Below are positions 1 to 62,405 of a stretch of 62,405 nucleotides of DNA, piece after piece. Positions within the stretch are counted from its first letter, which is position 1. The number at the start of each line of letters is the position of its first letter. Made by a program: the position numbers and the translations under genes. Under the pieces are notes generated by a model. That model did no database searches, was not told where the DNA came from, and was given only the letters and a program-made list of their open reading frames with translations. This DNA is from a virus: the IMG/VR virus record IMGVR_UViG_3300049027_000037, positions 1 to 62,405 of that record; one strand, written 5' to 3'.

Positions 1-127
1 GGTCCTTCGAGTAGATATTCCTGTAAATCGTGCAAATCATTCCTGAGTCGGTTTAAATTTTTGCCTTGCTTCCGCTAATTGCTGTTCGTAGAGATTTGCC
101 TGAGCACTAACGCTGGGCTGATTTTTT
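1..127. repeat. terminal direct repeat copy 1 (circular-assembly overlap)
   Basis: Bases 1-127 are identical to 62279-62405. ORFs continue across the join, so the unique genome is ~62,278 bp and circular or circularly permuted. Confidence 0.95.
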
Positions 128-816
128 CGCCAGCTTTGAATGTATCCCGGTACCATGGTGGAAAAATTCCTAATTGGGCTCCCCCGGTAAAACCATTCGG
201 TGGCGGCATTTGTCTCAAAGAATTTATTCGCCATCTCGTCAGTGCCGCCGTGCCTGTAGAACACTTCACGCACTTGTTCAAGTGTTGGGATTTTTGATTC
301 TCGGTACAAATTGCTTTTACTCAAATCGTGTGTGTCATGACTCTCTCTTTTTCTTTTCCTTTCTTTTCCTTTCCTTTCCTTTGTTGAGTTTTGTTGAACA
401 CTTGTTGGCATTTGTTCAACATGTGTTAACACTTGTTCAACATGTGTTGAATTTTGTTGCTTTGCTACCGCTGACGCTTTGCCTGCTTTCGATCTTATTT
501 CCCTGATTTCCTTACGTTTAGTCAAATTCTTTAAAACCCGGTCAGCCGTGAACTTATCTTCAATCTTTTTCATCAACTTAAACTCGTTGATGCAGTCGTT
601 AATCACTTTTTTTACAAAATCAGCGTTACATCCTATAGGAGCACCAATTGAAGTGAATGTTATTGTATCCAATTGCATGTACCCGCCTTCCTCGTGTAGC
701 ATTTCAATTGTAGTCCAATACACTCCAAGTCCTTGAGCCTTATGCTTTTTAAGAAATGCAACCATCTTTCTGTCGTTCCTGCTGTTATAGTCATGACTAA
801 AATATTCGTTGGGCAT
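37..816 (-). CDS. DUF4373 (Lin1244/Lin1753-like) replication-associated protein
   Basis: N-terminus YFSHDYNSRNDRKMVAFLKKHKAQGLGVYWTTIEMLHEE fits the DUF4373 signature of phage DnaD-like replication proteins. Its stop TGA (39-37) overlaps the primase ATG (40-38 = 62318-62316). Confidence 0.7.
   Translation of the reverse strand: MPNEYFSHDYNSRNDRKMVAFLKKHKAQGLGVYWTTIEMLHEEGGYMQLDTITFTSIGAPIGCNADFVKKVINDCINEFKLMKKIEDKFTADRVLKNLTKRKEIREIRSKAGKASAVAKQQNSTHVEQVLTHVEQMPTSVQQNSTKERKGKERKRKRESHDTHDLSKSNLYRESKIPTLEQVREVFYRHGGTDEMANKFFETNAATEWFYRGSPIRNFSTMVPGYIQSWRKNQPSVSAQANLYEQQLAEARQKFKPTQE
341..382. repeat. 42-nt pure polypyrimidine/polypurine tract
   Basis: The plus strand at 341-382 contains only C and T (ctctctctttttcttttcctttcttttcctttcctttcctt). 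It encodes the basic KERKGKERKRKRE linker on the minus strand. Confidence 0.9.
382..458. repeat. three ~21-bp tandem repeats with eight helically phased TGTT motifs (candidate iterons)
   Basis: TGTT starts at 382, 392, 403, 413, 424, 434, 445 and 455 (spacing 10/11 bp). TTGTTCAACATGTGTT occurs twice (411-426, 434-449). Confidence 0.85.
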
Positions 817-846
817 CCGTTAAAATGTTTTCAGGTGTTGTCGGAT

Positions 847-1542
847 TTATTTTTGCCTGCTTTGTCGCTTCATTTCCTCGATCTTCTCATGACAGGGTAC
901 ACATATCGCCACAAGATCAAATGCCGGCTCATTACCTTTTAAATCAACGAACTGGTAACTTTTATGATGTACCTGGGTAGCGTAGGCATCGAGGCAACAT
1001 TGGCACAAGTAGCTGTCACGCTTAAGAACCAGTGACCGCTTCTCTTTCCATGCGGGGCTGTTCAGGTAAGCGTTATACTTATGCATCCATTGTTGCTTAC
1101 CCAGTGCCTGCTTCTCTGATCTCTTTTCCGATACCTTATTCCAAAAAGTCTTTACCATGCTCCCCCACTTATCCTGCCTCCCTTCGCGCTTGCCTTGGTC
1201 CATCTGCGGGAGTTGTTCGCGCTGCTCTTTTGAATAGCCCCCTAATGAATTGGCGCCTACATCCCCGCAATTCTGGCACTGGTTGCGCACCTGTATAGTA
1301 CCTGCCGATGTGATTAGCTTTACTGGCTGCAGGTTCGGCACGTCGCAACATTCGCTTATATCGTTTACCTGCGCATGATCTAAGCAGTGCTCACATATTT
1401 CAGATTCAAAGAATTGGGTACGTTCAATTGTCAAAGGCTGGCCACACTTTGGGCATGGCTTGGTTGGCGCTGGTACTGGTTGAGTGTTTTGCTTGTTTGC
1501 AAGCCTCGCGCGGATTTGCTCTAATGTTTCAAGTTTCTTCAT
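847..1542 (-). CDS. HNH endonuclease-like zinc-ribbon protein
   Basis: The C-terminus CQCCLDAYATQVHHKSY...ICVPCHEKIE has an HNH-type Cys/His pattern. Several CxxC pairs sit upstream. 231-aa ORF in operon context. Confidence 0.6.
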   Translation of the reverse strand: MKKLETLEQIRARLANKQNTQPVPAPTKPCPKCGQPLTIERTQFFESEICEHCLDHAQVNDISECCDVPNLQPVKLITSAGTIQVRNQCQNCGDVGANSLGGYSKEQREQLPQMDQGKREGRQDKWGSMVKTFWNKVSEKRSEKQALGKQQWMHKYNAYLNSPAWKEKRSLVLKRDSYLCQCCLDAYATQVHHKSYQFVDLKGNEPAFDLVAICVPCHEKIEEMKRQSRQK

Positions 1543-1588
1543 CCCCTCAATTGTTTTTGGTTACTAATCGGGGCCGGATTAAAAACAG

Positions 1589-1993
1589 TTAAAACGGCAA
1601 CTCCCTACTTTCCTTCTCAGCCTTCAACCTTCTCTCGTACGCTTCTTCAATCTTTGGCCGAATCTCTGCGAGGTAAGCGATGGTCATAGGTTGATGTTCG
1701 TCTTTATTCCAGTTCGGACAGTTGAACAACGGTCTTACATGCTGAATGACGGCGTTGGTAACAGTTAGCTTCCCGTCTATTTCATACATAAAGTCGTTCA
1801 TTATTTTTAGCTTACACCCACGTGAACAGTATGCGCCTTCCCGTTCGTACTTTTCATTAATGCATGTGACACAGGTTTTGTTAGCCGGATTTCTATAACA
1901 GGTCGCTTCATGCTTCTCTGCCTCCTTCACTGAGTGCTTAGCCTTCATCCCGCACTTAAACTGGCAGCGATATTTTGTTACTGGTACTGGCAT
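1589..1993 (-). CDS. Cys-rich hypothetical protein
   Basis: The ORF was trimmed to Met15 (ATG 1993-1991) because the upstream 14 codons cover a strong hairpin at 2009-2032. Multiple CxxC pairs are present. Confidence 0.55.
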   Translation of the reverse strand: MPVPVTKYRCQFKCGMKAKHSVKEAEKHEATCYRNPANKTCVTCINEKYEREGAYCSRGCKLKIMNDFMYEIDGKLTVTNAVIQHVRPLFNCPNWNKDEHQPMTIAYLAEIRPKIEEAYERRLKAEKESRELPF

Positions 1994-2008
1994 GTTCTCT
2001 TTTTTAAA

Positions 2009-2032
2009 CCCGCCTCCCGCTAAAGAGGCGGG
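2009..2032 (-). terminator. intergenic hairpin (terminator-like)
   Basis: CCCGCCTC (2009-2016) pairs with GAGGCGGG (2025-2032): an 8-bp stem and 8-nt loop, followed on the minus strand by a short TTT run. Confidence 0.4.
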
Positions 2033-2112
2033 CAATACTTACGACGAAGTGAAACTACTATTGATAAAACCGCCGGTTCATTATAGGCTCTCTGCCGGCA
2101 TGAGCACTATCG

Positions 2113-2538
2113 TTATTCTCCTTCATCTATCAACTCTTTTATCCTTCTGTTAATCTTTTTTACCAGCGGGCAAAGCTTACTGTCGCCGCTATCAATTAGA
2201 GACGTTACCCGCCGAATATTTGACATTATCGTTGTATGATCGCGATCATCAAGGCGCCTGCCAATTTCTGCTAAGCTGATCTTACAGTACTTTTTTGCAA
2301 AGAACCCTATTAACTGTCTTGCCTGTACGCATTCGGTTATCCGGGACGAGCTCATAATCTGTTCAAGTGGCACCTTTGAAATTCTGCTCACTTCATCAAT
2401 TATCGTATCGAGATCAATTGTGCGTGTGTTATCAACAAATGAAATAGCTACAGTCGGGTTACCCGTCAACTGTCTCACTTCTCTTTCACATCGCTCAATC
2501 ACTCTTCTTACTTCGGGGTGGGTAATATGTAACGGCAT
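2113..2538 (-). CDS. DnaA C-terminal (domain IV) HTH protein
   Basis: ARQLIGFFAKKYCKISLAEIGRRLDDRDHTTIMSNIRRV parallels E. coli DnaA domain IV ([39 protein letters not shown]). No AAA+ domain is present. Confidence 0.8.
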   Translation of the reverse strand: MPLHITHPEVRRVIERCEREVRQLTGNPTVAISFVDNTRTIDLDTIIDEVSRISKVPLEQIMSSSRITECVQARQLIGFFAKKYCKISLAEIGRRLDDRDHTTIMSNIRRVTSLIDSGDSKLCPLVKKINRRIKELIDEGE

Positions 2539-2568
2539 ACTCTTAGGGGTTGGGTCACTACAATGGGT

Positions 2569-2910
2569 TTACGCTTGATTAAACAAATTCCAATCTTCTT
2601 CAGTCATTTGTTCAGTGAACACTTCGGCTGTGTCAATTCGTGATATTTGTTTCTGACCGGTTGATGGTTTGTTATACTCCACCCAACACTGAATATCCCG
2701 CATTTCGTAGCCGTCTGAAACCTTAATTGAAAGGTCGTCACACGCGAGTTTTACCTTATCAGCGTCGGCGGTGTACTTCTTAGCCACTTCTTTCTTTTCG
2801 GCAACGATGGCTTTTAGCTTAATTATACCAGCCGCCAATTCAAGTGAAAGCGCATGCGCTTCTGCCTCGCTGAAGTCGTGCCTGAACTCTTTTGTTATTA
2901 AATCGGGCAT
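2569..2910 (-). CDS. hypothetical protein
   Basis: 113-aa ORF co-oriented in a tightly packed early operon. No motif recognised. Confidence 0.6.
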   Translation of the reverse strand: MPDLITKEFRHDFSEAEAHALSLELAAGIIKLKAIVAEKKEVAKKYTADADKVKLACDDLSIKVSDGYEMRDIQCWVEYNKPSTGQKQISRIDTAEVFTEQMTEEDWNLFNQA

Positions 2911-2980
2911 AGTGTTATGATTTTGGTTTTAACTTTTTACAATTTATATATTCATAAGATTCGATATATCAGGGCGAAAG

Positions 2981-3003
2981 AAACGACCGGGTGAGGGTCG
3001 TTT
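2981..3003 (-). terminator. intergenic hairpin (terminator-like)
   Basis: AAACGACC (2981-2988) pairs with GGTCGTTT (2996-3003) around a 7-nt loop. It lies directly downstream of the stop at 3008. Confidence 0.4.
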
Positions 3004-3007
3004 AGAA

Positions 3008-3415
3008 TTAACTACTGTAGCTGGTTACTTTCAATTCTTCCTTGAGCGCAGATACACACGTGCGCAATGCCTCGATGGTATGTAACAATGTTCTACTGCA
3101 TCTTTCACAAATATCATAGTCGTACTGCTCCTGCTCGATCTTGGCGCTTACATAATCCTTGATAACGGACGGGCTGAAAAACTCATTATTGGCTACGCTG
3201 CTACATAACAGGTTGTTATATACCTGCACTTTCTTTTTATTCATTAGCTTCTTAGCAACGGCCATCTGGTTGTTTACAAACGCCAGTGATTTGCAGAGTA
3301 TGCCAACCTGATCAATTAACCAACTAATAGATTGCGATGCAGTGTAGCCATCGGCGGCAGTCTCTAAATATTCAAGACAATCCTCAACTCTTTTTATCTG
3401 TAATTCTGCTTGCAT
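3008..3415 (-). CDS. hypothetical protein
   Basis: 135-aa ORF whose start abuts the stop of the upstream gene. Confidence 0.6.
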   Translation of the reverse strand: MQAELQIKRVEDCLEYLETAADGYTASQSISWLIDQVGILCKSLAFVNNQMAVAKKLMNKKKVQVYNNLLCSSVANNEFFSPSVIKDYVSAKIEQEQYDYDICERCSRTLLHTIEALRTCVSALKEELKVTSYSS

Positions 3416-3726
3416 TATTCAAATATTGTAGCGTTAACATCACAATCATATTTACCAACTACAACCGAAACCGGCGGCGGTAATAGCCGTATACGTTGGT
3501 ACAGGCTGGCAATCATTAGCCTGGCATTTACCTGATCCTCTTTTACCGGCCCGTGCCAGAAACCATCACCATCCATTAAGTGAACACCATCAGGGCCAAC
3601 ACAGGCACCGTAGCAAGAGAATAGGTTAACATGCGGTGAAGCCTTTACCCTTATAGCATCATTGAACATCACCTGGTGATCAGGGTATTTAGTGATGGCG
3701 TCGGTTATAAATTGTAGGTGGTTCAT
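3415..3726 (-). CDS. hypothetical protein
   Basis: 103-aa ORF packed between neighbouring genes. Confidence 0.6.
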   Translation of the reverse strand: MNHLQFITDAITKYPDHQVMFNDAIRVKASPHVNLFSCYGACVGPDGVHLMDGDGFWHGPVKEDQVNARLMIASLYQRIRLLPPPVSVVVGKYDCDVNATIFE

Positions 3727-3729
3727 GGC

Positions 3730-4608
3730 TTAGTTGGGGTTGTTAACCGGCTTAGGCTTCATGATTTCATTCATTCGGTCTTTGCCAGCGGTCTTGAATG
3801 ATTCGCTACCTGAAACATACATTGGTAATGTTTCCTTGAACAACTTCAGGTCATCCACAGAATTGCAATTAGCCAATTTCGCAATGGCGTCGTTTATCTC
3901 CTGCGTTGGGTCAACTCCGTTTTCGCACCATTCCGCTATCATTTGACCAGTTGCTTCGGATGGAATAAACTCAGGCTTACCGCTGAATAGGCCGGTGCGA
4001 TCTTTTGAGGCGGTCGCAAAGTGCCCGTGATCGAGTTCAAGGTTAACAGTTAACTCATACTCAAACCCTTCCCGCGTGATCTCTTTTAACCCAGCCTTTT
4101 CTACTTTCAGCTTACCGTCGGCGCCCTTAGACATTTCGTAATCCTGCTTACGGCGCACTGTGGTGATGATGTGGCACTTGCTTTGAAGAATCTTATCAAC
4201 GAATGCCTGGTGGCGCGGCGTTACCTTACCCCATGCGATGTAGCTATTTTTGCTGGTGCTGGCTTGTGCAAGTTGATCAACGAGTTCAAGGCAACCGCCT
4301 TTTCCATCCCATTCGTGTGTGATGGAATCGATTATGATTACTTCCATTCCCGCCTTTTCACATGCTTCAATCGCTTCAATATATTTCTCAGGTGCATATG
4401 GGGCTTGTAGTGATAGTACATTGTAGTCGCCAAGGTGACAATACAGGTCGCCCGATCCATTCTCGGTATCTATCATACCTATCCTTGTCCAGTCGCCACA
4501 TAGGCCTTTGGCAATCTTTAACGCTGACATTGTTTTACCGCCACCGGCTACGGCAGACAAACCGAGTCTTATTTTCGCTTTCTGCCTGGTTGCTTTCCTT
4601 AGTTGCAT
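3730..4608 (-). CDS. RecA-fold AAA ATPase (AAA_24 / Sak4-like)
   Basis: Walker A GLSAVAGGGKT and a Walker B-like VIIIDSITHEW. Size and position match phage Sak4-type recombination ATPases. Confidence 0.6.
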   Translation of the reverse strand: MQLRKATRQKAKIRLGLSAVAGGGKTMSALKIAKGLCGDWTRIGMIDTENGSGDLYCHLGDYNVLSLQAPYAPEKYIEAIEACEKAGMEVIIIDSITHEWDGKGGCLELVDQLAQASTSKNSYIAWGKVTPRHQAFVDKILQSKCHIITTVRRKQDYEMSKGADGKLKVEKAGLKEITREGFEYELTVNLELDHGHFATASKDRTGLFSGKPEFIPSEATGQMIAEWCENGVDPTQEINDAIAKLANCNSVDDLKLFKETLPMYVSGSESFKTAGKDRMNEIMKPKPVNNPN

Positions 4609-4629
4609 ATGATTAGGTTTGAAGGTTTA

Positions 4630-5862
4630 TTAATTAGTTGCTTCCTGTAATAACTGGTACTCGATCTCTCCTGCCTCGTAATCAGGACGCTCTATGAGTA
4701 GCTGCAAATCATTATCAGCCGCCCACTGCTCAATTTCTGAGAGACTGTTTTTATCCAGGTAAGAGGCGTCGAAGTGGAGTGTTTTAACTTCACCCAATCC
4801 AAGGGCTGCCAGCTTCAACGCGGCGATGTAGATGCCGGACGAACTGAGTTGTTCTTTGGTGAACTCGAAACCGTTATACGTGATGCCCTCGTCACTGAAA
4901 CCGAAACCGTCAGGCATGGAGGCGTTTTTAATCACTTCCAGCTTTTCAGCTTCAATGCGTTTGACGTCAGCGTCGGCTTCTTTAGCGTTCGCCTCACACT
5001 TGTTGTATACTTCAAGCTGTTTTTTGTACTGGTTGTTGGCAGCAATTTCTTTGTTCTTAGCTTTCAGTTCGGCAAGTTGCGCCTTCAGTTCTTCCGCGTT
5101 CAGTTTGATTTTGTTCTTATCGTCCGCCAGCCATACATTACCCTTAGTAATGTCAACCATTATGGCATTGTTCTTTTCTTGAATAGCTTTAATCTTCGCT
5201 GCCAATTCCTCAATTTCATTTTCGTTATCGGCTACTAGTTTTTTCTTTTCTTCCAACCGCGCCTTAAAGTCAACCACGCGTTGGTTGTGACTATCAATAC
5301 CGGCAATCTCTTTTTCGAGTTCTTCGGTAGGGAGTTCCTCAGCAGGTAGGTCGGGATCTATCTTTTGCAGCTTCGCCTTCTCTTCAGCAAGGCGCTTATT
5401 CTCCCAGGTACGCGTTTCATACGCCTCTTTGTACAGCAGGTCAATTTCGGTGAAGTCTATACCTGTCAACTTCTGCAGTACTTCTTTTTGCTTTTTCGGT
5501 GTGCTGTTAAGGAAGGCATCAACATCAAACACCGGTGGGAAATAGTAATTGCAAATATCTTTGGTAAGCGAGGTCTTAATATTGCGCTCTGTGAAGAACG
5601 CGAGCTTTTCCTTTTTCTCATCGAACGACCAAAGGAACTTTTCACCGGTTGTAAGTTCCAGTTCGGCAAAGCCTTCCATTTCGCCCTCCTTCAATATGAG
5701 TTCCGGCTTATGGCCGCGCAACCGTTCGGGTAACGATTTAAGAAAGCTGCTTTTGCCTTTATTGTTTCCACCGGTAATGATTGCGGTACAGCCGTTAAAG
5801 TCAGCGGTGAGGGCTGAGACGGCCTTTAAATTCGATACCGTTATCTTTTTAACTTTTGTCAT
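4630..5862 (-). CDS. SMC/RecF/SbcC-like coiled-coil ATPase
   Basis: N-terminal P-loop ITGGNNKGKSS, a long Lys/Glu coiled coil, and a C-terminal LHFDASYLD Walker B/D-loop. Confidence 0.65.
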   Translation of the reverse strand: MTKVKKITVSNLKAVSALTADFNGCTAIITGGNNKGKSSFLKSLPERLRGHKPELILKEGEMEGFAELELTTGEKFLWSFDEKKEKLAFFTERNIKTSLTKDICNYYFPPVFDVDAFLNSTPKKQKEVLQKLTGIDFTEIDLLYKEAYETRTWENKRLAEEKAKLQKIDPDLPAEELPTEELEKEIAGIDSHNQRVVDFKARLEEKKKLVADNENEIEELAAKIKAIQEKNNAIMVDITKGNVWLADDKNKIKLNAEELKAQLAELKAKNKEIAANNQYKKQLEVYNKCEANAKEADADVKRIEAEKLEVIKNASMPDGFGFSDEGITYNGFEFTKEQLSSSGIYIAALKLAALGLGEVKTLHFDASYLDKNSLSEIEQWAADNDLQLLIERPDYEAGEIEYQLLQEATN

Positions 5863-5906
5863 ACCTTTACCTGAGTTTTATTATGTAATGATTAGTTTTT
5901 AAATAA

Positions 5907-5929
5907 GGGCTCCCCATTTCAGGGAGCCC
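5907..5929 (-). terminator. rho-independent terminator-like hairpin
   Basis: GGGCTCCC (5907-5914) pairs with GGGAGCCC (5922-5929) around a 7-nt loop. The minus strand continues TTATTTAAAAA. It sits just after the stop at 5949. Confidence 0.55.
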
Positions 5930-5948
5930 CCTCTGTGTCGGGAATCTC

Positions 5949-6359
5949 TTATCCTTCTGTCTCTTCGCTTTCCATAGCGCTTTCCTGTGCGGCTTGTTCA
6001 GTGGCTGCTACCTGGTCGTTAGTTGCTTCTGCTTGTTGGCCTGCTGCTTCCTGTTGTTTCTGCTCGTTCGGATCGTGTAACATATGATTGATACCAGACT
6101 GACCGCTGGTAGGGTTTACTATTAAGGCTCTGCCCTGACACCTTTCCCACGAAAAACATCTCTCTTTTATACACTCCTTACACCCGGTTTCGTGCCATCC
6201 ACATTCACAACCATATGGAGATGCCTGTACTGAGTAAGGGCCAAATCCATTGTCTACCCAATCTGTTTGTAACTCAGCGTTACATTGCGGGCAATTGAAC
6301 ACTGGTTCTTCTCTGCATGTGTTTGCGATGCTATTCATATATATTTCACTATCGTTCAT
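5949..6359 (-). CDS. Cys-rich hypothetical protein with Gln/Glu-rich tail
   Basis: 136-aa ORF with CPQC...CECGWHETGCKEC motifs. It is the first gene after the ncRNA island. Confidence 0.6.
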   Translation of the reverse strand: MNDSEIYMNSIANTCREEPVFNCPQCNAELQTDWVDNGFGPYSVQASPYGCECGWHETGCKECIKERCFSWERCQGRALIVNPTSGQSGINHMLHDPNEQKQQEAAGQQAEATNDQVAATEQAAQESAMESEETEG

Positions 6360-6390
6360 ATTCTCAACTTTTTAATTGTCATTTAAAGAG

Positions 6391-6414
6391 GGGCCGAAGG
6401 AAAGCCAACGGCCC
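6391..6414 (-). terminator. hairpin (terminator-like)
   Basis: GGGCCG (6391-6396) pairs with CGGCCC (6409-6414) around a 12-nt loop. It is one of three consecutive hairpins between the tRNA-like RNA and the next gene. Confidence 0.4.
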
Positions 6415-6485
6415 GTTGTTAATCCAGATCCATGAAAAAAGCCGACCCCTTGGTCAATGCGTTATGCTTAGTTGCTGTTGTCTTT

Positions 6486-6512
6486 TAAAAACCCCGCCCA
6501 TGAGCGACGGGG
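6486..6512 (-). terminator. rho-independent terminator
   Basis: On the minus strand, CCCCG (6512-6508) pairs with CGGGG (6496-6492) and is followed by TTTTT (6491-6487). It lies 30 nt downstream of the tRNA-like RNA. Confidence 0.6.
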
Positions 6513-6542
6513 TAACCCTTAAACCTTATGCTAAATGAACAG

Positions 6543-6653
6543 TGCAAGGGCCGGGACTCGAACCCGGACGGAGTGCATAGCATCTGCATAGCCTCCTACA
6601 ACTTAGCGTGTACTTTGCCGTGTTGCTAACGTCTACCATTTCGTCACCCTTGC
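6543..6653 (-). ncRNA. tRNA-like RNA A (canonical acceptor, D and T arms; no canonical anticodon arm)
   Basis: GCAAGGG-UG-ACG AAAUGGUAGA CGU-[61 nt]-CCGGG UUCGAGU CCCGG-CCCUUGC-A. The acceptor and T stems are perfect and the D arm is class II type. No 5-bp stem with a 7-nt loop fits anywhere in the 61-nt insert. Confidence 0.55.
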
Positions 6654-6722
6654 TTATCCCCGGTGGTTGTCCCGGGGAACCATTTAACCATTAAACCTTA
6701 TCCTATGAAACAAGAAACTTTA

Positions 6723-6966
6723 GCAGTGGATGGCAGGATTTAACCAGCATTTTGGTTTGCCGACCAGGGACACCCTAGTCCTTACCTGCACGAAATTATA
6801 GTTGCTGTTAGTTCGCACCCTTACGGGGATAGTGGTCATGATTTTCAGCAACCTTATGGACTACCGCACCTTACCTTATATTTACCGAACTTGTCTTACA
6901 GGTGCGCACATTAGTAATCCCTTCTCAGCCCATCACTTTAGCGTCTACTTCCGCCACATCCACTGC
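6723..6966 (-). ncRNA. candidate structured RNA B with tRNA-like ends
   Basis: A 10-bp terminal helix forms from GCAGTGGATG (6966-6957) and CATCCACTGC (6732-6723). UG-GCG GAAGUAGA CGC follows the 5' strand. An imperfect ATGCTGG-TTAAATC-CTGCCAT arm precedes the 3' strand. Confidence 0.3.
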
Positions 6967-7235
6967 ATAACTTTTGTATTGATAGCTGCCCCCGGATTTT
7001 AACCGCTCGACACTTAGGACGAATTTTGCGACCACTACCAATACAATTATTTATCTATCAAAGAACTTTATTTCAACGGCCTAAACAACCTGTACACAGT
7101 ACCGAACACAGCAATGAAGAAGTCGAGCAAACAGCTAAAGAGAAACTTCAATTCTTGCATGGTGGATGGTTTTAAAAGCAGACCGTAGAGACGGCCCGCG
7201 TCCTTGGTTATAAGAATCTGCCGATTAGCAGCGCG

Positions 7236-7502
7236 TTACAATTTCTTATACTTGCTATACTCTCGCAACCAGAACACCGGTAATTCATGTTCACGTGCAT
7301 ACTCATAACACCCCTCGTAGCCCAGGCTGTCAAATATGATCTTAAAGTTTGGGTACGACATATAGAACGTCGTAAACTGTTTGCCGTCGTAGTAGCTAAT
7401 ATGGGCTACGCTATCGGTTCCGTCAGGCGAGTACCTCACTTCATGGGTAGTCTCTTTGCACGATGCTATGGCGAAGAACAGTATGTAAATAAGATGTTTC
7501 AT
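7236..7502 (-). CDS. small lipoprotein
   Basis: Internal Met (ATG 7502-7500) gives MKHLIYILFFAIASC, a signal peptide with a lipobox Cys. The first 27 codons of the longer ORF are Asn/Arg low-complexity. Confidence 0.6.
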   Translation of the reverse strand: MKHLIYILFFAIASCKETTHEVRYSPDGTDSVAHISYYDGKQFTTFYMSYPNFKIIFDSLGYEGCYEYAREHELPVFWLREYSKYKKL

Positions 7503-7595
7503 TTGCGTTTGTCTTTTTGCATTCCTAGAATGAGCATTGTAACTCCGAATACGAGCACGATTGTTATTATTATTTTGTACCACATAGGTTATGGG

Positions 7596-7757
7596 TTAAG
7601 GGTTGTAAAAGGGTCGTTCATAATCTTCACAGTACACTGGTTCGTCATCGCTGGGTTTCGGGTCTTTCTTCTTTCTGTCTTGCCTTACGAGCAACCAGAT
7701 GAAGATTGCTATTTCAATAATGGGTAACACGATTAGGGTTAATTTAAGAGTTGTCAT
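7596..7757 (-). CDS. small single-pass membrane protein (53 aa)
   Basis: Hand-translated: MTTLKLTLIVLPIIEIAIFIWLLVRQDRKKKDPKPSDDEPVYCEDYERPFYNP. It is below the 60-aa cutoff of the ORF track and has one clear TM helix. Confidence 0.4.
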   Translation of the reverse strand: MTTLKLTLIVLPIIEIAIFIWLLVRQDRKKKDPKPSDDEPVYCEDYERPFYNP

Positions 7758-7978
7758 GAGTACAGATTAAAATAATGGGTTAGTAAAAGTTGCCGAGTTT
7801 TACTTTGAAAATACTCGGCTAAAAGTCTTAGCCCGCATTTAACCGGTGGCTTCTCCCGTCCCTGTTACACCTTTCAGTGCACTCTTACTTAAACAGGAAC
7901 TTTCATTGTGCACCCCGTAGGTCGCGCCTACGGACAATCGAATGAGCGGCTTTACCCGGTCGTAGTGATTGTAGTTTC

Positions 7979-8138
7979 TGGTGGGGTTGTGAGGATTCGA
8001 ACTACGCGTCAAGGCTTGCAATCCTTTTCGCAACTCTTAGCCATCTTCCGCAATTACCTTGTACTTCGGCGTTTATTGGAAGTTGAATAGGCGCCGGATT
8101 AATAGTCCGGGTCTGTTCTCCACACAGAAAGCAACCCC
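7979..8138 (-). ncRNA. candidate tRNA-like RNA C (encoded ACCA end, oversized variable region, degenerate T arm)
   Basis: GGGGUUG...CAACCCC-ACCA closes 160 nt. It has a D arm UCUG-UGUGGAGAA-CAGA, an anticodon-like arm CCGGA-CUAUUAA-UCCGG (8110-8094), an 87-nt insert, and a UUCGAAU loop with a poorly paired stem. Confidence 0.35.
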
Positions 8139-8159
8139 GTATTTAAAGAACTTGTTTTT

Positions 8160-8199
8160 AAAAAAGCGCCCACTGGTTAGGAATAACGCGTGAGGCGCT
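8160..8199 (-). terminator. terminator-like hairpin
   Basis: On the minus strand, AGCGCC (8199-8194) pairs with GGCGCT (8170-8165) around a 23-nt loop, followed by TTTTT (8164-8160). It lies after the stop at 8217. Confidence 0.45.
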
Positions 8200-8216
8200 G
8201 TTGTACGTCCTAAATA

Positions 8217-8495
8217 TTATATGTGAGGCGCGATGGTCGCCATAACTTTTTCGTCTACGTGAGAGTTGCGGTTGATCTTCTCAACCACCTCGTTCAACTT
8301 ACCCTCAATCGATACCAGCATACCGGCAGTGTTGTTAATGAAAGCGAGACACTTCGGTGATAAACCTACTTCCTCGATCACCGGCTTCCCTTCTTTGATA
8401 GTATAGATCACTTTAGCATGAAACTTCCGTATAACCGTGTGCGGTAAAAAGAACCGGTTAGGTATCTCGTAAGGGAATAATAGCTTATCGGTCAT
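8217..8495 (-). CDS. hypothetical protein
   Basis: 92-aa ORF in operon context. Confidence 0.6.
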   Translation of the reverse strand: MTDKLLFPYEIPNRFFLPHTVIRKFHAKVIYTIKEGKPVIEEVGLSPKCLAFINNTAGMLVSIEGKLNEVVEKINRNSHVDEKVMATIAPHI

Positions 8496-8497
8496 GG

Positions 8498-8734
8498 CTA
8501 TTCAGGAGTTTTAAGTTGTGAAAGAGGTATATAATATTCTACATAAAAAGCATCGCATTTGTAATCGTCTTCATCTTCATCGTCCCAATAATTTTCTTCG
8601 CAATTCCAACTAAAGATTGTAATTAAACCATACTGCGTGATAACAAGGCAGGCCACATGCTCATAACTTGATTTGCCAGGCTTTTCAGGCAGTCCGTCCT
8701 TTGTTGATATCCACGGTATTTGAACCTGTTCCAT
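8498..8734 (-). CDS. DUF551-like protein
   Basis: From Met22: MEQVQIPWISTKDGLPEKPGKSSYEHVACLV... followed by an acidic YWDDEDEDDY tract. The W-x-x-x-x-D-x-LP pattern is typical of DUF551. Confidence 0.5.
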   Translation of the reverse strand: MEQVQIPWISTKDGLPEKPGKSSYEHVACLVITQYGLITIFSWNCEENYWDDEDEDDYKCDAFYVEYYIPLSQLKTPE

Positions 8735-8918
8735 TTTGCGTCTTATTAAAGAATGAAAAATATACTTCCTCTGCCGCCTCTCTCCCTTGCTCCTCATACA
8801 CCCTCATGTATTCAGCTATCGCCTTGTCCTCTGTTGCTTGTCTGCCGCCGCGGGTGATCCTCTTTATTGCGGCCTGGTTGAGTAAGAGGTCGGGGTGTTC
8901 GGCGCTGTAGTACGTCAC
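8685..8918 (-). CDS. hypothetical protein
   Basis: 77-aa ORF. Its 3' end overlaps the next gene by ~50 nt, so the exact end or start of the pair is uncertain. Confidence 0.45.
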   Translation of the reverse strand: MTYYSAEHPDLLLNQAAIKRITRGGRQATEDKAIAEYMRVYEEQGREAAEEVYFSFFNKTQNGTGSNTVDINKGRTA

Positions 8919-9379
8919 AGTTCAAGTGTTTCGGTTTCTCCTTTCAGGTAGGCAATGAGATTTTCATTGCGGGCCTCGGGTAAGAGGATGTAGGCTTCGA
9001 TGGCTGAGTAGTGCCTAGTATATGGGCCTTCTGTTCTTTCTTTAACAAAATTCACTACGTTAGCCCCATTTACCTTTTTTTGAATCCTCTCAAATCCTTG
9101 CTCTTGAATTTCCGTTAAGCACGCATCTTTAACATACCGACAAGCGCAAGTGTTAATAAGCATAGCTGCCCTAACCGAAGAACAATTACCGGTCATTAAT
9201 CCATAAATGCACTTATAAATGCTTTCCGGGAATAATTGATCAAGATTAAGGCTCCCCAACTCCTCCTTCGTCGCGTGAACTCTCAGCGCTTCAGCCTCTT
9301 TCTTAACATCTTCTTTAAGTTGGTCGAATGTGTAGGTCATAAAATGAGTTAACGAGTTTATTAAATTATCTGAAAGCAA
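8915..9379 (-). CDS. hypothetical protein
   Basis: 154-aa ORF with a 4-nt overlap onto the downstream gene. Confidence 0.6.
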   Translation of the reverse strand: MLSDNLINSLTHFMTYTFDQLKEDVKKEAEALRVHATKEELGSLNLDQLFPESIYKCIYGLMTGNCSSVRAAMLINTCACRYVKDACLTEIQEQGFERIQKKVNGANVVNFVKERTEGPYTRHYSAIEAYILLPEARNENLIAYLKGETETLEL

Positions 9380-9427
9380 TACACAACTCTTCGGTTACAG
9401 TTTAGGGTTCGGCGTCGGGAAGGATGG

Positions 9428-10174
9428 TTATTTCTTAATCACCAATAACATTGTCTTTACGCTAGTGCCTGATTCCTTGAAGGTGTCAGCAGGAAGTTCT
9501 TCCTGGTATGCACCGATTTCATCCAACCACTCTCTGAATTGAGCCTGTTTTTTCTGTGAGCCAAACGTCCACGATGTTGAACTAATAGTAACCAATACAC
9601 CACCTTGGGCAAGAACAGCATACATCTTACGTATGTGGTCAATATCTTGATTCTTAGCAAAGGGAGGATTAGCAATGATTCGGTCGTACTTGCTGCTTTC
9701 ATCAGCCCGCAAAAAATCATCGCCTATTATATTAAAGGCATGGATCTTTTTTAGTATTGCTCTGTTTTCAGGCATCAGCTCGTAACCAACTACTGAAGTA
9801 TAACCGGTTGCCTCATGTATAGCGTTCACAATTGCTCCTTGCCCTGCAGAAGGTTCAAGTATGCTTCCAAATCCTAATCCATCATGTTCATGCAACTCGG
9901 CCAAGTCTACCATTCGCTCAGCCAATTCTTTAGGTGTCGTAAAGAATTGAAACTCCTGTTTAATGTTAACTGATTCGCCGCCAGTAAGCCGATCGATGAA
10001 AGGCTGTGCGTCAGAAGGGAAAACAAAAGTGTTGCGCTTATACTTTGCGCCGGCGTTTAATAGCGCCTTTCTTACCTCTTGGTAGTTTTCTAACGGGCCG
10101 TCGGTAATTGACGGCAGAAATAGCGTGTCGCCTTTAACGGTGCATTTATTTAATGCTTCGATTAATTTACTCAT
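9428..10174 (-). CDS. N6-adenine DNA methyltransferase (orphan)
   Basis: Motif I ILEPSAGQGAI and motif IV IIANPPF in gamma order. No adjacent restriction endonuclease. Confidence 0.8.
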   Translation of the reverse strand: MSKLIEALNKCTVKGDTLFLPSITDGPLENYQEVRKALLNAGAKYKRNTFVFPSDAQPFIDRLTGGESVNIKQEFQFFTTPKELAERMVDLAELHEHDGLGFGSILEPSAGQGAIVNAIHEATGYTSVVGYELMPENRAILKKIHAFNIIGDDFLRADESSKYDRIIANPPFAKNQDIDHIRKMYAVLAQGGVLVTISSTSWTFGSQKKQAQFREWLDEIGAYQEELPADTFKESGTSVKTMLLVIKK

Positions 10175-10384
10175 CGCTTATCTCGTTTGAAGATTAGTAA
10201 TTCTAACACACGCCTTGATTGCTTCCGCGGCGGAAAGGGTACATCGTTGGTCTTTCATACATAGTGCGGTTACGGTTTTCTAGGAATAATTAGTTGAACA
10301 GTGAGTTCACGAAGTAGATAGCAGCATATATCATTACGCCGATCAGTACTGAGTAAAATTTTTTCATGATTTTATTTTTGAGGG

Positions 10385-10660
10385 TTATGATGCTTGTTTC
10401 TGTTTAAGGAATATTTCGGGGATGGATTCGAGTAGGTATTCAATGCCGTTCGCCCCTCTACGCTGTTTCAATAATCCCTCTCTCCTCGCCTTCTCTAGCT
10501 TTCGCTTATCCGTCCACGGAGTTAACTCACGTATCGTCCCTACCCTCACCCAAGTCTCTTTCCTCTCGTCCTTCAACTTCTCTTTGCGCATGTCCGACAC
10601 CATCCGGTTAAGGTGGTCAACCTTTTTAGTCAGGGCTTGTATTGCTGCTGTGGCGTCCAT
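10385..10660 (-). CDS. hypothetical early protein (possible DNA-binding)
   Basis: 91-aa basic protein downstream of the cro-like gene. No firm motif. Confidence 0.5.
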   Translation of the reverse strand: MDATAAIQALTKKVDHLNRMVSDMRKEKLKDERKETWVRVGTIRELTPWTDKRKLEKARREGLLKQRRGANGIEYLLESIPEIFLKQKQAS

Positions 10661-10724
10661 ATAAAGTATTGTTAATGCGTGGTTGGGGGCTTGACAATGT
10701 TAGTCACGTTAGTTTCTTTTGTAC

Positions 10725-10961
10725 TCACTTATCAGCCGTGGTAGGATCTGGAAGCTGGACCATTTTATAACTTTTAGCCAGTTTAAAATGGTCCCGGATT
10801 ATGTCCAGATTGGTGGCTGTTGTTAATATCACATCATTCTCTCTCAACCACCTATTTACAGTATCAACCTTTTTATCGTTAGCCTTAGCCAGCTTTAGCT
10901 TCAAATCATCATCTCGGCGAACCCTGGCATTCAATTCAGTATCTAGTATTTGCTGTATCAT
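10725..10961 (-). CDS. Cro-like small regulator
   Basis: 78 aa, divergent from the cI-like gene across a repeat-rich 128-bp region. The KKVDTVNRWLREND segment resembles an HTH recognition helix. Confidence 0.45.
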   Translation of the reverse strand: MIQQILDTELNARVRRDDDLKLKLAKANDKKVDTVNRWLRENDVILTTATNLDIIRDHFKLAKSYKMVQLPDPTTADK

Positions 10962-11002
10962 TTTGTTATGCTATTTTTACCATGCTATAAATGACATAAC
11001 AA

Positions 11003-11078
11003 ATATACAACAGAAAACAACATTTACAACAGCATTATACAACTTTATACAACTTTCAACAAAACGGATACAACTTTG
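11003..11078. promoter_or_regulatory. operator-like direct repeats in the divergent switch region
   Basis: TATACAACTTT occurs at 11036-11046 and 11046-11056, and ATACAACTTT at 11068-11077. TATACAAC (11004-11011) and TTACAAC (11024-11030) add further copies. The last copy ends 12 nt before the cI-like ATG. Confidence 0.6.
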
Positions 11079-11089
11079 AATTTTTTCTA

Positions 11090-11590
11090 ATGAATAACCA
11101 TCAATTGAAAAATATCATCGAGGAAATAGAGGTAAACGAGGAATTGACTTTTCAGGAAATAGCGGCAAAGGTGCACCTGGACAGGAGCAACCTTAGTACT
11201 TTACTTAATAAAGAAGAAGTGAAGCCAGTAACTCCTAAAATGTTAAACAAGATAAAAAAGCATTTCCCGAGCTATTTTAAGCCCGCCGATGGAATACAAC
11301 AAAAGCAACAGGAACCAACTTCAGACCCTTTGGTTTATGCTTTAAATGTAATTAGAGAACAAAACGAGTGGCTTCGAAAACTGGTGGATATTAATTTAGC
11401 CGGACTTTCCACGGACGTAAATAATAATTCAGCGGCAATTCGCGCAGAGATAAGAGGATTTGGAAAGTATCAGTTACTGAAGCAGTCGAATTGGGATGAC
11501 CATGAGTTTGCAAAAGCAATGGCCGTCGTGGACAGAATTTACGGCGAAGAGTTGAAGGCAGATGAAGCACAGGGCAATCATGGCATGTAG
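11090..11590 (+). CDS. cI-like HTH repressor
   Basis: N-terminal HTH LTFQEIAAKVHLDRSNLSTLLNKE. It is 166 aa, on the plus strand, and divergent from the lytic direction. Confidence 0.6.
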   Translation: MNNHQLKNIIEEIEVNEELTFQEIAAKVHLDRSNLSTLLNKEEVKPVTPKMLNKIKKHFPSYFKPADGIQQKQQEPTSDPLVYALNVIREQNEWLRKLVDINLAGLSTDVNNNSAAIRAEIRGFGKYQLLKQSNWDDHEFAKAMAVVDRIYGEELKADEAQGNHGM

Positions 11591-12076
11591 TGCATGAAGG
11601 TACATTATTCATGGCTATAGCAGTTTTAAAGTATGTATATACGCCTTAACGGGTGTCTGAGAGGAAAGGTTAAAAAAGGCGCGGCCCTCGCGACAGCGAC
11701 CAGGCCGTAGGAAGCCCAAAGCAGTCACTACTAGCCACGCCAGTAGGCGTGCTGTAGTCAACTTTGCTTTACTGAATTTCCTACGTTCGGTCGCAAGTTG
11801 AACTAAAGTCAATATTTTATGCCGGTTTCCCGGCGAAGGCCGCAAAAGTAATAGATTTAGGTTGAATTATCCACTGGGGTGCAATAAGAACATAATGGTC
11901 GGGTTGAGGTAAAGGAATCCGGTTAACGATCTGGAACAGGTTTAAAAATGATTGGATATTAAATTTAGCGAATATTTTAAATTGATAATATCGGGTTGTT
12001 CACTTAATCACATTTTAACAAATAGGTCAAGGGTTCTACATGATTACATTTATATAACATCTAATGATTAACGCGT

Positions 12077-12463
12077 ATGAATAAGTTTACATTTCTTTTT
12101 TGTCTTGTTTTATTGATCGTGGTCAATTCTTGTCAAAGCAATTCTGATACAGAAATTGATAAAAACAAATCTGATATACAGGATGCGCGAACGAAGGCGT
12201 TGCAGGATAAGTATGTTTCAACGGACCCAGAAAAGAACAGCCTGCAAAAGCAATTTGATGCAGTATTATTAAAGTTCGACTCGCTTACTGTTTATAATGA
12301 AAAGATAAGTGATAGAAGCACAGAGGCTATATCTAAACTTACAAAAACAAAGGCAGAGGTTAACAGAATTTTACTTCGAGACAAATTAACACCTGAGGAA
12401 AAACAAGAAGCCAAAAAGCTAATAAACGAAATGAATAACACCTTAAATGTAATTAATAAATAA
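12077..12463 (+). CDS. lipoprotein (moron)
   Basis: MNKFTFLFCLVLLIVVNSC provides a signal peptide plus lipobox. It is AT-rich and sits in the lysogeny-side plus-strand cassette. Confidence 0.7.
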   Translation: MNKFTFLFCLVLLIVVNSCQSNSDTEIDKNKSDIQDARTKALQDKYVSTDPEKNSLQKQFDAVLLKFDSLTVYNEKISDRSTEAISKLTKTKAEVNRILLRDKLTPEEKQEAKKLINEMNNTLNVINK

Positions 12464-12473
12464 AACGCGAACC

Positions 12474-12860
12474 ATGATTAGAATTTTATTAGCGATGGCG
12501 CTCATTGCTATTGCCGCCTGCTCTAAATCTTCAAGCACGGCTGAAGATAAGGAACGCAACCTAAGCGTTTCAATCGTAGACTACAACCCACCAAACTTAA
12601 CAAACCATTACTGGGCAGTAAAACTTCAATTAAATAAGCCAGCCACCATGAGCGGCAACATAATTGTTCAGCATGATTTATGGGACTTGGGTATATTCAA
12701 AAAGACTTACATAGACACCTTTGATTTTAGCTTAAACAATGAGTCATCTTTCCAGTTCAATACAATGCGAAACTCTCTTTTGCAGGGGCCAGAAATTAAA
12801 AACATTAAAGTAAACAAGTTCACACAAAAAAGCGGTGATTATAATGTCACTATAAAATAA
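12474..12860 (+). CDS. lipoprotein (moron)
   Basis: MIRILLAMALIAIAAC provides a signal peptide plus lipobox. It lies 10 nt after the previous gene. Confidence 0.7.
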   Translation: MIRILLAMALIAIAACSKSSSTAEDKERNLSVSIVDYNPPNLTNHYWAVKLQLNKPATMSGNIIVQHDLWDLGIFKKTYIDTFDFSLNNESSFQFNTMRNSLLQGPEIKNIKVNKFTQKSGDYNVTIK

Positions 12861-12904
12861 CCCACCCCAACCCACATACTGAGATTCCCGATAAACAACT
12901 CAGT

Positions 12905-13588
12905 ATGAAAAAAGCACTATTCGTATCAATTTCAATCAACTGTTTAATTGTATTTTTTATCGTTGGTAAACGATATTATTATTCGCGCAATACAGACGCA
13001 GACACGGTCGCTCCAAACTCCTTTCATGATCAATGGAATTACATGCGATCATCTGTACTTAATAAGCTCCCGATCGACAACAAGGATGTGGTTTTTGTAG
13101 GCAATAGCCTAACAGAAGCCTTCCCTGTTTCCGAGGTTTTTGGCCACTGCTGTAAAAATCGCGGCATCGGAGGGAACACCACATCGCATATACTAGCGAG
13201 AATTGGACCTATCGCCTCGAAACGTCCAGCAAAAATTTTTATTGAGGGCGGTATTAATGATCTGATTGCTGCCGTGAGTGTTGATAGTATATTCAAAAAC
13301 TATAGAGACATTATTGATTTAATTCGTGATACAGCATATAGTACTGCGTTATATGTTCAGTCTATCTTTCCGACCTCAAAAACTTATGCAAATCTAAACA
13401 ACAGCATTATGCAGCTTAATAAAATGCTTTCAGATCACTGTGTTGCAATTGGTGTGACATATATTGATATTTATAGTAACCTATCCAAAGATGGCCGGCT
13501 TAATAGCCAGCTCACAGAAGACGGGATACACCTCAATGAGAAGGGGTATCAAATTTGGCAACAGGCAATAGAAAGTTACGTGCGATGA
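12905..13588 (+). CDS. membrane-anchored SGNH/GDSL hydrolase (esterase)
   Basis: N-terminal TM helix, then SGNH blocks VFVGNSLTE (I), GIGGNTT (II), EGGINDL (III) and DGIHLNEKG (V). Confidence 0.75.
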   Translation: MKKALFVSISINCLIVFFIVGKRYYYSRNTDADTVAPNSFHDQWNYMRSSVLNKLPIDNKDVVFVGNSLTEAFPVSEVFGHCCKNRGIGGNTTSHILARIGPIASKRPAKIFIEGGINDLIAAVSVDSIFKNYRDIIDLIRDTAYSTALYVQSIFPTSKTYANLNNSIMQLNKMLSDHCVAIGVTYIDIYSNLSKDGRLNSQLTEDGIHLNEKGYQIWQQAIESYVR

Positions 13589-13661
13589 AAACCCACTACC
13601 GCGACCAACTAATATTAGGGCTCATCATCGCCGCCGCAATAGCGTTGTAGAGGCTGGTTAT

Positions 13662-14966
13662 CTACTTAAAAAACTTATGATCTTTCATTATCTGGGCCGT
13701 TTCTTCGGGCTTTGTTTTCTTATAACGTAACAGTGTCGCGTGTTTTTTTATCCCCGCCAATTGCATTACAACGTTATCAGCGACACCGGCATTAAGCAGG
13801 TTGGTAATGAAGGACCTGCGGGCCGTATGGCAGGAGATCATTTCGTACTTTTTCAGGTAGAAATCCTTGCGGGCGCCACCTTTGGTCAGAAAGTACAGGA
13901 CCGTTTGGGTGAATTTCGCATCCCTGGCTACTTCCTTTATTGACCGGTTTATTTCTTGATCTGTGATTTTAGGAGGGAACCCTCCCCACTTTTGGAGTAT
14001 TTCCCGCACCTCGGAACGCATCGGAATAACCACTTTAGTGTCGGTCTTTTCGTTGGCGATCGTAACGGTATTATCGTGAATATTTCGATTATGCAAAAGT
14101 TGAATGTCAGACACCCGCAACCCCAGGTAACAATCGATAATAAACCAGTCGCGGGCAATGTCCTTTGTCTGCTCGGTTATAGGGTGTTTATACAACCTTT
14201 CTAGCTCTTTTTCTGATAGTGCAATATCATCCGTCTGCTCTTGAATAACCTTAAACTCTTCGTCCAGGTACCCTATGTTATCATGGTACCCCCTCTTTTT
14301 AGTGGCTTTCATAAGACATACCATGTTCTTTATATGCTGTGCGATGTAGTTCATGGACCAGTCTTTGTCGTTGCACCATTTTATAAAAGACCGGTAAAAG
14401 CTCATATTGATTGAATCGAAGGTTAGATCTATATTATATTCCTCGATCGAGTTCAGAGATTGGTTGTAGTTCTTTATTGTTCCATGACTGTAGATCTTGC
14501 CCTGCGGTGTCAGGATAATACCCGATGCCATATCTTTAATAACCTCCCGGCAGAGATCATAGAAGGTCTTTACCGGCTCCACCTCAATAATAATCTCGAC
14601 TTTCTTTTTGCGGCCGGTAAGCTCCTCAACCTTGGCGGCCAACTCCGACTTTGTCAGGTAATTACTGGTGTACCTGGCATCGCGGGTGCGAGCCTCAATA
14701 AAATCAGCTATCTTGCCAAGTAAGGCGTTTATGGATTTATTGTCAGCGGTAGTCTCCCGATCGAGGTTGTCAACGACGGCCCGTTGAGCTTTCTTATTCC
14801 AGAAAGCTGGCATAATGGATACGCCCAGGGAGGTTTTAAACTCCCCATCTGAGACGACTTTTTTAATGAGTATAGGGGTTGGCTTGAGTGAATTTGGGGT
14901 GTGCAGCTTAAACATATGGCAAAGATTGTTGGGCCAAATATGGGCCTTTTTTCTGAGACTTTGCAC
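13662..14966 (-). CDS. int: tyrosine recombinase / phage integrase
   Basis: C-terminal catalytic motifs SCHTARRSF (HxxR) and LLRY, with Bacteroidota-type architecture. The start is more likely Met18 (ATG 14915-14913, MFKLH...). Confidence 0.9.
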   Translation of the reverse strand: MQSLRKKAHIWPNNLCHMFKLHTPNSLKPTPILIKKVVSDGEFKTSLGVSIMPAFWNKKAQRAVVDNLDRETTADNKSINALLGKIADFIEARTRDARYTSNYLTKSELAAKVEELTGRKKKVEIIIEVEPVKTFYDLCREVIKDMASGIILTPQGKIYSHGTIKNYNQSLNSIEEYNIDLTFDSINMSFYRSFIKWCNDKDWSMNYIAQHIKNMVCLMKATKKRGYHDNIGYLDEEFKVIQEQTDDIALSEKELERLYKHPITEQTKDIARDWFIIDCYLGLRVSDIQLLHNRNIHDNTVTIANEKTDTKVVIPMRSEVREILQKWGGFPPKITDQEINRSIKEVARDAKFTQTVLYFLTKGGARKDFYLKKYEMISCHTARRSFITNLLNAGVADNVVMQLAGIKKHATLLRYKKTKPEETAQIMKDHKFFK

Positions 14967-15162
14967 GACTTTGATTGTCGGCGTCAGGCTTTAGTTTTTC
15001 ACGAAACCCGCGCCGGTAAAGGATTTCGCTCTTAAATGTATGATTTACAATATGTATCAAATAAAGCCATTTTGCCCCAGTCCTGGGCACCATTAAATTA
15101 CAAGCCGTTGATTATCATATATTGATTTTCAGCGGCTTTTGTTTTTGGGCCTTATGTGGGCC

Positions 15163-15387
15163 TTACCCATACCACGCAACTACAACCTGAGCGAAATAAT
15201 CAACCAGTTCTCCACCGCCAAACTTGTTTTCATCGAAATACCATGCGTCCTCTGCCCTACGGAGCCGGCCGCAGTAGAAATTATTAACCATCAGGTGCCA
15301 GACATTGCCCCCGGCGCCGGCCACATCGTCGAGGGCGCCGGTGTAATGTGCTCCTTTCAGGATAAATGTGACGGGGATTTTGACCAT
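15163..15387 (-). CDS. hypothetical protein
   Basis: Trimmed to MVKIPVTFILKG... (ATG 15387-15385). The longer ORF would run into the divergent gene at 15424. Confidence 0.45.
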   Translation of the reverse strand: MVKIPVTFILKGAHYTGALDDVAGAGGNVWHLMVNNFYCGRLRRAEDAWYFDENKFGGGELVDYFAQVVVAWYG

Positions 15388-15423
15388 TTTGCAATGTAAA
15401 GACGAATTCCCGACCTTCGCCAC

Positions 15424-15696
15424 ATGGCAATAAAGAAAGAGTTCCGATATAAGGCTGTAAAAATACTCATAGATGAGGGGCATCTAAAGGCGTGGAAAGA
15501 TATCTTTGATACCATTCCCCCGTCTGTCGTTGCCGCTGACCTTGGATTTAATAATCTTCGTATGAAGAAGCTCGTAGCAGATCCCTCCGATTTGCGTGTA
15601 AAGGACCTGGTTAAACTCGCTAAATTATTCGACTGCGATGAAGGGGAGCTGTTTGCGTTGGTTAGTAAGGCTGCGAAGCCGGTAAAGAAGAAATGA
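15424..15696 (+). CDS. small putative DNA-binding protein next to integrase
   Basis: 90-aa basic protein. I recall this type beside Bacteroidota integrases, but no firm motif supports the call. Confidence 0.45.
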   Translation: MAIKKEFRYKAVKILIDEGHLKAWKDIFDTIPPSVVAADLGFNNLRMKKLVADPSDLRVKDLVKLAKLFDCDEGELFALVSKAAKPVKKK

Positions 15697-15744
15697 GGGC
15701 CGGGTTGATCGTGATCAAGAACTATGAAGTATTTTAGATTTCTG

Positions 15745-15774
15745 TTTGCAATTATCAAAAAGAATGTATCTTTG
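15745..15774 (+). promoter_or_regulatory. Bacteroidota-type promoter candidate (-33 TTTG / -7 TAnnTTTG)
   Basis: TTTG at 15745-15748 and TATCTTTG at 15767-15774 with an 18-nt spacer. It lies 75 nt upstream of the first plus-strand ORFan. Confidence 0.4.
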
Positions 15775-15848
15775 ATTCATCAATAACAATAACGGGTTGG
15801 CCGCCCGAAAGAAAGCCCGGAACCGCAACCGTAAATGGCGATCAGAAA

Positions 15849-16082
15849 ATGACAACTTCAACTCCAAAGAACTTAGCTTCACTAAAGTATCAAGAAAACG
15901 TATTAGAGGTAAAGACGAGCGAAACTGTTAACCAGGTAGCTGAATACTTTTTTAGGGATCTATTCAGTGATGACATTAGGCCCGTTAAGGTGAATTTCCT
16001 TTTTGAAGAAGATGGGGCAAAAGTTTATGAGGCTTATAAGGATAGCGGCTCAGTAGATTACCTATACTTAATCATAAAATAA
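15849..16082 (+). CDS. hypothetical protein
   Basis: 77-aa ORF followed directly by a strong terminator. Confidence 0.6.
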   Translation: MTTSTPKNLASLKYQENVLEVKTSETVNQVAEYFFRDLFSDDIRPVKVNFLFEEDGAKVYEAYKDSGSVDYLYLIIK

Positions 16083-16084
16083 AC

Positions 16085-16103
16085 AAGGGCTTCGGCCCTT
16101 TTT
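16085..16103 (+). terminator. rho-independent terminator
   Basis: AAGGGC-TTCG-GCCCTT followed by TTT (a T5 run overall). It ends 5 nt before the next ATG at 16108. Confidence 0.75.
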
Positions 16104-16107
16104 AGCT

Positions 16108-16335
16108 ATGAATATTAACATATGGCATATTGCCCCTCAAAGTGATTCTGAGGAACACAATGTAACATCGGAGTACCATGCAGCAGTAGATCACGATGGC
16201 AATATTTACGATGAACTGGTATGTGAATGTCGTTGCGAGCCTACTATTGTTGACGAAAATGGAAGCATGATAATTGTACACAATGCCTTTGATGGCCGTA
16301 AAAGTTGTTACTTTCAAACTCCACCAAATGGATAA
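16108..16335 (+). CDS. hypothetical protein
   Basis: 75-aa acidic ORF. Confidence 0.55.
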   Translation: MNINIWHIAPQSDSEEHNVTSEYHAAVDHDGNIYDELVCECRCEPTIVDENGSMIIVHNAFDGRKSCYFQTPPNG

Positions 16336-16639
16336 ATTTCTTTTAGCTGAAAACCCCATGCGGCCCGAGTCGGGCACCTGGGTTATACATGCAATAGACC
16401 CTGTTGCTATCATTCGCTGCACAGAGGTTAAAAAGGCAGCTGATAAGGTCAGTCAGGATTATGTATACATTAATACAAATAACGTTGCTGAACAGTGGAC
16501 GTTGTCTGTATTCTTTATTGATAAGGATATTGAAGAAAAAGAAATGTACCACCTGCTCGACCGGGCATGGCGTTGGTACCGATCTTATATGAAGTGGGAG
16601 GATAATAATATTGATACTTATGAAGAAAACGAAAACTAA
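16328..16639 (+). CDS. hypothetical protein
   Basis: Trimmed to MDKFLLAENP... (ATG 16328), overlapping the previous stop by 8 nt. Confidence 0.55.
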   Translation: MDKFLLAENPMRPESGTWVIHAIDPVAIIRCTEVKKAADKVSQDYVYINTNNVAEQWTLSVFFIDKDIEEKEMYHLLDRAWRWYRSYMKWEDNNIDTYEENEN

Positions 16640-16802
16640 CCATGGCGGATACCGGCCAGGCGCGGGCCGCCCAAAGACAAAGCCGCCTACTACAACCCTG
16701 TCCTGGCGGGTACCTGAATCTATCGCGCCAGCGTTGAAAATAAAAATTGACGCACTGATTAAGAAGGAGGTAGCGAAGATTAAACTTGACGCTGATCAAT
16801 AA
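16611..16802 (+). CDS. small basic protein with GGYRPGAGRPK motif
   Basis: The N-terminus KKTKTNHGGYRPGAGRPKTKPP resembles an AT-hook/RPGAGRP motif seen in small phage DNA-binding proteins. Confidence 0.5.
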   Translation: MILMKKTKTNHGGYRPGAGRPKTKPPTTTLSWRVPESIAPALKIKIDALIKKEVAKIKLDADQ

Positions 16803-16898
16803 GATTGCAATAGTTTGATTATTGTTTGCAGTATTCAATATTAGTCGTACATTTGATCCAGCAACGGCAATGAAGCCGGAGCGATAAAACGAAAAACG

Positions 16899-17105
16899 AT
16901 GAAAGCCGAAATATTAAAACATGAAACCGAAGCGGGCAACTATCTTTTAATACGCGCGACAGACACAGCCGATGCAGAAATTGCAGCACAAGAATTTTTG
17001 GACGAACTTCCCGATAACGACACGTATCTATATGAAGCAAAGGAAGCGGTCTTAATTCCAGAAGAAGGCCATTACAAAGTTCGATATAATGTTGTTAATA
17101 GATAA
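16899..17105 (+). CDS. hypothetical acidic protein
   Basis: 68-aa ORF. Confidence 0.5.
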   Translation: MKAEILKHETEAGNYLLIRATDTADAEIAAQEFLDELPDNDTYLYEAKEAVLIPEEGHYKVRYNVVNR

Positions 17106-17158
17106 TCACACCAGGCCGGGCAACCGGCTACGGAATTAACCCGCTAAATCTACACACC

Positions 17159-17563
17159 ATGTTCATCGCTCGCAAATCAAATCACATCAACGAAGACATC
17201 GCTCGTAACTGGTCAAGCTGGAATTTTGGCGAGGGTGGCTTCCATGGTACTTATGAAGAGTTGCAGGCAGAATTAGCAACTGTTACAGACAGCAGTTGTG
17301 TATTTATCAGCGGGGTTGAGATCTATGCGGATGCGGTGAAAGGCTTCGAGTTCGGCGAATTATACCCTGGTTACTGGGTAGCGATCGATCGCACGAACGC
17401 GGCGTTCGGTATATCAGGAATAGAATTGGATGCTGAGGATTTACAGGAAGCGATTGCAGAAGCTACGAACCGCACTGACTACTTCGGTCAAGGCATTTGC
17501 TTCGATGCCCGCAAAGCGACCCTGGTGCACTCTGACGATGACATTCATATTTTTGAATTATAA
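17159..17563 (+). CDS. hypothetical acidic protein
   Basis: 134-aa ORF rich in Asp/Glu. Confidence 0.6.
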   Translation: MFIARKSNHINEDIARNWSSWNFGEGGFHGTYEELQAELATVTDSSCVFISGVEIYADAVKGFEFGELYPGYWVAIDRTNAAFGISGIELDAEDLQEAIAEATNRTDYFGQGICFDARKATLVHSDDDIHIFEL

Positions 17564-17581
17564 AAACTAAAACTCACCACC

Positions 17582-17788
17582 ATGGAAAATCTAACCTACG
17601 ACATTCATTTCGACAATAACGATAACTCTAATAGCAACGGCTTCAAGTCGTCTATTCGGGAATGTAAAGATTATATCAGCCAGCACAACGGCACTGATAA
17701 AAGCTACTTTGCTGATTACAAAGGCGGTGTCGTTTCGATCATTTGCAATGAGACGGGCGAGACTGTACATTCAGAAGAAGTAAAATAA
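17582..17788 (+). CDS. hypothetical protein
   Basis: 68-aa ORF. Confidence 0.5.
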   Translation: MENLTYDIHFDNNDNSNSNGFKSSIRECKDYISQHNGTDKSYFADYKGGVVSIICNETGETVHSEEVK

Positions 17789-17818
17789 TTAATAACACCC
17801 GGAAGGAGCCGGGATAGT

Positions 17819-18040
17819 ATGAACGAATTAATTTCTACATTAAAATACTTTGAGGGTCGTAATAATATATCTGCAAGTGTAATAGTTAATTCTGACGGCT
17901 CGTTTGGATTACAAGAATTTTGGTCAGAAGAAAGCTTAGGTAGCTTTGGTTCTATTGAAGAATTATTAAAGTTCCTGACAGATACTCAGTATGCATTAGA
18001 CGAAAAAGGCATCTGCATTAAACCTTGTCAAATCAAATAA
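17819..18040 (+). CDS. hypothetical protein
   Basis: 73-aa ORF preceded by the hairpin CCCGG-AAGGAG-CCGGG (17798-17813). Confidence 0.55.
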   Translation: MNELISTLKYFEGRNNISASVIVNSDGSFGLQEFWSEESLGSFGSIEELLKFLTDTQYALDEKGICIKPCQIK

Positions 18041-18073
18041 CCCCCGCCCGCCGAGGTAACGGCGTGAAAGAAG

Positions 18074-18286
18074 ATGATACCACAAGAACACCAATTCAAA
18101 TGCAACACCTGTGGAAAGATACTCGACATGCGGGATCTCGGGCAAATGTTGTCGCATGGCAACAACAATGAAACGTTAGGCATATATGAATGCAAAGAGG
18201 AAAAAGATATACCATACACCAGTTCAAAGAAGGTTGGCGAACCCGTAGCGTGGACTAAGGATAAAAAACGGATTGATTTAAACTAA
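18074..18286 (+). CDS. hypothetical protein (one CxxC pair)
   Basis: 70-aa ORF preceded by the hairpin CGCCG-AGGTAA-CGGCG (18049-18064). Confidence 0.5.
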   Translation: MIPQEHQFKCNTCGKILDMRDLGQMLSHGNNNETLGIYECKEEKDIPYTSSKKVGEPVAWTKDKKRIDLN

Positions 18287-18314
18287 CCAATAACCCGCAC
18301 GGAGGCGGTAATGT

Positions 18315-18596
18315 ATGAACGAATCAGAATATTACAATAGTAAAACTGAACTCGATCGCATTCACGGCGATCGTCAGCACGAAATGAGGATGGCAATTCT
18401 CACAGAGCAATTCGAATATAATTTGTTCTCGATGTTGAAACCTCGCGTATTCATGGACGGGGATAAGTGGTGTGTGCTGTACGGTGATAATATAACAGAG
18501 GGCATAGCCGGATTCGGTGATAGTCCGTTCGATGCCGTGATAGACTTTAATAGTGCGTGGAATAAAAAGATACCTAAGGGAGGCGGGCAAGGATGA
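18315..18596 (+). CDS. hypothetical protein (DGDKWCVLYG...GFGDSPFDA motif)
   Basis: 93-aa ORF. From memory the motif resembles a widespread small phage protein family of unknown function. It is preceded by the hairpin CCGC-ACGGAG-GCGG (18295-18308). Confidence 0.55.
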   Translation: MNESEYYNSKTELDRIHGDRQHEMRMAILTEQFEYNLFSMLKPRVFMDGDKWCVLYGDNITEGIAGFGDSPFDAVIDFNSAWNKKIPKGGGQG

Positions 18597-18880
18597 CAAA
18601 AGAAGAATTAAAGAAAAGGCAATTGAAACTTTATAATGATTACCAGCAAAAGCTGAGAGAATTAAATGCCTTATATGCGATTGACAATAATCCGTATACA
18701 GTTGGCCAATTATTTCGCGATCATATAGGCGTCATTAAAATAGAAAAGATAGATGTTTCTGCTGATCATCAGGGTATGCCGTGCTGCGTATATGAAGGCC
18801 TTGAAATGAAATTAGATGGTACGCCAAAGAAAAGGCATGCTGTTCGGGGTGCATTCCAGTGTAACGAATATAAACAATGA
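18593..18880 (+). CDS. hypothetical protein
   Basis: 95-aa ORF with a 4-nt overlap onto the upstream gene. Confidence 0.55.
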   Translation: MTKEELKKRQLKLYNDYQQKLRELNALYAIDNNPYTVGQLFRDHIGVIKIEKIDVSADHQGMPCCVYEGLEMKLDGTPKKRHAVRGAFQCNEYKQ

Positions 18881-19059
18881 AGCCCCGACACTCGCCGGGG
18901 CACCTCCTACCCTGTTATAAAAAAGAGTTTATGAATGAAGTAAAGATAATCGATTATACATTCGCTATCGCGTGGTACCTCAAGGATAAGAACTGTATGG
19001 TGTTCGTATTTGAGGTAGATATGCAGCCGGTTGAAATTATTGTTCGGTCGTTGAATTAA
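18877..19059 (+). CDS. hypothetical protein
   Basis: 60-aa ORF. The first 18 codons cover a GC hairpin (GCCCCG..CGGGGC, 18881-18900), so the true start may be ATG 18931 (MNEVKII..., 42 aa). Confidence 0.4.
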   Translation: MKPRHSPGHLLPCYKKEFMNEVKIIDYTFAIAWYLKDKNCMVFVFEVDMQPVEIIVRSLN

Positions 19060-19076
19060 GCACCATCTACCTGGGA

Positions 19077-19454
19077 TCACCACCTCGCCTTAGTCCCTCT
19101 CACGTCATAATGTAAAAATCCCGGGTAGATCCCGATGCCGCCCTGCTTCATCTTTCTCTCTGCAATCAGCTTCTCAATTATTGCGGCCAATTGTTTAGGG
19201 GTTTTACTTTTGCACGTAAGATCACCTGCCATCGCTTTCAAATGATAACTCCCTTTCTTACCTCCTACTTTTGCGTTGTACGCAGGTGTACGGTAACCGC
19301 TATTTATGTGAATGGGTTCACCCAGGTAATCGCGTAGTACTTGCAGGTTCTTCGCTAATAGCTCTACGTTAGGGATTAAATCAGCTGGCACAGCCGTACC
19401 GTCTTTACATGCGAACTCTGAGAGATCGAAATTCGTTGTTAGTTGCTTGTTCAT
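19077..19454 (-). CDS. peptidase M15-family endolysin
   Basis: SGYRTPAYNAKVGG, SYHLKAMAGD and FLHYDVR provide the Zn-binding H/D/H pattern of M15 (VanY/YcbK-like) cell-wall peptidases. Confidence 0.8.
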   Translation of the reverse strand: MNKQLTTNFDLSEFACKDGTAVPADLIPNVELLAKNLQVLRDYLGEPIHINSGYRTPAYNAKVGGKKGSYHLKAMAGDLTCKSKTPKQLAAIIEKLIAERKMKQGGIGIYPGFLHYDVRGTKARW

Positions 19455-19951
19455 ACTTTTTTAAGTTCAATAGTTACATCATGATTACATATTGAAGTCC
19501 CACCGAAGTAGGGCCAAAGCCCATACTTAAATTTCCTCCTATGATAATGCTCAACGAACACCACCCCCAACTGCTTCAGCGTGCCGGCCTCGTACACATC
19601 GAAGTAGTAAGAATTAGCTAACACCTGTAGCTTTATTCTGTACTCTTTGCCTATCTCGCAGAAACAGATGTGTTTGATTTCGCGCCGGCCATCAACGTAG
19701 CAGTAGGCTGAAAGCTCAATCTCGCCGCGATCTGTCCAGTATCGCCAGCCGAAGCGGGCCGAGTTCTTATGATGATGAGGCAGATAACCGATACCAACGA
19801 GCTTGTTAGTGTCGTACTGATCATCGGTGCCGAGATCATACCGGCAACTTTCATCGAACTTCACAGTCCTGGAGAACGCAGTTTTGCGCCACCAGATACC
19901 GAGGCGCCAAGGGCGGGAATAGTGTTTACCCGAGGGGATGCGGAAGGTCAT
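19451..19951 (-). CDS. hypothetical protein in lysis cassette
   Basis: 166-aa ORF coupled by 4-nt overlaps to the membrane protein upstream and the endolysin downstream. Confidence 0.6.
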   Translation of the reverse strand: MTFRIPSGKHYSRPWRLGIWWRKTAFSRTVKFDESCRYDLGTDDQYDTNKLVGIGYLPHHHKNSARFGWRYWTDRGEIELSAYCYVDGRREIKHICFCEIGKEYRIKLQVLANSYYFDVYEAGTLKQLGVVFVEHYHRRKFKYGLWPYFGGTSICNHDVTIELKKV

Positions 19952-20256
19952 AACCCCTGATCAATATTATTCATCAAACCGGTTGACCAGGCGGCAGCCC
20001 ATATGCACGATATCGCAGCGATCACCACAGCAGCCCAGCGCAGGCCGTCTTTGTTGGGATCGTCAGCGTTGTTGTATGCCTTGACCGACACCCACGCAAA
20101 CAGCAGTGCAAGCAACACATCAATAACCGCGAATACTGGCCGGCTGTAATTCATGAGCAAGTACTTCGCCCACGCGAAATGAAATATAAGAATACCCACA
20201 GTGCAAGCAGTTACAAGGAAAGCCACAGATCCTTTGTCAGATTTTGAATTTGCCAT
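19948..20256 (-). CDS. holin candidate (3 TM helices)
   Basis: 102 aa with three hydrophobic helices, lying upstream of the endolysin. Confidence 0.45.
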   Translation of the reverse strand: MANSKSDKGSVAFLVTACTVGILIFHFAWAKYLLMNYSRPVFAVIDVLLALLFAWVSVKAYNNADDPNKDGLRWAAVVIAAISCIWAAAWSTGLMNNIDQGL

Positions 20257-20304
20257 AAAAATGTTTTTGATTAACTTAGTAGTCCAATAGTTAATTTCTC
20301 TAAG

Positions 20305-20333
20305 GCTCGCCTTTGCATCGGTGGGCTTTTTTT
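20305..20333 (+). terminator. plus-strand-oriented rho-independent terminator inside the minus-strand late operon
   Basis: GCTCGCC (20305-20311) pairs with GGTGGGC (20320-20326), 7 bp including 2 G-U pairs, followed by T7 (20327-20333) on the plus strand only. Confidence 0.5.
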
Positions 20334-20347
20334 ATTTCAAAGAGTAT

Positions 20348-20662
20348 TTAAGCAGAATGCTTCCCCTCAACCCCACGTTTGACGCGATCTTTAGTTCTTT
20401 TTTCCAACCACATTAACCCTTCCTCCAAATGCGTAATACAACATGCGTTTTCTTTGCATGGAAATTTGGATTGCAGGTATTTCATTCGGTCGATAAGTAC
20501 ATCTAACAACTCCTCGTTAGTAGTCCCATCCGAAATAGTCACAAGTATTGTGTCGTCTTCGGCGGCTGGCTCCTTTTGGATAAATTGAATTGTCTGTCCA
20601 GGTTGTTCTTTGTTTTCAAAATTGGCCAATTCGTATTTATGGCCCTGAGTTAATACTTTCAT
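20348..20662 (-). CDS. hypothetical protein
   Basis: 104-aa ORF. The DGTTNEELLDVLIDRMKYLQ...RVKRGVEG pattern recalls a conserved phage family of unknown function. Confidence 0.6.
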   Translation of the reverse strand: MKVLTQGHKYELANFENKEQPGQTIQFIQKEPAAEDDTILVTISDGTTNEELLDVLIDRMKYLQSKFPCKENACCITHLEEGLMWLEKRTKDRVKRGVEGKHSA

Positions 20663-20703
20663 TTGATTTCACCGTTAACCTCTACACGGCAGGTTTTAAA
20701 TAT

Positions 20704-21342
20704 TTATTTCAATACCGCAGCCGCCCCGCCAACCAGCGCGAGTATAGCAGCGATCTTTGTTTTTAAACGTTCCCTCCTAACTGATTTCTGTGCTTTCGCA
20801 TAATCAGCGAACAATGCCTTATACGCTTCCAGCAGCTCGTTATGCTGTCGCTTCAATTCATCGTACAGCTTCCTCAGTTCTTCCAGCGCTTTCACATAAT
20901 CATCCCCCTGGCTATTCATCTTAGCCTCTAGGCTGTCACTGTAACTTTTGTATCGCTCGTATAAGTATGCAAAACTCTGCGCCTGTTCGGCAAGACTATC
21001 GCACTTGTGAGCAAACGCGGACGTATCGCCCTTGCGCAGCTCCTTAACCTCTTTAGCCAGCCTAACGGACGCGGCGGCGTACTTATCTGCCTCCTTTTGT
21101 GTAGCCTTCTTTTCAGCTCGTAGCGCGGCTATAGCACTATCCTTTGACCGGCCAGCGGTTTCAAGGCTGTCAGCCCTGCGAATGATAGAATCTTCACGGC
21201 GTTGAAATGCTTTGTTGTCCGCAACGACTTTGTTATAGTCGGCAGTGTGGCTGTCGGTTGGTTTTGGTTCGTGGAGTAAGAAGTACAGCAGAACTGCAGC
21301 TACGACAATAAGGCCGCCGACGATCCAATACATTTTGTTCAT
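20704..21342 (-). CDS. coiled-coil protein with N- and C-terminal TM helices
   Basis: An N-terminal TM (WIVGGLIVVAAVLLYFLL), a long coiled coil, and a C-terminal TM (IAAILALVGGAAAVL). It may span the envelope. Confidence 0.6.
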   Translation of the reverse strand: MNKMYWIVGGLIVVAAVLLYFLLHEPKPTDSHTADYNKVVADNKAFQRREDSIIRRADSLETAGRSKDSAIAALRAEKKATQKEADKYAAASVRLAKEVKELRKGDTSAFAHKCDSLAEQAQSFAYLYERYKSYSDSLEAKMNSQGDDYVKALEELRKLYDELKRQHNELLEAYKALFADYAKAQKSVRRERLKTKIAAILALVGGAAAVLK

Positions 21343-21383
21343 GGTATAGGGAATCCCCGACTTACGGGCCGGGGATCTTTTAA

Positions 21384-21707
21384 TTACGCGTTTGGGTCGG
21401 TCGTCTCGTCGGGCACCGGGTTTTCTACATTGCCACCAATGCCTTCCAGCTTTGTTGCAGCCGCTTCTAGCTTGGCCAGCACCTCAGATTCCAGTTCTGC
21501 GGGTAATCCAGCGCCTGCAATCTGGTCTTTCAGGGCTTGCAGCTCTTGTGCGGTCTTTGTTGTAGCCGCGTCGATACGGGAAAGCGCACTCTCGAATTGT
21601 TCAATAGTTGCCATAATTGTTTCAATTTTTGAATTAATAGATTTGATTTCGGTAAACAGTTTTTCGTCACCATGCTGGTGATGGTGTACGTGGATGTGTA
21701 TTTCCAT
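21384..21707 (-). CDS. His-rich coiled-coil protein
   Basis: N-terminus MEIHIHVHHHQHGD followed by a coiled coil. Confidence 0.55.
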   Translation of the reverse strand: MEIHIHVHHHQHGDEKLFTEIKSINSKIETIMATIEQFESALSRIDAATTKTAQELQALKDQIAGAGLPAELESEVLAKLEAAATKLEGIGGNVENPVPDETTDPNA

Positions 21708-21709
21708 AA

Positions 21710-22009
21710 TTATTCTTTTATTGGTGGATTATTCACATCAGTTATTTTGTCCTGCTCGTTTGGCGGCAGGTTCGATACATAGTTGTCTTCCGTATCCACC
21801 AGCATCATACCAATGAACTTTATAACAGCGGTAAGGCCGGTATTCACAATGAGGTTTATTTTTAACGCTAATGCTTCATCAGCAAAACCCCAACTTTGAA
21901 TGATAACAGTAGCAGCCGGGATCAGCATTAATAACATGCCTCTTTCTAAGTTTCTCCACCACCTTGGCGATGGTCTAGTTGCGCCCTGTGAACTGATTAT
22001 AGTTGGCAT
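21710..22009 (-). CDS. membrane protein (2 TM)
   Basis: 99-aa ORF with two hydrophobic helices. Confidence 0.5.
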   Translation of the reverse strand: MPTIISSQGATRPSPRWWRNLERGMLLMLIPAATVIIQSWGFADEALALKINLIVNTGLTAVIKFIGMMLVDTEDNYVSNLPPNEQDKITDVNNPPIKE

Positions 22010-22010
22010 A

Positions 22011-22202
22011 TTATGGGGTTTTAGTTTTTCGATCTTTCAAAAATCTGTAAACATTATAACCACCGGTTGTTAACCCTGCGAATATTGCAGCTATTGCCGC
22101 AAGATCACTGAGCGCAAAACGGGCTATAAAAAATAATACGGTTGTAACAATTGTCATATATACATTGCCGATGCCAGTGTCGTGCATGTGTGTATGTTTC
22201 AT
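22011..22202 (-). CDS. small membrane protein (holin-like, 2 TM, basic C-terminus)
   Basis: 63 aa with two TM helices and a KDRKTKTP tail. Confidence 0.45.
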   Translation of the reverse strand: MKHTHMHDTGIGNVYMTIVTTVLFFIARFALSDLAAIAAIFAGLTTGGYNVYRFLKDRKTKTP

Positions 22203-22270
22203 ATTGCCCTCGTTTTAAAAACTACAAATCGGGCAGGGTTTAATAATTGTCATAGGGTAAGGTATAATGA

Positions 22271-22951
22271 TTAACGCGTTGGCGCCATTTCCTCATAGGT
22301 TGCCTTCTCATTCCCCATCTTTATTTCATCAAAGTATAGCACGCGCTTAGTGCTCTTTGTTTTCGCGGTGCCGTTCCAGGTACTTTTATAAATACCGAGC
22401 TTCCAGCTAGGATTTTTTATGTCGCCGGTCATCCTGTACATGTTAGCGCCCTTATGAGTGAAAATTAATTTGCCGTTCCTCCATATCTCTACCAGACCGG
22501 TGGACCCTGACGAGTGTTTAACATGAATTACATACGCCTGCCAGGTGTCTTTAACAATAGTTCCTAATGATTTCCACACGCCCAGTATCCTGATGTACAA
22601 AATATCATTGCGAGTGCGTAGACACAAGGCCGGTGTTTTACCGCCGCCTTGGTGCCACTGGCTTATAACTTCATCCGCATCATCTTTTGCATAGCCGTCG
22701 CGTGGGAAGTATATTGCGAATGAATACCAGCGGGTGAGGTTGGTTGCTTCAGGGAAAACAATCTCTGACCTGGTGCCACTTTGCACCTCAGGGTCGGTGT
22801 CGCGGAGTTCGAACCGGGCGGACTGGGTACCGCTATAATATTTATCTTTCGCTAACGTTATGCCGTATGTGGTCGCCGTTTGCTTTTTTGCGTATTTTGC
22901 AAATAGCGCGGTGCCGTCGAACGACTCACTGTAAAGAATATTCTTGCTCAT
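22271..22951 (-). CDS. polysaccharide-lyase-like (Polysacc_lyase/PL20-type jelly-roll) protein, paralogue 1
   Basis: SARFELRDTDPEVQSGTRSEIVF, RWYSFAIYFP, ISQWHQGGG..PALCLR and WKLGIYKSTWNG. It has no signal peptide and is clearly paralogous to 22994-23749. Confidence 0.45.
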   Translation of the reverse strand: MSKNILYSESFDGTALFAKYAKKQTATTYGITLAKDKYYSGTQSARFELRDTDPEVQSGTRSEIVFPEATNLTRWYSFAIYFPRDGYAKDDADEVISQWHQGGGKTPALCLRTRNDILYIRILGVWKSLGTIVKDTWQAYVIHVKHSSGSTGLVEIWRNGKLIFTHKGANMYRMTGDIKNPSWKLGIYKSTWNGTAKTKSTKRVLYFDEIKMGNEKATYEEMAPTR

Positions 22952-22993
22952 TAATTTTTTGTTGTGGCTTTCGCCGGTTTGGAATGCATAGGA

Positions 22994-23749
22994 TTAAAAG
23001 GAACTGTTAGGGCACATCTCCCTAAAGCTGGCGTTCTCGTTTCCCATCTTAATATCATCGTACAATATCACTCGCCTGTCGGTAGCCGTTGTTCCAGTAC
23101 CGCTCCCGTTCCAAGCGGACTTATAAATACCGAGTTTCCAGTTCGGGTTAGAGTACTCGCCGCCGGTGGCGTACATGTTCTGGCCAGCTCGGTCAAGTAT
23201 TTGATTTCGATCCCTCCAAATTTCTATAAGGCCGTTAGCGTCTGATGCGTGCTTGATATGCATCGTATAGGGAACCCATTTATCCTTTGGAACGGGGTCA
23301 AGGTTTAACCAGATGTTACCCATAATACGCAGGTATAGCGTATCGTTACGTATTCGAAAGCACAATGCAGGTGTTGCGCTACCCCCTTGGTGCCACTGCA
23401 TTATCACATCATCGCTAGGGTCAGATGCCCAGTCCAGCCCAGGGAAGAACACTGCAAAGGAATACCAGCGATTTAAGTTAGCTGCGGCGGGGAATGTGAT
23501 TTCTGCTCTTGTTCCACTCTGCACTTCAGCGTCGGTTTCTCTCAGCTCAAACTTCGCGGACTGGCTACCGTTAAACTGCTGCCATTTGGTGGGCGTTATT
23601 CCATACGTCGTTGATGTTTGCTTGACAACATAATGAGTAAAGATCGTAGCGCTGTCGGCTGTTTCGTGATAGAGAATACGACCCCCAATCATGTTTTGAC
23701 TGAATGTTGTGAAAGGAATGAATAACAATAAAGTGAAAAATAAACGCAT
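22994..23749 (-). CDS. secreted polysaccharide-lyase-like protein, paralogue 2
   Basis: It shares the same motif set (SAKFELRETDAEVQSGTRAEITF, RWYSFAVFFP, IMQWHQGGS..PALCFR, WKLGIYKSAWNG) and adds the N-terminal signal peptide MRLFFTLLLFIPFTTFSQ. Confidence 0.45.
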   Translation of the reverse strand: MRLFFTLLLFIPFTTFSQNMIGGRILYHETADSATIFTHYVVKQTSTTYGITPTKWQQFNGSQSAKFELRETDAEVQSGTRAEITFPAAANLNRWYSFAVFFPGLDWASDPSDDVIMQWHQGGSATPALCFRIRNDTLYLRIMGNIWLNLDPVPKDKWVPYTMHIKHASDANGLIEIWRDRNQILDRAGQNMYATGGEYSNPNWKLGIYKSAWNGSGTGTTATDRRVILYDDIKMGNENASFREMCPNSSF

Positions 23750-23799
23750 GTTTTTGTTTTGCCCCCTGAGTGAAAAAATGGTTTTAATTTAGGAATTGG

Positions 23800-26700
23800 T
23801 TAATTTATTTTATACCAGCTAGTACCATCACTTTTAAGTAATGCACTCTGAAAGGATGCGGTAACATTATAATCAGTGCTCGACGCCGTGCCGTCCATGT
23901 AAATCAATGCCGTTCCTGATGTTGTGGTTATGTCTAAGGAAGAACCGCCATTTATCGTATTCCACTTTATCCAAATCTCCCGCCCCGTTGCAGCACTTGG
24001 ATCGGGTATAGTAATTACTCTAGCACCAGTAATGTTACTATGATATCTTATTGCTGATTCAGTAGATAAGACTGTATGATCTGCGTCGTTGACAACGGTC
24101 AGACCGCCTATCGTTGATGAAGTCGGTACTACATTGCCGTCACTTGTTACACCCAAGAAGTAAGCAACAGTGCCCGTATGTGTGCCATCCCCGTATCCAA
24201 CCGGTAACTGCATTTGCCCGGTGGACTTAATGGAAAATCTTTTTGCAAACGTTCCTGTATTATAGCTCCACAGCTCATAATTTGCAGAAGCAGAGCCACC
24301 GGTTGCGCTTGCCCAAATTGATTTATGTTGTACAGCGGTTATATTATTGCCTGCATCGTCTTCTAAATCCATGCTCCATGTATTCCCCATACCAGCCGCT
24401 GGCGTTGCGCTAGATTGGCGTATTGTTCTGACCGTTACAACCTCTGTGTTAGTACTCGAAGGATTTACAATGCCTCTGAAAAGCGTTCCGTTAGTAGATG
24501 TTGCGTTTACAGCGTGACCGCTATTTGACGAAAACGACCCGCCTGTACCAGTACCTGAGTTTGCTGTTGAAATAGCGTTACCGGTGCCGGTAGTTACCGC
24601 ACTAATGGCATCGCCGTTACCTGTATTGTTCACGTTAAACGCTGCCGCTATTGATTGCGTTCCTGTCATCGTGAGCGTGTTGCCAGCACCAGTGATGGTA
24701 GTAGCGGATGGAAGTGAACCGCTACCGCCATATACTCCGTTGCCGTCGCTACCGCCGCCATTAATTTTAGCATACTCGTACTCATTAGTTGCTCTATTCC
24801 ATACTAGAGCGCTATCTGAGTCAGCGGCTATATCATGTTGCGATACCGTGATCTTTCCTAATATCTGCAACTTAGCACCGCTGCCGTTATCGGTAATAGT
24901 TCCGACAGTAAACGATCCCGCTGTTGTTGTTGCTGCTATTGCCGTTCCTGCGTAGTTGGCTAATGTCAATCTTGATGCTCGTACCTCCAATGGCTGGGAT
25001 GCAGATCGTGCAGCATTCATCATGTACATATAATTGACCCCGGAAAAATTATAAAATTCTAACTGATGATCTGTATTTAATCTGAGTGTAAGCGCTTGGT
25101 TACCCTCTGTAGCCGTTATGCGAGCCTTACCAACGGCATCAAGTACGTAACCGGTTCCCGGTATTGTTTGAATACCGAGCGATGTGTTTAGTCGAGCATA
25201 ATTAAACGAAGTGGTTGACCTGTTTAGCAAAAATCCTGTAGCGCCTGGTTCAGTGCGTGAATCGGCGTATAACTTAATTGAAAAGCTATTTGCATCAGTT
25301 TCTATCTTCCAATCTTTCTGATTCGTTGTGCCATTAGTTTTGCTGAACCAGATAGCCGGCGTACCGGTGCTGGTTAGATTCAAAGGGAGTGAGCTATTGA
25401 CATATGTATTATCATCGCTAATATGCGAAATTCCAAGGCCTGTAGGGCCAACGAATTTAGGAAGGTAACCTGTAGCGCCAGCCGCCTGAATAGGCACAAG
25501 AGCGCCGTATAATTTATTGCTGCTTACAATCTTTTCAAAAACCTTTTGATGCCCAAATGTATTAGGATGAATATTGTCTGTATACAGAGTTCCTGCAATA
25601 TTCGTGGGGGTCCACACATCAATTATACTGTCAGCGCTAAACGTATTGTATAGGTATGTATACTGCCCAGAAAGATCAACGGATGTTTCGTAGATTGGCG
25701 TAAGGTGATATACAGGAATACCAGCATCATGCAGTGCCTTTACAATACGCTCGTAACTTTCGTGACTAGTTGCTTCACTAACAGAATATCGAATATCGTT
25801 AGAGGGAATTTGTAATAAAACTTGTTTAGGATTTAGGGCTAAAAGCTCGGGTATACGAGTTATTAATTCAGTAGTCGCATCACTACCGCCAGCCACATTA
25901 ACTACTGTCTTATATCTACCAGCCAAAAGACTGGCCCAGCTTTCGCCGAACGACCCCGCTGAGTACCCCGCCCCTTTCGAATCAGTCATAACTAACACGT
26001 TTGCATTCTTTATTTCAGCAGATTCTACAGCTAATGAATCAAACGAAAAATTACCGCCGAACGAAAAAACAGCAAACTGACCCGTGTTATGCATTACCGC
26101 GCCGGTTTGAAACTCATATATATACCTTGCCGTTATTGTCGCACTGTTAGTTGTAATGTTACGAGCAGCAACAATTAAATTATTATCATACTGTTCAACT
26201 GTAAGATTTATTTCGTCGCCAGCTGAAAAAGAGATACCTGTTGTAGATGTCGCCAATACTACCGAGTCAACGCCTGAATAGATCATCAATTTACCTCCCG
26301 TTGCCGTATTGCTTGCATCAAAGTGCCCAACCGCATTGTATCGTTGATCATTATTTGTACTTCGTATTCCAAGACCAAAGCCGTATGTAGTAGCGCCGGG
26401 TGTACTAAGTGCGCGAAAGTTTGCGCTCATCTTCCACTTTTGCAGATTCGTGGTGTCGTGGTTGCCTACATTTAAATTAAGGGCGTGCGAAAAATTGCCA
26501 ATTCCCCCGCTACCTTGTATTGAGTCGCCCGATAGTACCCAATTACTCGTCCCTACTTCAATGAAGTCATTCAGGTTCGCCCATGTGTCTTTGTTATAAA
26601 TTTGGCCTATAAACTTTTCTCCAACACTAACTACATGCTCCGCTCCGTCATTGTACAATAACGTATCGCGCCGTTGGGTTACAGTTGTAGCGCCCCCTGC

Positions 26701-27579
26701 GCCCGCTATCGCATCGGCAAGGTCGCTCGGTGTTACTAATTCACTCGTATCAGCCTGTACTGTTATCGAGTTCGCATTCGTTGTGCTGTCGCCGTTGAGG
26801 CCGTAGCCGAATACTAATGTCTTGATGCTGCCGTTCGGTGTCGTGACGAGACGAAGGCCGGAGCCGACGTTGTTGAGGGTGGAGACGCCAGGGATGCCTG
26901 TACTATCCTTAAATACAAATGTTTCTAAGCCGTTCCTATAAACGAAAACTGAATCGTTGCGCCTTGCCAACGTCTCCACATATCGGCCATCTAGATCAAC
27001 AAATAAGGAAGTTAATCCATGTCGCTGTGTTTCCAGTATGCCCGTAGCTGTATTGAATGTGTGAGATGTAGGAAAGTTATTATTGTCAATGAATGAAAAT
27101 GCTTCAACAGTATTAACCTTGGTAAATACCGAGTCGGCTCCATCGTGCTTGTAAACACTAACACTGTCAACGCTACCGAGCGCTGAAAGGTCAATATTGA
27201 AAGTGTCAAGGCCCGAAACAACTGTTAGGTAAGGTTGATCATAATAAGCAGTATCAATACCAGAACCATTGTCGCCAACCTGTAACCATTGGGAGCCGGT
27301 CCAGACGAGCAGGTGTGTCGAATCGGCCGGGTTATACTTCAAGCCGCCTGGCCGATACGGCACATGTGGAGAGGTAGAGCGCGGTACCATCAACACGCTG
27401 TCAAAGGCCATGCGTTTATATTTAAACCCGTAGCCGTTTATTTGCGAATACTTAGCGCTGTCGAGCTGGGCCGAAGCAGTGAATGTTATGAAAAGAGCCG
27501 CCACCATCATAAAGGCTGCCAGGTATTTATCCCGGAAAGCCTTTAATGGTTTTGGCTCTTGCGGAGCCTTATGTTTCAT
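23800..27579 (-). CDS. large tail fibre/tailspike-like protein with internal SGNH esterase domain
   Basis: 1259 aa. SGNH blocks VLVMTDSKG, GGSDAT, IPSNDI and DNIHPNTFGH fall at ~25555-26000. The flanks are Gly/Thr/Ser-rich and beta-rich. The N-terminus has a hydrophobic signal-like segment. Confidence 0.6.
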   Translation of the reverse strand: MKHKAPQEPKPLKAFRDKYLAAFMMVAALFITFTASAQLDSAKYSQINGYGFKYKRMAFDSVLMVPRSTSPHVPYRPGGLKYNPADSTHLLVWTGSQWLQVGDNGSGIDTAYYDQPYLTVVSGLDTFNIDLSALGSVDSVSVYKHDGADSVFTKVNTVEAFSFIDNNNFPTSHTFNTATGILETQRHGLTSLFVDLDGRYVETLARRNDSVFVYRNGLETFVFKDSTGIPGVSTLNNVGSGLRLVTTPNGSIKTLVFGYGLNGDSTTNANSITVQADTSELVTPSDLADAIAGAGGATTVTQRRDTLLYNDGAEHVVSVGEKFIGQIYNKDTWANLNDFIEVGTSNWVLSGDSIQGSGGIGNFSHALNLNVGNHDTTNLQKWKMSANFRALSTPGATTYGFGLGIRSTNNDQRYNAVGHFDASNTATGGKLMIYSGVDSVVLATSTTGISFSAGDEINLTVEQYDNNLIVAARNITTNSATITARYIYEFQTGAVMHNTGQFAVFSFGGNFSFDSLAVESAEIKNANVLVMTDSKGAGYSAGSFGESWASLLAGRYKTVVNVAGGSDATTELITRIPELLALNPKQVLLQIPSNDIRYSVSEATSHESYERIVKALHDAGIPVYHLTPIYETSVDLSGQYTYLYNTFSADSIIDVWTPTNIAGTLYTDNIHPNTFGHQKVFEKIVSSNKLYGALVPIQAAGATGYLPKFVGPTGLGISHISDDNTYVNSSLPLNLTSTGTPAIWFSKTNGTTNQKDWKIETDANSFSIKLYADSRTEPGATGFLLNRSTTSFNYARLNTSLGIQTIPGTGYVLDAVGKARITATEGNQALTLRLNTDHQLEFYNFSGVNYMYMMNAARSASQPLEVRASRLTLANYAGTAIAATTTAGSFTVGTITDNGSGAKLQILGKITVSQHDIAADSDSALVWNRATNEYEYAKINGGGSDGNGVYGGSGSLPSATTITGAGNTLTMTGTQSIAAAFNVNNTGNGDAISAVTTGTGNAISTANSGTGTGGSFSSNSGHAVNATSTNGTLFRGIVNPSSTNTEVVTVRTIRQSSATPAAGMGNTWSMDLEDDAGNNITAVQHKSIWASATGGSASANYELWSYNTGTFAKRFSIKSTGQMQLPVGYGDGTHTGTVAYFLGVTSDGNVVPTSSTIGGLTVVNDADHTVLSTESAIRYHSNITGARVITIPDPSAATGREIWIKWNTINGGSSLDITTTSGTALIYMDGTASSTDYNVTASFQSALLKSDGTSWYKIN

Positions 27580-27619
27580 GCAATAAAATTATATTATTTT
27601 TCACTTGTTTTTGAAAGTT

Positions 27620-29011
27620 TTAAAACCTCCGTAAATAAACCACACCGAAGTTTTTTACCCGGTTTTCGTATCCATTATTCAAAGTAATCTCTTCGTCAGG
27701 ATGGGGCTGAAGGGGATTGCCAGGGCCGAACCACCCCGGATTCTGACCACTTCCTAAATAACCATCCCCTTTATTTAATGCAAAGGAAATTGCACCAACC
27801 ATCCCGGCCTGAGTTCCACCCGGGTAGTCATGAGGTCTATTCGCAGCGTCACCGCTGTATGTATTGAAATTCGCTAATCCTCTTTCACTCCATCCCTGCG
27901 TGTTGGGCATTCTAAACTTTTTTAACGTTGAATGGAGAACAAAGAGTCCCGCAAAATCGACAGGGTGAGTATACCCGGGATCAATCACGGTGTCGTCTAC
28001 ATAAAAACTACCTGGTGCAAGTTTGTTCTTTAACCACCACCAGATGCGCGGCCACTCATCGCCATCATACAATCCCCCATCTTCAGGTTTACATGAAGGG
28101 TGATCCTTCCAGGTTGCCGAGGCGTGTTCGCCTACTTGCAATGTAAATGGATGGACTAACTCACCTTCCCAGAATGTCCCAGTTTTTGTAATACGCAAAT
28201 ACTCGCCCTTACCAACCCACATTTCAGGATAGTTCTCCCCGTTGTACTTTATCGTTTCGCTGCCACTAGGCAACACGCGTGTTTGATTTTGATTGCCTCC
28301 ATTATTTGTGAAATGATAAAAGGCGCCATCGGGAACGCTGCCGACTGGCTCAAGAGTCACAACGAGTACATTGCTGGCTGCTGACTCAGTGCGTATTCTT
28401 TTATTTCTATATGTAGTATTTAAAGTAGTGTTAGTGTCAATTAGAACTGTGCCGTTATACAGCCCGCCCCCAGATGATCCGCTACCGGATGAACCTGTGT
28501 AAGATATCTCAACAGAAACTACTTCGCCGAAACTGAACTGCTTACCACCAAGTAATTTTATACCGCCGCCAGCGACTACTTCCCATTCAGGTACTGCTTC
28601 TGTCTCAGGTTTCAAATACCTGAATCCTTCTTTGAATACCCCTGATATTGTTTTGCCATCCAGGTAAGGGTCAGTTAACGTATCCTGATCGGCGGGCGGG
28701 TCGTTCGGGCCGAGACCACCAACGGTGTAAAACCGGCGCTCAGAAAGAATGACATTATTTTTGAGGTCGTATTGAAACGACGACAATAATAAATCAAGCG
28801 ATACGCCGTCGCCGCTCTCGTAGAAATCCACGTAATAAATTACGGGATCTATATCACCAGCTGCCGGCAGAACAACATTCTGCGTTGTCGGATGCGGCGC
28901 ATCATAAACCTCCTGCGCCTCTATAACTAATGGTGTCGTAGTCTTACGCGCAATGACAATAAGATCATTAGTTATATTTACTGTCGCAATGCTTAATCTT
29001 ATCTGTGCCAT
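27620..29011 (-). CDS. tail fibre/baseplate protein with tail-collar-like motif
   Basis: 463 aa. FRMPNTQGWSERGL resembles the LPDLRGxFxRG phage tail-collar motif. Confidence 0.5.
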   Translation of the reverse strand: MAQIRLSIATVNITNDLIVIARKTTTPLVIEAQEVYDAPHPTTQNVVLPAAGDIDPVIYYVDFYESGDGVSLDLLLSSFQYDLKNNVILSERRFYTVGGLGPNDPPADQDTLTDPYLDGKTISGVFKEGFRYLKPETEAVPEWEVVAGGGIKLLGGKQFSFGEVVSVEISYTGSSGSGSSGGGLYNGTVLIDTNTTLNTTYRNKRIRTESAASNVLVVTLEPVGSVPDGAFYHFTNNGGNQNQTRVLPSGSETIKYNGENYPEMWVGKGEYLRITKTGTFWEGELVHPFTLQVGEHASATWKDHPSCKPEDGGLYDGDEWPRIWWWLKNKLAPGSFYVDDTVIDPGYTHPVDFAGLFVLHSTLKKFRMPNTQGWSERGLANFNTYSGDAANRPHDYPGGTQAGMVGAISFALNKGDGYLGSGQNPGWFGPGNPLQPHPDEEITLNNGYENRVKNFGVVYLRRF

Positions 29012-29012
29012 A

Positions 29013-29954
29013 TCATTCTGTACTTACGATTGGTATTAAATTACTTGCTGCATTTTCACTGAGATCCCCGTACACTGTACCAGGTATTTGATAAACCACG
29101 AACAGCTTCTTATTCGGATTAACATCAACGCCTACGATTTTGCTTGCGCGGTTAATGCCTTCTTGTATTTTCAATGCCCAATGCTTAAGAGGATATTGTT
29201 TATGTATTTCCCGATCCTCTAATTTGCCATCATCCAGCACGGCGAAGCTCTTCCCGTCTAGCAACACGTTATCACATGACCATATCCAGTTCATTCTTTT
29301 TACTACCCATGCGGGTATGCCTGACCGATGCCCGGCAACAACCGTGAAGCTGTCGAAAGGCCGCACCTTTAATGTGGAAGGATTTAGTTTTTGGTCACGG
29401 TATGATGTGCGTTCGCTGCCTGGCTCGTACTCTTCGATAACCGCCTCGCAACGGAACCCGAACACGATACCGGTTTCGAATATTACATCACCATGGTATT
29501 TTGAATTACTGTATTGATAGAGGATTGTGTTAGGCCACTTCTCTGCAACCTCGATGGGCTCACTGATCATGAACTTACTACCGAGGCCAAGGTTTAGTTT
29601 TAGCCAAATTGTACCCTCACTAAAGGCCGCTAGGCTAAGGGTGATCTCATATACGTAATAGCCCGGTAGATATTTATTAGCCCGTACTTGCGTAGCTGCC
29701 TGAGTTAATAACACCGTCTGCTCACAGTCGATCACCTGCATTTGAATAGATGCAAAGTTTGCCTCGAATTGTAGGTATATTGTGTCACTTGTTTGATACT
29801 GTTGTTTAAAGTCTACATCTGTTTCATATGGTTGCAGTTGCTCCTTAAACCAATAGTCATCAAAATGTTTAGTGTTGTATTGAGGCAACTCTACCGGGTC
29901 GAGTTCAACGAACCTTACCGGGTTCAAAAATGGTAAGTTTATTAAGTTAGCCAT
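29013..29954 (-). CDS. baseplate/tail tip protein (putative)
   Basis: 313 aa, lying between the post-tape-measure protein and the fibres. Call is by position only. Confidence 0.45.
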   Translation of the reverse strand: MANLINLPFLNPVRFVELDPVELPQYNTKHFDDYWFKEQLQPYETDVDFKQQYQTSDTIYLQFEANFASIQMQVIDCEQTVLLTQAATQVRANKYLPGYYVYEITLSLAAFSEGTIWLKLNLGLGSKFMISEPIEVAEKWPNTILYQYSNSKYHGDVIFETGIVFGFRCEAVIEEYEPGSERTSYRDQKLNPSTLKVRPFDSFTVVAGHRSGIPAWVVKRMNWIWSCDNVLLDGKSFAVLDDGKLEDREIHKQYPLKHWALKIQEGINRASKIVGVDVNPNKKLFVVYQIPGTVYGDLSENAASNLIPIVSTE

Positions 29955-31977
29955 CGATTGAAATTAATGGGGTGAAGTCTTGGGTTGGTGCGGCAAGTAA
30001 TTTGAACGTCTGAGCGCCATTGTCGCCAGGTTGTACTGATATTTTGTCCGGAATGCCGACGAATGAGAATCCCGCCCATGTACCCGCAAATGCCTTTAAA
30101 GGGTTTGCTCTTAATAATTCCAGCGTATCAATGGGGACTTTAGTTTCAAATTCCAGGTAGTTACAACTGAATAACGCAGGGCTTAGCGACGCGACTTGTA
30201 CATCCGCATTCTCTGTTATGCCACCAGCAACTACATCGTCGTTTTTATCAGCAGTTTGGAATGTCAGATACCGGCTTTCCAATTTGTAAAACAGGGACCG
30301 TATATAGTCACCATTGCGCCTGAGCGCACGCGCGGGCGTTAGGTAAAGATTGAATACAGTAGCAGGCGATAACAACCCTGCGGCACCAGCGTTCAATGAC
30401 CGGTCAAGGTGATACAGGCCGTCGCCTTGCGGTGCATCCTCAATATGAATCATGAACACATCATTGTCACTATCATTGTCGGTGGTAGTTTTGCCGTCAA
30501 GGTTTAACCGTGTGAACTCAATGCCGTAGCAATCTGCCCGGTATACGCTAACGAGGTTTAGCTCTTTCGCTACCCTGGTGATAGGCGCCGAATATTCAGA
30601 GGTTGTATTGAACTCCTGCTTACCATTTACATCGTCGTAGTCCTGATTGGGGGTGCCTACCTTAATGTTATTAATAAGCAAATCATTTGCAGGCGATACT
30701 TTCATTTTGCTTACTTCTCCAAGGTCTATAACGTCCGTATACTGAACCCAAAATGATTTTGGTTCAAGCCTTAATGTACTACCCAGCATACCCATGCCTA
30801 ATCCAAAATGGCTATTGAATGACGTGAAGAAATCTCGTAGACTGGTTTTAATAACGGCATCATCTATCCCACGTATAGCATCGCCGCACGTCACGACAAC
30901 ATCGTTAATTTGATTTGCCAGGTAGTCTGATTGAGCCGTATATGTGCCGCCTGATATTTTAGATATTAATTGCTGGAAAACGTAAAGAGGGCGAAGGGCT
31001 TTTATAATACTTCCCCTGTATATGCTTTGGAATAAAAGGCTAAATTCTGTTTCTAGGTAGTTAGCAATAAAAAATGGGTTGTTCTGTGTGGCGTTAACTA
31101 AAAAGAATTTTTCCCCCTCAAATGCGTCAAATAAGTAATCAAAATCGAAGGTATATGTCTGATCTTGAGTCACAAATTCGTCATCAATAATAGTTAGCAC
31201 ACGACCTGTGCTCGTTATTAATCTCAAGTAATAATGAGCGGCTGAGCCAGTACATTTGAATTTAATCTGGCCCTTTAATCTCATTCCGGCTATGTCTTGG
31301 GTAACCGCAAAAAGGTATTCGTCCGAAGTTGCAAAGTCTGGATACCCTAAGTGTCCAAAAACAGTAAATGATGCAACGCCACTTGCGTTGCCTTCCTTGT
31401 TTATGAATGATGCAAATAATAAATGGGCGAACGGTAAACCAACCTCTGGTATTATAAAGTTGTGCTTTTCACTAAGCTGCACACCATCCATGTACAAATC
31501 AATTGCGTCTATCACATTAACCGGTATCTCATACTTAGTATTCTCGTAAGCCTTGATGAACTTAACAATGCCACCCTCCATTATATTAACCGTCACCTTA
31601 ACGCCATCATGTTTGAAGTTCGCAAGGTCAATCTCCCCTCTATATAATAGCTTATAATAATACCCGTAATGAGTTGCATCGAAGTATAACTGCTGCTCGC
31701 AGATGGACATATAAACCTTAGCCTCTATGCCGTAGTTGTAGTAAATATATTTAAGTATTTGGCCACCATCTTTCACGTACTCTAACGGCACCGTGAAGCT
31801 GCGATCTACCGCGAAGTATGTCCCGTTGCGCTGGTTCTGAATCTGTATTTTCTTCCACCCGTCCGGCGTAAATTCCAAAGGTCTTAATGAGCTTGAAAGC
31901 AAAACCGTATCACCATATTGGTAATAGCTGTTGTTGTTTTCGTCGAATAAGAAATATATAAAGTCTTTTCCCTGCAT
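29947..31977 (-). CDS. distal tail / tail tip protein (putative)
   Basis: 676 aa immediately after the tape measure with an overlapping start/stop. Call is by position only. Confidence 0.5.
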   Translation of the reverse strand: MQGKDFIYFLFDENNNSYYQYGDTVLLSSSLRPLEFTPDGWKKIQIQNQRNGTYFAVDRSFTVPLEYVKDGGQILKYIYYNYGIEAKVYMSICEQQLYFDATHYGYYYKLLYRGEIDLANFKHDGVKVTVNIMEGGIVKFIKAYENTKYEIPVNVIDAIDLYMDGVQLSEKHNFIIPEVGLPFAHLLFASFINKEGNASGVASFTVFGHLGYPDFATSDEYLFAVTQDIAGMRLKGQIKFKCTGSAAHYYLRLITSTGRVLTIIDDEFVTQDQTYTFDFDYLFDAFEGEKFFLVNATQNNPFFIANYLETEFSLLFQSIYRGSIIKALRPLYVFQQLISKISGGTYTAQSDYLANQINDVVVTCGDAIRGIDDAVIKTSLRDFFTSFNSHFGLGMGMLGSTLRLEPKSFWVQYTDVIDLGEVSKMKVSPANDLLINNIKVGTPNQDYDDVNGKQEFNTTSEYSAPITRVAKELNLVSVYRADCYGIEFTRLNLDGKTTTDNDSDNDVFMIHIEDAPQGDGLYHLDRSLNAGAAGLLSPATVFNLYLTPARALRRNGDYIRSLFYKLESRYLTFQTADKNDDVVAGGITENADVQVASLSPALFSCNYLEFETKVPIDTLELLRANPLKAFAGTWAGFSFVGIPDKISVQPGDNGAQTFKLLAAPTQDFTPLISIDG

Positions 31978-34900
31978 TAGAATCTGGTTTGATCTTCAGC
32001 GTACGTAACCCAATTCGCACCGTACTGCCACATTGCCGTTAACCCGCCTTGATCAGCGCTCATGTTCAGGGTGGGCTTATTGCGAACGACCTTTGTTAAC
32101 GTATCTATCTTTCTGCCTACTTCCTTTATATCCCCTTGATCATTCTGCACAAGACGCCCGTGTCTATTTACCGCCAACCCGCTTTCCAACGCTGCACGAG
32201 CATCAGGTAATACGATAGAGTGCCGAGGCACGTTCATAACTGTGGGCACAGCTGGCGTTTGCATAACCTTGCCTTGAGGAGTTATCACCAATTCTTTTTT
32301 GCCACCGTCACCTACCCACGACAACCCACCTGGCGCATCGGTTGTGCCTTCAGCGAATTTTGGTAAAGGTGCAGCTATAGCGCGGGCAAGCTGAAGTGCG
32401 CCTAAGGCACCTACTGCAGCAGCGAGTGCTATATTGGCTGGGGTAAATGGCCGCGAACCTAGCGCTGAAACAACCGCAACAGCTGTATCCGAAATGATTC
32501 GCGCGACATTGGCGGCTTTTTCAAATCGAGCTCGTTCTAATTGAATCTGACGTTGCCTTCTTTCTAAAACCTCTCTTTGCGCTTGTGCTCTAGCTTCAAT
32601 TTTAGCGATTGCTATCTCTCGCTCTTGTTTATTCAAAATAGTCTGCTCAGCTATGCTTATTTCTTTTTCCTTCGCATTTTCCAATTCTTCCATTCTCGCC
32701 TGCACACGTGCAGATTCATTGTCGAATTGAGCTGTAAACAAGGATACAACTGTTTCGAAAGCCTCAGTAGCCAGTTGTTTTTTTACTTCATTTAGCTTTG
32801 TTATTGCATCGATTTCTTTCTTATTATACTCTTCAGTTAGTGCAAGACCTTTTTCTTTCAATTCCTTTTCCGCCTCAAATCTGGCAGCGGTGCCTTCTTT
32901 TGTAGTAAGCACTTTCGCAGTTGCATTATTGACTTCTTCCTTAAGCGACTGAATCCGTGCGCTCCTTTCTACTTCGTCACGTTGTTTGTTGAATTGTTCC
33001 AGGGTAATCTGACCGCTAATGAGTTGCTTAATCAACTCTGTATTTGCACCGGCCGCATCGCCGGCAATCTTATCTTGCCGGGCCTGCTGACCCTTAGCTA
33101 TAATGTCGTTTACCTTATCTGTGTTATCCTGATAAATTGCTTGCTGCTGAAGGCCGTAGTCAACTGTGAGGGCATTAATATCTGACAGGAATTTCCTCTC
33201 AATCGCGGTGCGCTCCTCAGCCGTTAGTGTATCGTTCTTAATATCAAAGTCATGCTGGGCAATCAATATCTGCCGACGTTTCTCGTAACCAGCATACAGG
33301 GCATCTGTTCTGTCATTAAATGATTTTGCCTCATTGTTGGAAATTAGGTCAGCCGCTTTTATCTGGTCCTCGATCTCAGTTTTTACAATATCAAAACGAG
33401 CCTTGCGTTCACGTTCAGCATATGACCGGTTGAGATCTTCGATAGTTTTGTTTGATTCACGGCGAGCCTGGGTGAGCGCGGCGGCTCGACTTGCTTCGAT
33501 CACTTTAATCTGAGATGGAGTTAAGCCAGGCGTTAATCGCTGGCTATCGGCCCCTGCATTAATTAGTTGTTGCTGTATGCGAGCTGATTCTTTTAGCGCA
33601 TCAACACGTTCTTTCTGCGTCTTGCGCTCGTCTGCTGCTATTGATTGTTGTAATTGTTGTCTTGTTTGTAGTTGTTGTTTTGTTGCCTCGATTTCTTCCT
33701 GTTGGGCCTTTATGGATTCTTCGGTTGTCGCCTTCTTGTTATCTAACCGGTCAATTTCAATCTGAGAATCCAGTTGGAAATCTCGTTCACGGGCGGCTCT
33801 GAATTTTTGAACGAAGGATTCTACAGCCCGCAGACTTTTTTCTTCCTCCTCGGAAAGTTTCTCCCCGGCGCGCTGCCGGTTTGTAAAGTCCTGAAATTGT
33901 TTGAAAGCATCCTGATATGCGGCGCCGTTATCAGCAAGGAAACGCCTGATAGCTGCACTTTCTTCTTTAAGTGACTTCCTGCGTGCTTCTCTTATCTTCG
34001 CTTCACTTGCAAACTGGCTTTCCAATTCAGCCACCGTTTCGTCGCCTACTCGTTTTATAGCGTCTACCTCCTCATTGAGCAGCGCCTCAAAGCCAGCAAA
34101 CTCTTCGTTCAGTGCTTCAAAGTTTCTTTTTGCTTTAGCCGTTGCTGAGGCAAAGGAGGAAAGCGATATCAGTAAAAGAGCTAACAGACCGACAACGGCA
34201 AGTAGAGGCCCCCCGGCCAATGACATAGCAGCATTCAGCGCTTTCTGTGCTGCAATCGCCGCATACTTAACAACAATATTTTTACTTTGTGCAGCTGTTT
34301 CCAGGTTGGTTTGTAACAACGTTACCTTTTGCAGGCCGATGTTTAAGAGCTGTCTCGCTGCGCTCTCTTTTTGTAATGCATTTTGAATGGCCTGTAATCC
34401 CTGCAACACCGCCATTACAGATTGCAGCTTCACAAATGTTTTCTGTAGTTCTTCATTCTCATCACCGAACAGGGCCGCAGAGCCTTGCGCTACAGCATAG
34501 ATCCCGGCCAGCCCTTGCGCTGCAGCAATTAATCCATCAAACACATGGGTGTCACTCGCTTGCGCTTTTATAGTCGCCTTCATATCGCCCACGGTATCGG
34601 TAAGCTCAGCGGTCTTTTTTGTAAGCTCCTTTATTACAGCGCTATCCTCGCCGTATACCTGTGACAGTAACAGTATAGCCTGTTGATTATTTCTTATTTC
34701 GCCTGTTGCGTTGGCAAAGCCTTTACTTTGTGCGTCAACGAGCGATTGAAGTAAACCCTGCTCCTTTTGCAATGATTCCATGACAGCAACATTCTGCTGC
34801 CCTGACTTAGTATTATCGTCAATACGTTTACTTACATCTTGCAGTGCGCCTTTCAATGTATCAAGTGCACCGCTATAGTTCCCCACATTTTTATTAAACC

Positions 34901-35420
34901 GACCGACGTTAGCATCAGCCGCCTTTAGTCGTGTGTCTAATTCGAGAGCGCGGGCGCTGGCCTCTTTTGCCTGCTTGCTGCCGGCGCCAAATTGCGCGGC
35001 CAGATCTTTAGCAGATTTCGCGGCCTCGTTGTATTCTTTTGTTAATTTATCATATGCACCTGATAACCCTAGCGCCTCTTTGGCTTGCTCCTTTAATGCC
35101 TTGTTCTGTTCTTGTTGTTGAACCCTAACCTCCGCAATCTTCTTCGCCTCATCAGTATACAATGCCTGTAGTTTCGCGTTAGCCTTTGCCAATTCGTCAA
35201 CCTGTTTCGTCAATGCCTTTTCATTAACAGTCATCTCCTGTGTAGCCTTATTGACCTCCTTGAATGTACTAGCATTGCCCACCGCCTTATTCAACTCTAC
35301 AGCCTTTGCTATCAACTTTTCAAAGCTGGCAGTATTCGAATCAACAATGGGCTTCAGCTGCTCAAATTGTTTGAGCGCTTCCGGTGATATCAGTAATTCT
35401 ATTTTCTCACTGTTTGGCAT
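31977..35420 (-). CDS. tail tape measure protein
   Basis: 1147 aa, mostly coiled coil, with central hydrophobic segments and the C-terminal motif PGGLSWVGDGGKKELVITPQG. Confidence 0.85.
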   Translation of the reverse strand: MPNSEKIELLISPEALKQFEQLKPIVDSNTASFEKLIAKAVELNKAVGNASTFKEVNKATQEMTVNEKALTKQVDELAKANAKLQALYTDEAKKIAEVRVQQQEQNKALKEQAKEALGLSGAYDKLTKEYNEAAKSAKDLAAQFGAGSKQAKEASARALELDTRLKAADANVGRFNKNVGNYSGALDTLKGALQDVSKRIDDNTKSGQQNVAVMESLQKEQGLLQSLVDAQSKGFANATGEIRNNQQAILLLSQVYGEDSAVIKELTKKTAELTDTVGDMKATIKAQASDTHVFDGLIAAAQGLAGIYAVAQGSAALFGDENEELQKTFVKLQSVMAVLQGLQAIQNALQKESAARQLLNIGLQKVTLLQTNLETAAQSKNIVVKYAAIAAQKALNAAMSLAGGPLLAVVGLLALLLISLSSFASATAKAKRNFEALNEEFAGFEALLNEEVDAIKRVGDETVAELESQFASEAKIREARRKSLKEESAAIRRFLADNGAAYQDAFKQFQDFTNRQRAGEKLSEEEEKSLRAVESFVQKFRAARERDFQLDSQIEIDRLDNKKATTEESIKAQQEEIEATKQQLQTRQQLQQSIAADERKTQKERVDALKESARIQQQLINAGADSQRLTPGLTPSQIKVIEASRAAALTQARRESNKTIEDLNRSYAERERKARFDIVKTEIEDQIKAADLISNNEAKSFNDRTDALYAGYEKRRQILIAQHDFDIKNDTLTAEERTAIERKFLSDINALTVDYGLQQQAIYQDNTDKVNDIIAKGQQARQDKIAGDAAGANTELIKQLISGQITLEQFNKQRDEVERSARIQSLKEEVNNATAKVLTTKEGTAARFEAEKELKEKGLALTEEYNKKEIDAITKLNEVKKQLATEAFETVVSLFTAQFDNESARVQARMEELENAKEKEISIAEQTILNKQEREIAIAKIEARAQAQREVLERRQRQIQLERARFEKAANVARIISDTAVAVVSALGSRPFTPANIALAAAVGALGALQLARAIAAPLPKFAEGTTDAPGGLSWVGDGGKKELVITPQGKVMQTPAVPTVMNVPRHSIVLPDARAALESGLAVNRHGRLVQNDQGDIKEVGRKIDTLTKVVRNKPTLNMSADQGGLTAMWQYGANWVTYAEDQTRF

Positions 35421-35985
35421 GCAGCATCTTTAAGTGTTCAATCTTTTGATTGTATTTCTTTTCGAGCATCACGTACTTGCTCACAGTTAATTCATCTATG
35501 TTATACGTGGCGCCCTGCATTTCTTCGAAGTATATAACAGCGTGTTCGAAGTCGTCACGCTTTGGCTTCTCGTTTCCCGACTCTGCAATTTGCTTTTCGA
35601 GTTGCTTAATCAGTTGTTGCAGTTGAACGTATTTCGTTTTGCTTTTCTGAACTACAGCGTTCAGTTCCACTATGTAATCAATAGGCTCGTGCGATGTAGG
35701 CCGGAATGAGTAACCGAGCCTGCGAACACTATCGGCTATTGATTCGCTGTAGCGTTCCAAAAGAAACTGAACGCATACATCAAGTATGTACAGATGATTA
35801 TTGAGCTTCTGAATATCCCGACTTAACAATACCTGTTCATTGCTGTCAATGCCGTTGTCTTTTAATTCGTAGTACTCAGATAGAATCAGCAGCCAGGCTT
35901 GCGATAATTGATCGATGGTAGCCTTACCATCGATCAGTAATGAGTTTAAATTATCGTCACACAGTGCGTCTAGGAACGCAGGCAT
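35407..35985 (-). CDS. hypothetical protein upstream of tape measure (possible chaperone T-part)
   Basis: Conservative start at Met64 (ATG 35985-35983), 8 nt after the stop of the 67-aa ORF. The frame stays open upstream to 36174. Confidence 0.5.
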   Translation of the reverse strand: MPAFLDALCDDNLNSLLIDGKATIDQLSQAWLLILSEYYELKDNGIDSNEQVLLSRDIQKLNNHLYILDVCVQFLLERYSESIADSVRRLGYSFRPTSHEPIDYIVELNAVVQKSKTKYVQLQQLIKQLEKQIAESGNEKPKRDDFEHAVIYFEEMQGATYNIDELTVSKYVMLEKKYNQKIEHLKMLHAKQ

Positions 35986-35992
35986 TGGTAGC

Positions 35993-36196
35993 TTACTGCA
36001 CGAACGATATATATTTGATGGGGGTAATACCTGCTGCGCGGGCGGTGTCTGCGGACATGTAGGAGACCCCGCCGTCTGGGGTGTTATAAAGGACAAATAT
36101 TTTTTGATCTTTGATAGCATGTTCTTTTGCTTCATTTGACTTTTTATCAATAAGCTCTTGATGCTCTCGTTCATCAGGTAAACAGCCTAAACACAT
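35993..36196 (-). CDS. small protein upstream of tape measure (possible chaperone G-part)
   Basis: 67-aa ORF that starts directly after the upstream stop and contains an A6 run (36105-36100). Confidence 0.5.
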   Translation of the reverse strand: MCLGCLPDEREHQELIDKKSNEAKEHAIKDQKIFVLYNTPDGGVSYMSADTARAAGITPIKYISFVQ

Positions 36197-36550
36197 CTAT
36201 CCGAATTTTAATCCTAACCTTTTTGTAATTCGTGTTTGAATAGCCGGCAACAAATAAATTGGTATATACTCCTCACGTCTGCTTTCTTTTGTAAGGCCGA
36301 ATATTTTCTTACCGTATTTCTTTTCCAGGCTTGCTGCTTTCGCATCGGCCGATCCCATCTCGTATGAGTTATTGCCCACATCAACGAACATATCAGACCA
36401 GAACGAACCGGTATCATTTAGTGTCACCCACCTGCTTTCCTGGCCCTTTTCGTCTTTAAGCATGATGGTTAGGTCAGAATAGGTCGGTGTTATCTCGGTG
36501 CCGTCTGCACGAACGCCTAATGACATTTGGCCCTGGTTCAGTACGATCAT
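36197..36550 (-). CDS. hypothetical tail-module protein
   Basis: 117-aa ORF. The frame is open upstream to ~36605, so the start is uncertain. Confidence 0.55.
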   Translation of the reverse strand: MIVLNQGQMSLGVRADGTEITPTYSDLTIMLKDEKGQESRWVTLNDTGSFWSDMFVDVGNNSYEMGSADAKAASLEKKYGKKIFGLTKESRREEYIPIYLLPAIQTRITKRLGLKFG

Positions 36551-36605
36551 ATCACCAGAGGTTTCAATGACTGCCTGCTGAACTTCTTCGTGAATATCGA
36601 AGCCC

Positions 36606-36797
36606 TTAAGTCGTCTCTGTAGATCGTGAAGTGTGATAGCTTATAATTTTAAAAGCCTCCAATAACAATTGCCGTCTCAACTCGTCCGGCCGGTCCTTAA
36701 ACACCCTCTGCTGTATGCCGTGCTCGACAAACTCAGATTCAGTAAACCGGCCCCAGTATTCTATGCTGAAGCCGGTATTATCGAATATGATCGTCAT
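36606..36797 (-). CDS. hypothetical protein
   Basis: 63-aa ORF whose start overlaps the stop of the tail tube gene. Confidence 0.5.
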   Translation of the reverse strand: MTIIFDNTGFSIEYWGRFTESEFVEHGIQQRVFKDRPDELRRQLLLEAFKIISYHTSRSTETT

Positions 36798-37750
36798 TAG
36801 CTTGATGCTGATTCAACAACCAAGGCAACACCGTCTTTATCTTCAAAACCCTCCATAAGGATGGGAGCGGCTTTCAAGACTGATGGGATTGCCAACTTGA
36901 TCAGCATAGAGGCGCCGTCGAACTCCTGTGCATAATGCGTGGGGTTGACTGTTACGTCAAAGCCCTCGTCGGCTGCGTTGTCCGCTACGCCTGATACAGA
37001 AGAAGCCGACAGGTCAGACTTAAAGGCCCTCCATGCGGTTGTTTGCAGCAGGTTAGTCTTGTACGTTTCATACAGATTCACGTCGCTGATCTTACTACGA
37101 ACCTGAACGGTAGCAATGTTAGCAGACTGGTCGATTATCCTCAGTTCGATATCCTGCAACCCTACCAGGTCCAGCAGGTTGAAATCAACTTTTAAGAACC
37201 CGAGGTTACCGCCGTTGAGATAAACCGGATCAATGATGAACCGAAGATTAAACAGTGCAGATTCAGCACCGGTATTTGGCCTCCATGGCAACACCCGGAA
37301 CTGATCAACGGGTATACCTTTCAGATATACACCTGACTTGTAGCCTACTAAAACACTGTTCTTGTCGAAGAAAAGGAAGTGCTTATTTGCGCCGCCATTC
37401 TTTGCAAGCTCCTGGTGCAACTGTACGCCGCCGTTTAAATAACGGAAGGTCCAGTCGTAAAAACCATCTTTCACGTAGATCTTATCCCCGTAATCAGTGG
37501 TATTGATGGTGATATCCTCTGTGTTGTCGGTGATGTTGGTCAGCTTAGGGTAAGGGAATACCCGTGTGCCAATAGCTGCGTGAATCTTTGTTTCAAAGAA
37601 TGCCAGCAACCCGGCTACATCCGATTGAGCGATCTGGAAATTTGGCGGCACCTGGATGGCGCCGATCAGTTTATCCAAATCAATGAAGCACTCACCAACC
37701 CCTGTGTTACCGTAGTTGGTCGCGCAAAGTGGTTTATTTAAAGTGGCCAT
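36797..37750 (-). CDS. major tail (tube) protein, putative
   Basis: 317 aa in the canonical position between the connector proteins and the chaperone/tape-measure genes. Confidence 0.5.
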   Translation of the reverse strand: MATLNKPLCATNYGNTGVGECFIDLDKLIGAIQVPPNFQIAQSDVAGLLAFFETKIHAAIGTRVFPYPKLTNITDNTEDITINTTDYGDKIYVKDGFYDWTFRYLNGGVQLHQELAKNGGANKHFLFFDKNSVLVGYKSGVYLKGIPVDQFRVLPWRPNTGAESALFNLRFIIDPVYLNGGNLGFLKVDFNLLDLVGLQDIELRIIDQSANIATVQVRSKISDVNLYETYKTNLLQTTAWRAFKSDLSASSVSGVADNAADEGFDVTVNPTHYAQEFDGASMLIKLAIPSVLKAAPILMEGFEDKDGVALVVESASS

Positions 37751-37767
37751 TGTTATGAATTAATTAG

Positions 37768-38289
37768 TTAACATTTGTTTTTGATGTTCAGCTTAATATC
37801 TCGTAGTTCTATTGCATCAATATGGTCATTGAATATGTTCTTATCGTTGATCTGACTACCGTAGTAGTACATATCGGTTTCTTTATAAGTCAACTCATCC
37901 TCATAAGTGAACCGAGCATGACGATCAATTTGGTTTATCAGCTCCTTCTTAATCGGATGCAGGATGGGCTTGAAGTTTATCTCCGTCCTTTGCACTGAGG
38001 TGTACTCAGGTAAAGTGAAATTTGCTATCAGCATCCTGAGACTTGTTGATCCATAGAAACCTAACAACGATTTATCAATGGTTATATCTGTAAAGAGAAT
38101 TATCAGCGGGAACTTCTTATGTGATTCTGTAGGGCTGTTGGTAAGCTCCTGTAATCTGTTTGCGATCTCTTTCGGATGACCATACATGTAGTATACCGGA
38201 GTGGTACCAAAGTTTGCAGCAGTCAACGCCGTGTTGACCTTGGCTACGACGGCCTCCATTTCCTCTACTATGTATACGGTTTCATCCAT
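37768..38289 (-). CDS. head-tail connector/tail completion protein, putative
   Basis: 173 aa. Call is by position only. Confidence 0.45.
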   Translation of the reverse strand: MDETVYIVEEMEAVVAKVNTALTAANFGTTPVYYMYGHPKEIANRLQELTNSPTESHKKFPLIILFTDITIDKSLLGFYGSTSLRMLIANFTLPEYTSVQRTEINFKPILHPIKKELINQIDRHARFTYEDELTYKETDMYYYGSQINDKNIFNDHIDAIELRDIKLNIKNKC

Positions 38290-38291
38290 TG

Positions 38292-38843
38292 TCAGATATT
38301 AAACTCATTGATCGGTCTAAATTTTCGGAGCATGCAATGAACATCCTGGTCTGCCCACTCAGTGTAATCATCCTTCTTTGCATTCAGATAATCCACCAGT
38401 TCACAAATCCATGTTGACATTTCATTCCATGCTCTGACCATTTTGATCGCAGCGCTTGCGACTGTCGCATTTTCGTTAGCCGGTTTATTCTCGCCAGTTG
38501 TTGCAGTTTGCGTGTGATTGTTACGTTGCCACCAGTAATAGATGTAATTAGCTATTGGGCTAGTGTCAAAAGAAACATCACCAGAAACGGCATCTACAAG
38601 GCCGCGCCAGAACTTGGTTTTGCCATTTGAAGCGTATTCAACACCTTCAACCAGGTCAACCCATTTCTGATCTGTAGACGGCCATGCGGTGGTAAACGCC
38701 TTGTATAAAGAGTAACCAAATACGTCACGTAGAAACTTGTCCTCATACTTTTGAATGAATAAGGATAGCTGACTGCTTATTGCAGCCTGTGACGTATTGG
38801 GTATACTTAACTCCCCAACGAAATATGTACGGTCGATAAGCAT
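38292..38843 (-). CDS. head-tail connector protein, putative
   Basis: 183 aa directly after the capsid gene. Call is by position only. Confidence 0.45.
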   Translation of the reverse strand: MLIDRTYFVGELSIPNTSQAAISSQLSLFIQKYEDKFLRDVFGYSLYKAFTTAWPSTDQKWVDLVEGVEYASNGKTKFWRGLVDAVSGDVSFDTSPIANYIYYWWQRNNHTQTATTGENKPANENATVASAAIKMVRAWNEMSTWICELVDYLNAKKDDYTEWADQDVHCMLRKFRPINEFNI

Positions 38844-40099
38844 TATGAACCGGAAGCGATGAGTGCACGAATACGAGACAGCTGATCGTACACCAGTGCC
38901 GTCTTACGGTTAGTGCTGATGTAATCGTGGTAACGCACCTCGGCAATTGTGCTGAACTGGTTGCGTTGGAAGTCGTCAGCATTAAAGCCAACTTTCAATA
39001 CCATGTCTTGATATACATCGACGTTGTACTGAGTCACGTCGCCTACTAGCGCATAGCCTTCGGCAACCTTGTTACCCTCACGTAGCATGCCCTGCAATCT
39101 TTGCAAGAAAGGAGGCGTTAAGTACAACCGGTCAGTTGCCGATTTCTGCATTTCCAGTAGCGCGCCAGTAACCGGGTTGATACCAGCAAAATTTGCGTTG
39201 AAATTGTTTTTGCCAACTTGGGCGATCATAGCACGCAAAGCATCATACAGGTTAGCATCATCCACCTGACCATTAAGACCAGTAATGTTATAAGCTGTAG
39301 CAGCTGCAATAACAGCGGCGTAGATATCGTCATCCCATTTGCGGGCAACTGTCTCGGTCAATAGGCGCTGAACGATTGTAGTGAACCCCGGTAAGTCCTT
39401 ATCGAACTCCTCAGTGATCACAGACATTGCAGCGGTCTTTTTAGCCTGGCTCATCTCGACTTTAAAGCGAGTGTTCCAAAGTGGTTTTGGTGCGCCTTCC
39501 TGTACCTGAGCGGCGCCACCTTCTACCGATGTTTCATTCACCCATGGAAGTAAGGCTGAATTAGTACGGCCCCTGTTCACATAATTGATAATGAAATTCG
39601 GGTTGTATATGATACCGAAAAAGTTGGTAGCATCAAGGGGTGCGGCAACGGGCAGGTATGGGCTATTTGGCGGCGCAGACATTGGCTGAATAGTGTTGCC
39701 AATTGAGGTGCTGCCGGCCGTTTTTACGATGATGTTTGAAAGCGGAATTTCAAGTACACCGCTACCTTTGCGCTGAATGTCCTTGATCTCCTTTATTGTT
39801 TCAGGATCAGACAAAAGATCTTCCAGCGTTTTAGGTTGTGCGGGGTTGTTATCTTTCAAAGCATTAAGAACAGTACCTTGCTCTCTCAGGATATCTTCTA
39901 CCTGTTGGAGTTTTTCAGATACTTTAGAAAGCTCTTCAGCTTTGAAGGTATTGAAACTGGCAGCTGTCATCATGCCCTTTTGCACATCTTCGATCTTATC
40001 GTTGATGGCTTTTTCTGAAGCGGCGAATTGCTCTTTTATTTTGCTCGCAGCCTCAGTACCGACCTTATCAACAAGGTCTTTGTATTGTTGCTCTGTCAT
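38843..40099 (-). CDS. major capsid protein (HK97-fold type with N-terminal delta/scaffold-like region)
   Basis: 418 aa with a coiled-coil N-terminal ~100 aa, lying after the protease and portal in the canonical order. Confidence 0.7.
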   Translation of the reverse strand: MTEQQYKDLVDKVGTEAASKIKEQFAASEKAINDKIEDVQKGMMTAASFNTFKAEELSKVSEKLQQVEDILREQGTVLNALKDNNPAQPKTLEDLLSDPETIKEIKDIQRKGSGVLEIPLSNIIVKTAGSTSIGNTIQPMSAPPNSPYLPVAAPLDATNFFGIIYNPNFIINYVNRGRTNSALLPWVNETSVEGGAAQVQEGAPKPLWNTRFKVEMSQAKKTAAMSVITEEFDKDLPGFTTIVQRLLTETVARKWDDDIYAAVIAAATAYNITGLNGQVDDANLYDALRAMIAQVGKNNFNANFAGINPVTGALLEMQKSATDRLYLTPPFLQRLQGMLREGNKVAEGYALVGDVTQYNVDVYQDMVLKVGFNADDFQRNQFSTIAEVRYHDYISTNRKTALVYDQLSRIRALIASGS

Positions 40100-40118
40100 T
40101 TTGAATCCTAATTATGGA

Positions 40119-40970
40119 TTAAAAAATAATTTTCGTTTCTTTTATCGCACGACTCAGATCGAATACTGACGGCTCGTCATCAGTGCCTAACGGCGGCTGG
40201 TTCTTAGTGTCATCGGCTGAATCAGTTTTGCCTAATAGTGTTGTTTCTAGGGTAGGCGTGGCGCTATTGCTTCCAAATACTACAGCGCTTCCTTCCATGA
40301 TCTTTGCTTCAAGGATGGCCCAGAAATAGCCATCTGCTTCCGCTTCTTCACGGTTGGCTACCATTTCAATGTACTTGTCCCAGTTTTCTTTTTGTACTGG
40401 GTATTCATCATCATCAATACAGGTTACTAGTTTCACATACTGCATGCCTACAGAATGGTTTTTAACCCTCTTCTTTAGGTATTGCTCATACATATATTCA
40501 TTCCTTTCCTTCTCAAGAAAGGCGTTAAATAACAGCGCTTCGGTTGTTCCGGGATAATCAAGGCCCAGCTCTTTCCATGACAGATTTCTAGTCAAACCTG
40601 CGCATTCCTCGGCAATGATGTCTTTGAAGCTGCGCCGGTGAGAGTCCAGTAAATAGAATCCCGACCGCTTGTTATCCGACAAAGATTTTTTCCATAGGCC
40701 AGGGATATGAACATCACCGTGGCTATCGAGCCAATTAGTAGTATTGATTACGGGTACAACTTTTAGCCGGCCAGATTCCGTTAGTGGGATCGCTTCGCCC
40801 TCAGCCTTGTTTACCAGGTTACCTTTATCATCCACATACAACGGAGCAGAAAAGAAACCATCAGCCTCTTTCGTTACGCTTTTCTTAGCATTAAAGATCA
40901 ACGCCTCGTTTTTTACGAGGTAGTCGAATGTTTCTTTCCTGCTTAAATTGTTAGGGATGAACCTTTTCAT
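40119..40970 (-). CDS. prohead protease, putative
   Basis: 283 aa between portal and capsid. The NWLDSHGDVHIPGLW segment resembles HK97-family protease N-terminal motifs. Confidence 0.5.
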   Translation of the reverse strand: MKRFIPNNLSRKETFDYLVKNEALIFNAKKSVTKEADGFFSAPLYVDDKGNLVNKAEGEAIPLTESGRLKVVPVINTTNWLDSHGDVHIPGLWKKSLSDNKRSGFYLLDSHRRSFKDIIAEECAGLTRNLSWKELGLDYPGTTEALLFNAFLEKERNEYMYEQYLKKRVKNHSVGMQYVKLVTCIDDDEYPVQKENWDKYIEMVANREEAEADGYFWAILEAKIMEGSAVVFGSNSATPTLETTLLGKTDSADDTKNQPPLGTDDEPSVFDLSRAIKETKIIF

Positions 40971-41009
40971 TTCTTGATTGTTTTTTTGTCAGCAACTTGT
41001 TTGTCCTTC

Positions 41010-42455
41010 TCAGCTATCTTCGCTTTCAGAATTTCCTTCGACACCTTCGGTTTCTTCTCCTTCTTCGGTTCCAGATTGCTGTTGTTGGTTTGCATTTTGC
41101 TCACGTTTTATTTCTGAATAATACCGATCGCCATCTGGTCGCGGATCTTCACCGTTCAATTCAAGCCACCGGTTCATTGTAATAAGGTCGTTTTGGTATT
41201 CTATCAGTAAGGCGTCATTGCGAGACTTCCGAGCTTGGGCAGTTTGCAATTGGTCTGCTTGTAACACTGCTACATGTGAGTAATCCTTATCGATTACCAG
41301 GTTATACTTTTCAGTATTAAAGAACTGATTCCATTGCTCGTATATGCTTTCTGATTCGGGTACTATTGCATCCTGGTATAGTAATTTCTTCCCTTCAATT
41401 ACATTGGCATAAGTGGTCCCTTTTGCAGCGGCCATTAACTGGTATGGATAGCTGTAGCTATCGCAGACCGCCATAGTAGAACCTTCTACTTCCTCAAACA
41501 ACATCAGGTCTTTAGTTGCATAGCCCATTTGTTGCCACTTCATTGCGGCTGAGGTAATAATGATGTTCCATTGATGCTGCTTTAGCCCATATCTTCTAAA
41601 CTCACTCTGTATATTTTCCTTTTCGCCTTCAGGCATCGGCAAGGCTCCGAATTGTCCACCGTCGCCCGCATCTTTGGTTAGTATCCCTAGGGCACCACGG
41701 TAATTGATCAGGACATTACGCGATTCGTAGGCACCAATGATATTATTTATGGGTAGTTCGAGTGCGCAAATCCGGCTTTCAGGAATGACAAGAGAACTGA
41801 ATGAAGGTGTTATGTCCTTCATGATGTAAACCTGATCAACATCGAGCTCGGTTCTTATACCTCCGTAGTTGAGGACAATTGTTTTTATGACACCTTTTTG
41901 GTTGGTCTGATAAAACAGCTTATTGGTCTCCTCTATATCCACCATGAAAGGCGGGATATTCCAGAGCGCAGAGGCGTCAATGTTTTCTTTAAACCCTACC
42001 GGCTTAATTGGTAATACTATGGTGTAACCGAATAATTGCTGGTATATGTAACCCTGTGCTTCAAATTGCTTCCAACTTTGTAATGGATTTGGCTTCTTGA
42101 ATAGGGATTGCAGCTTCTTTGCTTCAATTGTCGTTGACTCCTTACCCTTTGCCTTACCCTGAGTATTCAGTACCCAGGTTTTACCATTGATATACGCCTG
42201 AGCCTTTTTGTTGATTATTGCATTAACTGGTGGGCAGCACTCATAAGCAGTGAAAGCGCTTTTGTGCCCGGCATAAGTGAAGTAGAAATAACTACCACCT
42301 GCCAGCTCGGCGAACCACTGTTTACCATCAGGAGCCCCCCGATAACTGCTAGGCGACAGCGGTATAGGATCGTAATTAGATACAGATTTAACAGCACCTT
42401 CAAAGTTGCCTCGCATTAACTCTTTGCCTGCTGTTAATAACTGTGTTTTGTTCAT
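41010..42455 (-). CDS. portal protein
   Basis: ~481 aa with an acidic C-terminus. Start trimmed to MNKTQLL (ATG 42455-42453) because the upstream 9 codons are part of a terminator hairpin and T-run. Confidence 0.7.
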   Translation of the reverse strand: MNKTQLLTAGKELMRGNFEGAVKSVSNYDPIPLSPSSYRGAPDGKQWFAELAGGSYFYFTYAGHKSAFTAYECCPPVNAIINKKAQAYINGKTWVLNTQGKAKGKESTTIEAKKLQSLFKKPNPLQSWKQFEAQGYIYQQLFGYTIVLPIKPVGFKENIDASALWNIPPFMVDIEETNKLFYQTNQKGVIKTIVLNYGGIRTELDVDQVYIMKDITPSFSSLVIPESRICALELPINNIIGAYESRNVLINYRGALGILTKDAGDGGQFGALPMPEGEKENIQSEFRRYGLKQHQWNIIITSAAMKWQQMGYATKDLMLFEEVEGSTMAVCDSYSYPYQLMAAAKGTTYANVIEGKKLLYQDAIVPESESIYEQWNQFFNTEKYNLVIDKDYSHVAVLQADQLQTAQARKSRNDALLIEYQNDLITMNRWLELNGEDPRPDGDRYYSEIKREQNANQQQQSGTEEGEETEGVEGNSESEDS

Positions 42456-42460
42456 AGTGT

Positions 42461-42502
42461 AAAAAGAAAAAGGGCCAGTCACCCATCGCTGAGTGCTGGC
42501 CC
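42461..42502 (-). terminator. rho-independent terminator/attenuator immediately upstream of portal
   Basis: On the minus strand, GGGCCAG (42502-42496) pairs with CTGGCCC (42478-42472) around a 17-nt loop, followed by TTTTTCTTTTT (42471-42461). Confidence 0.65.
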
Positions 42503-42531
42503 TCTTGGGGCGCTCGTATTTTTGTTAAGCG

Positions 42532-42741
42532 TTAACCTCTGATCAATCTTCCAACATAGGCCGTGGCCGTTCCTTCAAATCGGGTCGCTTGTTGTATGTC
42601 GTTGTCTGGTGCCAATTGCGTTGGCAGAATCTCAACAGTTGTATAAGTGCCGCAGGACTTACACTTGAACTCGGCTTTGCCAAATTCAATCTTACCTACC
42701 ACTTTATTACATTTAGGACTACTGCACCTAATCTCCTGCAT
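42532..42741 (-). CDS. Mu Com-like zinc-ribbon protein
   Basis: MQEIRCSSPKCNKVVGKIEFGKAEFKCKSCGTY parallels Mu Com MKSIRCKNCNKLLFKADSFDHIEIRCPRCKRH (two Cys pairs, same spacing class). Confidence 0.6.
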   Translation of the reverse strand: MQEIRCSSPKCNKVVGKIEFGKAEFKCKSCGTYTTVEILPTQLAPDNDIQQATRFEGTATAYVGRLIRG

Positions 42742-42769
42742 AATACGAAATTAGAAATATATTTTCACT

Positions 42770-43387
42770 TTATTCTGAAATATTTGAAATATCGGTTTCT
42801 GACTCCATTTTGCCGAAGCCACGGGGGCCGGCTGAAACCAGTGGAAGGGTAATGAATTTCGTGGGTACCTGGCTGGCGACCTCTTTAATATACCGGTAAT
42901 CCCCCGCCTTCTGACCGTCAAGTTGTCCAATATCTTTGTACTTATGGTGCAGGACCAGACACGGAAGGCCGATCTTGCCCTCGACAATAACCTTGTTTCG
43001 GATGTAATTATCGCGCGGCTTTGGTACACCGTTGCGCAGGAACTGGCATATGATGGCGCCGGGTATCTTTAATTGGTCGGCAAGTTCTTCCAGTACGGTC
43101 GGGCTGGTCAGGATGTCGTCATCGTCGAGGAAGAAGAACCAGCCATCGGTAACCCTCTTTTTCAGTTCATTGCAATACAGGTCGTACCAGTAAACGAAAG
43201 TATTGTCAGAATAGACGAAAACACACTGAAGTCCACGGGGTATGTAATCTAATGCGCTGGCCCGGTCGTGGCCGACCATGATATGAACATTCTTGTACGT
43301 CTGGCTTTGTATCGACGCCAAACACTGAGCAAACTGTGCCGGACGGTTACTGGTTCGGATCAGGATGTTGATTAGTGGGTAGGACAT
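42770..43387 (-). CDS. glycosyltransferase family 2
   Basis: INILIRTSNRPAQFAQCLASIQSQTYKNVHIMVGHD plus the FFLDDDDIL (DxD) motif. Confidence 0.75.
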   Translation of the reverse strand: MSYPLINILIRTSNRPAQFAQCLASIQSQTYKNVHIMVGHDRASALDYIPRGLQCVFVYSDNTFVYWYDLYCNELKKRVTDGWFFFLDDDDILTSPTVLEELADQLKIPGAIICQFLRNGVPKPRDNYIRNKVIVEGKIGLPCLVLHHKYKDIGQLDGQKAGDYRYIKEVASQVPTKFITLPLVSAGPRGFGKMESETDISNISE

Positions 43388-43718
43388 TTATTATGCCTTT
43401 TTGGGTTATAATTAATTCTTTGCGTTCTCCTTCACCTACGATTGCGGGGCCGTCGGACGATACACCGCCAGGAACATAATTAGGTATCGGCTGCGATATT
43501 ATCGTGAGCATGCGCATGCGGGCCATCGCTGGCAGCATGCCCATGGCTAACATTGCCCGCTGACGTTTTAACCGCTTCAACGGCCGCTTGCCTTTCTTTC
43601 TGAACAGGTGCTTAGGTGGGAATGCAATACGGGTATTCTTTGCAATCGCTTCGGCTATGTGAATAATTTCCTCAGCAATCGCCTTTGCTCTTTCGAGTTT
43701 ATGTTGCTCGGGTGTCAT
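43347..43718 (-). CDS. small protein carrying a tape-measure C-terminal-like motif
   Basis: Start is an ATGA overlap with the upstream stop (43718-43715). PGGVSSDGPAIVGEGERKELIITQKGIINVLP aligns with tape-measure PGGLSWVGDGGKKELVITPQGKVMQTP. Confidence 0.5.
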   Translation of the reverse strand: MTPEQHKLERAKAIAEEIIHIAEAIAKNTRIAFPPKHLFRKKGKRPLKRLKRQRAMLAMGMLPAMARMRMLTIISQPIPNYVPGGVSSDGPAIVGEGERKELIITQKGIINVLPTNQHPDPNQ

Positions 43719-44263
43719 GGTGCTGTTACTAAAAGAGTTTTCCAATCCGGGTGCCCAATTTGCTGGTACACCTTGCAGGGATAAGACGCGAGTAATGCCT
43801 TCGTTTCCTCGCTGGGAATCCACCCGACTGACGGTTGTTCCCAATTGTCGATGATGAGTTTCCCGCCGGGTTTGAGGCAATCGAGAGCAGGCTTCACGCA
43901 ATCGTCGCGCCACTGGATGGGTTCGCCGTCGATGATGATGATGTCGAATTGCTCACAACAATACTTAATTGTGTTACTATACGCATGCACACCATCTGCA
44001 AGGGGTAACACAATAAGCGCTTTTGGCCACATAGCATTGACGACTGCCGCATGATAATCAGCATTACTTTCTACTCCATATAGCTTTTTGCACTTCTTAT
44101 TCCACCATAAAGATGAGGCCCCAGCCCCAAACTCGAATACTACCTTATCCTTCAAATCCCACGTTACCAGTTCATCAAGAAAGGATTTTGTGTACCAGGG
44201 GAATACGAGGCCGGTTTCCGGGTCACGGTACTGCCATTCGTTGGAGGTGTTAAGGTCGATCAT
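43715..44263 (-). CDS. class I SAM-dependent methyltransferase
   Basis: Motif I VVFEFGAGASSLW, plus FDIIIIDGEP and LKPGGKLIIDN. Confidence 0.6.
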   Translation of the reverse strand: MIDLNTSNEWQYRDPETGLVFPWYTKSFLDELVTWDLKDKVVFEFGAGASSLWWNKKCKKLYGVESNADYHAAVVNAMWPKALIVLPLADGVHAYSNTIKYCCEQFDIIIIDGEPIQWRDDCVKPALDCLKPGGKLIIDNWEQPSVGWIPSEETKALLASYPCKVYQQIGHPDWKTLLVTAP

Positions 44264-44694
44264 GCTTCCTTTAGTTGTAGCTCTTCGCCGGTCAAGGCGA
44301 AGTAAATATTTTGGAGTTGGTGGACGTGTTTAAACGGCTTCCCTATTTTCTGTAATTTCCCAGCATCTTGATCACATAACCAATACTCACCTCCTTCCGA
44401 ATAAAATAATAGTTCGAAATCTATACTGTAGCACTTAAAGGTTTTTGAATATTTAAACCCGAGCCTTCCCAGCCATTCGGGAGTGATGGGGATGGGATCA
44501 ATAAAACGCGTATCAGTCGAATTATACCCATCACCGATACTCTCCTGGTTTAAAACGTTTGTCCAATGGATTGTTTCTTGGAATATCTGAAGGACGCGGC
44601 CTGCCATCGGTATTTCTTTGCCACTGTCGTCTTCATCGACGCCACAGTTCAAAAGGTTGCCTATACGTATTTCATTTATTTTAATCATTATCAA
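44260..44694 (-). CDS. hypothetical protein
   Basis: 144-aa ORF with 4-nt overlap coupling. Confidence 0.6.
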   Translation of the reverse strand: MIMIKINEIRIGNLLNCGVDEDDSGKEIPMAGRVLQIFQETIHWTNVLNQESIGDGYNSTDTRFIDPIPITPEWLGRLGFKYSKTFKCYSIDFELLFYSEGGEYWLCDQDAGKLQKIGKPFKHVHQLQNIYFALTGEELQLKEA

Positions 44695-46021
44695 AAGTAT
44701 ATTTCCCCAAAGATAACCCCCTGAACCGGTTCAGATCAATTGTATTACTCACCGCTGTTGCCCCTGCCCCGCCGCCGGTCTTATTGTAGTTGAGGCGGTA
44801 TTTGAAATGCGGCCACGCCTTATCCCACATGTAGTTGCCGGCCCCGCCTTCTTCTGTGTCATGCAGCACCAGAATATCGGCAGCATTGGCAAGACGGATG
44901 GCGTCAAGGTGCCGGCGCTCACCTGGTGCGTGGTCGATGAAGATGAGGCCGTGTTGCACTGTCAATGCTTCCTCAATAAGTTTATCCCAGTCCTCAATGT
45001 ACTGAGCGCCGGTTTTGTCACACCATTCCCGGTTATTGTCAAGGGTGTGAAATTTTCTGCCAGTCGCTTCGCAGTCTATTCGTAATAACGGCGTACTACC
45101 TTCGCCACTGCCGAGTTCCAATACGGCCCCATCGTCTGTCAAAGTAAGGCCGAGCAGCAACAAGGGCAGGTGATTATTCCAGTTACCTGTTACTGACTTC
45201 AGAAACTCGTGCTTATCAGTATCAACCACTTTATCAAGTAACTCCTGATAAGTAGGCTGTGTGTATGCTGGTTTACCCTCTAACGCCTCCTTAAATTTAG
45301 TGATGAATGAATGATCTTCTCCCGGCCATAGCCTTTCAGCTACCTGTAATTGCGCTTCCCAATCTCCCCGCTTCATGTGCACGTCGATAACCTCATTTGG
45401 TATCACATCCCAGCAGGCGCGATCCCATCTCCCTGTAGGTAGTCCACGGGGATGGTTATGCAGCCGATCAACGAACGTAATCTTATCCATGCCGTACTCG
45501 CGGGCGCGTTGTGTTAATAACTGCTGATCTACTGACCAGTAATCTTCCCAGCGATCAGAGAAGGCTTTCTCAGGTATTGTAAATTCACCAATTAGTTCGC
45601 GCCATTTATCCGCTCGTGCCTTCACGTAACATATGGGTAGCTCCGACCTACCCGTAAGGTCAAAGCCGTAGGAAATTATCTGCCCCTGACTGACATCGTG
45701 CGTGAAGATGTCGCGGGCGATAACCATGTCGGCGTCGGCGGTCAATATTATATCGTCGGGATTAGGCGTATGAGCGCCCATGAACAACCTTCGTAACTGT
45801 GCTACCGTGGAATCCTTTACGCCTTCTTCTGAATAATAAACTTGGCTCATTGCTTCAGGGCACGCATCCATGATAATCTTCCAAGCATTGTAAGGCACAT
45901 TCACGAATATCACCACCGGCGTATACCCGATTTTCTGCCAGCTATGGCAGACGAGGGGGAGGAGGCTGTAGTAGTCGGGGTTATTGTCGGTGCTGAGTAT
46001 TGCGTATTTATTCATGACCAT
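44681..46021 (-). CDS. bifunctional glycosyltransferase-like / SAM methyltransferase-like protein
   Basis: The N-terminal half has a DxD-like ILTADADMV. The C-terminal half has VLELGSGEGSTPLL, LIFIDHAPGERR and ILVLHDTE (class I methyltransferase fold). Confidence 0.5.
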   Translation of the reverse strand: MVMNKYAILSTDNNPDYYSLLPLVCHSWQKIGYTPVVIFVNVPYNAWKIIMDACPEAMSQVYYSEEGVKDSTVAQLRRLFMGAHTPNPDDIILTADADMVIARDIFTHDVSQGQIISYGFDLTGRSELPICYVKARADKWRELIGEFTIPEKAFSDRWEDYWSVDQQLLTQRAREYGMDKITFVDRLHNHPRGLPTGRWDRACWDVIPNEVIDVHMKRGDWEAQLQVAERLWPGEDHSFITKFKEALEGKPAYTQPTYQELLDKVVDTDKHEFLKSVTGNWNNHLPLLLLGLTLTDDGAVLELGSGEGSTPLLRIDCEATGRKFHTLDNNREWCDKTGAQYIEDWDKLIEEALTVQHGLIFIDHAPGERRHLDAIRLANAADILVLHDTEEGGAGNYMWDKAWPHFKYRLNYNKTGGGAGATAVSNTIDLNRFRGLSLGKYTFDND

Positions 46022-46245
46022 TTGATTTGTGTATCAGTTTCGTTTCTGTGAGTTGACGCGTATATACCATAGCCTAACATTCTCAACTTCTCTGTTACTG
46101 CCGGCTTTACTTCCCCATAGTAAGTAGTCTCATGCCGCCCAGAGGCCGCTTCTTTTTTTATCAGTTTCATGATCTCGTCGAATTGAGAATCGGTACCCTG
46201 GGTTGAGACACGGTCAGCTAATTGTTTGGCTTCTTGTGCGTTCAT
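46012..46245 (-). CDS. hypothetical protein
   Basis: 77-aa ORF. Confidence 0.5.
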   Translation of the reverse strand: MNAQEAKQLADRVSTQGTDSQFDEIMKLIKKEAASGRHETTYYGEVKPAVTEKLRMLGYGIYASTHRNETDTQIKWS

Positions 46246-46254
46246 ATAATAAGT

Positions 46255-46602
46255 TTACCAATAGTGAGTGAACAATAATAGCTTAGGTTCTCCCAGTTCG
46301 TCATCGATAAAACCAAACACCTCATTGAACTTTGACTTAACCTGCTCGGCTGTAACCGGCCATCCTCCATGCGGTAGTTCAAAAAAGTCAAAGCCTCCAC
46401 TGCCGGCGTGGGCAATACGGTAACCAAATACCACATACTCGCCGCGCATCTGGTCATATATAATAGAATAGGTTTCCCCCTTCCAGCCTTCTATTAACCG
46501 CAGACACTTATCATCCTCAAGGATTTCTATACCTTTCGATTTCAGGTAATTGGCTGGCATCTTATACCCATAGATCAAATAGTCGCTCCTATCTACTCCC
46601 AT
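46255..46602 (-). CDS. hypothetical protein
   Basis: 115-aa ORF. Confidence 0.55.
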   Translation of the reverse strand: MGVDRSDYLIYGYKMPANYLKSKGIEILEDDKCLRLIEGWKGETYSIIYDQMRGEYVVFGYRIAHAGSGGFDFFELPHGGWPVTAEQVKSKFNEVFGFIDDELGEPKLLLFTHYW

Positions 46603-46606
46603 AACA

Positions 46607-46867
46607 TTAATTATTTATTTCAGGGAAATAAGTTTCCAGCTTGACCGGTCGCTTATCGTGTACCATGGTTTCATAATCTGGCAACCGTTCGTATAAGTCG
46701 TACCGATTATTCAATACCCATAATCTAAATTCATACACCTGCTGGTTCCTCTTTCGTAATCGTTCATACTTTCTAGGTATGTGATACTGAAGAAATATTG
46801 CAAAGCCGGACAATGCCAGGCTCAATACACACAGCACTATGGTAACCCACCCGATCATAGTTGCCAA
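46607..46867 (-). CDS. small membrane protein (1 TM)
   Basis: N-terminal TM IGWVTIVLCVLSLALSGFAIFL. Confidence 0.5.
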   Translation of the reverse strand: MATMIGWVTIVLCVLSLALSGFAIFLQYHIPRKYERLRKRNQQVYEFRLWVLNNRYDLYERLPDYETMVHDKRPVKLETYFPEINN

Positions 46868-47706
46868 TAAAAAATCTCTTTATATTGTTTCTCTAACCCC
46901 TCCCAGTACTCGTTATCCTTGCCATGCTTTTCAAGGAACTTCACGACCGCATCTGTTTGAAACCCCGAGGCCCCAACATGAAAGCCGTACCCGTTCGTCT
47001 CCTTAAGCTCATCCGGCACGCCGATCTCTTTCAGGTCAATATCATGAATGAAGTTGTGGCAATCGCCCCTAAAGGTCTGAGGATGGCCCAGAACAAAATG
47101 CTCGGTAATGCTGTCGGCAACCTTTGGTAACACGTACCGGTTAAGAAAGTCCTGATCGGCGCCCTTGCGGTTGAAGTCGATACCTTGAGCGGTACACATT
47201 AAGGCGTCAAATGATTGGGCGCTCATGCGAGAGCGGAAGTCCCCTGATTTGAAACCGATCATGCCGCCCATAAGGGTAATGCTGTGGCTTACGCTATCAG
47301 TTATTGCATGCGCCATCTTTGGCCCGCGCTCCCAGTAGGCCACCGCCTGGCGTTCGCGGTAGGACAATAGGCTGTCGGTATCGCGGCAGATGACGCGGTC
47401 GTAAGCCAACTTATCTTTATTTAATAAGAACATTGGGTATAGGCGGTAAAGCATCATCTTGCATAGCTCAGCAGAATGCATGACGTATAGCCTAATCTTT
47501 TGCTGCTTGTCCAGCTCGTACAAATAATTTACATATGGACTTTCGGTTACCGATTCATCTATCATGACTGCAACGGTCCAACCAGGATAGAGTAATTGGG
47601 CTACACGTACGTTCAGGTGCAACCCGCGCAGGTAACTGCGGAAGTCGTAACAATTTTCGTGTTGCTGGTTATAACCGAAAAGGGAATATGAGATGGCATT
47701 ACCCAT
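46855..47706 (-). CDS. putative glycosyltransferase (GT-A-like)
   Basis: ISYSLFGYN...LLYPGWTVAVMID...ICRDTDSL (DxD-like). This is a weak, motif-only call. Confidence 0.35.
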   Translation of the reverse strand: MGNAISYSLFGYNQQHENCYDFRSYLRGLHLNVRVAQLLYPGWTVAVMIDESVTESPYVNYLYELDKQQKIRLYVMHSAELCKMMLYRLYPMFLLNKDKLAYDRVICRDTDSLLSYRERQAVAYWERGPKMAHAITDSVSHSITLMGGMIGFKSGDFRSRMSAQSFDALMCTAQGIDFNRKGADQDFLNRYVLPKVADSITEHFVLGHPQTFRGDCHNFIHDIDLKEIGVPDELKETNGYGFHVGASGFQTDAVVKFLEKHGKDNEYWEGLEKQYKEIFYWQL

Positions 47707-47992
47707 GGGTAAAAGGATTTTCAGTGAACAATGAAACAGGGGGTTGAATGGTCGTGCATATACTCAGGTAAATAACCCCGGTGCGCTGTATTTCTTCTAA
47801 GTCCTCTTTGGACAACTTCCAGCACGAAATAATAGTTGGTACCGTATTGCCTTTATCATCAATAGGCGCTCGGCCTTCCCATACTGCCAGATCGCTACAT
47901 TGCTCGTCTGTCCAGCCCTCAGGCTTTTGGTATACAAAGTTTCTTGCAGGGAAGTCAACTGGTAGCATATTAGTAACGTTTATCTGAAACAA
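47699..47992 (-). CDS. hypothetical protein
   Basis: 97-aa ORF. Confidence 0.5.
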   Translation of the reverse strand: MFQINVTNMLPVDFPARNFVYQKPEGWTDEQCSDLAVWEGRAPIDDKGNTVPTIISCWKLSKEDLEEIQRTGVIYLSICTTIQPPVSLFTENPFTHG

Positions 47993-48536
47993 AAAGGTAA
48001 TTATAAATTACTTCATCAATAACATGCTCCGTCTTTAAGCACCCCTTACTCATCAAGTCCATTGCCCACTTACTATCCTCGCTGAACCTCCATGAAGGGA
48101 ACTCTGCTTGCCTTGCGTGCTCTGTCTTTAAACAATTGATATGCATCACCGGCCTGTAAAACACACCATCGTCACCGGTGAATATATTATCGTATTTGAT
48201 TGAGTGAACGAACTTGGTTGGATTCTGGCCGTCTTTGGTATAGATACCTGTAAGTGAACAGCAGTCCACTCCCTTGCTTATCCCCTCCATCAGATGTGTG
48301 ATATAGTTCGGGCCTGGCATATCATCATCGTCGAAGAAGGCCATGTACTCGGTATCAACTTCGGCCATCATTCGGTTGCGTTTGGTTCCGATGTCGATGG
48401 TGGTATCGCTGTTGGTGCTTATAATTACAGGCGCTTTCGATTCGTCGATTTGCTGAGTTAACATCATAGTTAATATCTCAAAGAAGCCAAAGCGGGCGGG
48501 TAGTGTCGGAATAAGTATCGATAGCTTTGGTGTCAT
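47970..48536 (-). CDS. glycosyltransferase family 2
   Basis: LSILIPTLPARFGFFEILTMM plus the MAFFDDDDM (DxD) motif. Confidence 0.7.
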   Translation of the reverse strand: MTPKLSILIPTLPARFGFFEILTMMLTQQIDESKAPVIISTNSDTTIDIGTKRNRMMAEVDTEYMAFFDDDDMPGPNYITHLMEGISKGVDCCSLTGIYTKDGQNPTKFVHSIKYDNIFTGDDGVFYRPVMHINCLKTEHARQAEFPSWRFSEDSKWAMDLMSKGCLKTEHVIDEVIYNYLFVSDKRY

Positions 48537-49087
48537 GGTAAGTTAGATACATTTCTTTTATTTGGAACAATTGGCATACCTGTTACGTGATTCCAAGTTT
48601 TGCCTGTCTTTATTGATAATACCGTACTGTGATACACGCCATACATTCTACCCAACTCCCGGCAACCCAATCCTGATTTAAATATTTCTAGAACAACCTC
48701 ATTTGACAAATGAGACTTATTACATTTCTCACCTAGGGCTTTATTTTTCAAGCCCATCCTTTGCGCATGTCTTTCATTGTGACTTTTGTTACACCATTCA
48801 AGATTTGAAACATGGTTGTTTGTCTTATCACCATCAATGTGATTGATCACAGGCAGGTTATCCGGATTAGGTATAAACATTTGTGCAACTAACCTATGCA
48901 AACGATAATTTGCACCGTTTATGTACTTAGTCGGGTAGCCGTTGCCATTAACCGAAAGGCTCAATATTCTTGGGAAAGCTGATACAGATTTCCCGCCCCG
49001 GTTCCAGTATGATCTTAATCGACCGTGATTACTTACTTCATACATGCCGTTTAATTCTGGTATGTTTTTCCATGCCTCTATGATCAT
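48533..49087 (-). CDS. HNH homing endonuclease (NUMOD4 + HNH_3 type)
   Basis: WKNIPELNGMYEVSNHGRLRS (NUMOD4-like) and INHIDGDKTNNHVSNLEWCNKSHNERH (HNH). Confidence 0.8.
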   Translation of the reverse strand: MIIEAWKNIPELNGMYEVSNHGRLRSYWNRGGKSVSAFPRILSLSVNGNGYPTKYINGANYRLHRLVAQMFIPNPDNLPVINHIDGDKTNNHVSNLEWCNKSHNERHAQRMGLKNKALGEKCNKSHLSNEVVLEIFKSGLGCRELGRMYGVYHSTVLSIKTGKTWNHVTGMPIVPNKRNVSNLP

Positions 49088-49740
49088 AGCTTGAAGTTTA
49101 ATGATTGACGCTTTAAGAATACTTCCTTATCCTTATTGTATGTGTCGTTCCTCCAATAAAGCTCGTCTTTCTTAGCTTTCGCATTATTTGAATAATGCAA
49201 ATGCTCTATTTGAACTTCCGGTAAGAATATATAACAACCCCTTAATTTAGATACCTCCGTTTGTTCGTCATCGCAGAACATCGAGTAGTAGCAATCACGA
49301 TATATAAACCCATCCCTTTCATAATACTTTCTACCCAATATTGCCACCGTACATACCCGTTCCTTCGCGTAATCGTCGGGACAATGGATCAGCGCGTCAA
49401 GGTTAACGGGCATAGCCCTACGAATGATATTATCAAAACCATAAGTCCTGAATCTCATGTCGTCACTTACGCACACCATTATGTCCCAATGCGACAATTC
49501 TTCCAAATCCCTGTTTATCGCATGGATCTTACTCTTACTCATACCCCACTTCACAATGACCATTGGATAGTTGTCCGCGATCTTCTGCTTAATCAGCGGG
49601 TCATTCATCGCCATATCGTCATCATCCAGCTTGGCGACGATAAAGAAGTCATTACTCGCTGAATTAACGATGATATTGTCGAGTGTCTCGAAGAACCGGG
49701 CTGGCCTCGATCGCGAAGCAAAGCTGTAGCAGATGGTCAT
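49084..49740 (-). CDS. glycosyltransferase-like protein (GT2-like)
   Basis: ICYSFASRSRPARFFETLDNII...IVAKLDDDD...VCVSDDMRF. Confidence 0.5.
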   Translation of the reverse strand: MTICYSFASRSRPARFFETLDNIIVNSASNDFFIVAKLDDDDMAMNDPLIKQKIADNYPMVIVKWGMSKSKIHAINRDLEELSHWDIMVCVSDDMRFRTYGFDNIIRRAMPVNLDALIHCPDDYAKERVCTVAILGRKYYERDGFIYRDCYYSMFCDDEQTEVSKLRGCYIFLPEVQIEHLHYSNNAKAKKDELYWRNDTYNKDKEVFLKRQSLNFKL

Positions 49741-49952
49741 GGTTTCTTATTTATTAACGCATTCAATTGACTAGCAAAGTGCCCAAGGATAAGGCCACCA
49801 CATGCAACCTGCCAGTATGTTTGTATAAAGGGCATGAGCAGGCATGCGAACCCTGCACTATACAGCACCCACCTAACTATCCGCATAGGTATAAATACCG
49901 GCAATGATGGCTCCTTAATTTCCTCTTTTGGCTTATCTTCAATTTGCTTCAT
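49737..49952 (-). CDS. small membrane protein (2 TM)
   Basis: 71-aa ORF with two hydrophobic helices. Confidence 0.5.
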   Translation of the reverse strand: MKQIEDKPKEEIKEPSLPVFIPMRIVRWVLYSAGFACLLMPFIQTYWQVACGGLILGHFASQLNALINKKP

Positions 49953-50646
49953 ACTTACTTGGTTTAGGGTACAACTCGTTCAACACATCCCACATGCCAT
50001 GCTCAAAACACCTGTCACCTATACTGAACCACTTACGTCCTGCGATTATCTTATTGATCATATCCTTATTGTAAGGCATCCTGATCTTAATATCCTCAGC
50101 ATATTCCCCAGTAATTCCATTCATCACACAGTACAATGTCTTAAGGCAGTAGCCGTGCGCTTTTGACCAATCGGCTAGGGCCGCTGATCGCATGAACAAT
50201 TGTTTATTAAACACTATAGGGCAATGGCAGTCGTAGTTATTGAATGAATCGGTAAAGGATAGCAGACTCTTGGTATTCTGCTTTGTCTCCCCATACTGCC
50301 CGAACCCCTCATTCATCGGCCCCATGTGGTAGTAAGGGAAGGCGCCGGCCTCATAGTCGGCAAGAAGGAAATGGTCATCATGCACCATCAGAAAATCATC
50401 ACTCACTCGGCTATCCTTACACGCCTCCAGCATCTTCAGCATTATATTGCGATCACGGAACCGGTTACGCGGGTCTTCTTCGAATGGGACGTGAATAACG
50501 TTTGTTACCCACTCCGGACAATAGCCGATGATGAACACATTACCCACGCCGTGAAGGTGGCGCTCAATGCTGCGCAAGCAATAACGCAGTTCTTTGTTCT
50601 TTTGCGTTGAGCGGTTGTTGAGAGGGATGATGATGTCTGTGCTCAT
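49939..50646 (-). CDS. Stealth-CR2-like sugar-phosphate/glycosyl transferase, putative
   Basis: IIIPLNNRS..NKELRYCLRSIERHLHGVGNVFIIGYCPEW resembles the ELRYSLRS..APW..I.IV Stealth CR2 block. HDDHFLL is also present. Confidence 0.4.
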   Translation of the reverse strand: MSTDIIIPLNNRSTQKNKELRYCLRSIERHLHGVGNVFIIGYCPEWVTNVIHVPFEEDPRNRFRDRNIMLKMLEACKDSRVSDDFLMVHDDHFLLADYEAGAFPYYHMGPMNEGFGQYGETKQNTKSLLSFTDSFNNYDCHCPIVFNKQLFMRSAALADWSKAHGYCLKTLYCVMNGITGEYAEDIKIRMPYNKDMINKIIAGRKWFSIGDRCFEHGMWDVLNELYPKPSKYEAN

Positions 50647-50762
50647 CTCGCCTTATACTGCTTTTTCTTTGCCTTATATACTGCCTTGGTTTCCCTGGTA
50701 GACTTGCCGACCGTTTCTTTTTCAGCCTCTTTGCGCAGGCGTTTAGCTACTTTGTTTCGCAT
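50643..50762 (-). CDS. 39-aa highly basic peptide
   Basis: Hand-translated: MRNKVAKRLRKEAEKETVGKSTRETKAVYKAKKKQYKAR. Its stop overlaps the next ATG as ATGA (50646-50643). Confidence 0.4.
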   Translation of the reverse strand: MRNKVAKRLRKEAEKETVGKSTRETKAVYKAKKKQYKAR

Positions 50763-50773
50763 AAAATAAATAA

Positions 50774-50805
50774 GGGCGCATCAAGTGGTTAGACTTAACA
50801 CGCCC
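50774..50805 (-). terminator. terminator-like hairpin after terL
   Basis: On the minus strand, GGGCG (50805-50801) pairs with CGCCC (50778-50774) around a 22-nt loop, followed by TTATTTATTTTAT. Confidence 0.35.
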
Positions 50806-50905
50806 ATTTCGTTAACCTTGGCCAACGTACTCAGCTAACCCTTGCGTACGTCGGTAGCGCTAAGTTACATTATTTATTGAACTTTCAGGATTTTATGAAA
50901 TTTAA

Positions 50906-52327
50906 TTATCTCCCCTTGAAGAACCTACTATACACCGCATATCTGCAAGCATCCAATGCGTGGTTAAACTCATCTACCGGCTCGGTGGTTATTATCTTAC
51001 CATAACATACCCATTGGTAGTTGTTCAGCTCCATCTTCATATTGACTGACCCTTTGGTGTAATGGCATGTATACTCTTTTAGCTTATCAATACCGGCTCT
51101 TATGCTACCCTCCCCCTTAATAGCAGGGAACGCTGCAACACTCAATAGTCTTAGCTCAGCAATTTTAGCGGGGATATGGTCGCAATAAACTATCTGACCG
51201 TCTCGGTACCCGTTATCAATCATTGCTTGCTTGATGTCCTTAACGGGCATACTTGATGCGTAACAGCACTCTTTGAAGTATACATTATCGTTCTCAACTG
51301 AGCATTTAACCAAGGCGTTGATACCGGTGGTCTTGCCGAAGTCTAGCCCCCAGGTTATGCGCTCGACATCTGTCGGCCACTCGGGTATTTCAATCCAGTC
51401 GGAGTAAATTAATATGTCGGTGTTCGGCTTCGGGTCCTGCTGGTAAAGGCTGTTATAACTAACCTGGCTTAATTTCTTTTGGCTGAGTACCTTTTCCAGG
51501 CTGTGTTTTTCAGGCCACAATACTTCACCCGGTAAGCGGGTATCGTAGTCGTTTATATCCTCGGTCCTGATAGCGGGGAATTTAATCACTTCCCATTCGC
51601 CGGGCTCCTCAACCAATAACCGCCCGCAAAGGTCGTTCTCGTCCCACCGGGTGTTCATAATCAGCTGTTGGCTGCCATTATGCAACCTGGTCCTAAACAC
51701 ATCTACATACCAGTTCCATGCGCTTTCGCTAATGGTTGGAGACTTAGCCTCGTCCCGGTCTTTGTATAGGTCATCAATGATGCCAATATCAACCGGCTCA
51801 GAAGTTAACGGGCCGCCCCGCCCCACCGTCTTTAGTGATCCTTTCTTTTGGACTATCTCGAACTTATGTTCAGTGCGTGAGTAGTTGTCGTAGTTGGTAC
51901 CGAATATCTTACTATTGTTCAGCTTGGTATCCGGGAATACTCGATCATATGCCTCATTGTCAATATTACGCTGAATAGCCCGGTTAAACCCGCTGGCTGT
52001 ACTGTCGCCATAGCTGGCAATAGCGATCTTTAAGTTAGCATTGCGCCCCAGCAGGTAAGGAGGGAATAAGCGGGTAGCCAATTCAGTTTTGCCGTGTTGC
52101 GGGGGCAACAGGATCATCAACTTCTTAACCTGCCCTTCTGCAAACTGGTTTAGTTTCATGCAGATGTACGCATGAAACCATTGCATTTCGTAATCTGGCT
52201 TAATGTATTTGACGAACGGGCTGAAGTCGGTGCGGGATTGACGCATTAATAGCTCACGCGCGGCATGTATCGCCTCGATTAACGCCTTGCGCTCAGCTGT
52301 TAGTGGATAACTTTGATGTGAGCTCAC
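50906..52327 (-). CDS. terL: terminase large subunit
   Basis: Walker A LLPPQHGKTE, Walker B-like GIIDDLYKD, and C-terminal nuclease motifs including HALDACRYAV. Confidence 0.85.
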   Translation of the reverse strand: MSSHQSYPLTAERKALIEAIHAARELLMRQSRTDFSPFVKYIKPDYEMQWFHAYICMKLNQFAEGQVKKLMILLPPQHGKTELATRLFPPYLLGRNANLKIAIASYGDSTASGFNRAIQRNIDNEAYDRVFPDTKLNNSKIFGTNYDNYSRTEHKFEIVQKKGSLKTVGRGGPLTSEPVDIGIIDDLYKDRDEAKSPTISESAWNWYVDVFRTRLHNGSQQLIMNTRWDENDLCGRLLVEEPGEWEVIKFPAIRTEDINDYDTRLPGEVLWPEKHSLEKVLSQKKLSQVSYNSLYQQDPKPNTDILIYSDWIEIPEWPTDVERITWGLDFGKTTGINALVKCSVENDNVYFKECCYASSMPVKDIKQAMIDNGYRDGQIVYCDHIPAKIAELRLLSVAAFPAIKGEGSIRAGIDKLKEYTCHYTKGSVNMKMELNNYQWVCYGKIITTEPVDEFNHALDACRYAVYSRFFKGR

Positions 52328-52733
52328 GCAGCATCATTTTTAATTCATCATCAGACTTCATAGATAACGGCTGATCAGGCACACCGGCAAACTCTGTCCT
52401 TTCGATATAACCGCGCTTTTTGCCCTTGGTTTTAAGGTAGAATATAATTGCTGTGTCACTGGGCGGCACAGTATAAACTTTTGACTTACCCTGATCATCA
52501 ATACCTTGCGATACACTAATGCCTTCTATTTTTTCAAATAGCTTGCTCTCAACAAAATCAATTGCTTCCTCTCCTATATCCTCAGTGGCTAATTTGTATT
52601 CAGGGTCTTCCTCCAGCCACCTGTAATGTGTTTGCCTAGCAATACCCACCACAACACATGCAGTTTTCACAACCCCTAAAGACTTTTTAAGGGCTTCAAT
52701 CATCGCCTTTTTATTGATGTCACTATTTGTCAT
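52293..52733 (-). CDS. terS: terminase small subunit (HTH)
   Basis: ACVVVGIARQTHYRWLEEDPEYK is an HTH. The gene lies immediately upstream of, and overlaps, terL. Confidence 0.6.
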   Translation of the reverse strand: MTNSDINKKAMIEALKKSLGVVKTACVVVGIARQTHYRWLEEDPEYKLATEDIGEEAIDFVESKLFEKIEGISVSQGIDDQGKSKVYTVPPSDTAIIFYLKTKGKKRGYIERTEFAGVPDQPLSMKSDDELKMMLRELTSKLSTNS

Positions 52734-52783
52734 GAAGTTATGTCAAAAGTACTTACTTTCAATGGTTTCTGAAAATTCAATTA

Positions 52784-52984
52784 TTACGTTCCACGTGCAA
52801 CCTTTTTGTTACACTTCACCAACTCCGCCCTCCCCGTCCTCGTATTATAACACCACCTGCTACCATAGCTCACATTAGCCTTTGATGGCCGGTGGTCAAT
52901 TGTCTTATATACGGTTTTGCGATTAGGGAAGTGGAAGGCCTCAGCAAGTCCCAGGCTACCTAGTTTGACGGTTGTGTTTTTCAT
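52784..52984 (-). CDS. hypothetical protein
   Basis: 66-aa ORF. Confidence 0.45.
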   Translation of the reverse strand: MKNTTVKLGSLGLAEAFHFPNRKTVYKTIDHRPSKANVSYGSRWCYNTRTGRAELVKCNKKVARGT

Positions 52985-52994
52985 AGATCATAGT

Positions 52995-53360
52995 TTATAC
53001 TTTCCTCACCAGCACCCAGTTCTTGTTAGTGTCGAGTCCTTTGGAGGCGAGAAGACTTCGTAGGCTTTCTTTTGCCGTATGCCACCATACCGGGCGATCA
53101 CCGTTGTAATTGTACCAGCGATTACCAACCGGAAGCTCTTCCACTATCCCCTTCGCCACATCCTCCGTCATCTCCCTCACCGTTCCTATTAACTGCCAGG
53201 AGCCGGGTGGTAAAGTAATCTTTCGGAAATTATAGATACACGGCTCGCCTTTATAGTAAACCAGATCGCCGGGAGATAAGGGGTTGTCGATTTCAAAGCC
53301 GGTTGCTCCCTCCGGCACCTCGCCCGCGTACACGTTATTTATTAGCAGGGTTGGTGTCAT
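52995..53360 (-). CDS. hypothetical protein
   Basis: 121-aa ORF. Confidence 0.55.
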   Translation of the reverse strand: MTPTLLINNVYAGEVPEGATGFEIDNPLSPGDLVYYKGEPCIYNFRKITLPPGSWQLIGTVREMTEDVAKGIVEELPVGNRWYNYNGDRPVWWHTAKESLRSLLASKGLDTNKNWVLVRKV

Positions 53361-53539
53361 GGGTGTTGTTCGTTTACTTCATCTGATTCAATAAAATCGT
53401 CTTCATCGGTTGTTATGATAACCTGCACCTGAAACCTCCGTCCATCATCAAGGACGCCGTCAGCAATTGGCTGCGTTGAACTAAGTTCATAACCGCTCAA
53501 TTCCTTTTTCAACTCGTCAATATCAATTGTCTTTTTCAT
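53357..53539 (-). CDS. hypothetical acidic protein
   Basis: 60-aa ORF with a 4-nt overlap onto the downstream gene. Confidence 0.45.
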   Translation of the reverse strand: MKKTIDIDELKKELSGYELSSTQPIADGVLDDGRRFQVQVIITTDEDDFIESDEVNEQHP

Positions 53540-53584
53540 CGTTATCGTTTTACGGGTAATTACCCTTTTTGTTGTAGGTATTGC

Positions 53585-54349
53585 TTATTTCGGTTTCCTT
53601 TTCGGCGGCTCAGGTAACGGCTTCCAGTGGGTTATTTTGCCGCCCCTCGCGTCGGTATAGTAATCGTCTCCATCTTCCTGATCCCAGCACTCATGCACCT
53701 CATTGAACGGTCTGACAACAATCCCGTCGTAGGTGTCATTAACGAGGCAATAAACGCTGCTGTCACCGTCCTTGTAAGGTAACCGGTCGTTAACGTCGAT
53801 CCAGCTATCCACCGCCTCCTTCTGCTCTGGCTCGTTGGGGGATGAGGTTCGCAAAATATCGTGTATGCTAGAATGTTTTTTCAGTATAGAATCAGCAGCA
53901 TCTATTCTTTTTTGGTGTGCATCAGGGATCGCATTATCTCCTGAAATTCTTCTTACCAATTTCAATATATCCCGTAAAGCCAAACGCAGTTCGTAGCTGG
54001 CGTTAACATCCCCTTCCTTTGAGGGGGATTCGTCGTACCATTCCCAGCCATCGAGATAAGGCTTTTCCATTTCAAAGAGGGATATTTCACCATCGGTTAC
54101 ATGTGCAGGATTATCGCCGTCTCTCCACTTTACTCGCTTTTTATGCCCCGGTAACCGATCGGAACACTTTACCCACTCGCAACCTGCCGGGTGTTGGGCG
54201 GCCGCGTAACGAGTAAGTAGCGTTACCACATCTTTATAGTGCCAGTAATAACCATTATCGGTTACTAGCGGGGTAAGACCAGGTTGGGCCATAATGAAAG
54301 CGCCTACCGGCTCAGGGATTTCTTCGAGCTTTATTTTTTCTTGTTGCAT
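53585..54349 (-). CDS. DUF551-containing protein (two DUF551-like modules)
   Basis: WVKCSDRLPGHKK... and WIDVNDRLPYKDGD...ITHWKPLPEPP match the DUF551 pattern. Confidence 0.6.
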   Translation of the reverse strand: MQQEKIKLEEIPEPVGAFIMAQPGLTPLVTDNGYYWHYKDVVTLLTRYAAAQHPAGCEWVKCSDRLPGHKKRVKWRDGDNPAHVTDGEISLFEMEKPYLDGWEWYDESPSKEGDVNASYELRLALRDILKLVRRISGDNAIPDAHQKRIDAADSILKKHSSIHDILRTSSPNEPEQKEAVDSWIDVNDRLPYKDGDSSVYCLVNDTYDGIVVRPFNEVHECWDQEDGDDYYTDARGGKITHWKPLPEPPKRKPK

Positions 54350-54360
54350 GTTTAATGGAG

Positions 54361-54504
54361 TTATTGTTTATCGTTCAAATATTTATCACAAAAGTTGTCT
54401 TCGGCCTTTCTGCTGCCGCTAATGTATCCTAAAACCCAACCAAAGGAGAAGCATAATATTGAAAGGAAAACAAGCAAGCATAGGACAACAAGCGCCTTAC
54501 TCAT
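54361..54504 (-). CDS. small membrane protein (47 aa)
   Basis: Trimmed to MSKALVVLCLLVFLSILCFSFGWVLGYI... (ATG 54504-54502), 10 nt after the upstream stop. Confidence 0.4.
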   Translation of the reverse strand: MSKALVVLCLLVFLSILCFSFGWVLGYISGSRKAEDNFCDKYLNDKQ

Positions 54505-54514
54505 GTTTAATGGG

Positions 54515-55543
54515 TTATTTGTATTCGTTGTCAAATTCACGGTTAAGCCGGTTACTACACGGATCGCATACATAGTACTGATGGCCGTTATAATCGGTAG
54601 TAGCCTTCCTTGTACCACACTCTTTACAGGTGCCTAAATCATCGGCCTCCCCCTCCTTCTTCTGCCCGTTAGCGGGTTGGTTGAGGGCTTCACGGGCTAT
54701 TGCAATCATTTCATGCTTTGGAGGGATTATGCTACCCTCATGGCCGCAAATAGACTTCAATGCCTGCTCCATCTTATCGCCCTTCTCCTTCAGCCGTTCA
54801 TTCTCCTGTTTAAGGGAGTCGTATTCTGTTTTAGCCTTGACGCCTCCAAAATCTTCAAAAATGGCTGTAGCCTTTCTCAATAGCTTAAGATCGATATCAT
54901 GATCCGCTGTCTCCGCTGCCCCTATAAATCTATCATACAGTGACTCTATAATGTCCCGCGCCTTCATCTGCCAAGTATGAAGCTGATACCAAGACGTTGA
55001 CATGTCTAAGGCCTGTTTTTTCAGCTTTTCATTCTCATTCTTCAACTCCTGGTAGGCGTTGGGGTTGGTCTCGTCGAGCCATTCGATAACATCAAGGTGA
55101 GTGTTCCATATCCCATCGGCTGTAATGAGAACAGCTCTCCTGAACTCAACCCCTGATTTTGGATTTATAACTTTACACCAATAAATTGTTAGTAGCTCCT
55201 TTGGCTTATCACTTGCCTTCACCCAACCTCCTTGTTGGGCCTTAAGGGATTTCTCGCAGCCCGCCTCATGCCCCGATGCATAACCACTTTGCCAAACGTT
55301 TTCAGTTTTACTTTCATGGCCTGATTCGGTGGCAAGGATATTGTCGTATTTCTCCTTAAGTTCATCATGCTTAACCTTCCAAGGGGCATAGGACGTAGCC
55401 CCGATAAAGTAACCGTCTCGGTAACCATACTTATACGCCGCAACCCTGCCGCTTGCCTTCTCATCAGTAACTTCATCGGCTTCGTTTGATATGCTTTCCA
55501 GTAATTGTACTGGCAATTCATCCTCGGGTAGTTTATTCTCCAT
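54515..55543 (-). CDS. hypothetical protein with C-terminal zinc ribbon
   Basis: 342 aa with a coiled-coil middle and CKECGTRKATTDYNGHQYYVCDPC at the C-terminus. Confidence 0.6.
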   Translation of the reverse strand: MENKLPEDELPVQLLESISNEADEVTDEKASGRVAAYKYGYRDGYFIGATSYAPWKVKHDELKEKYDNILATESGHESKTENVWQSGYASGHEAGCEKSLKAQQGGWVKASDKPKELLTIYWCKVINPKSGVEFRRAVLITADGIWNTHLDVIEWLDETNPNAYQELKNENEKLKKQALDMSTSWYQLHTWQMKARDIIESLYDRFIGAAETADHDIDLKLLRKATAIFEDFGGVKAKTEYDSLKQENERLKEKGDKMEQALKSICGHEGSIIPPKHEMIAIAREALNQPANGQKKEGEADDLGTCKECGTRKATTDYNGHQYYVCDPCSNRLNREFDNEYK

Positions 55544-55991
55544 ACAAAAACTTTCTTATTTTATCTTTTAATTCAGGTTTCAATAAAGATGAGTTCCAAT
55601 CGTTTAGCACCGCTTCCAGCAGTGGCCGCCAGCCGGTTGCCTGCTCTTTTGTCTTGTCAAAGCTCATTGCCCGGTCAATTGTAAAATCAACCTTATTCAT
55701 TCCCAGCTTTATTCCAGGATGGTCATCTGCGTAGTCGTCTATTTTAGAAAGCAGGCGTATTGCTTCTGCTTTCCAGCGCTTCATTTCGGCTACCTCCCTT
55801 TCGGCAGCTTGCAGCTTGATGGCGTAGGAGGTCAATGCATTAGGCATACTTAATTCGTCGGTAATAAATTCAGCCGCGTCGTTAGATATGTCCTTGTCTT
55901 TTCGTCTATGATAAGCTAAAGCGAATGTAACTATCCAGTTATTGATGCATTCTACTACCTCAGCCGGTAGCTCTGGGTTGGTGCTATTCAT
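55533..55991 (-). CDS. hypothetical protein
   Basis: 152-aa ORF. Confidence 0.55.
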   Translation of the reverse strand: MNSTNPELPAEVVECINNWIVTFALAYHRRKDKDISNDAAEFITDELSMPNALTSYAIKLQAAEREVAEMKRWKAEAIRLLSKIDDYADDHPGIKLGMNKVDFTIDRAMSFDKTKEQATGWRPLLEAVLNDWNSSLLKPELKDKIRKFLYGE

Positions 55992-56343
55992 TGGTGGTAG
56001 ATTTTAATTCAGGTGGCACAGAAGGGAAATATGTCCAGGCAATTATTTCAGTGCTGTCGAACGGTGGCGCTCCGTTATAAACAACAGCCCATTTGCCATC
56101 ACGCGGATTTCTTTTTGAATTGTAGTCGCCAATCCAAACTTCTTTACCATCTGTCACCAGCACATTTTCGTCATCTTTCGGAAGCGATGTAGTGCATCTT
56201 ATCCAACCGTCAAACTGTTCAATATCGGCGGTTGCATTTTGCAGGTCTTCGTTTCTTAGCGCCTTGGCGAGATTTGGTACTTTATCTTCCCATTTCTTCG
56301 CCCAGGATTCAAATTTGTCTTTTCTGTTTTGATCGTTACTCAT
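55984..56343 (-). CDS. DUF551 protein
   Basis: Trimmed to MSNDQNRK... (ATG 56343-56341). WIRCTTSLPKDDENVLV...IIAWTYFPSVPPE matches the DUF551 pattern. Confidence 0.55.
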   Translation of the reverse strand: MSNDQNRKDKFESWAKKWEDKVPNLAKALRNEDLQNATADIEQFDGWIRCTTSLPKDDENVLVTDGKEVWIGDYNSKRNPRDGKWAVVYNGAPPFDSTEIIAWTYFPSVPPELKSTTNE

Positions 56344-56659
56344 TGGTTTGTTTTTGTTGGTTGTACCAGGTGATGAATTGGTAAAGATGCAGGTGCACAT
56401 CTGCTATAGTGCCGTATAAAAGCTGCTCCATGACTTTAGCGAATAACTGTGCCGCGGTTGCATCATCTTTTAACTCAAAGGCTTTCTCTCGAACATTGTG
56501 GTAGACCAGCATAAGCCAATTCCAGCTTGTGTGGTATTTCATTTCAGGCAACTCGTTACCAGTGTTACCACCAAACTCGTCAATGGTATGCCCGTAGAAC
56601 TTACGGCCTTCAAAGCTGGCAAGCGTGACATTCATACTGTCAGTTGTTACTGTACTCAT
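56336..56659 (-). CDS. hypothetical protein
   Basis: 107-aa ORF. Confidence 0.55.
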   Translation of the reverse strand: MSTVTTDSMNVTLASFEGRKFYGHTIDEFGGNTGNELPEMKYHTSWNWLMLVYHNVREKAFELKDDATAAQLFAKVMEQLLYGTIADVHLHLYQFITWYNQQKQTNE

Positions 56660-56670
56660 TGTTTCGGGTT

Positions 56671-57069
56671 TTAGTCGAGTAATTTAATTGACCCCATCCG
56701 GCTCTTTAATAGCCATCCAAGTAGGGCGTAATAGTTTGTTGGTAATTGCTCCATGATGCCGCCTGTGTTATTCACTATAACCGTCTCGCCTACCTTCTGG
56801 TAATCCAGATGAACGGAACAGTACAGGTTAGCGTAATAGGGCTTGTGCTCTTCTGTCTGCTGAAATCCGGCTTTGTATAAAAGGTCAATAATTTGTTTAT
56901 ACTTACTACTTTGTAATAATAATTTGAAACATTTATTACAAGTAACTTCATCAGGATATTGGGTTAAATTTTCAGACGATGATCCACAAATCGGATCGCC
57001 CCAGTATTCGCAATTATCACCCTCATGCGGTGCCTCGTAACTTGCGTAGTGTGTTTTGCCCTTTCTCAT
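56671..57069 (-). CDS. hypothetical protein
   Basis: 132-aa ORF. Confidence 0.55.
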   Translation of the reverse strand: MRKGKTHYASYEAPHEGDNCEYWGDPICGSSSENLTQYPDEVTCNKCFKLLLQSSKYKQIIDLLYKAGFQQTEEHKPYYANLYCSVHLDYQKVGETVIVNNTGGIMEQLPTNYYALLGWLLKSRMGSIKLLD

Positions 57070-57626
57070 CTCACCCTCACTTTTAACCGGTTCAACAATT
57101 CCTCTTTCCCTTCACACCATCCTACTCTATAATGCTCAGGGAAGGGTTTACCTGAGCAATCGAGGTGAACAGTACAAATGCCATCAACACGAACAGATAG
57201 CGCCTTCTGTGAGACTACAAAGCCTTTGGGGCGGGTGGAGACGTGCATCCATTCGGATACAGTGTCGCCGTGTATGCTGATTACCGCCTTCGGGCATTCC
57301 AGGTAGCGGGAGGGGCCGCAGGAGGCGAGGAAGGCGATAATGAGTACAGTAACTACTTTCTTTACGCCGAATAATATTGATAACCCTTTCTTGCCGCCAC
57401 CAATCCATTCAATTACCCAGTTGTGAGGCAACCTTAGACCGTCGCACTTTTCTTCGCTCATAATGTCCCTGAATAACAAGGATGCGTTTTCGTCGTATTC
57501 TCTTTCGGCAATCAATGATACTTGATCGGACAACAAGTGAACGTGGCCTACTTTGGCAAGCTCTACGACAAACTGCAGGTCAGCTTCAGTAAACCGGTAG
57601 CTAGTGCCGGGATTTAGTTTTTGCAT
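57066..57626 (-). CDS. single-pass membrane protein
   Basis: 186 aa with an internal hydrophobic segment VVTVLIIAFLASC. No in-frame start codon lies just upstream of it. Confidence 0.55.
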   Translation of the reverse strand: MQKLNPGTSYRFTEADLQFVVELAKVGHVHLLSDQVSLIAEREYDENASLLFRDIMSEEKCDGLRLPHNWVIEWIGGGKKGLSILFGVKKVVTVLIIAFLASCGPSRYLECPKAVISIHGDTVSEWMHVSTRPKGFVVSQKALSVRVDGICTVHLDCSGKPFPEHYRVGWCEGKEELLNRLKVRVR

Positions 57627-57650
57627 ATATTATTTTTGAGTGGTTAAAAA

Positions 57651-57670
57651 GGGAGGGTACGGGGAGGGGG
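57651..57670 (+). other. G-quadruplex-type motif
   Basis: GGGAGGGTACGGGGAGGGGG has four G runs of at least 3 with loops of 1-3 nt. It sits in the 44-nt intergenic gap after the methyltransferase stop. Confidence 0.6.
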
Positions 57671-58525
57671 TTACAGTAGCGTTTGTTGCATTTTTGACGC
57701 TTCCACTGCTTTTATATTCTTAACCGCCACATCAAAATAACTTTGCTTTAGCTCGATGCCTACCCCTTTACGGCCCATTTTAATAGCTTGATATACTTCG
57801 CTTCCTATACCCATGAAAGGCGTAAAAACAGTATCACCCTCATTTGAGTATAGCGTTATCAGGCGCTGAATGGTCGGAAGCTGTAGCGGGCATATATGTT
57901 TTTCATCTTCTTCAGCTCGGCCTGGTATTGCGTTGAGGGTGTCGCCGTAGTCAATATCCATCCATACAGGGGAGGCAAACTTTTGCCAGGTATCTACATT
58001 GATGCCGCAGGTAACTGGGCTGGTTCTTTCCCCGTCTTTACGGAACACCAGGACGTAGTCAGGAATACCGACGCGGCTCATGGTCGCATCTTTTTTAACT
58101 TGCTTATGGAGCAATCCAAGCGCCTTTGTGCGCTGCATTTCGGTTACCGGGTTCTTCCAAATAGTAATTCTGGAATGGTAGACAAAGCCCGCATCCTGAA
58201 ACAACTTGATCATAAGGCCGCTAAAGTCACGGAGCCCGATATATCCCTCTTTACCTTTTTGAACTGGCAGATCCATGCAGTGCACCGCTACGTTTCGGCC
58301 TTGCATTGTTATTCGGTATAATTCGGGCACCAGGAATGAAAAATGCCGCTCGAACTCCTGATAGTCTTTGCTGTTTCCCATGTCCCTATAATCGTCAGAA
58401 TATGTGTACAGGTCAGCAAATGGTGGGCTGAACACTGAAAGCCCTATTGATTCACTTTTAACTTTGGCGATTTCTTCAACACAATCGCCATTAATAAGTG
58501 TGGCGTTGTTAGTTTCAGTTCTCAT
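57671..58525 (-). CDS. DNA methyltransferase (N6_N4_Mtase family, beta class)
   Basis: Motif IV SVFSPPFADLY precedes motif I VFTPFMGIGSEV. No cognate endonuclease is present. Confidence 0.85.
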   Translation of the reverse strand: MRTETNNATLINGDCVEEIAKVKSESIGLSVFSPPFADLYTYSDDYRDMGNSKDYQEFERHFSFLVPELYRITMQGRNVAVHCMDLPVQKGKEGYIGLRDFSGLMIKLFQDAGFVYHSRITIWKNPVTEMQRTKALGLLHKQVKKDATMSRVGIPDYVLVFRKDGERTSPVTCGINVDTWQKFASPVWMDIDYGDTLNAIPGRAEEDEKHICPLQLPTIQRLITLYSNEGDTVFTPFMGIGSEVYQAIKMGRKGVGIELKQSYFDVAVKNIKAVEASKMQQTLL

Positions 58526-59802
58526 GCTGCTATTGCTTTTGTCATTAAGTATTGCATTTCTTCAAATTGCCTTTGCTTACGCTGAATAGATTCTTTTACA
58601 TTCCGCATTGTGTCTGTAGTAAGTAGATGAATATTTACATCATGATCCTGACCGAACCGATAAGAACGCCTTATAGCTTGATAAAGCTTTTCAAATGAGA
58701 AATCCAAGGAAGGGAATATTTGATTATGGCAGTTTTGATAGTTCAGGCCAAACCCTGCAATGGATTGTTTGGTAATAAGGCGGTTAAACTTACCCTCAGC
58801 AAACCCTAATAACATTTCCTCTTTGTACTCCCTGCTGTCACTTCCTGTTACTTCTACAGCGCCGGGGATCATTTTTTTCAATTGCCTTCCTTCTTCATCC
58901 TGCTTTACCCAAATAATAAAGCTTTCATTTGTGCCGCTTACTATTTCGGCGGTTCGCACCATCCGTTGGCCCATAGTCCGTTTTAGTTCTTTATTGAATT
59001 CTGTAGCAGATACCGCCATATCATTAAAGAGACTAACACCACGGCTGGGCGTCTTTATTTGTTCTTCGATGTAATTGATGGCCGGCAGATCATAACCAGC
59101 ATCATCAAAACCTATATCCGATGGCTTTGAAAGCATTATTGCCCATTGGCGAATGAACTGGTAAAATCTTTCAGTAGCATGGCCTTTTATTCTCCATTTT
59201 GCTGTTTCGCCGCCATCATGCACGAAAAACATTGAGAGCATTTCAGTTCGGCTCATGGAGTTAAGAAACTCTGAATGGTTACCTAATTCCATTGGGTCGT
59301 TAGGAGCTGGGGTAGCAGTACAGGCAAGTTTGAATTGAGTTTTAGCGAATGACTCAATAATCAGGTTCCTGTATGCACCCTCAAAGTTTTTTATAATACT
59401 GCTTTCATCTAATACAACGCCCGCGAATTGCGATGGTTCAACTGTATGCAGCTGATCATAATTAATAACTTGTATGGCGGAATCTACACCCACCCTATCA
59501 ATATCTGTATATCCAAACTTGGATGCCTCCTTTAATATCTGACCAGATACCGCCAGCGGGCAAACGATTAACACCGGTTGCTTTTTGTAGTCAGATACTT
59601 GCTTTGCCCATTCCATCTCCATGAAGGTTTTACCTAAGCCGCAGTCGGCGAATATTCCAAAGCGGCCTTTTTCGAGAGCTTCATTTACAATTGTCCGCTG
59701 GAATGGGAACATAGTCCCGTTTGTGGTGCCGGCAGATATGCCAGCTGGCTTTATCTCAAGTCTTTTTGAAGCAAGAAACTGTTGATAGTCCTGTAGTTTC
59801 AT
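58522..59802 (-). CDS. SNF2/DEAD-like helicase
   Basis: Motif I FADCGLGKT, motif II VVLDESS, motif III ACTATPAPN, and motif VI QAIRRSYRFGQ. Confidence 0.85.
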   Translation of the reverse strand: MKLQDYQQFLASKRLEIKPAGISAGTTNGTMFPFQRTIVNEALEKGRFGIFADCGLGKTFMEMEWAKQVSDYKKQPVLIVCPLAVSGQILKEASKFGYTDIDRVGVDSAIQVINYDQLHTVEPSQFAGVVLDESSIIKNFEGAYRNLIIESFAKTQFKLACTATPAPNDPMELGNHSEFLNSMSRTEMLSMFFVHDGGETAKWRIKGHATERFYQFIRQWAIMLSKPSDIGFDDAGYDLPAINYIEEQIKTPSRGVSLFNDMAVSATEFNKELKRTMGQRMVRTAEIVSGTNESFIIWVKQDEEGRQLKKMIPGAVEVTGSDSREYKEEMLLGFAEGKFNRLITKQSIAGFGLNYQNCHNQIFPSLDFSFEKLYQAIRRSYRFGQDHDVNIHLLTTDTMRNVKESIQRKQRQFEEMQYLMTKAIAA

Positions 59803-59820
59803 TCTATTCTTTTTACGCCC

Positions 59821-60060
59821 TTAGGGCTGGGTTAAAGTATCAAACAGCGGACACGCCGCGTCGTTTGCTTTAATTTTTTTATGGCCGTAAGCCGTTTTCT
59901 TACCTTTCTGCTTCCTGCAATACTTTGTATCATTGTACTCATGTTTGTATAAGTGAATACAATGTTTGCAGCGGTTGGTTGGCTTAGGTGGCAACTCGGG
60001 GGGTATGTTGAAAAGGTTCATAATCCAATTACTTTTAATATTTCTTCGAGGGTTTCGCAC
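59821..60060 (-). CDS. small Cys/His-rich basic protein
   Basis: 79-aa ORF. The alternative start is MNLFNIPP (ATG 60021). Confidence 0.45.
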   Translation of the reverse strand: MRNPRRNIKSNWIMNLFNIPPELPPKPTNRCKHCIHLYKHEYNDTKYCRKQKGKKTAYGHKKIKANDAACPLFDTLTQP

Positions 60061-60066
60061 TTGATT

Positions 60067-60468
60067 TTAAAATCTCGCAATCTTGGTTGCTTCCTCTCTG
60101 TACAACTGAATGATCGCCTCAAGCTCAACCCTGCTCCACTTTTTCACCGTACGACGTGCAACAGATTCCAGGTATAATAATTTCGGTTCACCGTACCGTT
60201 TCAACAGGCCCGACCGGTAGTGTATAAGATTTCCATGTAGGAAACAGTTGCACCTGACACATTGTCCATTTACATTCACTTCGTTAAATCTCAACAACGA
60301 ATGATGCCCAGCGCTGAAATAATGACCCGCCTGTTCTACCGGGCCACCACAACTGATACAACCTTTCTCGCAATCCCTCAACCGGATATATGCGTTGAAC
60401 GTGTCCTGCGCTCTTTTTAAGAGCTTCGGGAGTGGCAGTTGTTTTTTATCGGTTAGTTTTGGTGGCAT
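60067..60468 (-). CDS. ninG: NinG/Rap-like recombination protein
   Basis: FNAYIRLRDCEKGCISCGG...AGHYFSAGHHSLLRFNEVNVNGQCVRCNCFLHGN matches the lambda NinG family pattern. Confidence 0.85.
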   Translation of the reverse strand: MPPKLTDKKQLPLPKLLKRAQDTFNAYIRLRDCEKGCISCGGPVEQAGHYFSAGHHSLLRFNEVNVNGQCVRCNCFLHGNLIHYRSGLLKRYGEPKLLYLESVARRTVKKWSRVELEAIIQLYREEATKIARF

Positions 60469-60470
60469 GG

Positions 60471-62318
60471 TTAGAATGGTTGATCAGTAAAAGGAGTCCA
60501 TACATTATTCCCAAACTCTAATTCAGTTTGCTTTGGCTTAAAATCGAATCCTTTTTCATTTATAACTTTTTGCATAGGGTCTGAACCGTTGAAGTAAAAT
60601 CGCCTGTTACGAAATATCATTTCGAATAAAAAGAAACCTCGTTTACCTACTATCTTTTGCCGCCTTATCTTTTTACTATGGAACTCACTTGTAGGGTTAG
60701 CTGGGTCGGTCTGAAAAAAGGGCCGGTGATATATCAGAATGTTATCCATTTTGTTATTCCACATTGCGCCACCAGCTAAATCAAACACATCCGGACAAGG
60801 GTAATTCCCGCTTGCGTCTTTTTTACCTCCATTCGGATGCGCAACGATTAATGCATACAAATTGTTAATCTGGGCAAAACGAGAGTAGTCGCCGAGAAAA
60901 GCTTCGAGGTACTGATCAGTGCGAGTGTTGGTGTAGCTGTGCGCCATCTGATTGAAAGGATCAATGTCTATTCCGTCTATTTTCTCCTTTACTATCAGTT
61001 CTAAAAACCTTTCTTTGATGTATTCAGGGGTTGGCGCCAAGTCTTTTGGATATATGAAAAATACATGATCAGTTATAAAATCATATGCTTTCTCATAAAT
61101 TTCACGTGATGGCCTATGCGGATTATTTGGCGTACAATCGCACCCTAACAATATCTCCGTCATTTCTTCATAATAATTTGACGCCGGGTTTTCTTCTGGC
61201 GAAAACGTTGCAAATTTTTCGCCATATAAAAGCATTCGCATAACCTTGTACCACTTTTTGAAAGTACTTTTTCCATGGTTGCCATAACCTGAAAGCAATG
61301 TAATTTCCCCCCTGCGAAACTTGAAATGGTGATCAAGTTCTTCAACGCCTATCCCCTTTACTTTTTCAAATCCATGGTCATAAATCCTGAGCGCTTCTTC
61401 CTTAACATCAATCCCATAGATCACATCCTTTGCTTTTTCCGAATCATCAAACTGAGGTTGTTCCACTTTTAACTCCCTCCTGGTTACTTTTTCCACCAAT
61501 CTTTCCTGTTCAAAACAACAATCACCAAACTTGGATTTATTGACCCGATAAGCTGATCTAATCGTTCTCCCCGCTTCAGTTGTTGAAAAGTCTGACCCCA
61601 CCAAAAAGCGATTGCCGACATACCTAATGGCAGAATCTTCGTCTATCCCATATCTGCAACATGCTGAGGCTAACTTAAAAATGAAGTTGTTCCGCTCGCC
61701 AGTAACAAACGCTTCTTTTTTATTCGACAACCAAGTAACCAGGTTGTTGAATATTTTACTATCATCCGAATTTACCTCTACCTCCTTAACCCGCTCTACA
61801 ACCTTCAGAGAAGCGAATACAGCCGCTTTCTCGTTCAAGTAGACATCTTGATCAAAACTTTCATAACACACCCTAGACGGGTTTATACCGCTTTTGTCGA
61901 TATCCGGGAACACTTCCTGCAATGCCTGAAAATGTTCACGATGCTTTTTACCGTCAGCAATCCTAATCAAAGCCTTCAACCCGTTTCCTGATGGGCTTAT
62001 CCAGCATGCGTGTACAAATTCGTTGCTGATTATCTCTGACTGCCTGTTTCGTAAGTCGTTAACATTATCGAAGTCTAGCACTACGAAGCCACTGTGCTCT
62101 ATCAGCTGATCATCTTTTCGATCATTACCAAACTTACCACTGAAGCATACTGAAGGCAGGTTGGCTTTTAACTTCCCCGCTTTTTCTTTGTCTATCGTTG
62201 CGCGAATTTGTTCAACTTGTTCCTTGCTCCTGCCTTGTTCAATCCGCTTCAGTGCATCTTTGACCGAAATGTAATGCGGGTCCTTCGAGTAGATATTCCT
62301 GTAAATCGTGCAAATCAT
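60471..62318 (-). CDS. primase/helicase (BT4734/VirE-like N-terminal domain + P-loop NTPase)
   Basis: LPSVCFSGKF...HSGFVVLDFDNV...CWISPSGNGLKALIRI (VirE/BT4734-type) plus Walker A SGYGNHGKST. The ATG lies inside the terminal repeat. Confidence 0.75.
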   Translation of the reverse strand: MICTIYRNIYSKDPHYISVKDALKRIEQGRSKEQVEQIRATIDKEKAGKLKANLPSVCFSGKFGNDRKDDQLIEHSGFVVLDFDNVNDLRNRQSEIISNEFVHACWISPSGNGLKALIRIADGKKHREHFQALQEVFPDIDKSGINPSRVCYESFDQDVYLNEKAAVFASLKVVERVKEVEVNSDDSKIFNNLVTWLSNKKEAFVTGERNNFIFKLASACCRYGIDEDSAIRYVGNRFLVGSDFSTTEAGRTIRSAYRVNKSKFGDCCFEQERLVEKVTRRELKVEQPQFDDSEKAKDVIYGIDVKEEALRIYDHGFEKVKGIGVEELDHHFKFRRGEITLLSGYGNHGKSTFKKWYKVMRMLLYGEKFATFSPEENPASNYYEEMTEILLGCDCTPNNPHRPSREIYEKAYDFITDHVFFIYPKDLAPTPEYIKERFLELIVKEKIDGIDIDPFNQMAHSYTNTRTDQYLEAFLGDYSRFAQINNLYALIVAHPNGGKKDASGNYPCPDVFDLAGGAMWNNKMDNILIYHRPFFQTDPANPTSEFHSKKIRRQKIVGKRGFFLFEMIFRNRRFYFNGSDPMQKVINEKGFDFKPKQTELEFGNNVWTPFTDQPF

Positions 62319-62405
62319 TCCTGAGTCGGTTTAAATTTTTGCCTTGCTTCCGCTAATTGCTGTTCGTAGAGATTTGCCTGAGCACTAACGCTGGGCTGAT
62401 TTTTT
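62279..62405. repeat. terminal direct repeat copy 2 (circular-assembly overlap)
   Basis: Identical to 1-127. Confidence 0.95.

What the first reader, a model, noticed from the sequence alone, without database searches (positions are those of the whole stretch)
6360..8200. Terminator-bounded 1.8-kb island in the early operon that is almost devoid of credible ORFs but full of hairpins and T-loop-like motifs
Between the terminator-like hairpin at 8160-8199 and the tandem hairpins at 6391-6512, the only convincing coding sequences are a lipoprotein (7236-7502) and a 53-aa TM peptide (7596-7757). The rest of the genome is packed gene to gene.

On the minus strand the island contains five T-loop-like strings:
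- GGTTCGAGTCC (RNA A)
- GGTTAAATCC (6745-6736)
- GGTTAAAATCC (7004-6994)
- GGTTAAATGC (7844-7835)
- AGTTCGAATCC (8002-7992)

It also has perfect hairpins CCGTAGG-TCGCG-CCTACGG (7915-7933), CCCCGG/CCGGGG (6658-6677) and GCCGAGT/ACTCGGC (7791-7819).

Three units (A, B, C, reported separately) share one architecture. A tRNA-like acceptor/D/T top half encloses an oversized non-tRNA insert of 61, ~190 and 87 nt.

A tRNA top half is what RNase P, RNase Z and the CCA-adding enzyme recognise. The island could therefore be a set of tRNA-scaffolded small RNAs, tRNA mimics or decoys (for example against anticodon nucleases or tRNA-targeting defences), or decayed tRNA genes.
Basis: partly seen in the sequence, partly recalled or inferred. 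Interest (0 to 1): 0.75.

Follow-up and report, generated by a model that had tools for sequence, protein, structure and literature searches.

The report
Phage island of tRNA-derived small RNAs
This gene-poor stretch of a temperate Bacteroidota phage carries tRNA-shaped RNA genes whose anticodon arm is replaced by unrelated structured inserts. One of them belongs to a widespread phage RNA family that matches nothing in Rfam and has no known function.

Summary
The observation mostly holds. The motifs and hairpins sit where stated, and the island holds the two longest non-coding blocks of a 93%-coding window. It encodes four small conserved proteins, not two.

**Unit B (6966-6723, minus strand)** is well supported. 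Orthologues in related phages keep a 10-12-bp closing stem, a D-like hairpin and a T stem through many compensatory changes. Its D-arm 17-mer marks at least 51 distinct elements in IMG/VR. These are 65-224 nt long, have 38 different acceptor stems, and are missed by default ARAGORN and by Rfam.

**Unit A (6653-6544)** is a tRNA-Leu-like shell with a 19-nt "anticodon loop". A homologue in L091 passes Rfam's tRNA threshold despite an 83-nt insert.

**Unit C (8138-7979)** is weak. It looks like a remodelled initiator-tRNA gene with a broken T stem.

Close relatives keep the same shell but carry different inserts. One insert, a covarying kissing-loop module, also occurs without a shell.

**Best reading:** these are tRNA-derived shells that scaffold exchangeable structured RNA inserts, and they sit in an accessory region of the early operon. 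Function is untested and expression is not shown.

The parts
8160..8199 (-). Hairpin followed by T6. Probable terminator of the upstream 92-aa gene and upstream edge of the island.
   Evidence: Sequence read directly. The consensus scan missed it because its loop is too long.
8139..8151 (-). Motif GTTCTTTAAATAC directly upstream of unit C. It is a copy of a recurring 'hairpin-TTTTAAA..GTTCTTT.AAATA' motif and is promoter-like (inference).
   Evidence: The same motif precedes RNA units in L075, L076, L077, L079, L091, L096, L099 and L189.
7979..8138 (-). Unit C. It has a 7-bp acceptor stem GGGGUUG/CAACCCC with an encoded ACCA end, a D arm, a stem-loop CCGGA-CUAUUAA-UCCGG, then about 90 nt, then a degenerate T arm. 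Probably a remodelled or decayed initiator-tRNA-like gene.
   Evidence: ARAGORN calls it only with the intron option at -ps90. There is no Rfam match even in a 176-nt search. The fold z-score is -1.7. Its 3' 60 nt and downstream flank align to the L099 tRNA-Met2 locus. No orthologue was found.
7760..7978 (-). Structured spacer with hairpins at 7933-7915 (CCGUAGG/CCUACGG), 7833-7817 and 7819-7791, ending in the leader of the 53-aa gene. Function not established.
   Evidence: The 7937-7913 hairpin is 92% conserved downstream of tRNA-Met2 in L099. The last 22 nt are identical in L079 and L189. A terminator-like call lies at 7833-7817.
7596..7757 (-). 53-aa membrane peptide gene.
   Evidence: tblastn gives 67-69% identity in L075 and L079, with weaker hits in L099 and L077.
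7499..7585 (-). 28-aa membrane peptide gene (MWYKIIITIVLVFGVTMLILGMQKDKRK). Its stop overlaps the lipoprotein start as ATGA.
   Evidence: Sequence read directly. It is 71% identical over 28 aa in L075.
7236..7502 (-). 88-aa lipoprotein gene.
   Evidence: 45-51% identity in L077, L079 and L075. An independent gene caller called it on the identical contig L078. It has no Pfam or PHROG match.
7068..7160 (-). 30-aa membrane peptide gene (MQELKFLFSCLLDFFIAVFGTVYRLFRPLK).
   Evidence: 80% identity in L077 and 52% in L099.
6974..7046 (-). Element B0, preceded by the motif GTTCTTTGATAGATAAATAA (7066-7047). It has a 12-bp closing stem UUGUAUUGGUAG/CUAUCAAUACAA around about 50 nt that contain GGUUAAAAUCC. 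Not verified as an RNA gene.
   Evidence: Its 5' strand matches the extended closing stem of the L076 B homologue. The fold z-score is -1.66.
6723..6966 (-). Unit B, a tRNA-derived structured RNA. It has a 10-bp closing stem GCAGUGGAUG/CAUCCACUGC, then UG, then a D-like hairpin GCG-GAAGUAGA-CGC. A unique insert of about 150 nt follows. The T stem GCAGG/CCUGC has its loop expanded to about 50 nt.
   Evidence: Both ends are conserved in L077 and L075. RNAalifold on three orthologues gives 44 pairs, 14 of them with double compensatory changes. Covariance model R1 hits the window at 38.4 bits, E 4e-8. The fold z-score is -2.54. The insert has no homologue.
6658..6677 (-). Hairpin CCCCGG-N8-CCGGGG between B and A. 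It is conserved in position in relatives and preceded by the motif UUUCAUAGGAUAAGGUUUA.
   Evidence: The same hairpin precedes the tRNA-like gene in L075, L077, L079, L096 and L099.
6544..6653 (-). Unit A, a tRNA-Leu-like shell. It has acceptor GCAAGGG/CCCUUGC, D arm ACG-AAAUGGUAGA-CGU and T arm CCGGG-UUCGAGU-CCCGG. The 'anticodon' stem GCAAC/GUUGU closes a 19-nt loop, and a 27-nt extra arm follows.
   Evidence: ARAGORN with the intron option calls it. The minimum-free-energy fold is a cloverleaf with z-score -2.32. The L091 homologue differs by compensatory changes in the acceptor, D and T stems and scores 38.2 bits against RF00005. Unit A itself gets no RF00005 hit.
6391..6512 (-). Tandem terminator-like hairpins that close the island ahead of the 136-aa gene, which starts at 6359.
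   Evidence: Terminator-like calls lie at 6511-6494, 6457-6442 and 6418-6406. This stretch is 79% conserved in L075.

Best explanation
The island is an accessory, fast-changing segment of the leftward early operon of a temperate phage. Its relatives occur in Chitinophagales, Sphingobacterium and Pedobacter assemblies. The island consists of two clusters of small-RNA genes (C plus hairpins; then B0, B and A). A four-gene cassette for tiny membrane proteins and a lipoprotein separates the two clusters.

**What is shown**
- Units A and B derive from a class II (Leu-like) tRNA. They keep the acceptor stem, the D arm and the T stem.
- The anticodon arm is replaced by an unrelated structured insert, so they cannot decode.
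- The retained shell evolves by compensatory substitution.
- The insert is swapped between close relatives.
- Unit B belongs to a large phage-borne family marked by the D arm GGCGGAAUUAGACGC and a non-canonical T loop.

**What is inferred**
- Each unit is its own transcription unit. A motif of the form GTTCTTT.AAATA lies upstream and a hairpin with a T-run lies downstream.
- The shell is the part recognised by RNase P, by 3' trimming and CCA-adding enzymes, and by tRNA-stabilising folding. It would therefore act as a processing and stability scaffold that delivers a structured RNA insert as the effector.
- Given the position next to small membrane proteins in a hypervariable early region, the inserts most likely act on host proteins, in takeover or anti-defence. 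They probably do not act by antisense pairing.
- Unit C is probably a degenerating or remodelled initiator-tRNA gene.
For: - **Not a known family.** Default ARAGORN finds no tRNA or tmRNA, and Rfam finds nothing at gathering score or at E<=10.
- **The tRNA-like calls are not chance.** ARAGORN's intron option gives 12 insert-bearing calls in 810 kb of related loci and 0 in 10 dinucleotide shuffles.
- **Relatives score as tRNA despite inserts.** Rfam tRNA passes gathering for L079 (59-nt insert), L096 (66 nt) and L091 (83 nt).
- **Covariation in B.** There are 44 pairs, 14 of them double-compensated, among three orthologues. The closing stem is fully rewritten in L079 and L076.
- **Same shell, different insert.** Window B, L075/L077 and L189 share the closing stem but carry unrelated inner domains. 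L047, L049 and L087 share one shell with inserts of about 50, 78 and 125 nt. Shells starting GAGCGYG in IMG/VR range from 69 to 189 nt.
- **An insert is autonomous.** The kissing-loop module is 98.6% paired with 5 double-compensated pairs. It sits inside shells in L075, L077, L079 and L150, and alone in its own 14-bp stem in L189.
- **Family breadth.** The 17-mer gives 84 IMG/VR hits. Of these, 59 have an acceptor complement abutting a 5-bp hairpin, against 1.8% in shuffles. They comprise 51 distinct sequences and 38 acceptor variants. Some sit inside tRNA arrays.
- **Loop co-variation.** All 7 elements whose D loop has GG have a UUC-type T loop. Only 5 of the 51 elements whose D loop lacks GG do.
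- **No protein-level conservation.** ORFs that overlap the RNA units are not conserved as proteins.
Against: - No expression or end-mapping data exist. Promoter and processing steps are inferred only.
- The inserts of the window's own A, B and C have no homologues, so their structures are unsupported by covariation. Fold z-scores are modest, from -1.7 to -2.5.
- Unit A scores below every Rfam tRNA threshold.
- Insert swapping and nested T-arm fragments (L079, L152) could also reflect sloppy recombination among decaying tRNA genes.
- No constant protein partner or target was found.
- The B alignment has only 3-4 sequences, and shuffle controls can overstate significance for related sequences.
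- The IMG/VR elements were picked partly by requiring pairing, so their stem statistics are not independent. The exception is the comparison of 59 of 84 against 1.8%.
Confidence: 0.5

Rival explanations
1. The shell itself is the effector. These would be tRNA mimics or decoys that occupy host proteins which recognise the acceptor, elbow or class II shape of tRNA. Candidates are anticodon or variable-loop nucleases, acceptor-end-modifying toxins, modification enzymes and RNase P. The inserts would be tolerated expansion segments.
For: - Minimal family members of 65-69 nt carry only a 20-22-nt mini-hairpin between the D and T arms, so a shell alone seems sufficient.
- The shell is the conserved part, and the inserts are not.
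- D-loop and T-loop types change together, which suggests that a maintained elbow matters.
- Relatives carry ordinary tRNA-Met or tRNA-Cys genes, and a conserved tRNA with a 6-nt anticodon loop, in the same island.
- Phage tRNA genes acting against tRNA-cleaving defences are documented. Septu cleaves the tRNA-Tyr variable loop (abstract of PMC13096335).
Against: - The kissing-loop insert is itself conserved and covaries, and it survives outside a shell. That points to function in the insert.
- B-type shells lack G18/G19 and the canonical T loop, and have 10-16-bp closing stems, so they mimic tRNA imperfectly.
- No defence gene or target is identified.
Confidence: 0.2
2. The units are decayed or rearranged tRNA genes. 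They would be non-functional relics of a phage tRNA cluster, kept only by hitch-hiking.
For: - Relatives have intact tRNA genes at the same place.
- Unit C aligns to a tRNA-Met locus but has a broken T stem, an 8-nt second 'anticodon' loop and no orthologue.
- Inserts sometimes contain stray T-arm fragments, as in L079 and L152.
- The island is barely conserved even in the phage whose neighbouring protein is 94% identical.
Against: - Neutral decay would not preserve the acceptor, D and T stems by compensatory changes across lineages.
- It would not generate 38 acceptor variants with perfect pairing next to an intact T hairpin.
- It would not keep a covarying insert module.
- The window's A and B have perfect long-range stems across 110 and 244 nt.
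Confidence: 0.2
3. The units are cis-acting DNA or RNA elements rather than trans-acting RNAs. They could be terminator or insulator stacks, an attenuator for the downstream recombination genes, or an attP-like tRNA fragment for integration.
For: - Terminator-like hairpins are enriched here.
- Conserved motifs flank the units.
- Temperate phages often carry tRNA 3' fragments at attP, and an integrase lies at 13662-14966.
Against: - The units have both halves of the acceptor stem plus D arms, not just a 3' fragment.
- They lie about 7 kb and several genes away from the integrase.
- Family members sit inside tRNA arrays of unrelated phages, spaced like tRNA genes.
- Long-range stems with covariation are not needed for terminators.
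Confidence: 0.06
4. The units are functional tRNAs interrupted by introns that are spliced out to give decoding tRNAs.
For: ARAGORN can force an intron model: unit A as Arg(ACG) or Cys(GCA) with a 34-nt intron, and unit C as Asn(AUU) with a 66-nt intron.
Against: - The inferred anticodon and intron position change with the ARAGORN option used.
- There is no group I intron match in Rfam, and the inserts of 34-150 nt are below group I size (the size limit is from my own knowledge).
- Insert positions differ between relatives: anticodon loop, variable region, T loop and D loop.
- Even the shortest, 'intron-less' family members lack a 7-nt anticodon loop.
Confidence: 0.03

Closest known systems
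Class II tRNA (tRNA-Leu type), Rfam RF00005
   Same: - A 7-bp acceptor stem, U8 followed by a purine, and a 3-bp D stem with a loop of the type GAAAUGGUAGA.
- A 5-bp T stem with a UUCGAGU loop in unit A.
- Relatives of A score 38-51 bits against RF00005.
   Different: - There is no 7-nt anticodon loop, and 60-150 nt of foreign sequence sits in its place.
- Unit B lacks G18/G19 and the T-loop consensus, and has a 10-bp closing stem.
- The window units get no RF00005 hit and no default ARAGORN call.
Phage T4 stable RNAs rnaC and rnaD (species 1 and 2 RNAs)
   Same: - They are small stable RNAs of unknown function encoded in a phage tRNA cluster.
- rnaC ends in a canonical T arm, CCGGGUUCGAAUCCCGG.
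- They are the nearest precedent for non-decoding tRNA-related phage RNAs.
   Different: - By eye there is no sequence similarity and no shared D-arm motif.
- The host and phage lineage are different.
- Homology was not tested with a covariance model.
tmRNA tRNA-like domain
   Same: The acceptor stem and T arm enclose a large non-tRNA domain that includes pseudoknots.
   Different: - ARAGORN makes no tmRNA call, and Rfam matches only the 17-nt T arm at 8.6 bits.
- There is no tag reading frame.
- A D stem is present.
- The units are much shorter than tmRNA.
tRNA-like processing handles in other systems: bacterial YrlA (Y RNA-like), mascRNA from MALAT1, gammaherpesvirus-68 tRNA-miRNA hybrids, and engineered 'tRNA scaffolds' for recombinant RNA (all from my own knowledge)
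   Same: In each, a tRNA-shaped module is recognised by tRNA-processing enzymes and is used to produce or stabilise an attached non-tRNA RNA. That is the mechanism proposed here.
   Different: - The topology differs. YrlA is permuted, and the herpesvirus hairpins lie 3' of the tRNA.
- The only Rfam similarity is a 16.8-bit mascRNA hit to the T arm of unit A.
- No natural bacterial or phage system with the insert inside the anticodon position has been described, as far as my literature searches could find.
Candidate tRNA-like structured RNAs from large-scale phage screens (Fremin et al. 2023, PMC10690425)
   Same: That screen reports many uncharacterised tRNA or tRNA-like candidates in IMG/VR phages.
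   Different: The text I read describes no family with this D arm, T loop or insert modularity. I did not compare with its supplementary models.

Membership tests
Canonical tRNA (RF00005 / ARAGORN default) | Detected by default ARAGORN | tested here: not met
   0 genes in the whole window.
Canonical tRNA (RF00005 / ARAGORN default) | Rfam RF00005 score of at least 29 bits | tested here: not met
   There is no tRNA hit at gathering score or at E<=10, even in searches of 126 nt and 176 nt. Relatives L079, L096 and L091 do pass.
Canonical tRNA (RF00005 / ARAGORN default) | Acceptor stem, D arm and T arm in cloverleaf order | tested here: met
   This holds for unit A. Unit B meets it only in modified form, and in unit C the T stem forms 2 of 5 pairs.
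Canonical tRNA (RF00005 / ARAGORN default) | A 5-bp anticodon stem closing a 7-nt loop at the standard distance from the D and T arms | tested here: not met
   Unit A has a 19-nt loop. Unit B has no such arm. Unit C has CCGGA-CUAUUAA-UCCGG, but about 90 nt of extra sequence follows it.
tRNA interrupted by a group I intron | Group I catalytic core within the insert | tested here: not met
   No Intron_gpI hit appears in the window at E<=10, nor in 14 family loci at E<=1. The inserts of 34-150 nt are shorter than known group I introns (own knowledge).
tmRNA | tRNA-like domain plus a tag reading frame and pseudoknots | tested here: not met
   ARAGORN finds none. Rfam tmRNA matches only the 17-nt T arm at 8.6-11.4 bits, against a gathering score of 47.
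Large ornate phage-associated RNAs (GOLLD, ROOL) and other Rfam phage motifs | Covariance-model match | tested here: not met
   No hit in the window or in 12 related loci. One weak manA hit (23.4 bits, against a gathering score of 55.2) overlaps a family member in L123.
Phage 'GGCGGAAUUAGACGC shell' family (defined here) | A closing or acceptor stem of at least 7 bp followed by UG and the D hairpin GCG-GAAUUAGA-CGC | tested here: met
   Window B reads GCAGUGGAUG-UG-GCG-GAAGUAGA-CGC, with one mismatch in the loop. The exact motif occurs in L049, L076, L077 and L079 and in 84 IMG/VR stretches.
Phage 'GGCGGAAUUAGACGC shell' family (defined here) | T stem GCAGG/CCUGC (or a covarying equivalent) abutting the 3' strand of the closing stem | tested here: met
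   Window B has GCAGG...CCUGC-CAUCCACUGC. In IMG/VR, 59 of 84 hits show this, against 1.8% in shuffles.
Phage 'GGCGGAAUUAGACGC shell' family (defined here) | A short non-canonical T loop of 6-8 nt, such as UAAUCAAU | tested here: not met
   In window B and in L075, L077 and L079 the T loop is expanded to about 45-55 nt with an internal hairpin. L076, L049 and L189 have short loops.
Phage 'GGCGGAAUUAGACGC shell' family (defined here) | Expressed and processed as a discrete RNA | not testable with these tools
   No transcript data were available.
T4 rnaC/rnaD-type stable RNAs | Sequence or structure homology to rnaC or rnaD | not tested
   I only inspected the sequences by eye and saw no shared motif apart from a T arm in rnaC.

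The most novel reading that the evidence does not exclude
Phages may use a tRNA-shaped shell as a natural, recombination-friendly expression cassette. The conserved D-arm and T-arm sequences would serve two roles: as processing handles, and as homology arms that let unrelated phages exchange structured RNA effectors. Such effectors could be aptamer-like inhibitors of host defence or of host enzymes. On this reading the island is an 'RNA moron' locus, and the family (at least 51 distinct IMG/VR members from a single 17-mer) is a previously unrecognised class of phage non-coding effectors. The long-unexplained stable RNAs in coliphage tRNA clusters may be related in kind.
Probability: 0.22. Interest if true: 0.85.

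Novelty: new variant of a known kind. Interest (0 to 1): 0.62.

Why it matters
tRNA genes in phages are usually discussed only as codon-usage helpers or as replacements for tRNAs cleaved by host defences. Here a phage keeps the tRNA frame but discards the anticodon, and it does so as part of a family spread across many uncultivated phages.

If the shells are natural scaffolds, or are tRNA mimics themselves, they would be a new class of phage non-coding effectors. They would also be a natural counterpart of the engineered 'tRNA scaffold'. They could offer a way into the decades-old question of what non-tRNA stable RNAs in phage tRNA clusters do.

Unannotated tRNA-like elements with the same unusual T arm exist in cultivable E. 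coli phages of the phAPEC8 group. That makes experiments feasible.

Practically, these elements are invisible to default ARAGORN and to Rfam, so they are left as 'intergenic' in phage annotation.

Tried and rejected
- **Nucleotide search of INPHARED phages.** Searching with the island and with two family members gave no match.
- **Single-protein scan of IMG/VR.** It found no relatives. An alignment-based scan was needed.
- **17-mer from the 3' end of unit B.** An exact search in IMG/VR returned only chance hits inside coding regions.
- **Home-made rule-based 'shell' scanner.** It required a 7-bp acceptor, a 3-4-bp D stem and a 5-bp T stem. It was far too permissive, giving about 95 hits in the real window, then timed out. 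I discarded it.
- **Antisense targets.** I looked for targets of the A, B, C, B0 and spacer sequences within the window. Nothing exceeded 12-13 nt, E 0.04-0.6.
- **Constant protein partner.** I scanned 120 neighbouring ORFs of IMG/VR family members against Pfam. They were only generic replication and recombination genes plus a few homing endonucleases.
- **Homologue of window B's insert.** I compared it with the 'long-form' insert of L076. They share only the first 10 nt or so.
- **Literature.** Four searches found no description of this family. The library is incomplete, so prior description cannot be excluded.
- **Readings rejected.** tmRNA, YrlA-like RNA, a group I intron, GOLLD or ROOL, a retron or guide RNA (no reverse transcriptase or nuclease partner nearby), and protein coding across the RNA units.


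Full report
**Context.** The window is a 62.4-kb temperate phage genome.
- It carries a tyrosine integrase at 13662-14966, a BT4734-type primase, and an AAA_15/AAA_24 recombination module.
- Nearly all genes lie on the minus strand.
- Homologues of the neighbouring 410-aa AAA_15 protein are abundant (more than 800).
- Those homologues occur in assemblies of Chitinophagales, Sphingobacterium and Pedobacter. One is a prophage in Pedobacter nyackensis.
- An identical island is present in an independent sample (L078).

**Check of the observation.**
- All quoted strings and hairpins are present. One coordinate is off by a single base.
- The window is 93% covered by ORFs, and the island holds its longest non-coding blocks.
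- Terminator-like hairpins are enriched: 7 against 2.4 +/- 1.3 in shuffles.
- The statement about ORFs needs correcting. Besides the 88-aa lipoprotein and the 53-aa peptide, two more peptides are conserved at protein level in relatives. One is 28 aa (7585-7499, joined to the lipoprotein start by an ATGA overlap). The other is 30 aa (7160-7068).
- ORFs that overlap the RNA units are not conserved as proteins.
- The island is therefore RNA block 1 (8216-7758), a four-gene membrane-protein cassette (7757-7068), and RNA block 2 (7067-6360).

**Known families are excluded.**
- Default ARAGORN finds no tRNA or tmRNA.
- Rfam 15 finds nothing at gathering score, and only noise at E<=10. This remains true when A and C are searched alone.
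- INPHARED phages show no nucleotide similarity.

**The tRNA-like signal is nevertheless real.**
- With its intron option, ARAGORN calls unit A. At a relaxed threshold it also calls unit C.
- The same option gives 12 insert-bearing calls in 810 kb of related loci, and none in ten dinucleotide shuffles.
- In relatives, the Rfam tRNA model passes its gathering score for three elements with large insertions: L079 (59 nt in the anticodon arm), L096 (66 nt in the variable region) and L091 (83 nt in the anticodon arm).
- The same islands also hold ordinary tRNA-Met and tRNA-Cys genes. They also hold a 73-nt tRNA with a conserved 6-nt anticodon loop GUUAAA.

**Unit A (6653-6544).**
- The minimum-free-energy fold is a cloverleaf with z-score -2.3.
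- It has a Leu-type D arm and a canonical T arm. Its 'anticodon' stem closes a 19-nt loop, and an extra 27-nt arm follows.
- The L091 homologue differs by compensatory changes. The acceptor changes from GCAAGGG/CCCUUGC to GCAAGAG/CUCUUGC. The D stem changes from ACG/CGU to GCG/CGC. The T stem changes from CCGGG/CCCGG to ACAGG/CCUGU.

**Unit B (6966-6723).**
- Only its two ends are conserved in the closest relatives.
- Alignment of the L077, L075 and L079 orthologues gives an RNAalifold structure of 44 pairs, 14 of which show double compensatory changes.
- The closing stem is completely rewritten in L079 (UUGAUGUUAG/CUAACAUCAA). In L076 it is extended to 16 bp.
- A covariance model built from these orthologues recovers window B (38 bits), L076, L049, L089 and L008.
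- Overall, B is a tRNA-Leu-derived frame with three departures from a tRNA: a D loop without GG, a T stem GCAGG/CCUGC whose loop is expanded, and an inner domain that differs between phages.

**Modularity.**
- Three phage groups share one closing stem but have unrelated inner domains. They are the window, L075/L077, and L189, whose neighbouring protein is 83% identical to the window's.
- In L075, L077 and L079 the inner domain is a roughly 60-nt module of two hairpins whose loops pair with each other. In it, 98.6% of cells are paired, five pairs show double changes, and slid controls reach at most 51%.
- In L189 the same module stands alone inside its own 14-bp stem, next to a shell that carries a different insert. 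In the unrelated IMG/VR contig L150 the module again sits inside a shell.
- In the Sphingobacterium-type relatives L047, L049 and L087, one shell carries inserts of about 50, 78 and 125 nt.

**A wider family.**
- The exact D-arm 17-mer GTGGCGGAATTAGACGC occurs in 84 IMG/VR stretches.
- In 59 of them, a perfect 7-nt complement of the preceding heptamer lies 65-224 nt downstream and is directly preceded by a 5-bp hairpin. Shuffles give this in 1.8% of cases.
- There are 51 distinct sequences and 38 acceptor variants. The T stems covary, and the T loops are mostly 8 nt (UAAUCAAU, UAACCAAU, UAUCGAAU).
- Default ARAGORN calls none of them. Rfam matched none of the family elements at E<=1 in the 14 loci tested, apart from one weak manA hit over the L123 element.
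- Several sit inside tRNA arrays at tRNA-like spacing.
- Neighbouring proteins show no constant partner.
- All 7 elements with GG in the D loop have canonical UUC T loops. Only 5 of the 51 without GG do. This suggests a maintained but altered elbow contact.
- The unusual T arm GCAGGUAUCGAAUCCUGC also occurs in an unannotated 77-nt tRNA-like element within the tRNA array of E. coli phage phAPEC8, and in about 90 related records.

**Unit C (8138-7979).**
- It has a perfect acceptor stem with an encoded ACCA end, and a D arm.
- Its T stem is broken, its fold is not exceptional (z-score -1.7), and no orthologue was found.
- Its 3' 60 nt and the downstream hairpin align with the tRNA-Met2 locus of L099.
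- I read it as a remodelled or decaying initiator-type tRNA gene.

**B0 and the spacer 7978-7760.** B0 lies at 7046-6974. Both regions contain good hairpins, some of them conserved, but neither is established as an RNA gene.

**Mechanism.**
- *Shown:* the tRNA ancestry of the shells; loss of a decoding anticodon arm; selection on the shell helices; exchange of inner domains; and the autonomy of one inner module.
- *Inferred:* each unit is separately transcribed, because a recurrent GTTCTTT.AAATA motif lies upstream and hairpins with T-runs lie downstream. The shell serves as a handle for tRNA-processing enzymes and as a stabiliser. The insert is the effector.
- No antisense target exists in the phage itself.
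- The rivals are: the shell acting as a decoy, tRNA decay, cis-acting elements, and spliced tRNAs. They are weighed in the rival-explanations section of this report.

**Novelty.**
- The nearest precedents are the T4 stable RNAs rnaC and rnaD and tRNA-like processing handles in other systems.
- No Rfam family matches, and my four literature searches found no paper that describes this family.
- I class it as a new variant of a known kind. Interest is moderate to high, tempered by the complete lack of expression and functional data.

Noticed in passing
window 7585-7499 (-) and 7160-7068 (-): Two unlisted membrane-peptide genes of 28 aa and 30 aa, both conserved in relatives. Together with the 53-aa peptide and the lipoprotein they form a small-membrane-protein cassette, possibly for superinfection exclusion or host takeover.
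   Followed up: partly
window 8151-8139 and 7066-7047; L075 5142, L077 2199, L079 774, L076 5057, L091 4622, L096 4155, L099 770/1396, L189 4470: A recurrent motif of the form (hairpin)-TTTTAAA-n-GTTCTTT-n-AAATAGATAAAT lies 6-19 nt upstream of RNA units. It does not fit the Bacteroidetes -33 TTTG / -7 TAnnTTTG promoter consensus (own knowledge). It could be a phage-specific promoter or a regulator-binding site.
   Followed up: partly
window 6715-6690, 6530-6515, 6440-6425; L079 1010-1030; L099 2605-2630; L051: A second recurrent motif, TTTTCAT(A/G)G.ATAAGGTTTA(A/G), follows the RNA units and precedes the next hairpin. Its role is unknown.
   Followed up: no
L075 5386-5458; L099 2529-2601; L160 (82-nt element): tRNA-like genes with a conserved 6-nt 'anticodon' loop (GUUAAA or GUUGAA) on a GCGGG/CUCGC stem. 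Their acceptor and T stems covary. Rfam scores them as tRNA at 42-50 bits, but ARAGORN cannot assign an anticodon.
   Followed up: partly
L077 2249-2309, L075 5194-5254, L079 818-881, L189 4504-4566, L150 1474-1534 (-): A roughly 60-nt two-hairpin module whose loops pair (CGUCU/AGACG covarying with CAUCC/GGAUG). It is found both inside tRNA-like shells and free-standing, and it has no Rfam match. It is a candidate new structured RNA motif. It is absent from the window.
   Followed up: yes
L190 (phAPEC8, JX561091) 874-1050, 1451-1528, 2423-2500: The tRNA array of a cultivated E. coli phage holds unannotated tRNA-like elements between annotated tRNAs. One of them carries the family's 8-nt T loop. 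This gives a tractable system for experiments.
   Followed up: partly
L186, L187, L188 (contigs carrying the 88%-identical AAA protein): Three independent assemblies all end 98 nt upstream of the AAA_15 gene, at the edge of the region next to the island. This is consistent with strain-level hypervariability breaking the assemblies there.
   Followed up: no
window 7819-7791; L189 3700-3730; L096 3360-3400; L099 1555-1585; L075 near 3945: In relatives, a hairpin preceded by CUAAG (GCUGCUC-CGGGUAAGU-GAGCGGC) recurs at the borders between RNA units and genes. The window has GCCGAGU...ACUCGGC at the same position, so the position and stem are conserved while the sequence changes.
   Followed up: no
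window 7910-7858 (-): A possible H-type pseudoknot read by eye. The order is GUGCAC, CCUGUU, GUGCAC, AACAGG. GUGCAC pairs with the second GUGCAC, and CCUGUU pairs with AACAGG.
   Followed up: no
L123 116-294 (-): A weak Rfam manA RNA hit (23.4 bits, against a gathering score of 55.2) overlaps a shell-family member. manA is itself a phage-associated motif. This is probably chance, but it may deserve a profile comparison.
   Followed up: no

Follow-up and report, generated by a model that had tools for sequence, protein, structure and literature searches.

The minus strand of a viral genome record of 62,405 nt (IMGVR_UViG_3300049027_000037; the whole stretch is referred to here as the window) carries a 111-nt gene, RNA A, in which the acceptor, D and T arms of a class II tRNA-Leu surround a structured middle of a different kind. 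RNA A belongs to a family of long tRNA-like genes in phages of the Bacteroidota and sits in a slot of the early region whose contents are exchanged between relatives. We consider it moderately probable that RNA A is a real, phage-encoded accessory RNA that does not decode, with the tRNA part serving as a scaffold and the insert as the functional payload, perhaps in host takeover or anti-defence.

Anatomy and ancestry of RNA A

Read from 6653 to 6543 on the minus strand, the gene has the sequence GCAAGGG UG ACG AAAUGGUAGA CGU (61 nt) CCGGG UUCGAGU CCCGG CCCUUGC A. This is exactly the reading of an earlier note on the window, which had described acceptor, D and T arms without an encoded CCA; the bases right after the discriminator are CUG, not CCA. 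The features referred to in the text, all on the minus strand, are as follows.

6543..6653, minus: RNA A gene, a 111-nt, tRNA-Leu-derived tRNA-like RNA (G1 at 6653, discriminator A at 6543), without encoded CCA
6647..6653, minus: 5' strand of the acceptor stem, GCAAGGG, forming seven Watson-Crick pairs with 6544-6550
6629..6646, minus: U8 and G9, then the class II D arm ACG-AAAUGGUAGA-CGU (seen in the 5' 25 nt compared with tRNA-Leu genes)
6598..6626, minus: predicted extended arm at the anticodon position (MFE and centroid fold)
6570..6596, minus: predicted long hairpin of 27 nt at the variable-arm position (sequence and fold)
6551..6567, minus: T arm CCGGG-UUCGAGU-CCCGG (sequence)
6544..6550, minus: 3' strand of the acceptor stem, CCCUUGC, with the discriminator A at 6543
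6658..6677, minus: GC-rich hairpin CCCCGG-GACAACCA-CCGGGG in the conserved flank, ending 4 nt upstream of RNA A
6489..6511, minus: intrinsic-terminator-like hairpin CCCCGUCGCUCAUGGGCGGGG followed by UUUUU, beginning 32 nt downstream of RNA A
6436..6457, minus: second terminator-like hairpin with U6 (terminator scan)
8066-8060, minus: GUAC hairpin loop in a second RNA of the window (RNA B), where the module lies outside the anticodon position

The upper half of RNA A has the attributes of a canonical tRNA as modelled by Rfam RF00005 and ARAGORN, with a 7-bp acceptor stem and discriminator base (GCAAGGG/CCCUUGC plus A), a D arm with G18 and G19, and a T arm with a UUCRANY loop. There is a single copy of the motif GGTTCRANTCC in the window, where 0.15 would be expected. 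A strict finder, set to accept only a perfect 7-bp acceptor together with U8, a D stem whose loop has GG and a canonical T loop on a 5-bp stem, returned one match in the window and none in 200 dinucleotide shuffles. ARAGORN at default settings reported no tRNA gene anywhere in the window, and RNA A had no match in Rfam at the gathering score; at a relaxed E-value, the best clan member was tRNA-Sec with 17.1 bits (threshold 47), aligning to the top half only. These results rule out an ordinary tRNA read in the wrong register. Likewise, neither tmRNA, tRNA-Sec, Y RNA nor any other Rfam family matched RNA A at threshold.

The fold of RNA A does not include an anticodon stem of 5 bp closed by a 7-nt loop with U33, anticodon and R37. 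The predicted MFE and centroid fold is a five-arm class II cloverleaf (-40.7 kcal/mol, z = -2.5), in which the anticodon position is taken by an arm of five base pairs, GCAAC/GUUGU (6626-6622 and 6602-6598), a 2x2 internal loop AC/AA, a GGC/GCU helix (6619-6617 and 6607-6605) and a 9-nt loop, AAAGUACAC (6616-6608), without U33. The hairpin at the variable-arm position consists of GGAG (6596-6593), GCUAUGCA-GAU-GCUAUGCA and CUCC (6573-6570), so that both the direct repeat and the GGAG/CUCC helix pointed out earlier are present in the middle. The wording that RNA A has no anticodon arm is too strong: the canonical stem and loop are indeed missing, but an extended arm fills that position in the predicted fold. 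The three inner helices rely on folding energy (z = -2.5) and analogy rather than on covariation, since the only other copy of RNA A that was found, in an independent sample (L170), is 100% identical. Searches with the middle of RNA A gave no orthologues in IMG/VR and, in metagenomes, just ordinary tRNA-Leu genes and one 93-nt variant (L161). Nor did we find sequences in the phage that the insert could target as an antisense RNA, or a complementary target of the variable-arm hairpin elsewhere in the window.

The scaffold derives from a class II tRNA-Leu. Compared with bona fide tRNA-Leu genes of 81-83 nt that have the same acceptor, 22 of the 25 bases at the 5' end (against the 83-nt genes) and 21 of 25 at the other end are identical. 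The pattern GCAAGNGTGRCGRAANGGTAGACG retrieves mostly 81-83-nt tRNA-Leu(UAG/UAA) genes, and also L161, which is identical in 24 of 25 positions in the 3' half and has a different middle. RNA A shares with class II tRNA-Leu the 7-bp acceptor, U8, a 3-bp D stem, a D loop of the AAAUGGUAGA type (GAAUUGGUAGA-like), the T arm, A73 and a long extra arm (6596-6570). It differs in having an arm of about 29 nt with a 9-nt loop at the anticodon position, an extra arm of 27 nt and a total length of 111 nt, in lacking a Leu anticodon (NAG/NAA) in a 7-nt loop, and in falling below the Rfam tRNA threshold and being missed by ARAGORN at default settings. Furthermore, the acceptor of a homologue (L145), GCAAGAG/CUCUUGC, differs from the GCAAGGG/CCCUUGC of RNA A by a compensatory change.

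We also considered whether RNA A is an intron-containing tRNA gene, a tRNA-Cys(GCA) with a 34-nt intron that is spliced to a normal tRNA. This is what ARAGORN -i, the check recommended earlier, calls: an intron between positions 30 and 31, and a stem UAGCA/UGCUA with the loop AUGCAGA, which has U33 and R37. However, some intron-containing tRNA was also called in 169 of 300 constructs with a shuffled middle, and relatives were called Ile, Val, Asn, Phe or Arg, each with a different intron site, for which reasons we regard the call as a non-specific artefact. The intron position is non-canonical, and a group I intron would be far longer than 34 nt. The amino acid identity does not fit either, as tRNA-Cys uses U73 and RNA A has A73 and a class II D arm. 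Finally, no splicing endonuclease or RNA ligase, and no CCA-adding enzyme or synthetase, was recognised among the about 30 window ORFs scanned. A spliced tRNA is therefore very improbable, and the previous description of a tRNA with an unconventional short insertion holds as evolutionary history, a tRNA-Leu body with a replaced or expanded middle, and finds no support as regards a spliced intron.

The cassette slot and the family of long tRNA-like genes

In related phages, the slot of RNA A, in the early region, behaves as an exchangeable cassette with conserved flanks and variable contents. It is empty in L144, where a counterpart of the hairpin at 6658..6677 is followed by a U-run and by no tRNA-like gene. 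Other relatives have in this slot a 72-nt tRNA whose anticodon loop is 6 nt long (L140 and L167), a 122-nt version of that RNA (L166), a 135-nt class I body (L142) or a 150-nt homologue of RNA A (L145). The hairpin and U5 terminator that had been reported downstream of RNA A is GC-rich and was seen at 6511-6489, with a further terminator-like site at 6457-6442, and seven such intrinsic-terminator-like sites interrupt the early operon, against 2.3 expected. The phage is temperate and has an integrase gene at 13662-14966, about 7 kb from RNA A. Similarity to cultured phage genomes was found neither for the window region nor for the typical locus of the family.

Bodies of tRNAs of the Leu type, 93-156 nt long and enclosing unrelated structured middles, were identified in at least 120 viral contigs and in three Bacteroidota genomes. 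Members were defined by Leu-type acceptor, D and T arms around a structured middle that is not canonical, by a total length of 93-156 nt and by location in a phage or prophage; RNA A has these features, including the phage context, and is recovered by the same finder. The pattern GGTAGACGT-N45-75-GGTTCGARTCC occurs in at least 120 viral contigs, with a perfect 7-bp acceptor at tRNA spacing in 96 of 124 among the matches listed. As the patterns used to gather the family impose D-loop and T-loop sequences, its uniformity at these loops is partly by construction. The unique long tRNA-like genes number 98, of which 71 are of the class II type, with lengths of 93-154 nt, and 58 of these 71 have the discriminator A.

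The middles vary on a constant scaffold, as illustrated by the acceptor AGUCAGG, which occurs with 25 different middles, and by contigs with up to five paralogues. Several long tRNA-like RNAs are often present in one phage, and ordinary tRNAs are few in the phages that carry them. The simplest subgroup gives a class II cloverleaf in which the variable arm is long and a 5-bp stem carries a 9-nt loop (compensatory pairs, 14/28), and two other members, L122 and L139, have a common pseudoknot topology with full covariation, judging from sequences inspected by eye. There is no preferred loop size across the whole family, 9-nt loops being confined to the subgroup with the GUAC hairpin described below. 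The hosts are Bacteroidota, and members lie in the replication and recombination regions of prophages. No conserved partner protein was found beside the family, or beside its GUAC-hairpin subset, in the flanks examined, and neither Rfam 15 nor full-text literature searches yielded a description of a family of long RNAs on a tRNA-Leu scaffold.

A quite different explanation is that RNA A is a decaying tRNA-Leu pseudogene, left behind as an integration copy or a recombination remnant, with a junk middle and no function. The lack of any orthologue with a conserved RNA A middle would fit, as would a temperate phage that encodes an integrase and a direct repeat that could be a slippage scar. We nevertheless hold this to be quite unlikely. 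All 7 + 3 + 5 pairs of the scaffold and both of its loops are perfect beside a middle that is wholly unlike any tRNA, the compensatory changes in L145 preserve the scaffold pairing, and the gene has terminators of its own. Moreover, RNA A lies about 7 kb from the integrase, within the early operon and not at an attachment site, and the same design recurs with structured, covarying inserts in at least 120 viral contigs. The idea of a deliberate mimic of the top half of a tRNA was in substance borne out, by the intact top half, the identity with tRNA-Leu at both ends (22/25 and 21/25), the compensation in L145 and well over 100 phage genes of the same construction.

The GUAC-loop hairpin

A hairpin with the loop GAAGUACAA recurs in RNAs of the family, including RNA B of the window. 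Loops of the form N-AAGUACA-N closed by covarying stems are present in related phage RNAs, and covariation was observed at all five stem positions of the module. Across 31 unique GAAGTACAA contexts, at least three flanking pairs were present in 11 and at least four in 8, where roughly 5% would be expected by chance to have three pairs. The hairpin is also found outside the anticodon position, in a 190-nt RNA of L114, in an inter-gene spacer of L128 and in RNA B, and most members of the family are without it.

In RNA A, GGC-AAAGUACAC-GCU at 6619-6605 presents a 9-nt loop of the form N-AAGUACA-N on a closing stem of 3 bp, the smallest number of pairs allowed by our definition of the module. The loop ends are A1 and C9, as opposed to the consensus G1 and A9; contexts with A..C ends lie in stems in 1 of 13 cases and those with G..A ends in 11 of 31. 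Because AAAGUACAC differs at both ends, the closing stem has 3 bp and the A..C ends are so seldom in a stem, RNA A is no more than a probable member of the GAAGUACAA hairpin module. The loop of L122, UAAGUACAC, resembles that of RNA A. We also looked by hand for pairing of the loop with 16S rRNA positions 1390-1395, a site inside helix 28, or with the anticodon loops of host tRNA-Tyr and tRNA-Val, and rejected these candidates, for which at most 3-6 bp could form.

One hypothesis is that RNA A is a working translator, a leucine-accepting tRNA that uses its enlarged 9-nt anticodon loop to read an unusual codon, which might be a triplet of the GUA or UAC type, a quadruplet (GUAC, for example) or a site of programmed frameshifting. 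The simplest relatives have the hairpin exactly at the position of the anticodon arm, on a 5-bp stem, and the 3' part of the loop, UACAA or UACAC, resembles an anticodon UAC followed by A37 and N38. LeuRS is indifferent to the anticodon, and decoding with natural 8-nt anticodon loops is known from the yeast mitochondrial tRNA-Thr1. However, the loop of RNA A has no U33, and the extended helix beneath it, which contains an internal loop, exceeds an anticodon arm by about 5 bp and would place the loop out of register with the decoding centre. Positions other than anticodon arms (L114, L128 and RNA B) also have this loop, and its sequence, unlike that of anticodons, is constant across paralogues and phages. 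Recoding is not needed, since the window ORFs are long in the standard code. Taken with these observations, a decoding function seems unlikely.

It is about equally unlikely, in our judgement, that the hairpin acts in cis on the early transcript, as a nut/boxB-like antitermination or processing site, with the tRNA-like fold being secondary. The early operon is broken by several intrinsic-terminator-like sites (seven against 2.3 expected), the hairpin occurs twice in the window, with terminators downstream of each copy, and the module is also found in spacers between RNA genes. Furthermore, the loop begins with GAAG, similar to the boxB loop of lambda nutL, GAAGA. Such a role would leave unexplained why complete, covarying tRNA-Leu bodies so often have the hairpin at the anticodon position and why most members of the family do without it. 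Cleavage by RNase P would also separate the hairpin from the elongating polymerase, and no candidate antiterminator protein co-occurs with it.

A proposed role and its parallels

We return to the hypothesis of a non-decoding accessory RNA. The intact acceptor/T minihelix, D arm and elbow of RNA A would allow host RNase P to cut its 5' end, the 3' end would be trimmed and CCA added by host enzymes, and the product would fold into a stable L-shape. LeuRS reads A73 and the tRNA body, not the anticodon, and may thus leucylate RNA A. Normal codon reading would not be expected, because the anticodon and variable regions are replaced by a structured insert. This insert may represent a lineage-specific structured payload, composed of the extended helix capped by AAAGUACAC and the 27-nt hairpin, and its GUAC-containing loop could bind or titrate a host factor. 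Candidates are nucleases directed at tRNA or specific for UAC/ACA, and proteins or RNAs by which the GUAC loop is recognised. In the early-operon cassette slot of a temperate Bacteroidota phage, RNA A could then function as an accessory RNA for host takeover or anti-defence.

The possible decoy or anti-defence role is suggested by the genomic position and by precedent. The variable loop of the class II tRNA-Tyr is where Septu and retron-Eco7 cut, and phage tRNA-Tyr counteracts this cleavage and partly protects the host tRNA (PMC13096335). The tRNA-Tyr genes of T5 and T6 are, similarly, phage-encoded class II genes in accessory regions; altered loops or a high dosage neutralise the host nuclease, and homing endonucleases are associated with them (PMC13096335). 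The latter is echoed by an HNH endonuclease that adjoins a tRNA in L148. The T5 and T6 RNAs are, however, decoding tRNAs with normal anticodon loops, and RNA A has no such loop.

There are also parallels to other RNAs with tRNA-like parts. In tmRNA, tRNA-like ends for processing and charging flank a large non-tRNA insert that carries the function, which is the role proposed for RNA A. Yet tmRNA has no true D stem, and it has the alanine identity pair G3:U70, a reading frame for the tag, pseudoknots and SmpB, none of which is seen in RNA A; the latter has a D stem and A3:U as the third pair, and gave no tmRNA match in Rfam or ARAGORN. YrlA, mascRNA and the stable RNAs C and D of phage T4 are non-decoding imitators of tRNA that are handled by tRNA-processing enzymes, and the T4 RNAs are phage-encoded, located among tRNA genes and without a known function. 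In YrlA, by contrast with RNA A, the Ro-binding stem is made from the RNA ends and the tRNA-like module lies inside, while mascRNA is eukaryotic and without a normal D arm and anticodon loop. An Rfam search detected no sequence or covariance-model similarity of RNA A to YrlA, mascRNA or the T4 RNAs.

In the engineered tRNA scaffold of Ponchon and Dardel, the anticodon arm of a tRNA is reportedly swapped for an arbitrary structured RNA, and the body is said to provide processing and nuclease resistance. The phage family has the same pattern of a constant scaffold and a variable payload; it differs in being natural, in using a class II Leu body and in having a remodelled variable arm as well. 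We put forward only tentatively, as a possibility of rather low probability, that the conserved tRNA-Leu (or class I) body is the processing and stability chassis of a widespread, unrecognised class of Bacteroidota phage RNAs. Hypervariable aptamer-like or decoy payloads, including a portable GUAC kissing or binding hairpin, would be swapped into the anticodon/variable region, yielding an RNA-based accessory and anti-defence arsenal that is exchanged as cassettes between phages. If such a scaffold-plus-payload design is true, phages have evolved the RNA-stabilising trick of the biotechnologists, and their payloads amount to a natural collection of RNAs that bind host factors. The conflict between phages and hosts over tRNAs could gain an RNA-based chapter.

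ARAGORN misses the long tRNA-like genes; in Rfam they go undetected or are scored as tRNA over the top half alone. Standard annotation thus passes over a common class of phage RNA genes, of which many Bacteroidota phages have several. These genes also constitute natural test cases for the tolerance of LeuRS, RNase P and the CCA-adding enzyme. The cultured strain Mucilaginibacter gynuensis JCM 17705 has one member of the family in a prophage-like region, at locus NZ_BAABFT010000021.1 with the two RNAs of L139, which makes the question directly testable.

The scaffold and predicted fold of RNA A

RNA A, the 111-nt tRNA-like RNA on the minus strand at 6653..6543, reads GCAAGGG-UG-ACG-AAAUGGUAGA-CGU-[61 nt]-CCGGG-UUCGAGU-CCCGG-CCCUUGC-A, exactly as given in the earlier note. 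No CCA is encoded after the discriminator, and the terminator said to follow is present as a GC-rich hairpin plus U5 starting 32 nt downstream, with a second terminator-like site beyond it. ARAGORN at default settings reported neither tRNAs nor tmRNAs across the whole 62.4-kb window, and RNA A had no match in Rfam 15 at the gathering score; at a relaxed E-value its sole tRNA-clan match was to tRNA-Sec (17 bits), an alignment that covers the acceptor, D and T arms but leaves out the middle. Chance does not account for the tRNA-like top half: the T-loop motif, with 0.15 occurrences expected in the window, is found once, and a strict finder for top halves (5-bp T stem with canonical loop, perfect 7-bp acceptor, U8, D stem with GG loop) matched a single site in the window but nothing in 200 dinucleotide shuffles.

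The absence of an anticodon arm, as first reported, holds for the canonical 5-bp stem and 7-nt loop, but an extended arm occupies the anticodon position in the minimum free energy structure, which is also the centroid (-40.7 kcal/mol, z = -2.5 relative to shuffles). RNA A is thereby predicted to fold as a class II cloverleaf, not as an armless RNA, made up as follows:

Acceptor stem, D arm and T arm
Anticodon position: extended arm in which GCAAC/GUUGU is followed by an internal loop (AC/AA), then GGC/GCU, with AAAGUACAC as the 9-nt loop
Variable-arm position: 27-nt arm, GGAG...CUCC enclosing the GCUAUGCA repeat

When introns were allowed, ARAGORN took RNA A for a tRNA-Cys(GCA) interrupted at a non-canonical site by a 34-nt intron. 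However, when the two ends were kept and the 61-nt middle was shuffled, 169 of 300 constructs were also called intron-containing tRNAs, with every possible amino acid represented, and genes related to RNA A received mutually unrelated calls (Ile, Val, Asn, Phe, Arg). The call is therefore uninformative, and it clashes with A73 and the class II body. The intron reading is thus rejected as unsupported, a spliced, intron-containing tRNA seeming highly improbable.

A pattern built from the acceptor and D arm of RNA A and run against metagenomes matched mostly ordinary 81-83-nt tRNA-Leu(UAG/UAA) genes with an encoded CCA. RNA A shares 22 of 25 bases at the 5' end and 21 of 25 at the 3' end with one ordinary tRNA-Leu gene, and 22 of 25 and 24 of 25 (T arm, acceptor strand and discriminator), respectively, with L161, a CCA-encoding locus on an integrase-bearing contig. 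The middle of L161 is unlike that of RNA A: its extended stem carries a 9-nt loop, GGGGAGUAA, and its variable region is short. These shared ends and differing middles show RNA A to be a tRNA-Leu body whose middle has been replaced.

The phage and the cassette slot

The window is a temperate tailed phage or prophage and encodes an integrase, a major head protein, a portal, a large terminase, DNA methyltransferases and a primase/helicase. Its replication genes appear to run on from the low- to the high-coordinate end, and this apparent continuity suggests a circularly permuted complete genome. The same phage was found in an independent sequencing run, SRR35218543, where a 51.8-kb contig (L170) is identical to the window over 8500-5863, the RNA region being 100% identical. 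No tRNA-processing, ligase, synthetase or splicing enzymes were recognised among the ~30 window ORFs scanned. The surroundings of RNA A are as follows:

3730-4608: AAA_24/Sak4-like gene, on the recombination/replication side
4630-5862: AAA_15 ATPase, on the same side
6360-8216 (~1.8 kb): setting of RNA A, mostly non-coding and rich in terminators, between the lysogeny/immunity side and the recombination/replication genes

Relatives were retrieved via the neighbouring AAA ATPase, for which 806 homologues were found, many of them on contigs of 50-63 kb. In these relatives both flanks of the slot that holds RNA A are conserved (window 6793-6723 upstream and 6455-6371 downstream), whereas the content varies:

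L144 (ATPase 97% identical): the upstream hairpin, then a U-run, and nothing else
L140:5386-5457 and L167:2529-2600: a 72-nt class I tRNA with the 6-nt anticodon loop GUUAAA, labelled 'tRNA-???(ta)' by ARAGORN
L166:1057-1178: this same tRNA with a 50-nt insert in the anticodon loop, containing a nested T-arm-like hairpin
L145 and L146: a 150-nt RNA A homologue, its insert containing AAAAGUACGA and its acceptor, GCAAGAG/CUCUUGC, showing a compensatory change relative to RNA A
L142 and L143: a class I body of 135 nt that includes a 75-nt insert
L148: a normal tRNA-Thr (5073-5145) directly adjoining an HNH/NUMOD4 homing-endonuclease gene (5227-5925)

With conserved flanks around varying content, the slot is an accessory hot spot exchanging tRNA and tRNA-like genes, most of them unable to decode. 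The arrangement in L148 recalls the SegB-tRNA association of T-even phages, and by analogy suggests a route for cassette exchange. Three relatives also carry a 143-144-nt RNA, GGGAAUG...CAUUUCC-A (L142:3412-3555, L143:3412-3555, L144:1187-1329), with an acceptor stem and T arm and without a D arm, whose internal helix is fully compensated across relatives (GUAGA...UCUAC versus GCGGG...CCCGC).

A family of long tRNA-scaffold RNAs and its GUAC hairpin

The first pattern scan identified L001, a viral contig that lacks ordinary tRNAs but carries five of these genes one after another; three Rfam 'tRNA' matches in it reach the threshold only via the top half, skipping 30-64 nt. A looser pattern (Leu-type D loop, 45-75 nt, T loop), the spacing of which excludes normal tRNA-Leu, matched at least 120 viral contigs, with a perfect 7-bp acceptor at tRNA spacing in 96 of the 124 matches listed, and a stricter scan of 1.23 Mb gave 169 genes of 85-156 nt, 98 of them unique. 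The discriminator is A in 58 of 71 unique class II-type members of 93-154 nt, and the bases that follow are usually CAA, CAT or CTA, not CCA. Class I-type bodies with long anticodon-loop inserts, some with a nested T-arm-like hairpin, were also seen. A single scaffold, AGUCAGG...CCUGACU-A, carries 25 entirely different middles, with up to five copies in one contig (L060). Nothing similar to the window region or to a typical family locus was found in cultured-phage records; a genome scan placed members in the Bacteroidota, in a Flavobacteriaceae MAG, a Bacteroidota MAG and the cultured Mucilaginibacter gynuensis JCM 17705, where two family RNAs lie among phage-type helicase and recombinase genes. 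tRNA-like RNAs are well known as a kind (tmRNA, bacterial Y RNAs, mascRNA, viral tRNA-like ends). No description of this family was found in Rfam 15 or by searches of full-text literature, and there is a fair chance that it deserves recognition as its own class.

The middles are structured, not junk. For the simplest subgroup (five sequences, 94-97 nt), the RNAalifold consensus is of the class II cloverleaf type, in which a 5-bp stem and 9-nt loop are accompanied by a long variable arm, and 14 of 28 pairs show compensatory changes. By inspection, a common pseudoknot layout, X5'-Y5'-hairpin-X3'-Y3', is seen in the members L122 and L139, where the two long helices have entirely different sequences but remain paired, and in several further members the first hairpin loop is, by eye, complementary to the variable region (UGUCAA/UUGACA, GAAACC/GGUUUC). 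No preferred loop size emerged across the whole family. Set beside these structured middles, decay of RNA A into a pseudogene strikes us as improbable.

A Leu-type body enclosing AAGUACA was found in 21 viral contigs by pattern scan, in most of them inside a 9-nt loop, usually GAAGUACAA, with a closing stem of varying sequence. Among 31 unique GAAGTACAA contexts (1.45 Mb), three or more flanking pairs occur in 11, with roughly 5% expected by chance for three, and four or more in 8; for AAGTACA, 15 cases reach four or more pairs, versus 1-8 for eight control 7-mers of the same composition. In 14 GUAC hairpins, themselves chosen for at least three pairs, all five stem positions covary, and none of 500 shuffles reached the observed score. 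The hairpin is a portable module, which recurs in a ~190-nt tRNA-like RNA (L114), in the Mucilaginibacter prophage, where two RNAs side by side have it, and in a spacer separating two tRNA-like genes (L128). A cis-acting, nut-like or processing element is an unlikely identity for the hairpin of RNA A. Equally unlikely is a decoding tRNA with an enlarged anticodon loop, as the GUAC loop stays constant and also turns up outside anticodon positions, both of which speak against its serving as an anticodon. The RNA A loop is a variant with a 3-bp closing stem, and A..C-type loops are otherwise not enriched in stems (1/13), so that its membership of the module is probable rather than proven.

On balance, we favor the hypothesis that RNA A is a real, non-decoding, scaffolded accessory RNA. 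The parts it has kept are those on which RNase P, 3' trimming and the CCA-adding enzyme act, and LeuRS uses A73 and the D-arm/elbow architecture, not the anticodon. With these elements retained, RNA A would be processed, stable, L-shaped and possibly leucylated, its anticodon end replaced by a payload, and it might work as an effector RNA by binding or titrating a host factor. Such a role fits a gene at an accessory position in the early operon, the exchange of cassettes, a scaffold that stays constant while payloads vary, and a GUAC loop that recurs and is exposed. Within this loop lie UAC and ACA, both typical of the sites that MazF-family RNases recognise, and a self-complementary tetranucleotide that could, judging from its sequence, form kissing dimers. 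A precedent exists in an arms race around tRNAs of class II, in which Septu and retron-Eco7 cut tRNA-Tyr in its variable loop, and a phage tRNA-Tyr counteracts such cleavage and partly shields the host tRNA (PMC13096335). By analogy, a decoy or anti-defence mechanism of RNA A specifically can be envisaged, though we regard it as doubtful.

Further candidate RNAs

Three other stretches of the window, all on the minus strand, drew attention:

7979-8138: RNA B, a second tRNA-like RNA
~6722-6958: RNA C, a third candidate with tRNA-like ends (also L144:2215-2372 and L140:~5160-5330)
7780-7940: a structured-looking non-coding stretch without an Rfam match, ending in a terminator-like hairpin (7833-7817)

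RNA B pairs GGGGUUG with CAACCCC, followed by an encoded ACCA, and has a T-loop-like GUUCGAAUC without a clear T stem. It contains an exact GUAC hairpin, CC-GAAGUACAA-GG, at 8066-8060, and ARAGORN called it a permuted tmRNA at a relaxed threshold only; it had no Rfam match, and its predicted fold is no better than those of shuffles. The ends of RNA C show a compensatory change (GCAGUGG...CCACUGC in the window versus GCAGCGG...CCGCUGC in L144), and its 3' part (6793-6723) is 74-89% identical in relatives. Its D-arm-like GCG-GAAGUAGA-CGC is without G18 G19, and its 'T stem', GCAGG/CCUGC, has a ~45-nt insert in the loop. Between the RNA genes, a spacer motif, a U-run then CAU(R)G..AAGGUUUA..GGUUA, is repeated on the minus strand (6680-6717, 6510-6538, 6415-6445; also L140, L144, L145), with a GC-rich hairpin after each copy; it might act as a promoter or processing signal.

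Elsewhere in the family, a very common 104-nt Leu-type RNA (UGCGACA...; L013:5707-5810, minus strand, and ~30 other contigs from sample 3300045988 and others) has an extended first hairpin loop, AAUGUCAAA, complementary to the variable-arm loop CUUGACAA. Found together with this RNA is a 110-nt class I body (e.g., L004:9059-9168) with ~40 nt containing GUUCGAA enclosed by the anticodon stem. A tRNA of 99-103 nt, UUUGGGG...CCCCAAA-G-CCA, whose anticodon loop is normal (CUGUUUA; GUU, Asn) and whose variable arm has 12 bp, is found at L106:2212-2311 and in L012, L025, L029, L032, L044, L076, L078, L080 and L110. In L106, 8 nt from it, the ORF at L106:1356-2204 encodes a 282-aa class II aaRS catalytic core (PF00152, D/K/N type) without an anticodon-binding domain, and the two look like a dedicated phage synthetase/tRNA pair.

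Follow-up and report, generated by a model that had tools for sequence, protein, structure and literature searches.

A glycosyltransferase-rich gene island between terL and portal of a Bacteroidota phage, probably a virion glycosylation system

A 62,405-nucleotide stretch of viral DNA (IMG/VR record IMGVR_UViG_3300049027_000037), here called the window, carries between its terL and portal genes a block of glycosyltransferases (GTs) and methyltransferases, which raises the question of what these enzymes decorate. The host phylum is Bacteroidota, and the phage is temperate, with an integrase gene in the window (Table 1). As argued below, the island probably serves to glycosylate the phage's own virions and is probably co-expressed with the genes for head and tail. 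To our knowledge, sugar coating of phage virion proteins has been demonstrated so far only in a few mycobacteriophages.

The gene block and its borders

The interval between terL and portal, both identified by Pfam, contains 17 minus-strand open reading frames (ORFs; 42532-50762) that overlap at 12 of 17 junctions, with 28 nt as the biggest internal gap and gaps of 143 nt and 76 nt at the block borders, in agreement with a previous sequence-only reading of 17 co-oriented, mostly overlapping genes. The GC content of the block (0.39-0.50) is similar to that of the remainder of the window. Regarding the portal start, the ATG at 42455 is more likely than the GTG at 42482. The sequence-only reading took terL and portal to be normally adjacent, but in island-free relatives they are 0.7-2.7 kb apart with other small genes between them, and the slot is therefore a variable one. 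The glyco-island is kept across a metagenomic phage clade with a set of enzymes that differs among members; FkbM methyltransferases, GT11 fucosyltransferase-like enzymes and sugar-modifying enzymes are found in the islands of relatives. Such variation points to glycans that differ from one related phage to another.

Hairpins with T-rich tails do occur at both borders, as had been noted (50774-50805 and 42461-42506), but the idea that they insulate a cassette lacks support, because the portal-side hairpin and Com-like module exist without the island. This hairpin is kept in L004, L013 and L024 and in two relatives without the island, L015 and L048, with compensatory changes in its stem. The 13-bp terL-side hairpin, for its part, is the last portion of a larger conserved element of 137 nt, which ends directly before the ATG of p39 and persists even where terL is swapped for a version 33-35% identical. 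Compensatory changes affect 9 of the 29 predicted pairs of this element, and a comparison with Rfam gave no match. Terminator-like sites in the region (16, against 13.3 expected from shuffling) are not in excess.

A Com-like zinc ribbon had been counted within the island. The 69-aa window protein itself has no Pfam match, and weak matches to Zn_ribbon_Com (PF10122) occur in homologues encoded just before portal in L050 and in the island-free L048; the resemblance stands, but the gene, together with the portal-side hairpin, goes with the portal module rather than with the glyco-island. From sequence alone, the arrangement is like that of Mu Com/mom, namely a small CxxC...CxxC protein encoded just upstream of a strong hairpin that abuts the next start codon, although the downstream gene here is portal and not a DNA-modification enzyme.

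Table 1. Features of the window discussed in the text, in descending order of position
Feature	Position	Strand	Evidence or remark
terL	50906-52327		Pfam Terminase_6N 1.5e-8
Conserved non-coding element after terL, 137 nt	50763-50899	-	Invariant box TTGAAAGTTCAG..TAATGTAACTT; two to three hairpins; T-run after the terminal hairpin
p39, 39-aa basic peptide	50643-50762	-	ORF 61-72% identical in L005, L013, L029, L030; no family match
Minimal Stealth-family transferase, 235 aa	49939-50646	-	Stealth_CR2, phrog_7999, family profile
71-aa protein, two hydrophobic segments	49737-49952	-	Adjoins Stealth-like gene
GT218, probable glycosyltransferase, 218 aa	49084-49740	-	phrog_14945 "glycosyltransferase" 5.6e-15; kept in relatives
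HNH homing endonuclease	48533-49087	-	HNH_3 1.2e-9, NUMOD4 7.1e-8
GT188, GT2 glycosyltransferase, 188 aa	47970-48536	-	Pfam GT2 26.4 bits (cut-off 23.3); phrog_14775 1.6e-35
89-aa protein	47699-47968	-	phrog_25433 1.3e-9
p283, probable GT-A-fold transferase (low confidence), 283 aa	46855-47706	-	Structure matches
83-aa protein, variable part of island	46607-46858	-	One strong N-terminal hydrophobic helix
115-aa protein, variable part	46255-46602	-	Homologues in L005 and L034 only
77-aa protein, variable part	46012-46245	-	phrog_3012 3.2e-6
p446, GT + methyltransferase-like fusion, 446 aa	44681-46021	-	AlphaFold pLDDT 90.2, Foldseek
142-aa protein	44260-44688	-	phrog_10066 4.7e-22; presence varies among relatives
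p182, probable class-I SAM methyltransferase (weak), 182 aa	43715-44263	-	Methyltransf_24 E 0.013; FGAGASS motif
123-aa protein	43347-43718	-	True start is the ATG at 43718, inside a longer ORF
GT205, GT2 glycosyltransferase, 205 aa	42770-43387	-	Pfam GT2 27.1 bits (cut-off 23.3)
Com-like zinc-ribbon protein, CxxC...CxxC, 69 aa	42532-42741	-	Zn_ribbon_Com in homologues
Strong hairpin + T-run	42461-42506	-	Ends 6 nt before portal ATG
portal	41010-42455		Phage_portal 1.9e-14
Major capsid protein	38843-40099	-	Pfam Phage_capsid; ends ..IASGS (codons 38846-38860)
Putative major tail (tube) protein, 317 aa	36797-37750	-	Ends ..ESASS
Integrase	13662-14966

The sugar-handling enzymes

At least five GTs are encoded in the block: GT205 and GT188, the two enzymes already called clear GT2 members and both above the Pfam gathering score; GT218, earlier termed GT2-like and upheld by PHROGs, though without a Pfam match; the GT8/GT24-like GT-A domain of the fusion protein p446; and a Stealth homologue. 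The calls for a sixth GT-A enzyme (p283) and for a stand-alone methyltransferase (p182) are weaker, and several of the methyltransferase and GT calls score under curated thresholds. GT205 is kept in every close relative as well as in L049. GT188 is homologous (hhalign probability 99.4) to the GT domain at the N-terminus of mycobacteriophage Che8 gp108 (tblastn 1e-7) and to phiAsp2 Pas33 (tblastn 3e-15).

The proposed GT-like/methyltransferase fusion is borne out by the AlphaFold model of p446, in which residues 1-250 are predicted to form a GT8/GT24-like GT-A glycosyltransferase with a DADM motif, and residues from about 285 to 446 a class-I methyltransferase-like Rossmann domain with the motif LELGSGEGST. 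The N-terminal domain matches in the PDB the GT8 structure 3tzt (Foldseek, 4.5e-8) and also UGGT, LARGE1, GlyE, LgtC and glycogenin, and the best structural matches of p446 in BFVD are giant-virus GT+methyltransferase fusions, among them a Catovirus protein (3.9e-10), with phiAsp2 Pas34 (8e-8) spanning both domains. In most relatives, the two domains are two separate genes.

Two other calls were retained in part. The top Foldseek matches of p283 are nearly all GT-A proteins (UGGT, glycogenin, TarP/TarS, YeGT), and its invariant CRDTDS motif resembles DxD, but the E values are about 4e-3 and the model is of low confidence (pLDDT 63.8, confident over the first ~110 residues); none of its 493 metagenomic homologues has a Pfam domain. 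Likewise, p182 does match Methyltransf_24, but weakly (0.0022 for the homologue in L005), and its hhalign comparison with the C-terminal domain of p446 (probability 64) covers motif I only.

Regarding the smaller genes, the free-standing HNH homing endonuclease was correctly recognized earlier; it is found in some relatives only, these carry other HNH or GIY-YIG genes elsewhere, and it is a mobile passenger outside the pathway. The 89-aa protein may also fall outside it, since L048, which lacks the island, encodes a homologue after portal. The 39-aa basic peptide corresponds to an ORF kept in relatives, and the 83-aa protein, with a Kyte-Doolittle score of 2.6 across 19 residues, shows no conservation in the relatives compared. 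The two tiny membrane proteins suggested previously are plausible as two small hydrophobic proteins, and as GT2 enzymes often use lipid-linked acceptors, membrane-associated chemistry is possible.

The Stealth-family protein, a predicted hexose-1-phosphate transferase, is encoded by the sole gene common to all glyco-islands examined. As a single sequence it matches Pfam Stealth_CR2 at 2.6e-5 and 24.8 bits, under the gathering score of 39.4, and phrog_7999 at 4.9e-30, and a 17-sequence family profile matches in the PDB the catalytic domain of GNPTAB (8.2e-10) and CpsY (9.8e-6), which sustains the original Stealth-CR2-like call. Homologues are present in L049, L050, L052, L044 and L014, and in the actinophages Fionnbharth (gp6), Gaia (gp170), TurkishDelight (gp22) and OneUp; the gene for the 71-aa protein lies beside it throughout the window clade and in L014. 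Known members of the family are the GNPTAB GlcNAc-1-phosphotransferase, CpsY of M. tuberculosis and meningococcal capsule polymerases. The phage protein has the ELRYxLRS (CR2) motif of these hexose-1-phosphate transferases, an acidic DD motif preceding hydrophobic residues, an H-x-P motif and a C-terminal PSxYE-like motif. It is, however, far shorter, with one domain, its gene sits in phage structural modules, and it is proposed to act on the C-terminus of a protein or on a glycan attached there, whereas known Stealth enzymes use a capsule chain or the mannose of an N-glycan.

Capsid and tail-tube C-termini

The SGS end of the major capsid protein is invariant in 13 of 13 clade sequences read, with variable residues before it, and is proposed as the glycan attachment site. 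A second proposed substrate is the C-terminus of the 317-aa putative tail-tube protein, assigned from position only, upstream of chaperone-like genes and the tape measure; its ESASS end is the same in each of the 10 clade sequences read, that of the window among them. Proteins ending in Ser number 7 of 95 in the window.

Island and capsid end were compared across 8 lineages, with capsid homologues 41-46% identical to the window capsid. Gly/Ser capsid ends accompany an adjacent glyco-island in five of five lineages (window clade, L052, L050, L049 and L044), and the three island-free lineages (L046, L047 and L048) have capsids ending in ..LINAA, ..LINA or ..LINTP (Fisher p = 0.018). The tail-tube Ser end is restricted to the window clade and L050, being absent in L049, L052 and L044. 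Gly/Ser ends are also found in the four actinophage lineages with a Stealth-like gene, where capsid and tail tube end, respectively, in ..GSGS and ..VGSV (Fionnbharth), ..SSGS and ..VVGS (Gaia), ..NAGS and ..GFGS (OneUp), and ..GSTS and ..VAS (TurkishDelight). In TurkishDelight the Stealth-like gene directly follows that of the major tail protein, and capsid and tail genes have a GT gene between them. The TM4 capsid is 83% identical to that of Fionnbharth; the TM4 proteins end in ..APAA and ..VISV, and there is no Stealth homologue within the first 14 kb of TM4.

Virion glycosylation, its rivals and known systems

If the island glycosylates the virion, its soluble enzymes would use host nucleotide sugars to make a short, methylated and probably phosphodiester-containing glycan, joined to Ser-containing C-terminal tails, ..SGS in the major capsid protein and ..SASS in the putative tail tube. 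As the conserved core, the Stealth-like sugar-1-phosphate transferase is the candidate for initiation; chain extension would fall to GT188, GT205, GT218, the N-terminal domain of p446 and probably p283, and methylation to p182 and the C-terminal domain of p446. Enzyme folds and families, their conservation and the co-variation of islands with Gly/Ser C-termini are what the comparisons show; which acceptor is used, in what order the enzymes act and what the glycan consists of are inferred. The sequence-only reading had also favored a methylated glycan on virion proteins, and this gains support from the homology of GT188 to Che8 gp108, the invariant Ser-containing C-termini, the co-occurrence of Gly/Ser capsid ends with glyco-islands across lineages, and the Gly/Ser ends of actinophages with a Stealth-like gene.

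The same enzymes could alter a surface polysaccharide or a lipid-linked glycan precursor of the host, in lysogeny or late infection, and thus block superinfection or keep progeny off debris, as with serotype-converting phages. Lysogenic conversion is conceivable for a temperate phage with an integrase, a tail protein with a GDSL/SGNH domain and two polysaccharide lyases make a polysaccharide receptor probable, capsules and exopolysaccharides are often made by GT2 and Stealth enzymes (CpsY is among the PDB matches), and the island holds two small hydrophobic proteins. We nevertheless regard host-envelope modification as unlikely, since the genes lie within the packaging/head operon with overlapping stops and starts, away from the integrase/immunity region, and Pfam and PHROGs gave no GtrA-, GtrB- or GT-C-like gene, flippase, polymerase or exporter, in line with the Wzx/Wzy/ABC exporter reported missing before; in addition, it leaves unexplained both the co-variation of island and capsid C-terminus and the Gly/Ser ends of actinophages with a Stealth-like gene. 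The glycan might otherwise go to tail fibres, other minor virion proteins, host proteins or a small molecule, the C-terminal motifs being a lineage trait independent of the island. The virion acceptor is one that we infer, GT8/GT24-like folds cover enzymes for many acceptor types, and a Ser-rich 132-aa protein inside the island of one relative (L036:2679-3074) is a possible substrate; yet such a target needs a coincidence in at least nine independent lineages of two phyla, including the matched pair Fionnbharth/TM4, and is judged decidedly unlikely.

Highly improbable, in our view, is DNA hypermodification, in which the GTs would put sugars on modified genome bases to evade restriction, as in T4 or metaviromic 5hmC-glycan clusters. 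The window does encode an N6/N4 DNA methyltransferase (57671-58525), and phage metaviromes contain clusters of several GTs that glycosylate 5hmC and in some cases lie close to terminase or structural genes; the same study considers a DNA target less likely for GT contigs that lack precursor-forming partner enzymes (bioRxiv 10.1101/2023.12.21.572611), which counts against this rival. The island is like such clusters (T4; 5mYOX/ThyS-linked) in grouping several GT-A enzymes, sometimes near packaging genes; unlike them, the window has methyltransferase-like and Stealth enzymes and no base-hydroxymethylating or oxidising partner. As already suspected for base-hydroxymethylase and DpdA-type genes, precomputed Pfam and PHROGs matches in the window include no thymidylate-synthase-like hydroxymethylase, 5mYOX/TET, C5-methyltransferase, DpdA or other precursor-forming enzyme. 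Moreover, we know of no DNA pathway with sugar-methylating enzymes or a sugar-1-phosphate transferase, which also counts against it, and the association with the capsid C-terminus is left unexplained.

Virion glycosylation, the preferred reading, has counterparts in viruses of eukaryotes and of bacteria. Capsid glycosylation in chloroviruses and giant viruses is independent of the host secretory machinery (e.g., the multi-domain GT/methyltransferase enzymes of PBCV-1), and the island resembles it in its soluble viral GTs and sugar methyltransferases, with the virus's own major capsid protein as proposed target. Those are eukaryotic viruses, with atypical N-linked glycans on internal Asn, whereas a C-terminal Ser is proposed here, and their enzymes have no sequence-level homology with those of the island.

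Regarding mycobacteriophages, Che8 virions are reported to be glycosylated, with gp110 essential for capsid glycosylation (PMC12363180). PMC12619734, citing Freeman 2023, places the glycans of Mycobacterium phages on the C-terminal ends of the capsid and tail-tube subunits, and the O-glycosylation of these virions is credited in PMC12363180 and PMC12619734 to Freeman et al. 2023 (Cell Host Microbe 31:1216). Three annotated GTs, gp108-110, lie at the end of the Che8 genome; the capsid ends in ..TGS and the tail tube in ..DGS, and none of the other Che8 structural proteins ends in this Gly/Ser manner. Corndog (capsid ..VGS, tail tube ..GDS) has a methyltransferase and three GTs (its glycosylation genes being gp35-38) between its head-assembly genes and capsid gene, and phiAsp2 has Pas33-35 after its tail genes. 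The present system differs from Che8 and Corndog in host phylum (Bacteroidota vs Actinomycetota), in size (up to six GTs and two methyltransferases vs three GTs with or without one methyltransferase), in its position between terL and portal, and in its conserved core, a Stealth-type sugar-1-phosphate transferase absent from both; no homologue of Che8 gp110 or Corndog gp38 was detected, and glycosylation is here predicted from the genes, unlike that of Che8 virions. Shared with Che8 and Corndog are cytoplasmic phage GTs and a methyltransferase in or beside the structural genes and Gly/Ser-rich C-termini of capsid and putative tail tube; in addition, GT188 is a sequence homologue of the gp108 GT domain of Che8, and the fold of p446 matches the GT/O-methyltransferase Pas34 of phiAsp2.

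Gene content and borders of the island

The terL and portal genes are separated by 17 minus-strand genes, with 12 of 17 junctions overlapping and all internal gaps at or below 28 nt, and the sequence-only reading was therefore correct in describing a gene block at this place. At least five of these genes are of the glycosyltransferase (GT) type, which places GTs in or beside the structural module of the phage. The coordinates of the island genes, here named by their protein length in aa, and of the other features discussed are collected in the table below. The remaining island genes encode an HNH homing endonuclease, a 39-aa basic peptide, a Com-like zinc ribbon, two small hydrophobic proteins (71 and 83 aa), and five proteins of unknown function.

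Features of the window and of related loci (positions refer to the window unless a locus is named)
Feature	Position	Description
GDSL lipase gene	12905-13588	separate gene, opposite strand, adjoins integrase
Integrase	13662-14966
Acb2/Tad1-like protein	20348-20662
Tail protein, 1259 aa	22271-27579 region	GDSL/SGNH domain; beside two polysaccharide lyases
Portal	41010-42455
Portal-side hairpin	42461-42506	minus strand; ends 6 nt before portal ATG
Com-like gene and portal hairpin	42461-42741; L048:7133-7395; L050:5381-6036
GT205	42770-43387	Pfam GT2 (PF00535), 27.1 bits, cut-off 23.3
p182	43715-44263	weak methyltransferase-like matches
p446	44681-46021	pLDDT 90.2; N-domain GT8/GT24-like, 4.5e-8
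p283	46855-47706	poor model, pLDDT 63.8; nearest structures nearly all GT-A, E ~4e-3
GT188	47970-48536	Pfam GT2 (PF00535), 26.4 bits, cut-off 23.3
Homing endonucleases	48533-49087; L006:6385-7122; L030:5367-6053; L002:8444-9091; L008:316-792; L036:7419-7916
GT218	49084-49740	PHROG glycosyltransferase family match, no Pfam match
Stealth-like protein	49939-50646	weak Pfam match alone; 17-member profile finds GNPTAB (8.2e-10) and CpsY
137-nt element	50763-50899	minus strand, non-coding
terL	50906-52327
Sister-lineage terL-portal slot	L049:1507-6779
Ser-rich protein, 132 aa	L036:2679-3074	inside island
Fionnbharth Stealth-like gene	L021:1273-1959
Fionnbharth gp95	L059:41469-42044	annotated DNA methyltransferase
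Gaia gp171	L022:5693-6274	annotated DNA methyltransferase

Checked by HMM searches and structure prediction, the motif-based GT and methyltransferase calls are firm for GT205, GT188, the GT domain of p446, and the Stealth-like protein as a homologue, moderate for GT218 and the methyltransferase domain of p446, and weak for p283 and p182. The N-terminal domain of p446, modelled with pLDDT >90, resembles 3tzt (Foldseek, 4.5e-8) as well as UGGT, LARGE1, GlyE, LgtC, and glycogenin, and it combines a retaining-type GT-A fold with a DxD motif, DADM, in which D96 and D98 are nearly invariant. The C-terminal domain has the secondary-structure order of class I methyltransferases and a GSGEGST motif, with no Pfam match, and the full-length protein finds structural matches in a Catovirus “glycosyltransferase and methyltransferase domain protein” and in Pas34 of the Actinoplanes phage phiAsp2. 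The matches of p182 and of its homologue to Methyltransf_24 (E 0.013 and 0.0022, respectively) both fall below the cut-off; an FkbM methyltransferase in the islands of relatives scores 24.0 bits against a cut-off of 22.7. Searches of the PDB with p283 and p446, by single sequences and by profiles, returned only noise, and structure prediction was therefore needed for these two; the GT-A families of the island did not find one another by hhalign. The sequence-only reading had seen no Wzx/Wzy/ABC exporter and no nucleotide-sugar synthesis genes, and indeed no genes for nucleotide-sugar synthesis, flippase, polymerase, or exporter were found in the island.

Both border hairpins are present, but the idea that they insulate the block as terminators was rejected. 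The portal-side hairpin is kept with compensatory stem changes, including in the relatives L048 and L015, and since in L048 it follows the Com-like gene with no island, it belongs to the Com-like/portal module, where it may control portal translation or read-through. The pair formed by the Com-like gene and this hairpin occurs in relatives whether or not they carry the island, and its layout is similar to that of Mu com/mom translational control, except that here the pair precedes the portal gene. As for the Com-like call itself, the cysteine pattern (CxxC...CxxC) stands, whereas no PF10122 match is found for the 69-aa window protein at E up to 5, and the precomputed matches of the homologues at the same position in L048 and L050 are weak. 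At the other border, the terL-side hairpin is the last part of a conserved 137-nt element that carries an invariant TTGAAAGTTCAG..TAATGTAACTT box and covarying hairpins and closes with a terminator-like hairpin, and relatives in which a version only 33-35% identical has taken the place of terL still keep this element. One may speculate that it is a late promoter, or a leader RNA with a terminator or antitermination target. Rfam gave no match for either border element, and scans for sigma-70 promoters and terminators gave counts not above shuffled expectation.

The phage and the island in its relatives

The window, a phage contig from a metagenome (JGI copies of 62,405 and 62,375 bp), is complete or nearly so, and the phage is temperate and of the siphovirus type, encoding a BT4734-like primase, an N6/N4 DNA methyltransferase, and a tape measure protein of 1147 aa in addition to the integrase. 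The large GDSL/SGNH tail protein, together with the two polysaccharide lyases that adjoin it, implies a polysaccharide receptor. The separate GDSL lipase gene next to the integrase is a possible moron, and the Acb2/Tad1-like protein is a candidate anti-CBASS/Thoeris sponge. TerL is ~40% identical to that of Porphyromonas, Flavobacterium, and Bacteroides phages, and the portal is ~33% identical to Polaribacter phage portals. A scan of GTDB genomes with p283 gave one convincing relative contig (70% identity), a Bacteroidota MAG, along with a weak match of 44 residues in a Roseovarius MAG. It gave no clear case of an integrated prophage, so that the host is placed at the phylum level only, in the Bacteroidota. 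A megablast search with 13 kb of sequence found no near-identical genome among 50,697 phage records, and the clade of the window is known from metagenomes only.

Relatives retrieved from IMG/VR and Logan, with portals 56-76% identical to that of the window, share one island gene order: the Stealth-like gene, p71, GT218, GT188, p283, a variable segment, the N and C domains of p446, a second variable segment, GT205, the Com-like gene, and the portal. The two p446 domains are fused (446 aa) in the window and L007 and are encoded by two adjacent genes in different frames in most relatives (window compared with L002-L013). The variable segments carry the FkbM methyltransferase, additional proteins resembling GTs and SDRs, and various endonucleases of the HNH or GIY-YIG type, and for p283 alone 493 homologues are found in metagenomes. 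The positions that free-standing homing endonucleases (HNH/NUMOD4, GIY-YIG, AP2-like HNH) take within the island change from one relative to another.

Eight relatives (L002, L006, L009, L013, L029, L030, L034, L036) have a terL only 32-35% identical to that of the window in its C-terminal part, whereas identity remains at 60-80% for the island, portal, and head genes further downstream, with the mosaic breakpoint at the terL/island border. Since the gene order is kept, the contents vary, and the island is retained despite the terL swap, we regard it as an old, conserved but modular feature of a clade that is itself widespread; its behaviour is that of a locus for glycan biosynthesis subject to diversifying selection. 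A recent foreign insertion was rejected, as the GC content is that of the genome and the island proteins are 45-86% identical across terL-swapped relatives.

Islands further afield are built differently: those of L014 and L050 combine a Stealth-like gene with a methyltransferase and a GT11/GT7C-like protein, and that of the sister lineage L049 holds a Stealth-like gene and a GT205 homologue. The same terL-portal slot of L049 encodes a methyltransferase, a hexapeptide acetyltransferase, a PIG-L deacetylase, a GFO/IDH/MocA oxidoreductase, and an AsnB-like amidotransferase, a set that suggests that an unusual sugar, amino or amidated, is made for the glycan. In L036, a low-complexity protein with SSSYDSGSSS runs could be an extra glycosylation substrate.

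The Stealth-like enzyme and the capsid and tail-tube ends

Enzymes of the Stealth family transfer sugar-1-phosphate, i.e., they are hexose-1-phosphate transferases. The window protein is, judging from its sequence, a genuine but minimal homologue of this family, predicted to be a sugar-1-phosphate transferase. Its Stealth CR2 region (ELRYSLRS ... NDD) scores 24.8 bits (33.3 for the L036 homologue) against a Pfam cut-off of 39.4, and the family profile aligns over 146 positions to GNPTAB. L20, S26, and D90-D91 are invariant in the family, E19 and R25 nearly so, and an H-x-P motif and a C-terminal PS(K/Q)(Y/F)E motif also align to GNPTAB, in a protein much shorter than canonical members. The Stealth-like gene is the only gene common to all the glyco-islands compared. 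The hydrophobic p71 adjoins it throughout the clade of the window and in L014, which leaves room for a membrane-associated step.

Mycobacterium phage glycans are located at the C-termini of capsid and tail-tube subunits, according to PMC12619734, which cites Freeman et al. 2023. These two proteins end in ..NKTGS and ..YSDGS in Che8, whose other structural proteins end otherwise, and in ..PLVGS and ..IKGDS in Corndog. In every sequence read from the clade of the window, the capsid ends in ..I(D/A)SGS and the putative tail tube in ..ESASS, with varying residues before, so that candidate acceptors are present in both proteins at the sequence level; Ser is the last residue of 7 of the 95 predicted window proteins. 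A set of 120 capsid homologues of a sister lineage forms two groups, one with Gly/Ser-rich ends (SGS, AGS, GSGSF, GGSISGF, GGSGS) and the other with hydrophobic ends (GLINAA, LINA, LINTP, ITV), and 77 of them have GS within the last six residues. Across eight lineages, the Gly/Ser end goes with the presence of a glyco-island (Fisher's exact p = 0.018); L051, whose contig begins at the portal, and L053, whose portal lies apart from the head genes, have an uninformative context and were left out.

C-terminal ends and glycosylation genes in Bacteroidota lineages and actinophages
Lineage or phage	Capsid end	Tail-tube end	Glyco-island upstream of portal, or Stealth-like gene
Window clade	..SGS		island
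L052	..GGSGS		island
L050	..GSGSF		island
L049	..GGSVSGF		island
L044	..GGSISGF		island; Stealth-like fragment at contig edge
L046	..LINAA		no island
L047	..LINA		no island
L048	..LINTP		no island
Fionnbharth (L021, L054)	..DAGSGS	..LVGSV	Stealth-like gene
Gaia (L022, L055)	..PSSGS	..VVGS	Stealth-like gene
OneUp (L057)	..VNAGS	..GFGS	Stealth-like gene
TurkishDelight (L056)	..PGSTS	..CVAS	Stealth-like gene
TM4 (L058)	..VVAPAA	..DGVISV	no Stealth homologue in first 14 kb

Stealth-like homologues were found in 43 phage records, all of them actinophages, and are mostly annotated as “hypothetical protein”. TM4 and Fionnbharth belong to the same cluster and their capsids are 83% identical, yet TM4 has no Stealth homologue at the position where Fionnbharth carries one. 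In TurkishDelight, the gene lies directly downstream of the major tail protein gene, before the head-to-tail adaptor, and the capsid and tail genes are separated by a gene for a 678-aa GT. No gene of Fionnbharth is annotated as a glycosyltransferase, its Stealth-like gene being listed as “hypothetical”, which suggests, as far as sequences can tell, that the Stealth-like enzyme alone may modify the terminal Ser. Fionnbharth gp95 and Gaia gp171 are 37% identical, and both are encoded beside the Stealth-like gene (in Fionnbharth, across the ends of the genome); both resemble small class I methyltransferases and may act on a glycan rather than on DNA, with no detectable relationship to the methyltransferase-like proteins of the window. 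From these data, the virions of the Fionnbharth group, of Gaia, and of others are predicted to carry a modification that has gone unreported.

Virion glycosylation, alternatives, and known systems

In isolated phages, GT188 is matched best by phiAsp2 Pas33 and by the GT domain at the N-terminus of Che8 gp108 (hhalign probability 99.4). The three glycosyltransferases annotated at the end of that genome are gp108-110; Che8 virions are reported to be glycosylated, and gp110 and Corndog gp38 to be the essential capsid glycosyltransferases, in PMC12363180. Searches with blastp, phmmer, and hhalign linked none of the island proteins to Che8 gp109 or gp110 or to Corndog gp36-38, and comparison by hhalign of the island families with Che8, Corndog, Fionnbharth, and Gaia proteins gave two links only, GT188 to gp108 and the Stealth-like protein to gp6/gp170.

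The GT188-gp108 homology, the C-terminal sequences, and the co-variation of island and capsid end support a glycan on the virion, as the sequence-only reading had proposed, and we consider it probable that virion proteins are glycosylated by the island enzymes. Directly supported here are the folds and families of the enzymes, their conservation, and the C-terminus co-variation in two phyla. During late expression, a host UDP-sugar would be the donor from which the Stealth-like enzyme moves sugar-1-phosphate, either onto the terminal Ser of the capsid and tail-tube subunits or onto a first sugar placed there; the GT2 and GT8-like enzymes would lengthen the chain, and the methyltransferase-like domains would cap or decorate it. 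A bolder and decidedly tentative version is that the minimal Stealth-type enzyme itself phosphoglycosylates this Ser, giving Ser-O-phospho-sugar, with x-G-S-COOH as a portable cross-phylum acceptor signal.

The same enzymes might instead act on DNA, on the host envelope, or on other acceptors. DNA glycosylation is unlikely by the criteria set out in bioRxiv 10.1101/2023.12.21.572611, because a precursor-forming enzyme is absent from the window: the 62 kb contain no ThyS-like hydroxymethylase, 5mYOX/TET, or similar base-precursor enzyme by precomputed Pfam matches on all called genes and PHROGs on the unannotated genes upstream of terS, which bears out the earlier remark that no base-hydroxymethylase gene is present. 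Modification of the host envelope would suit a temperate lifestyle and the usual roles of GT2 and Stealth enzymes, but it agrees neither with the operon position and the capsid association nor with the lack of Gtr, flippase, or exporter genes, and we hold it to be improbable. Pfam, NCBIfam, and PHROG searches gave no matches to a GtrA flippase, a GtrB bactoprenol glucosyltransferase, or a polytopic GT-C, and the island, ~28 kb from the integrase and with hydrophobic proteins of only 71 and 83 aa, is not organized as a Gtr-type module. That the glycan is destined for an acceptor other than the capsid and tail-tube termini seems improbable.

If the island does glycosylate the virion, this process extends to temperate phages of the Bacteroidota, a phylum of major gut and environmental bacteria, with a gene set that is large and diversifying, like an O-antigen locus, and two sequence predictors become available for any phage genome, namely a Stealth-like gene and Gly/Ser C-termini of both capsid and tail tube. 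If Ser phosphoglycosylation also holds, virion glycosylation would be common, not rare, in the large Bacteroidota siphophage group, given its proportion of GS ends, and would extend to clusters of mycobacteriophages, for example the Fionnbharth group and Gaia. The cross-phylum link between Stealth-like gene and GS end is a testable prediction that reaches culturable mycobacteriophages. Glycan coats could alter how such phages are recognized by antibodies, mucus, host receptors, and defence systems, with a bearing on phage therapy and on the reading of virome data, and the compact enzymes with their short acceptor tag could serve the engineering of glycosylated protein nanoparticles.

To our knowledge, glycosylation of phage particles has been demonstrated only for a few mycobacteriophages, and in 2023 Freeman reportedly saw little support for it among phages at large. 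We found no report of a Stealth-type core enzyme in virion glycosylation in the literature searched. As in Corndog (gp35-38) and phiAsp2 (Pas33-35), the GT genes of the window lie in or beside the structural module. Phage-encoded virion glycosylation is in itself of a known kind, that of the mycobacteriophages, from which the locus described here differs in the phylum of its host, in its genomic position, in a much larger and more variable enzyme set, and in having a Stealth-type enzyme at its core.
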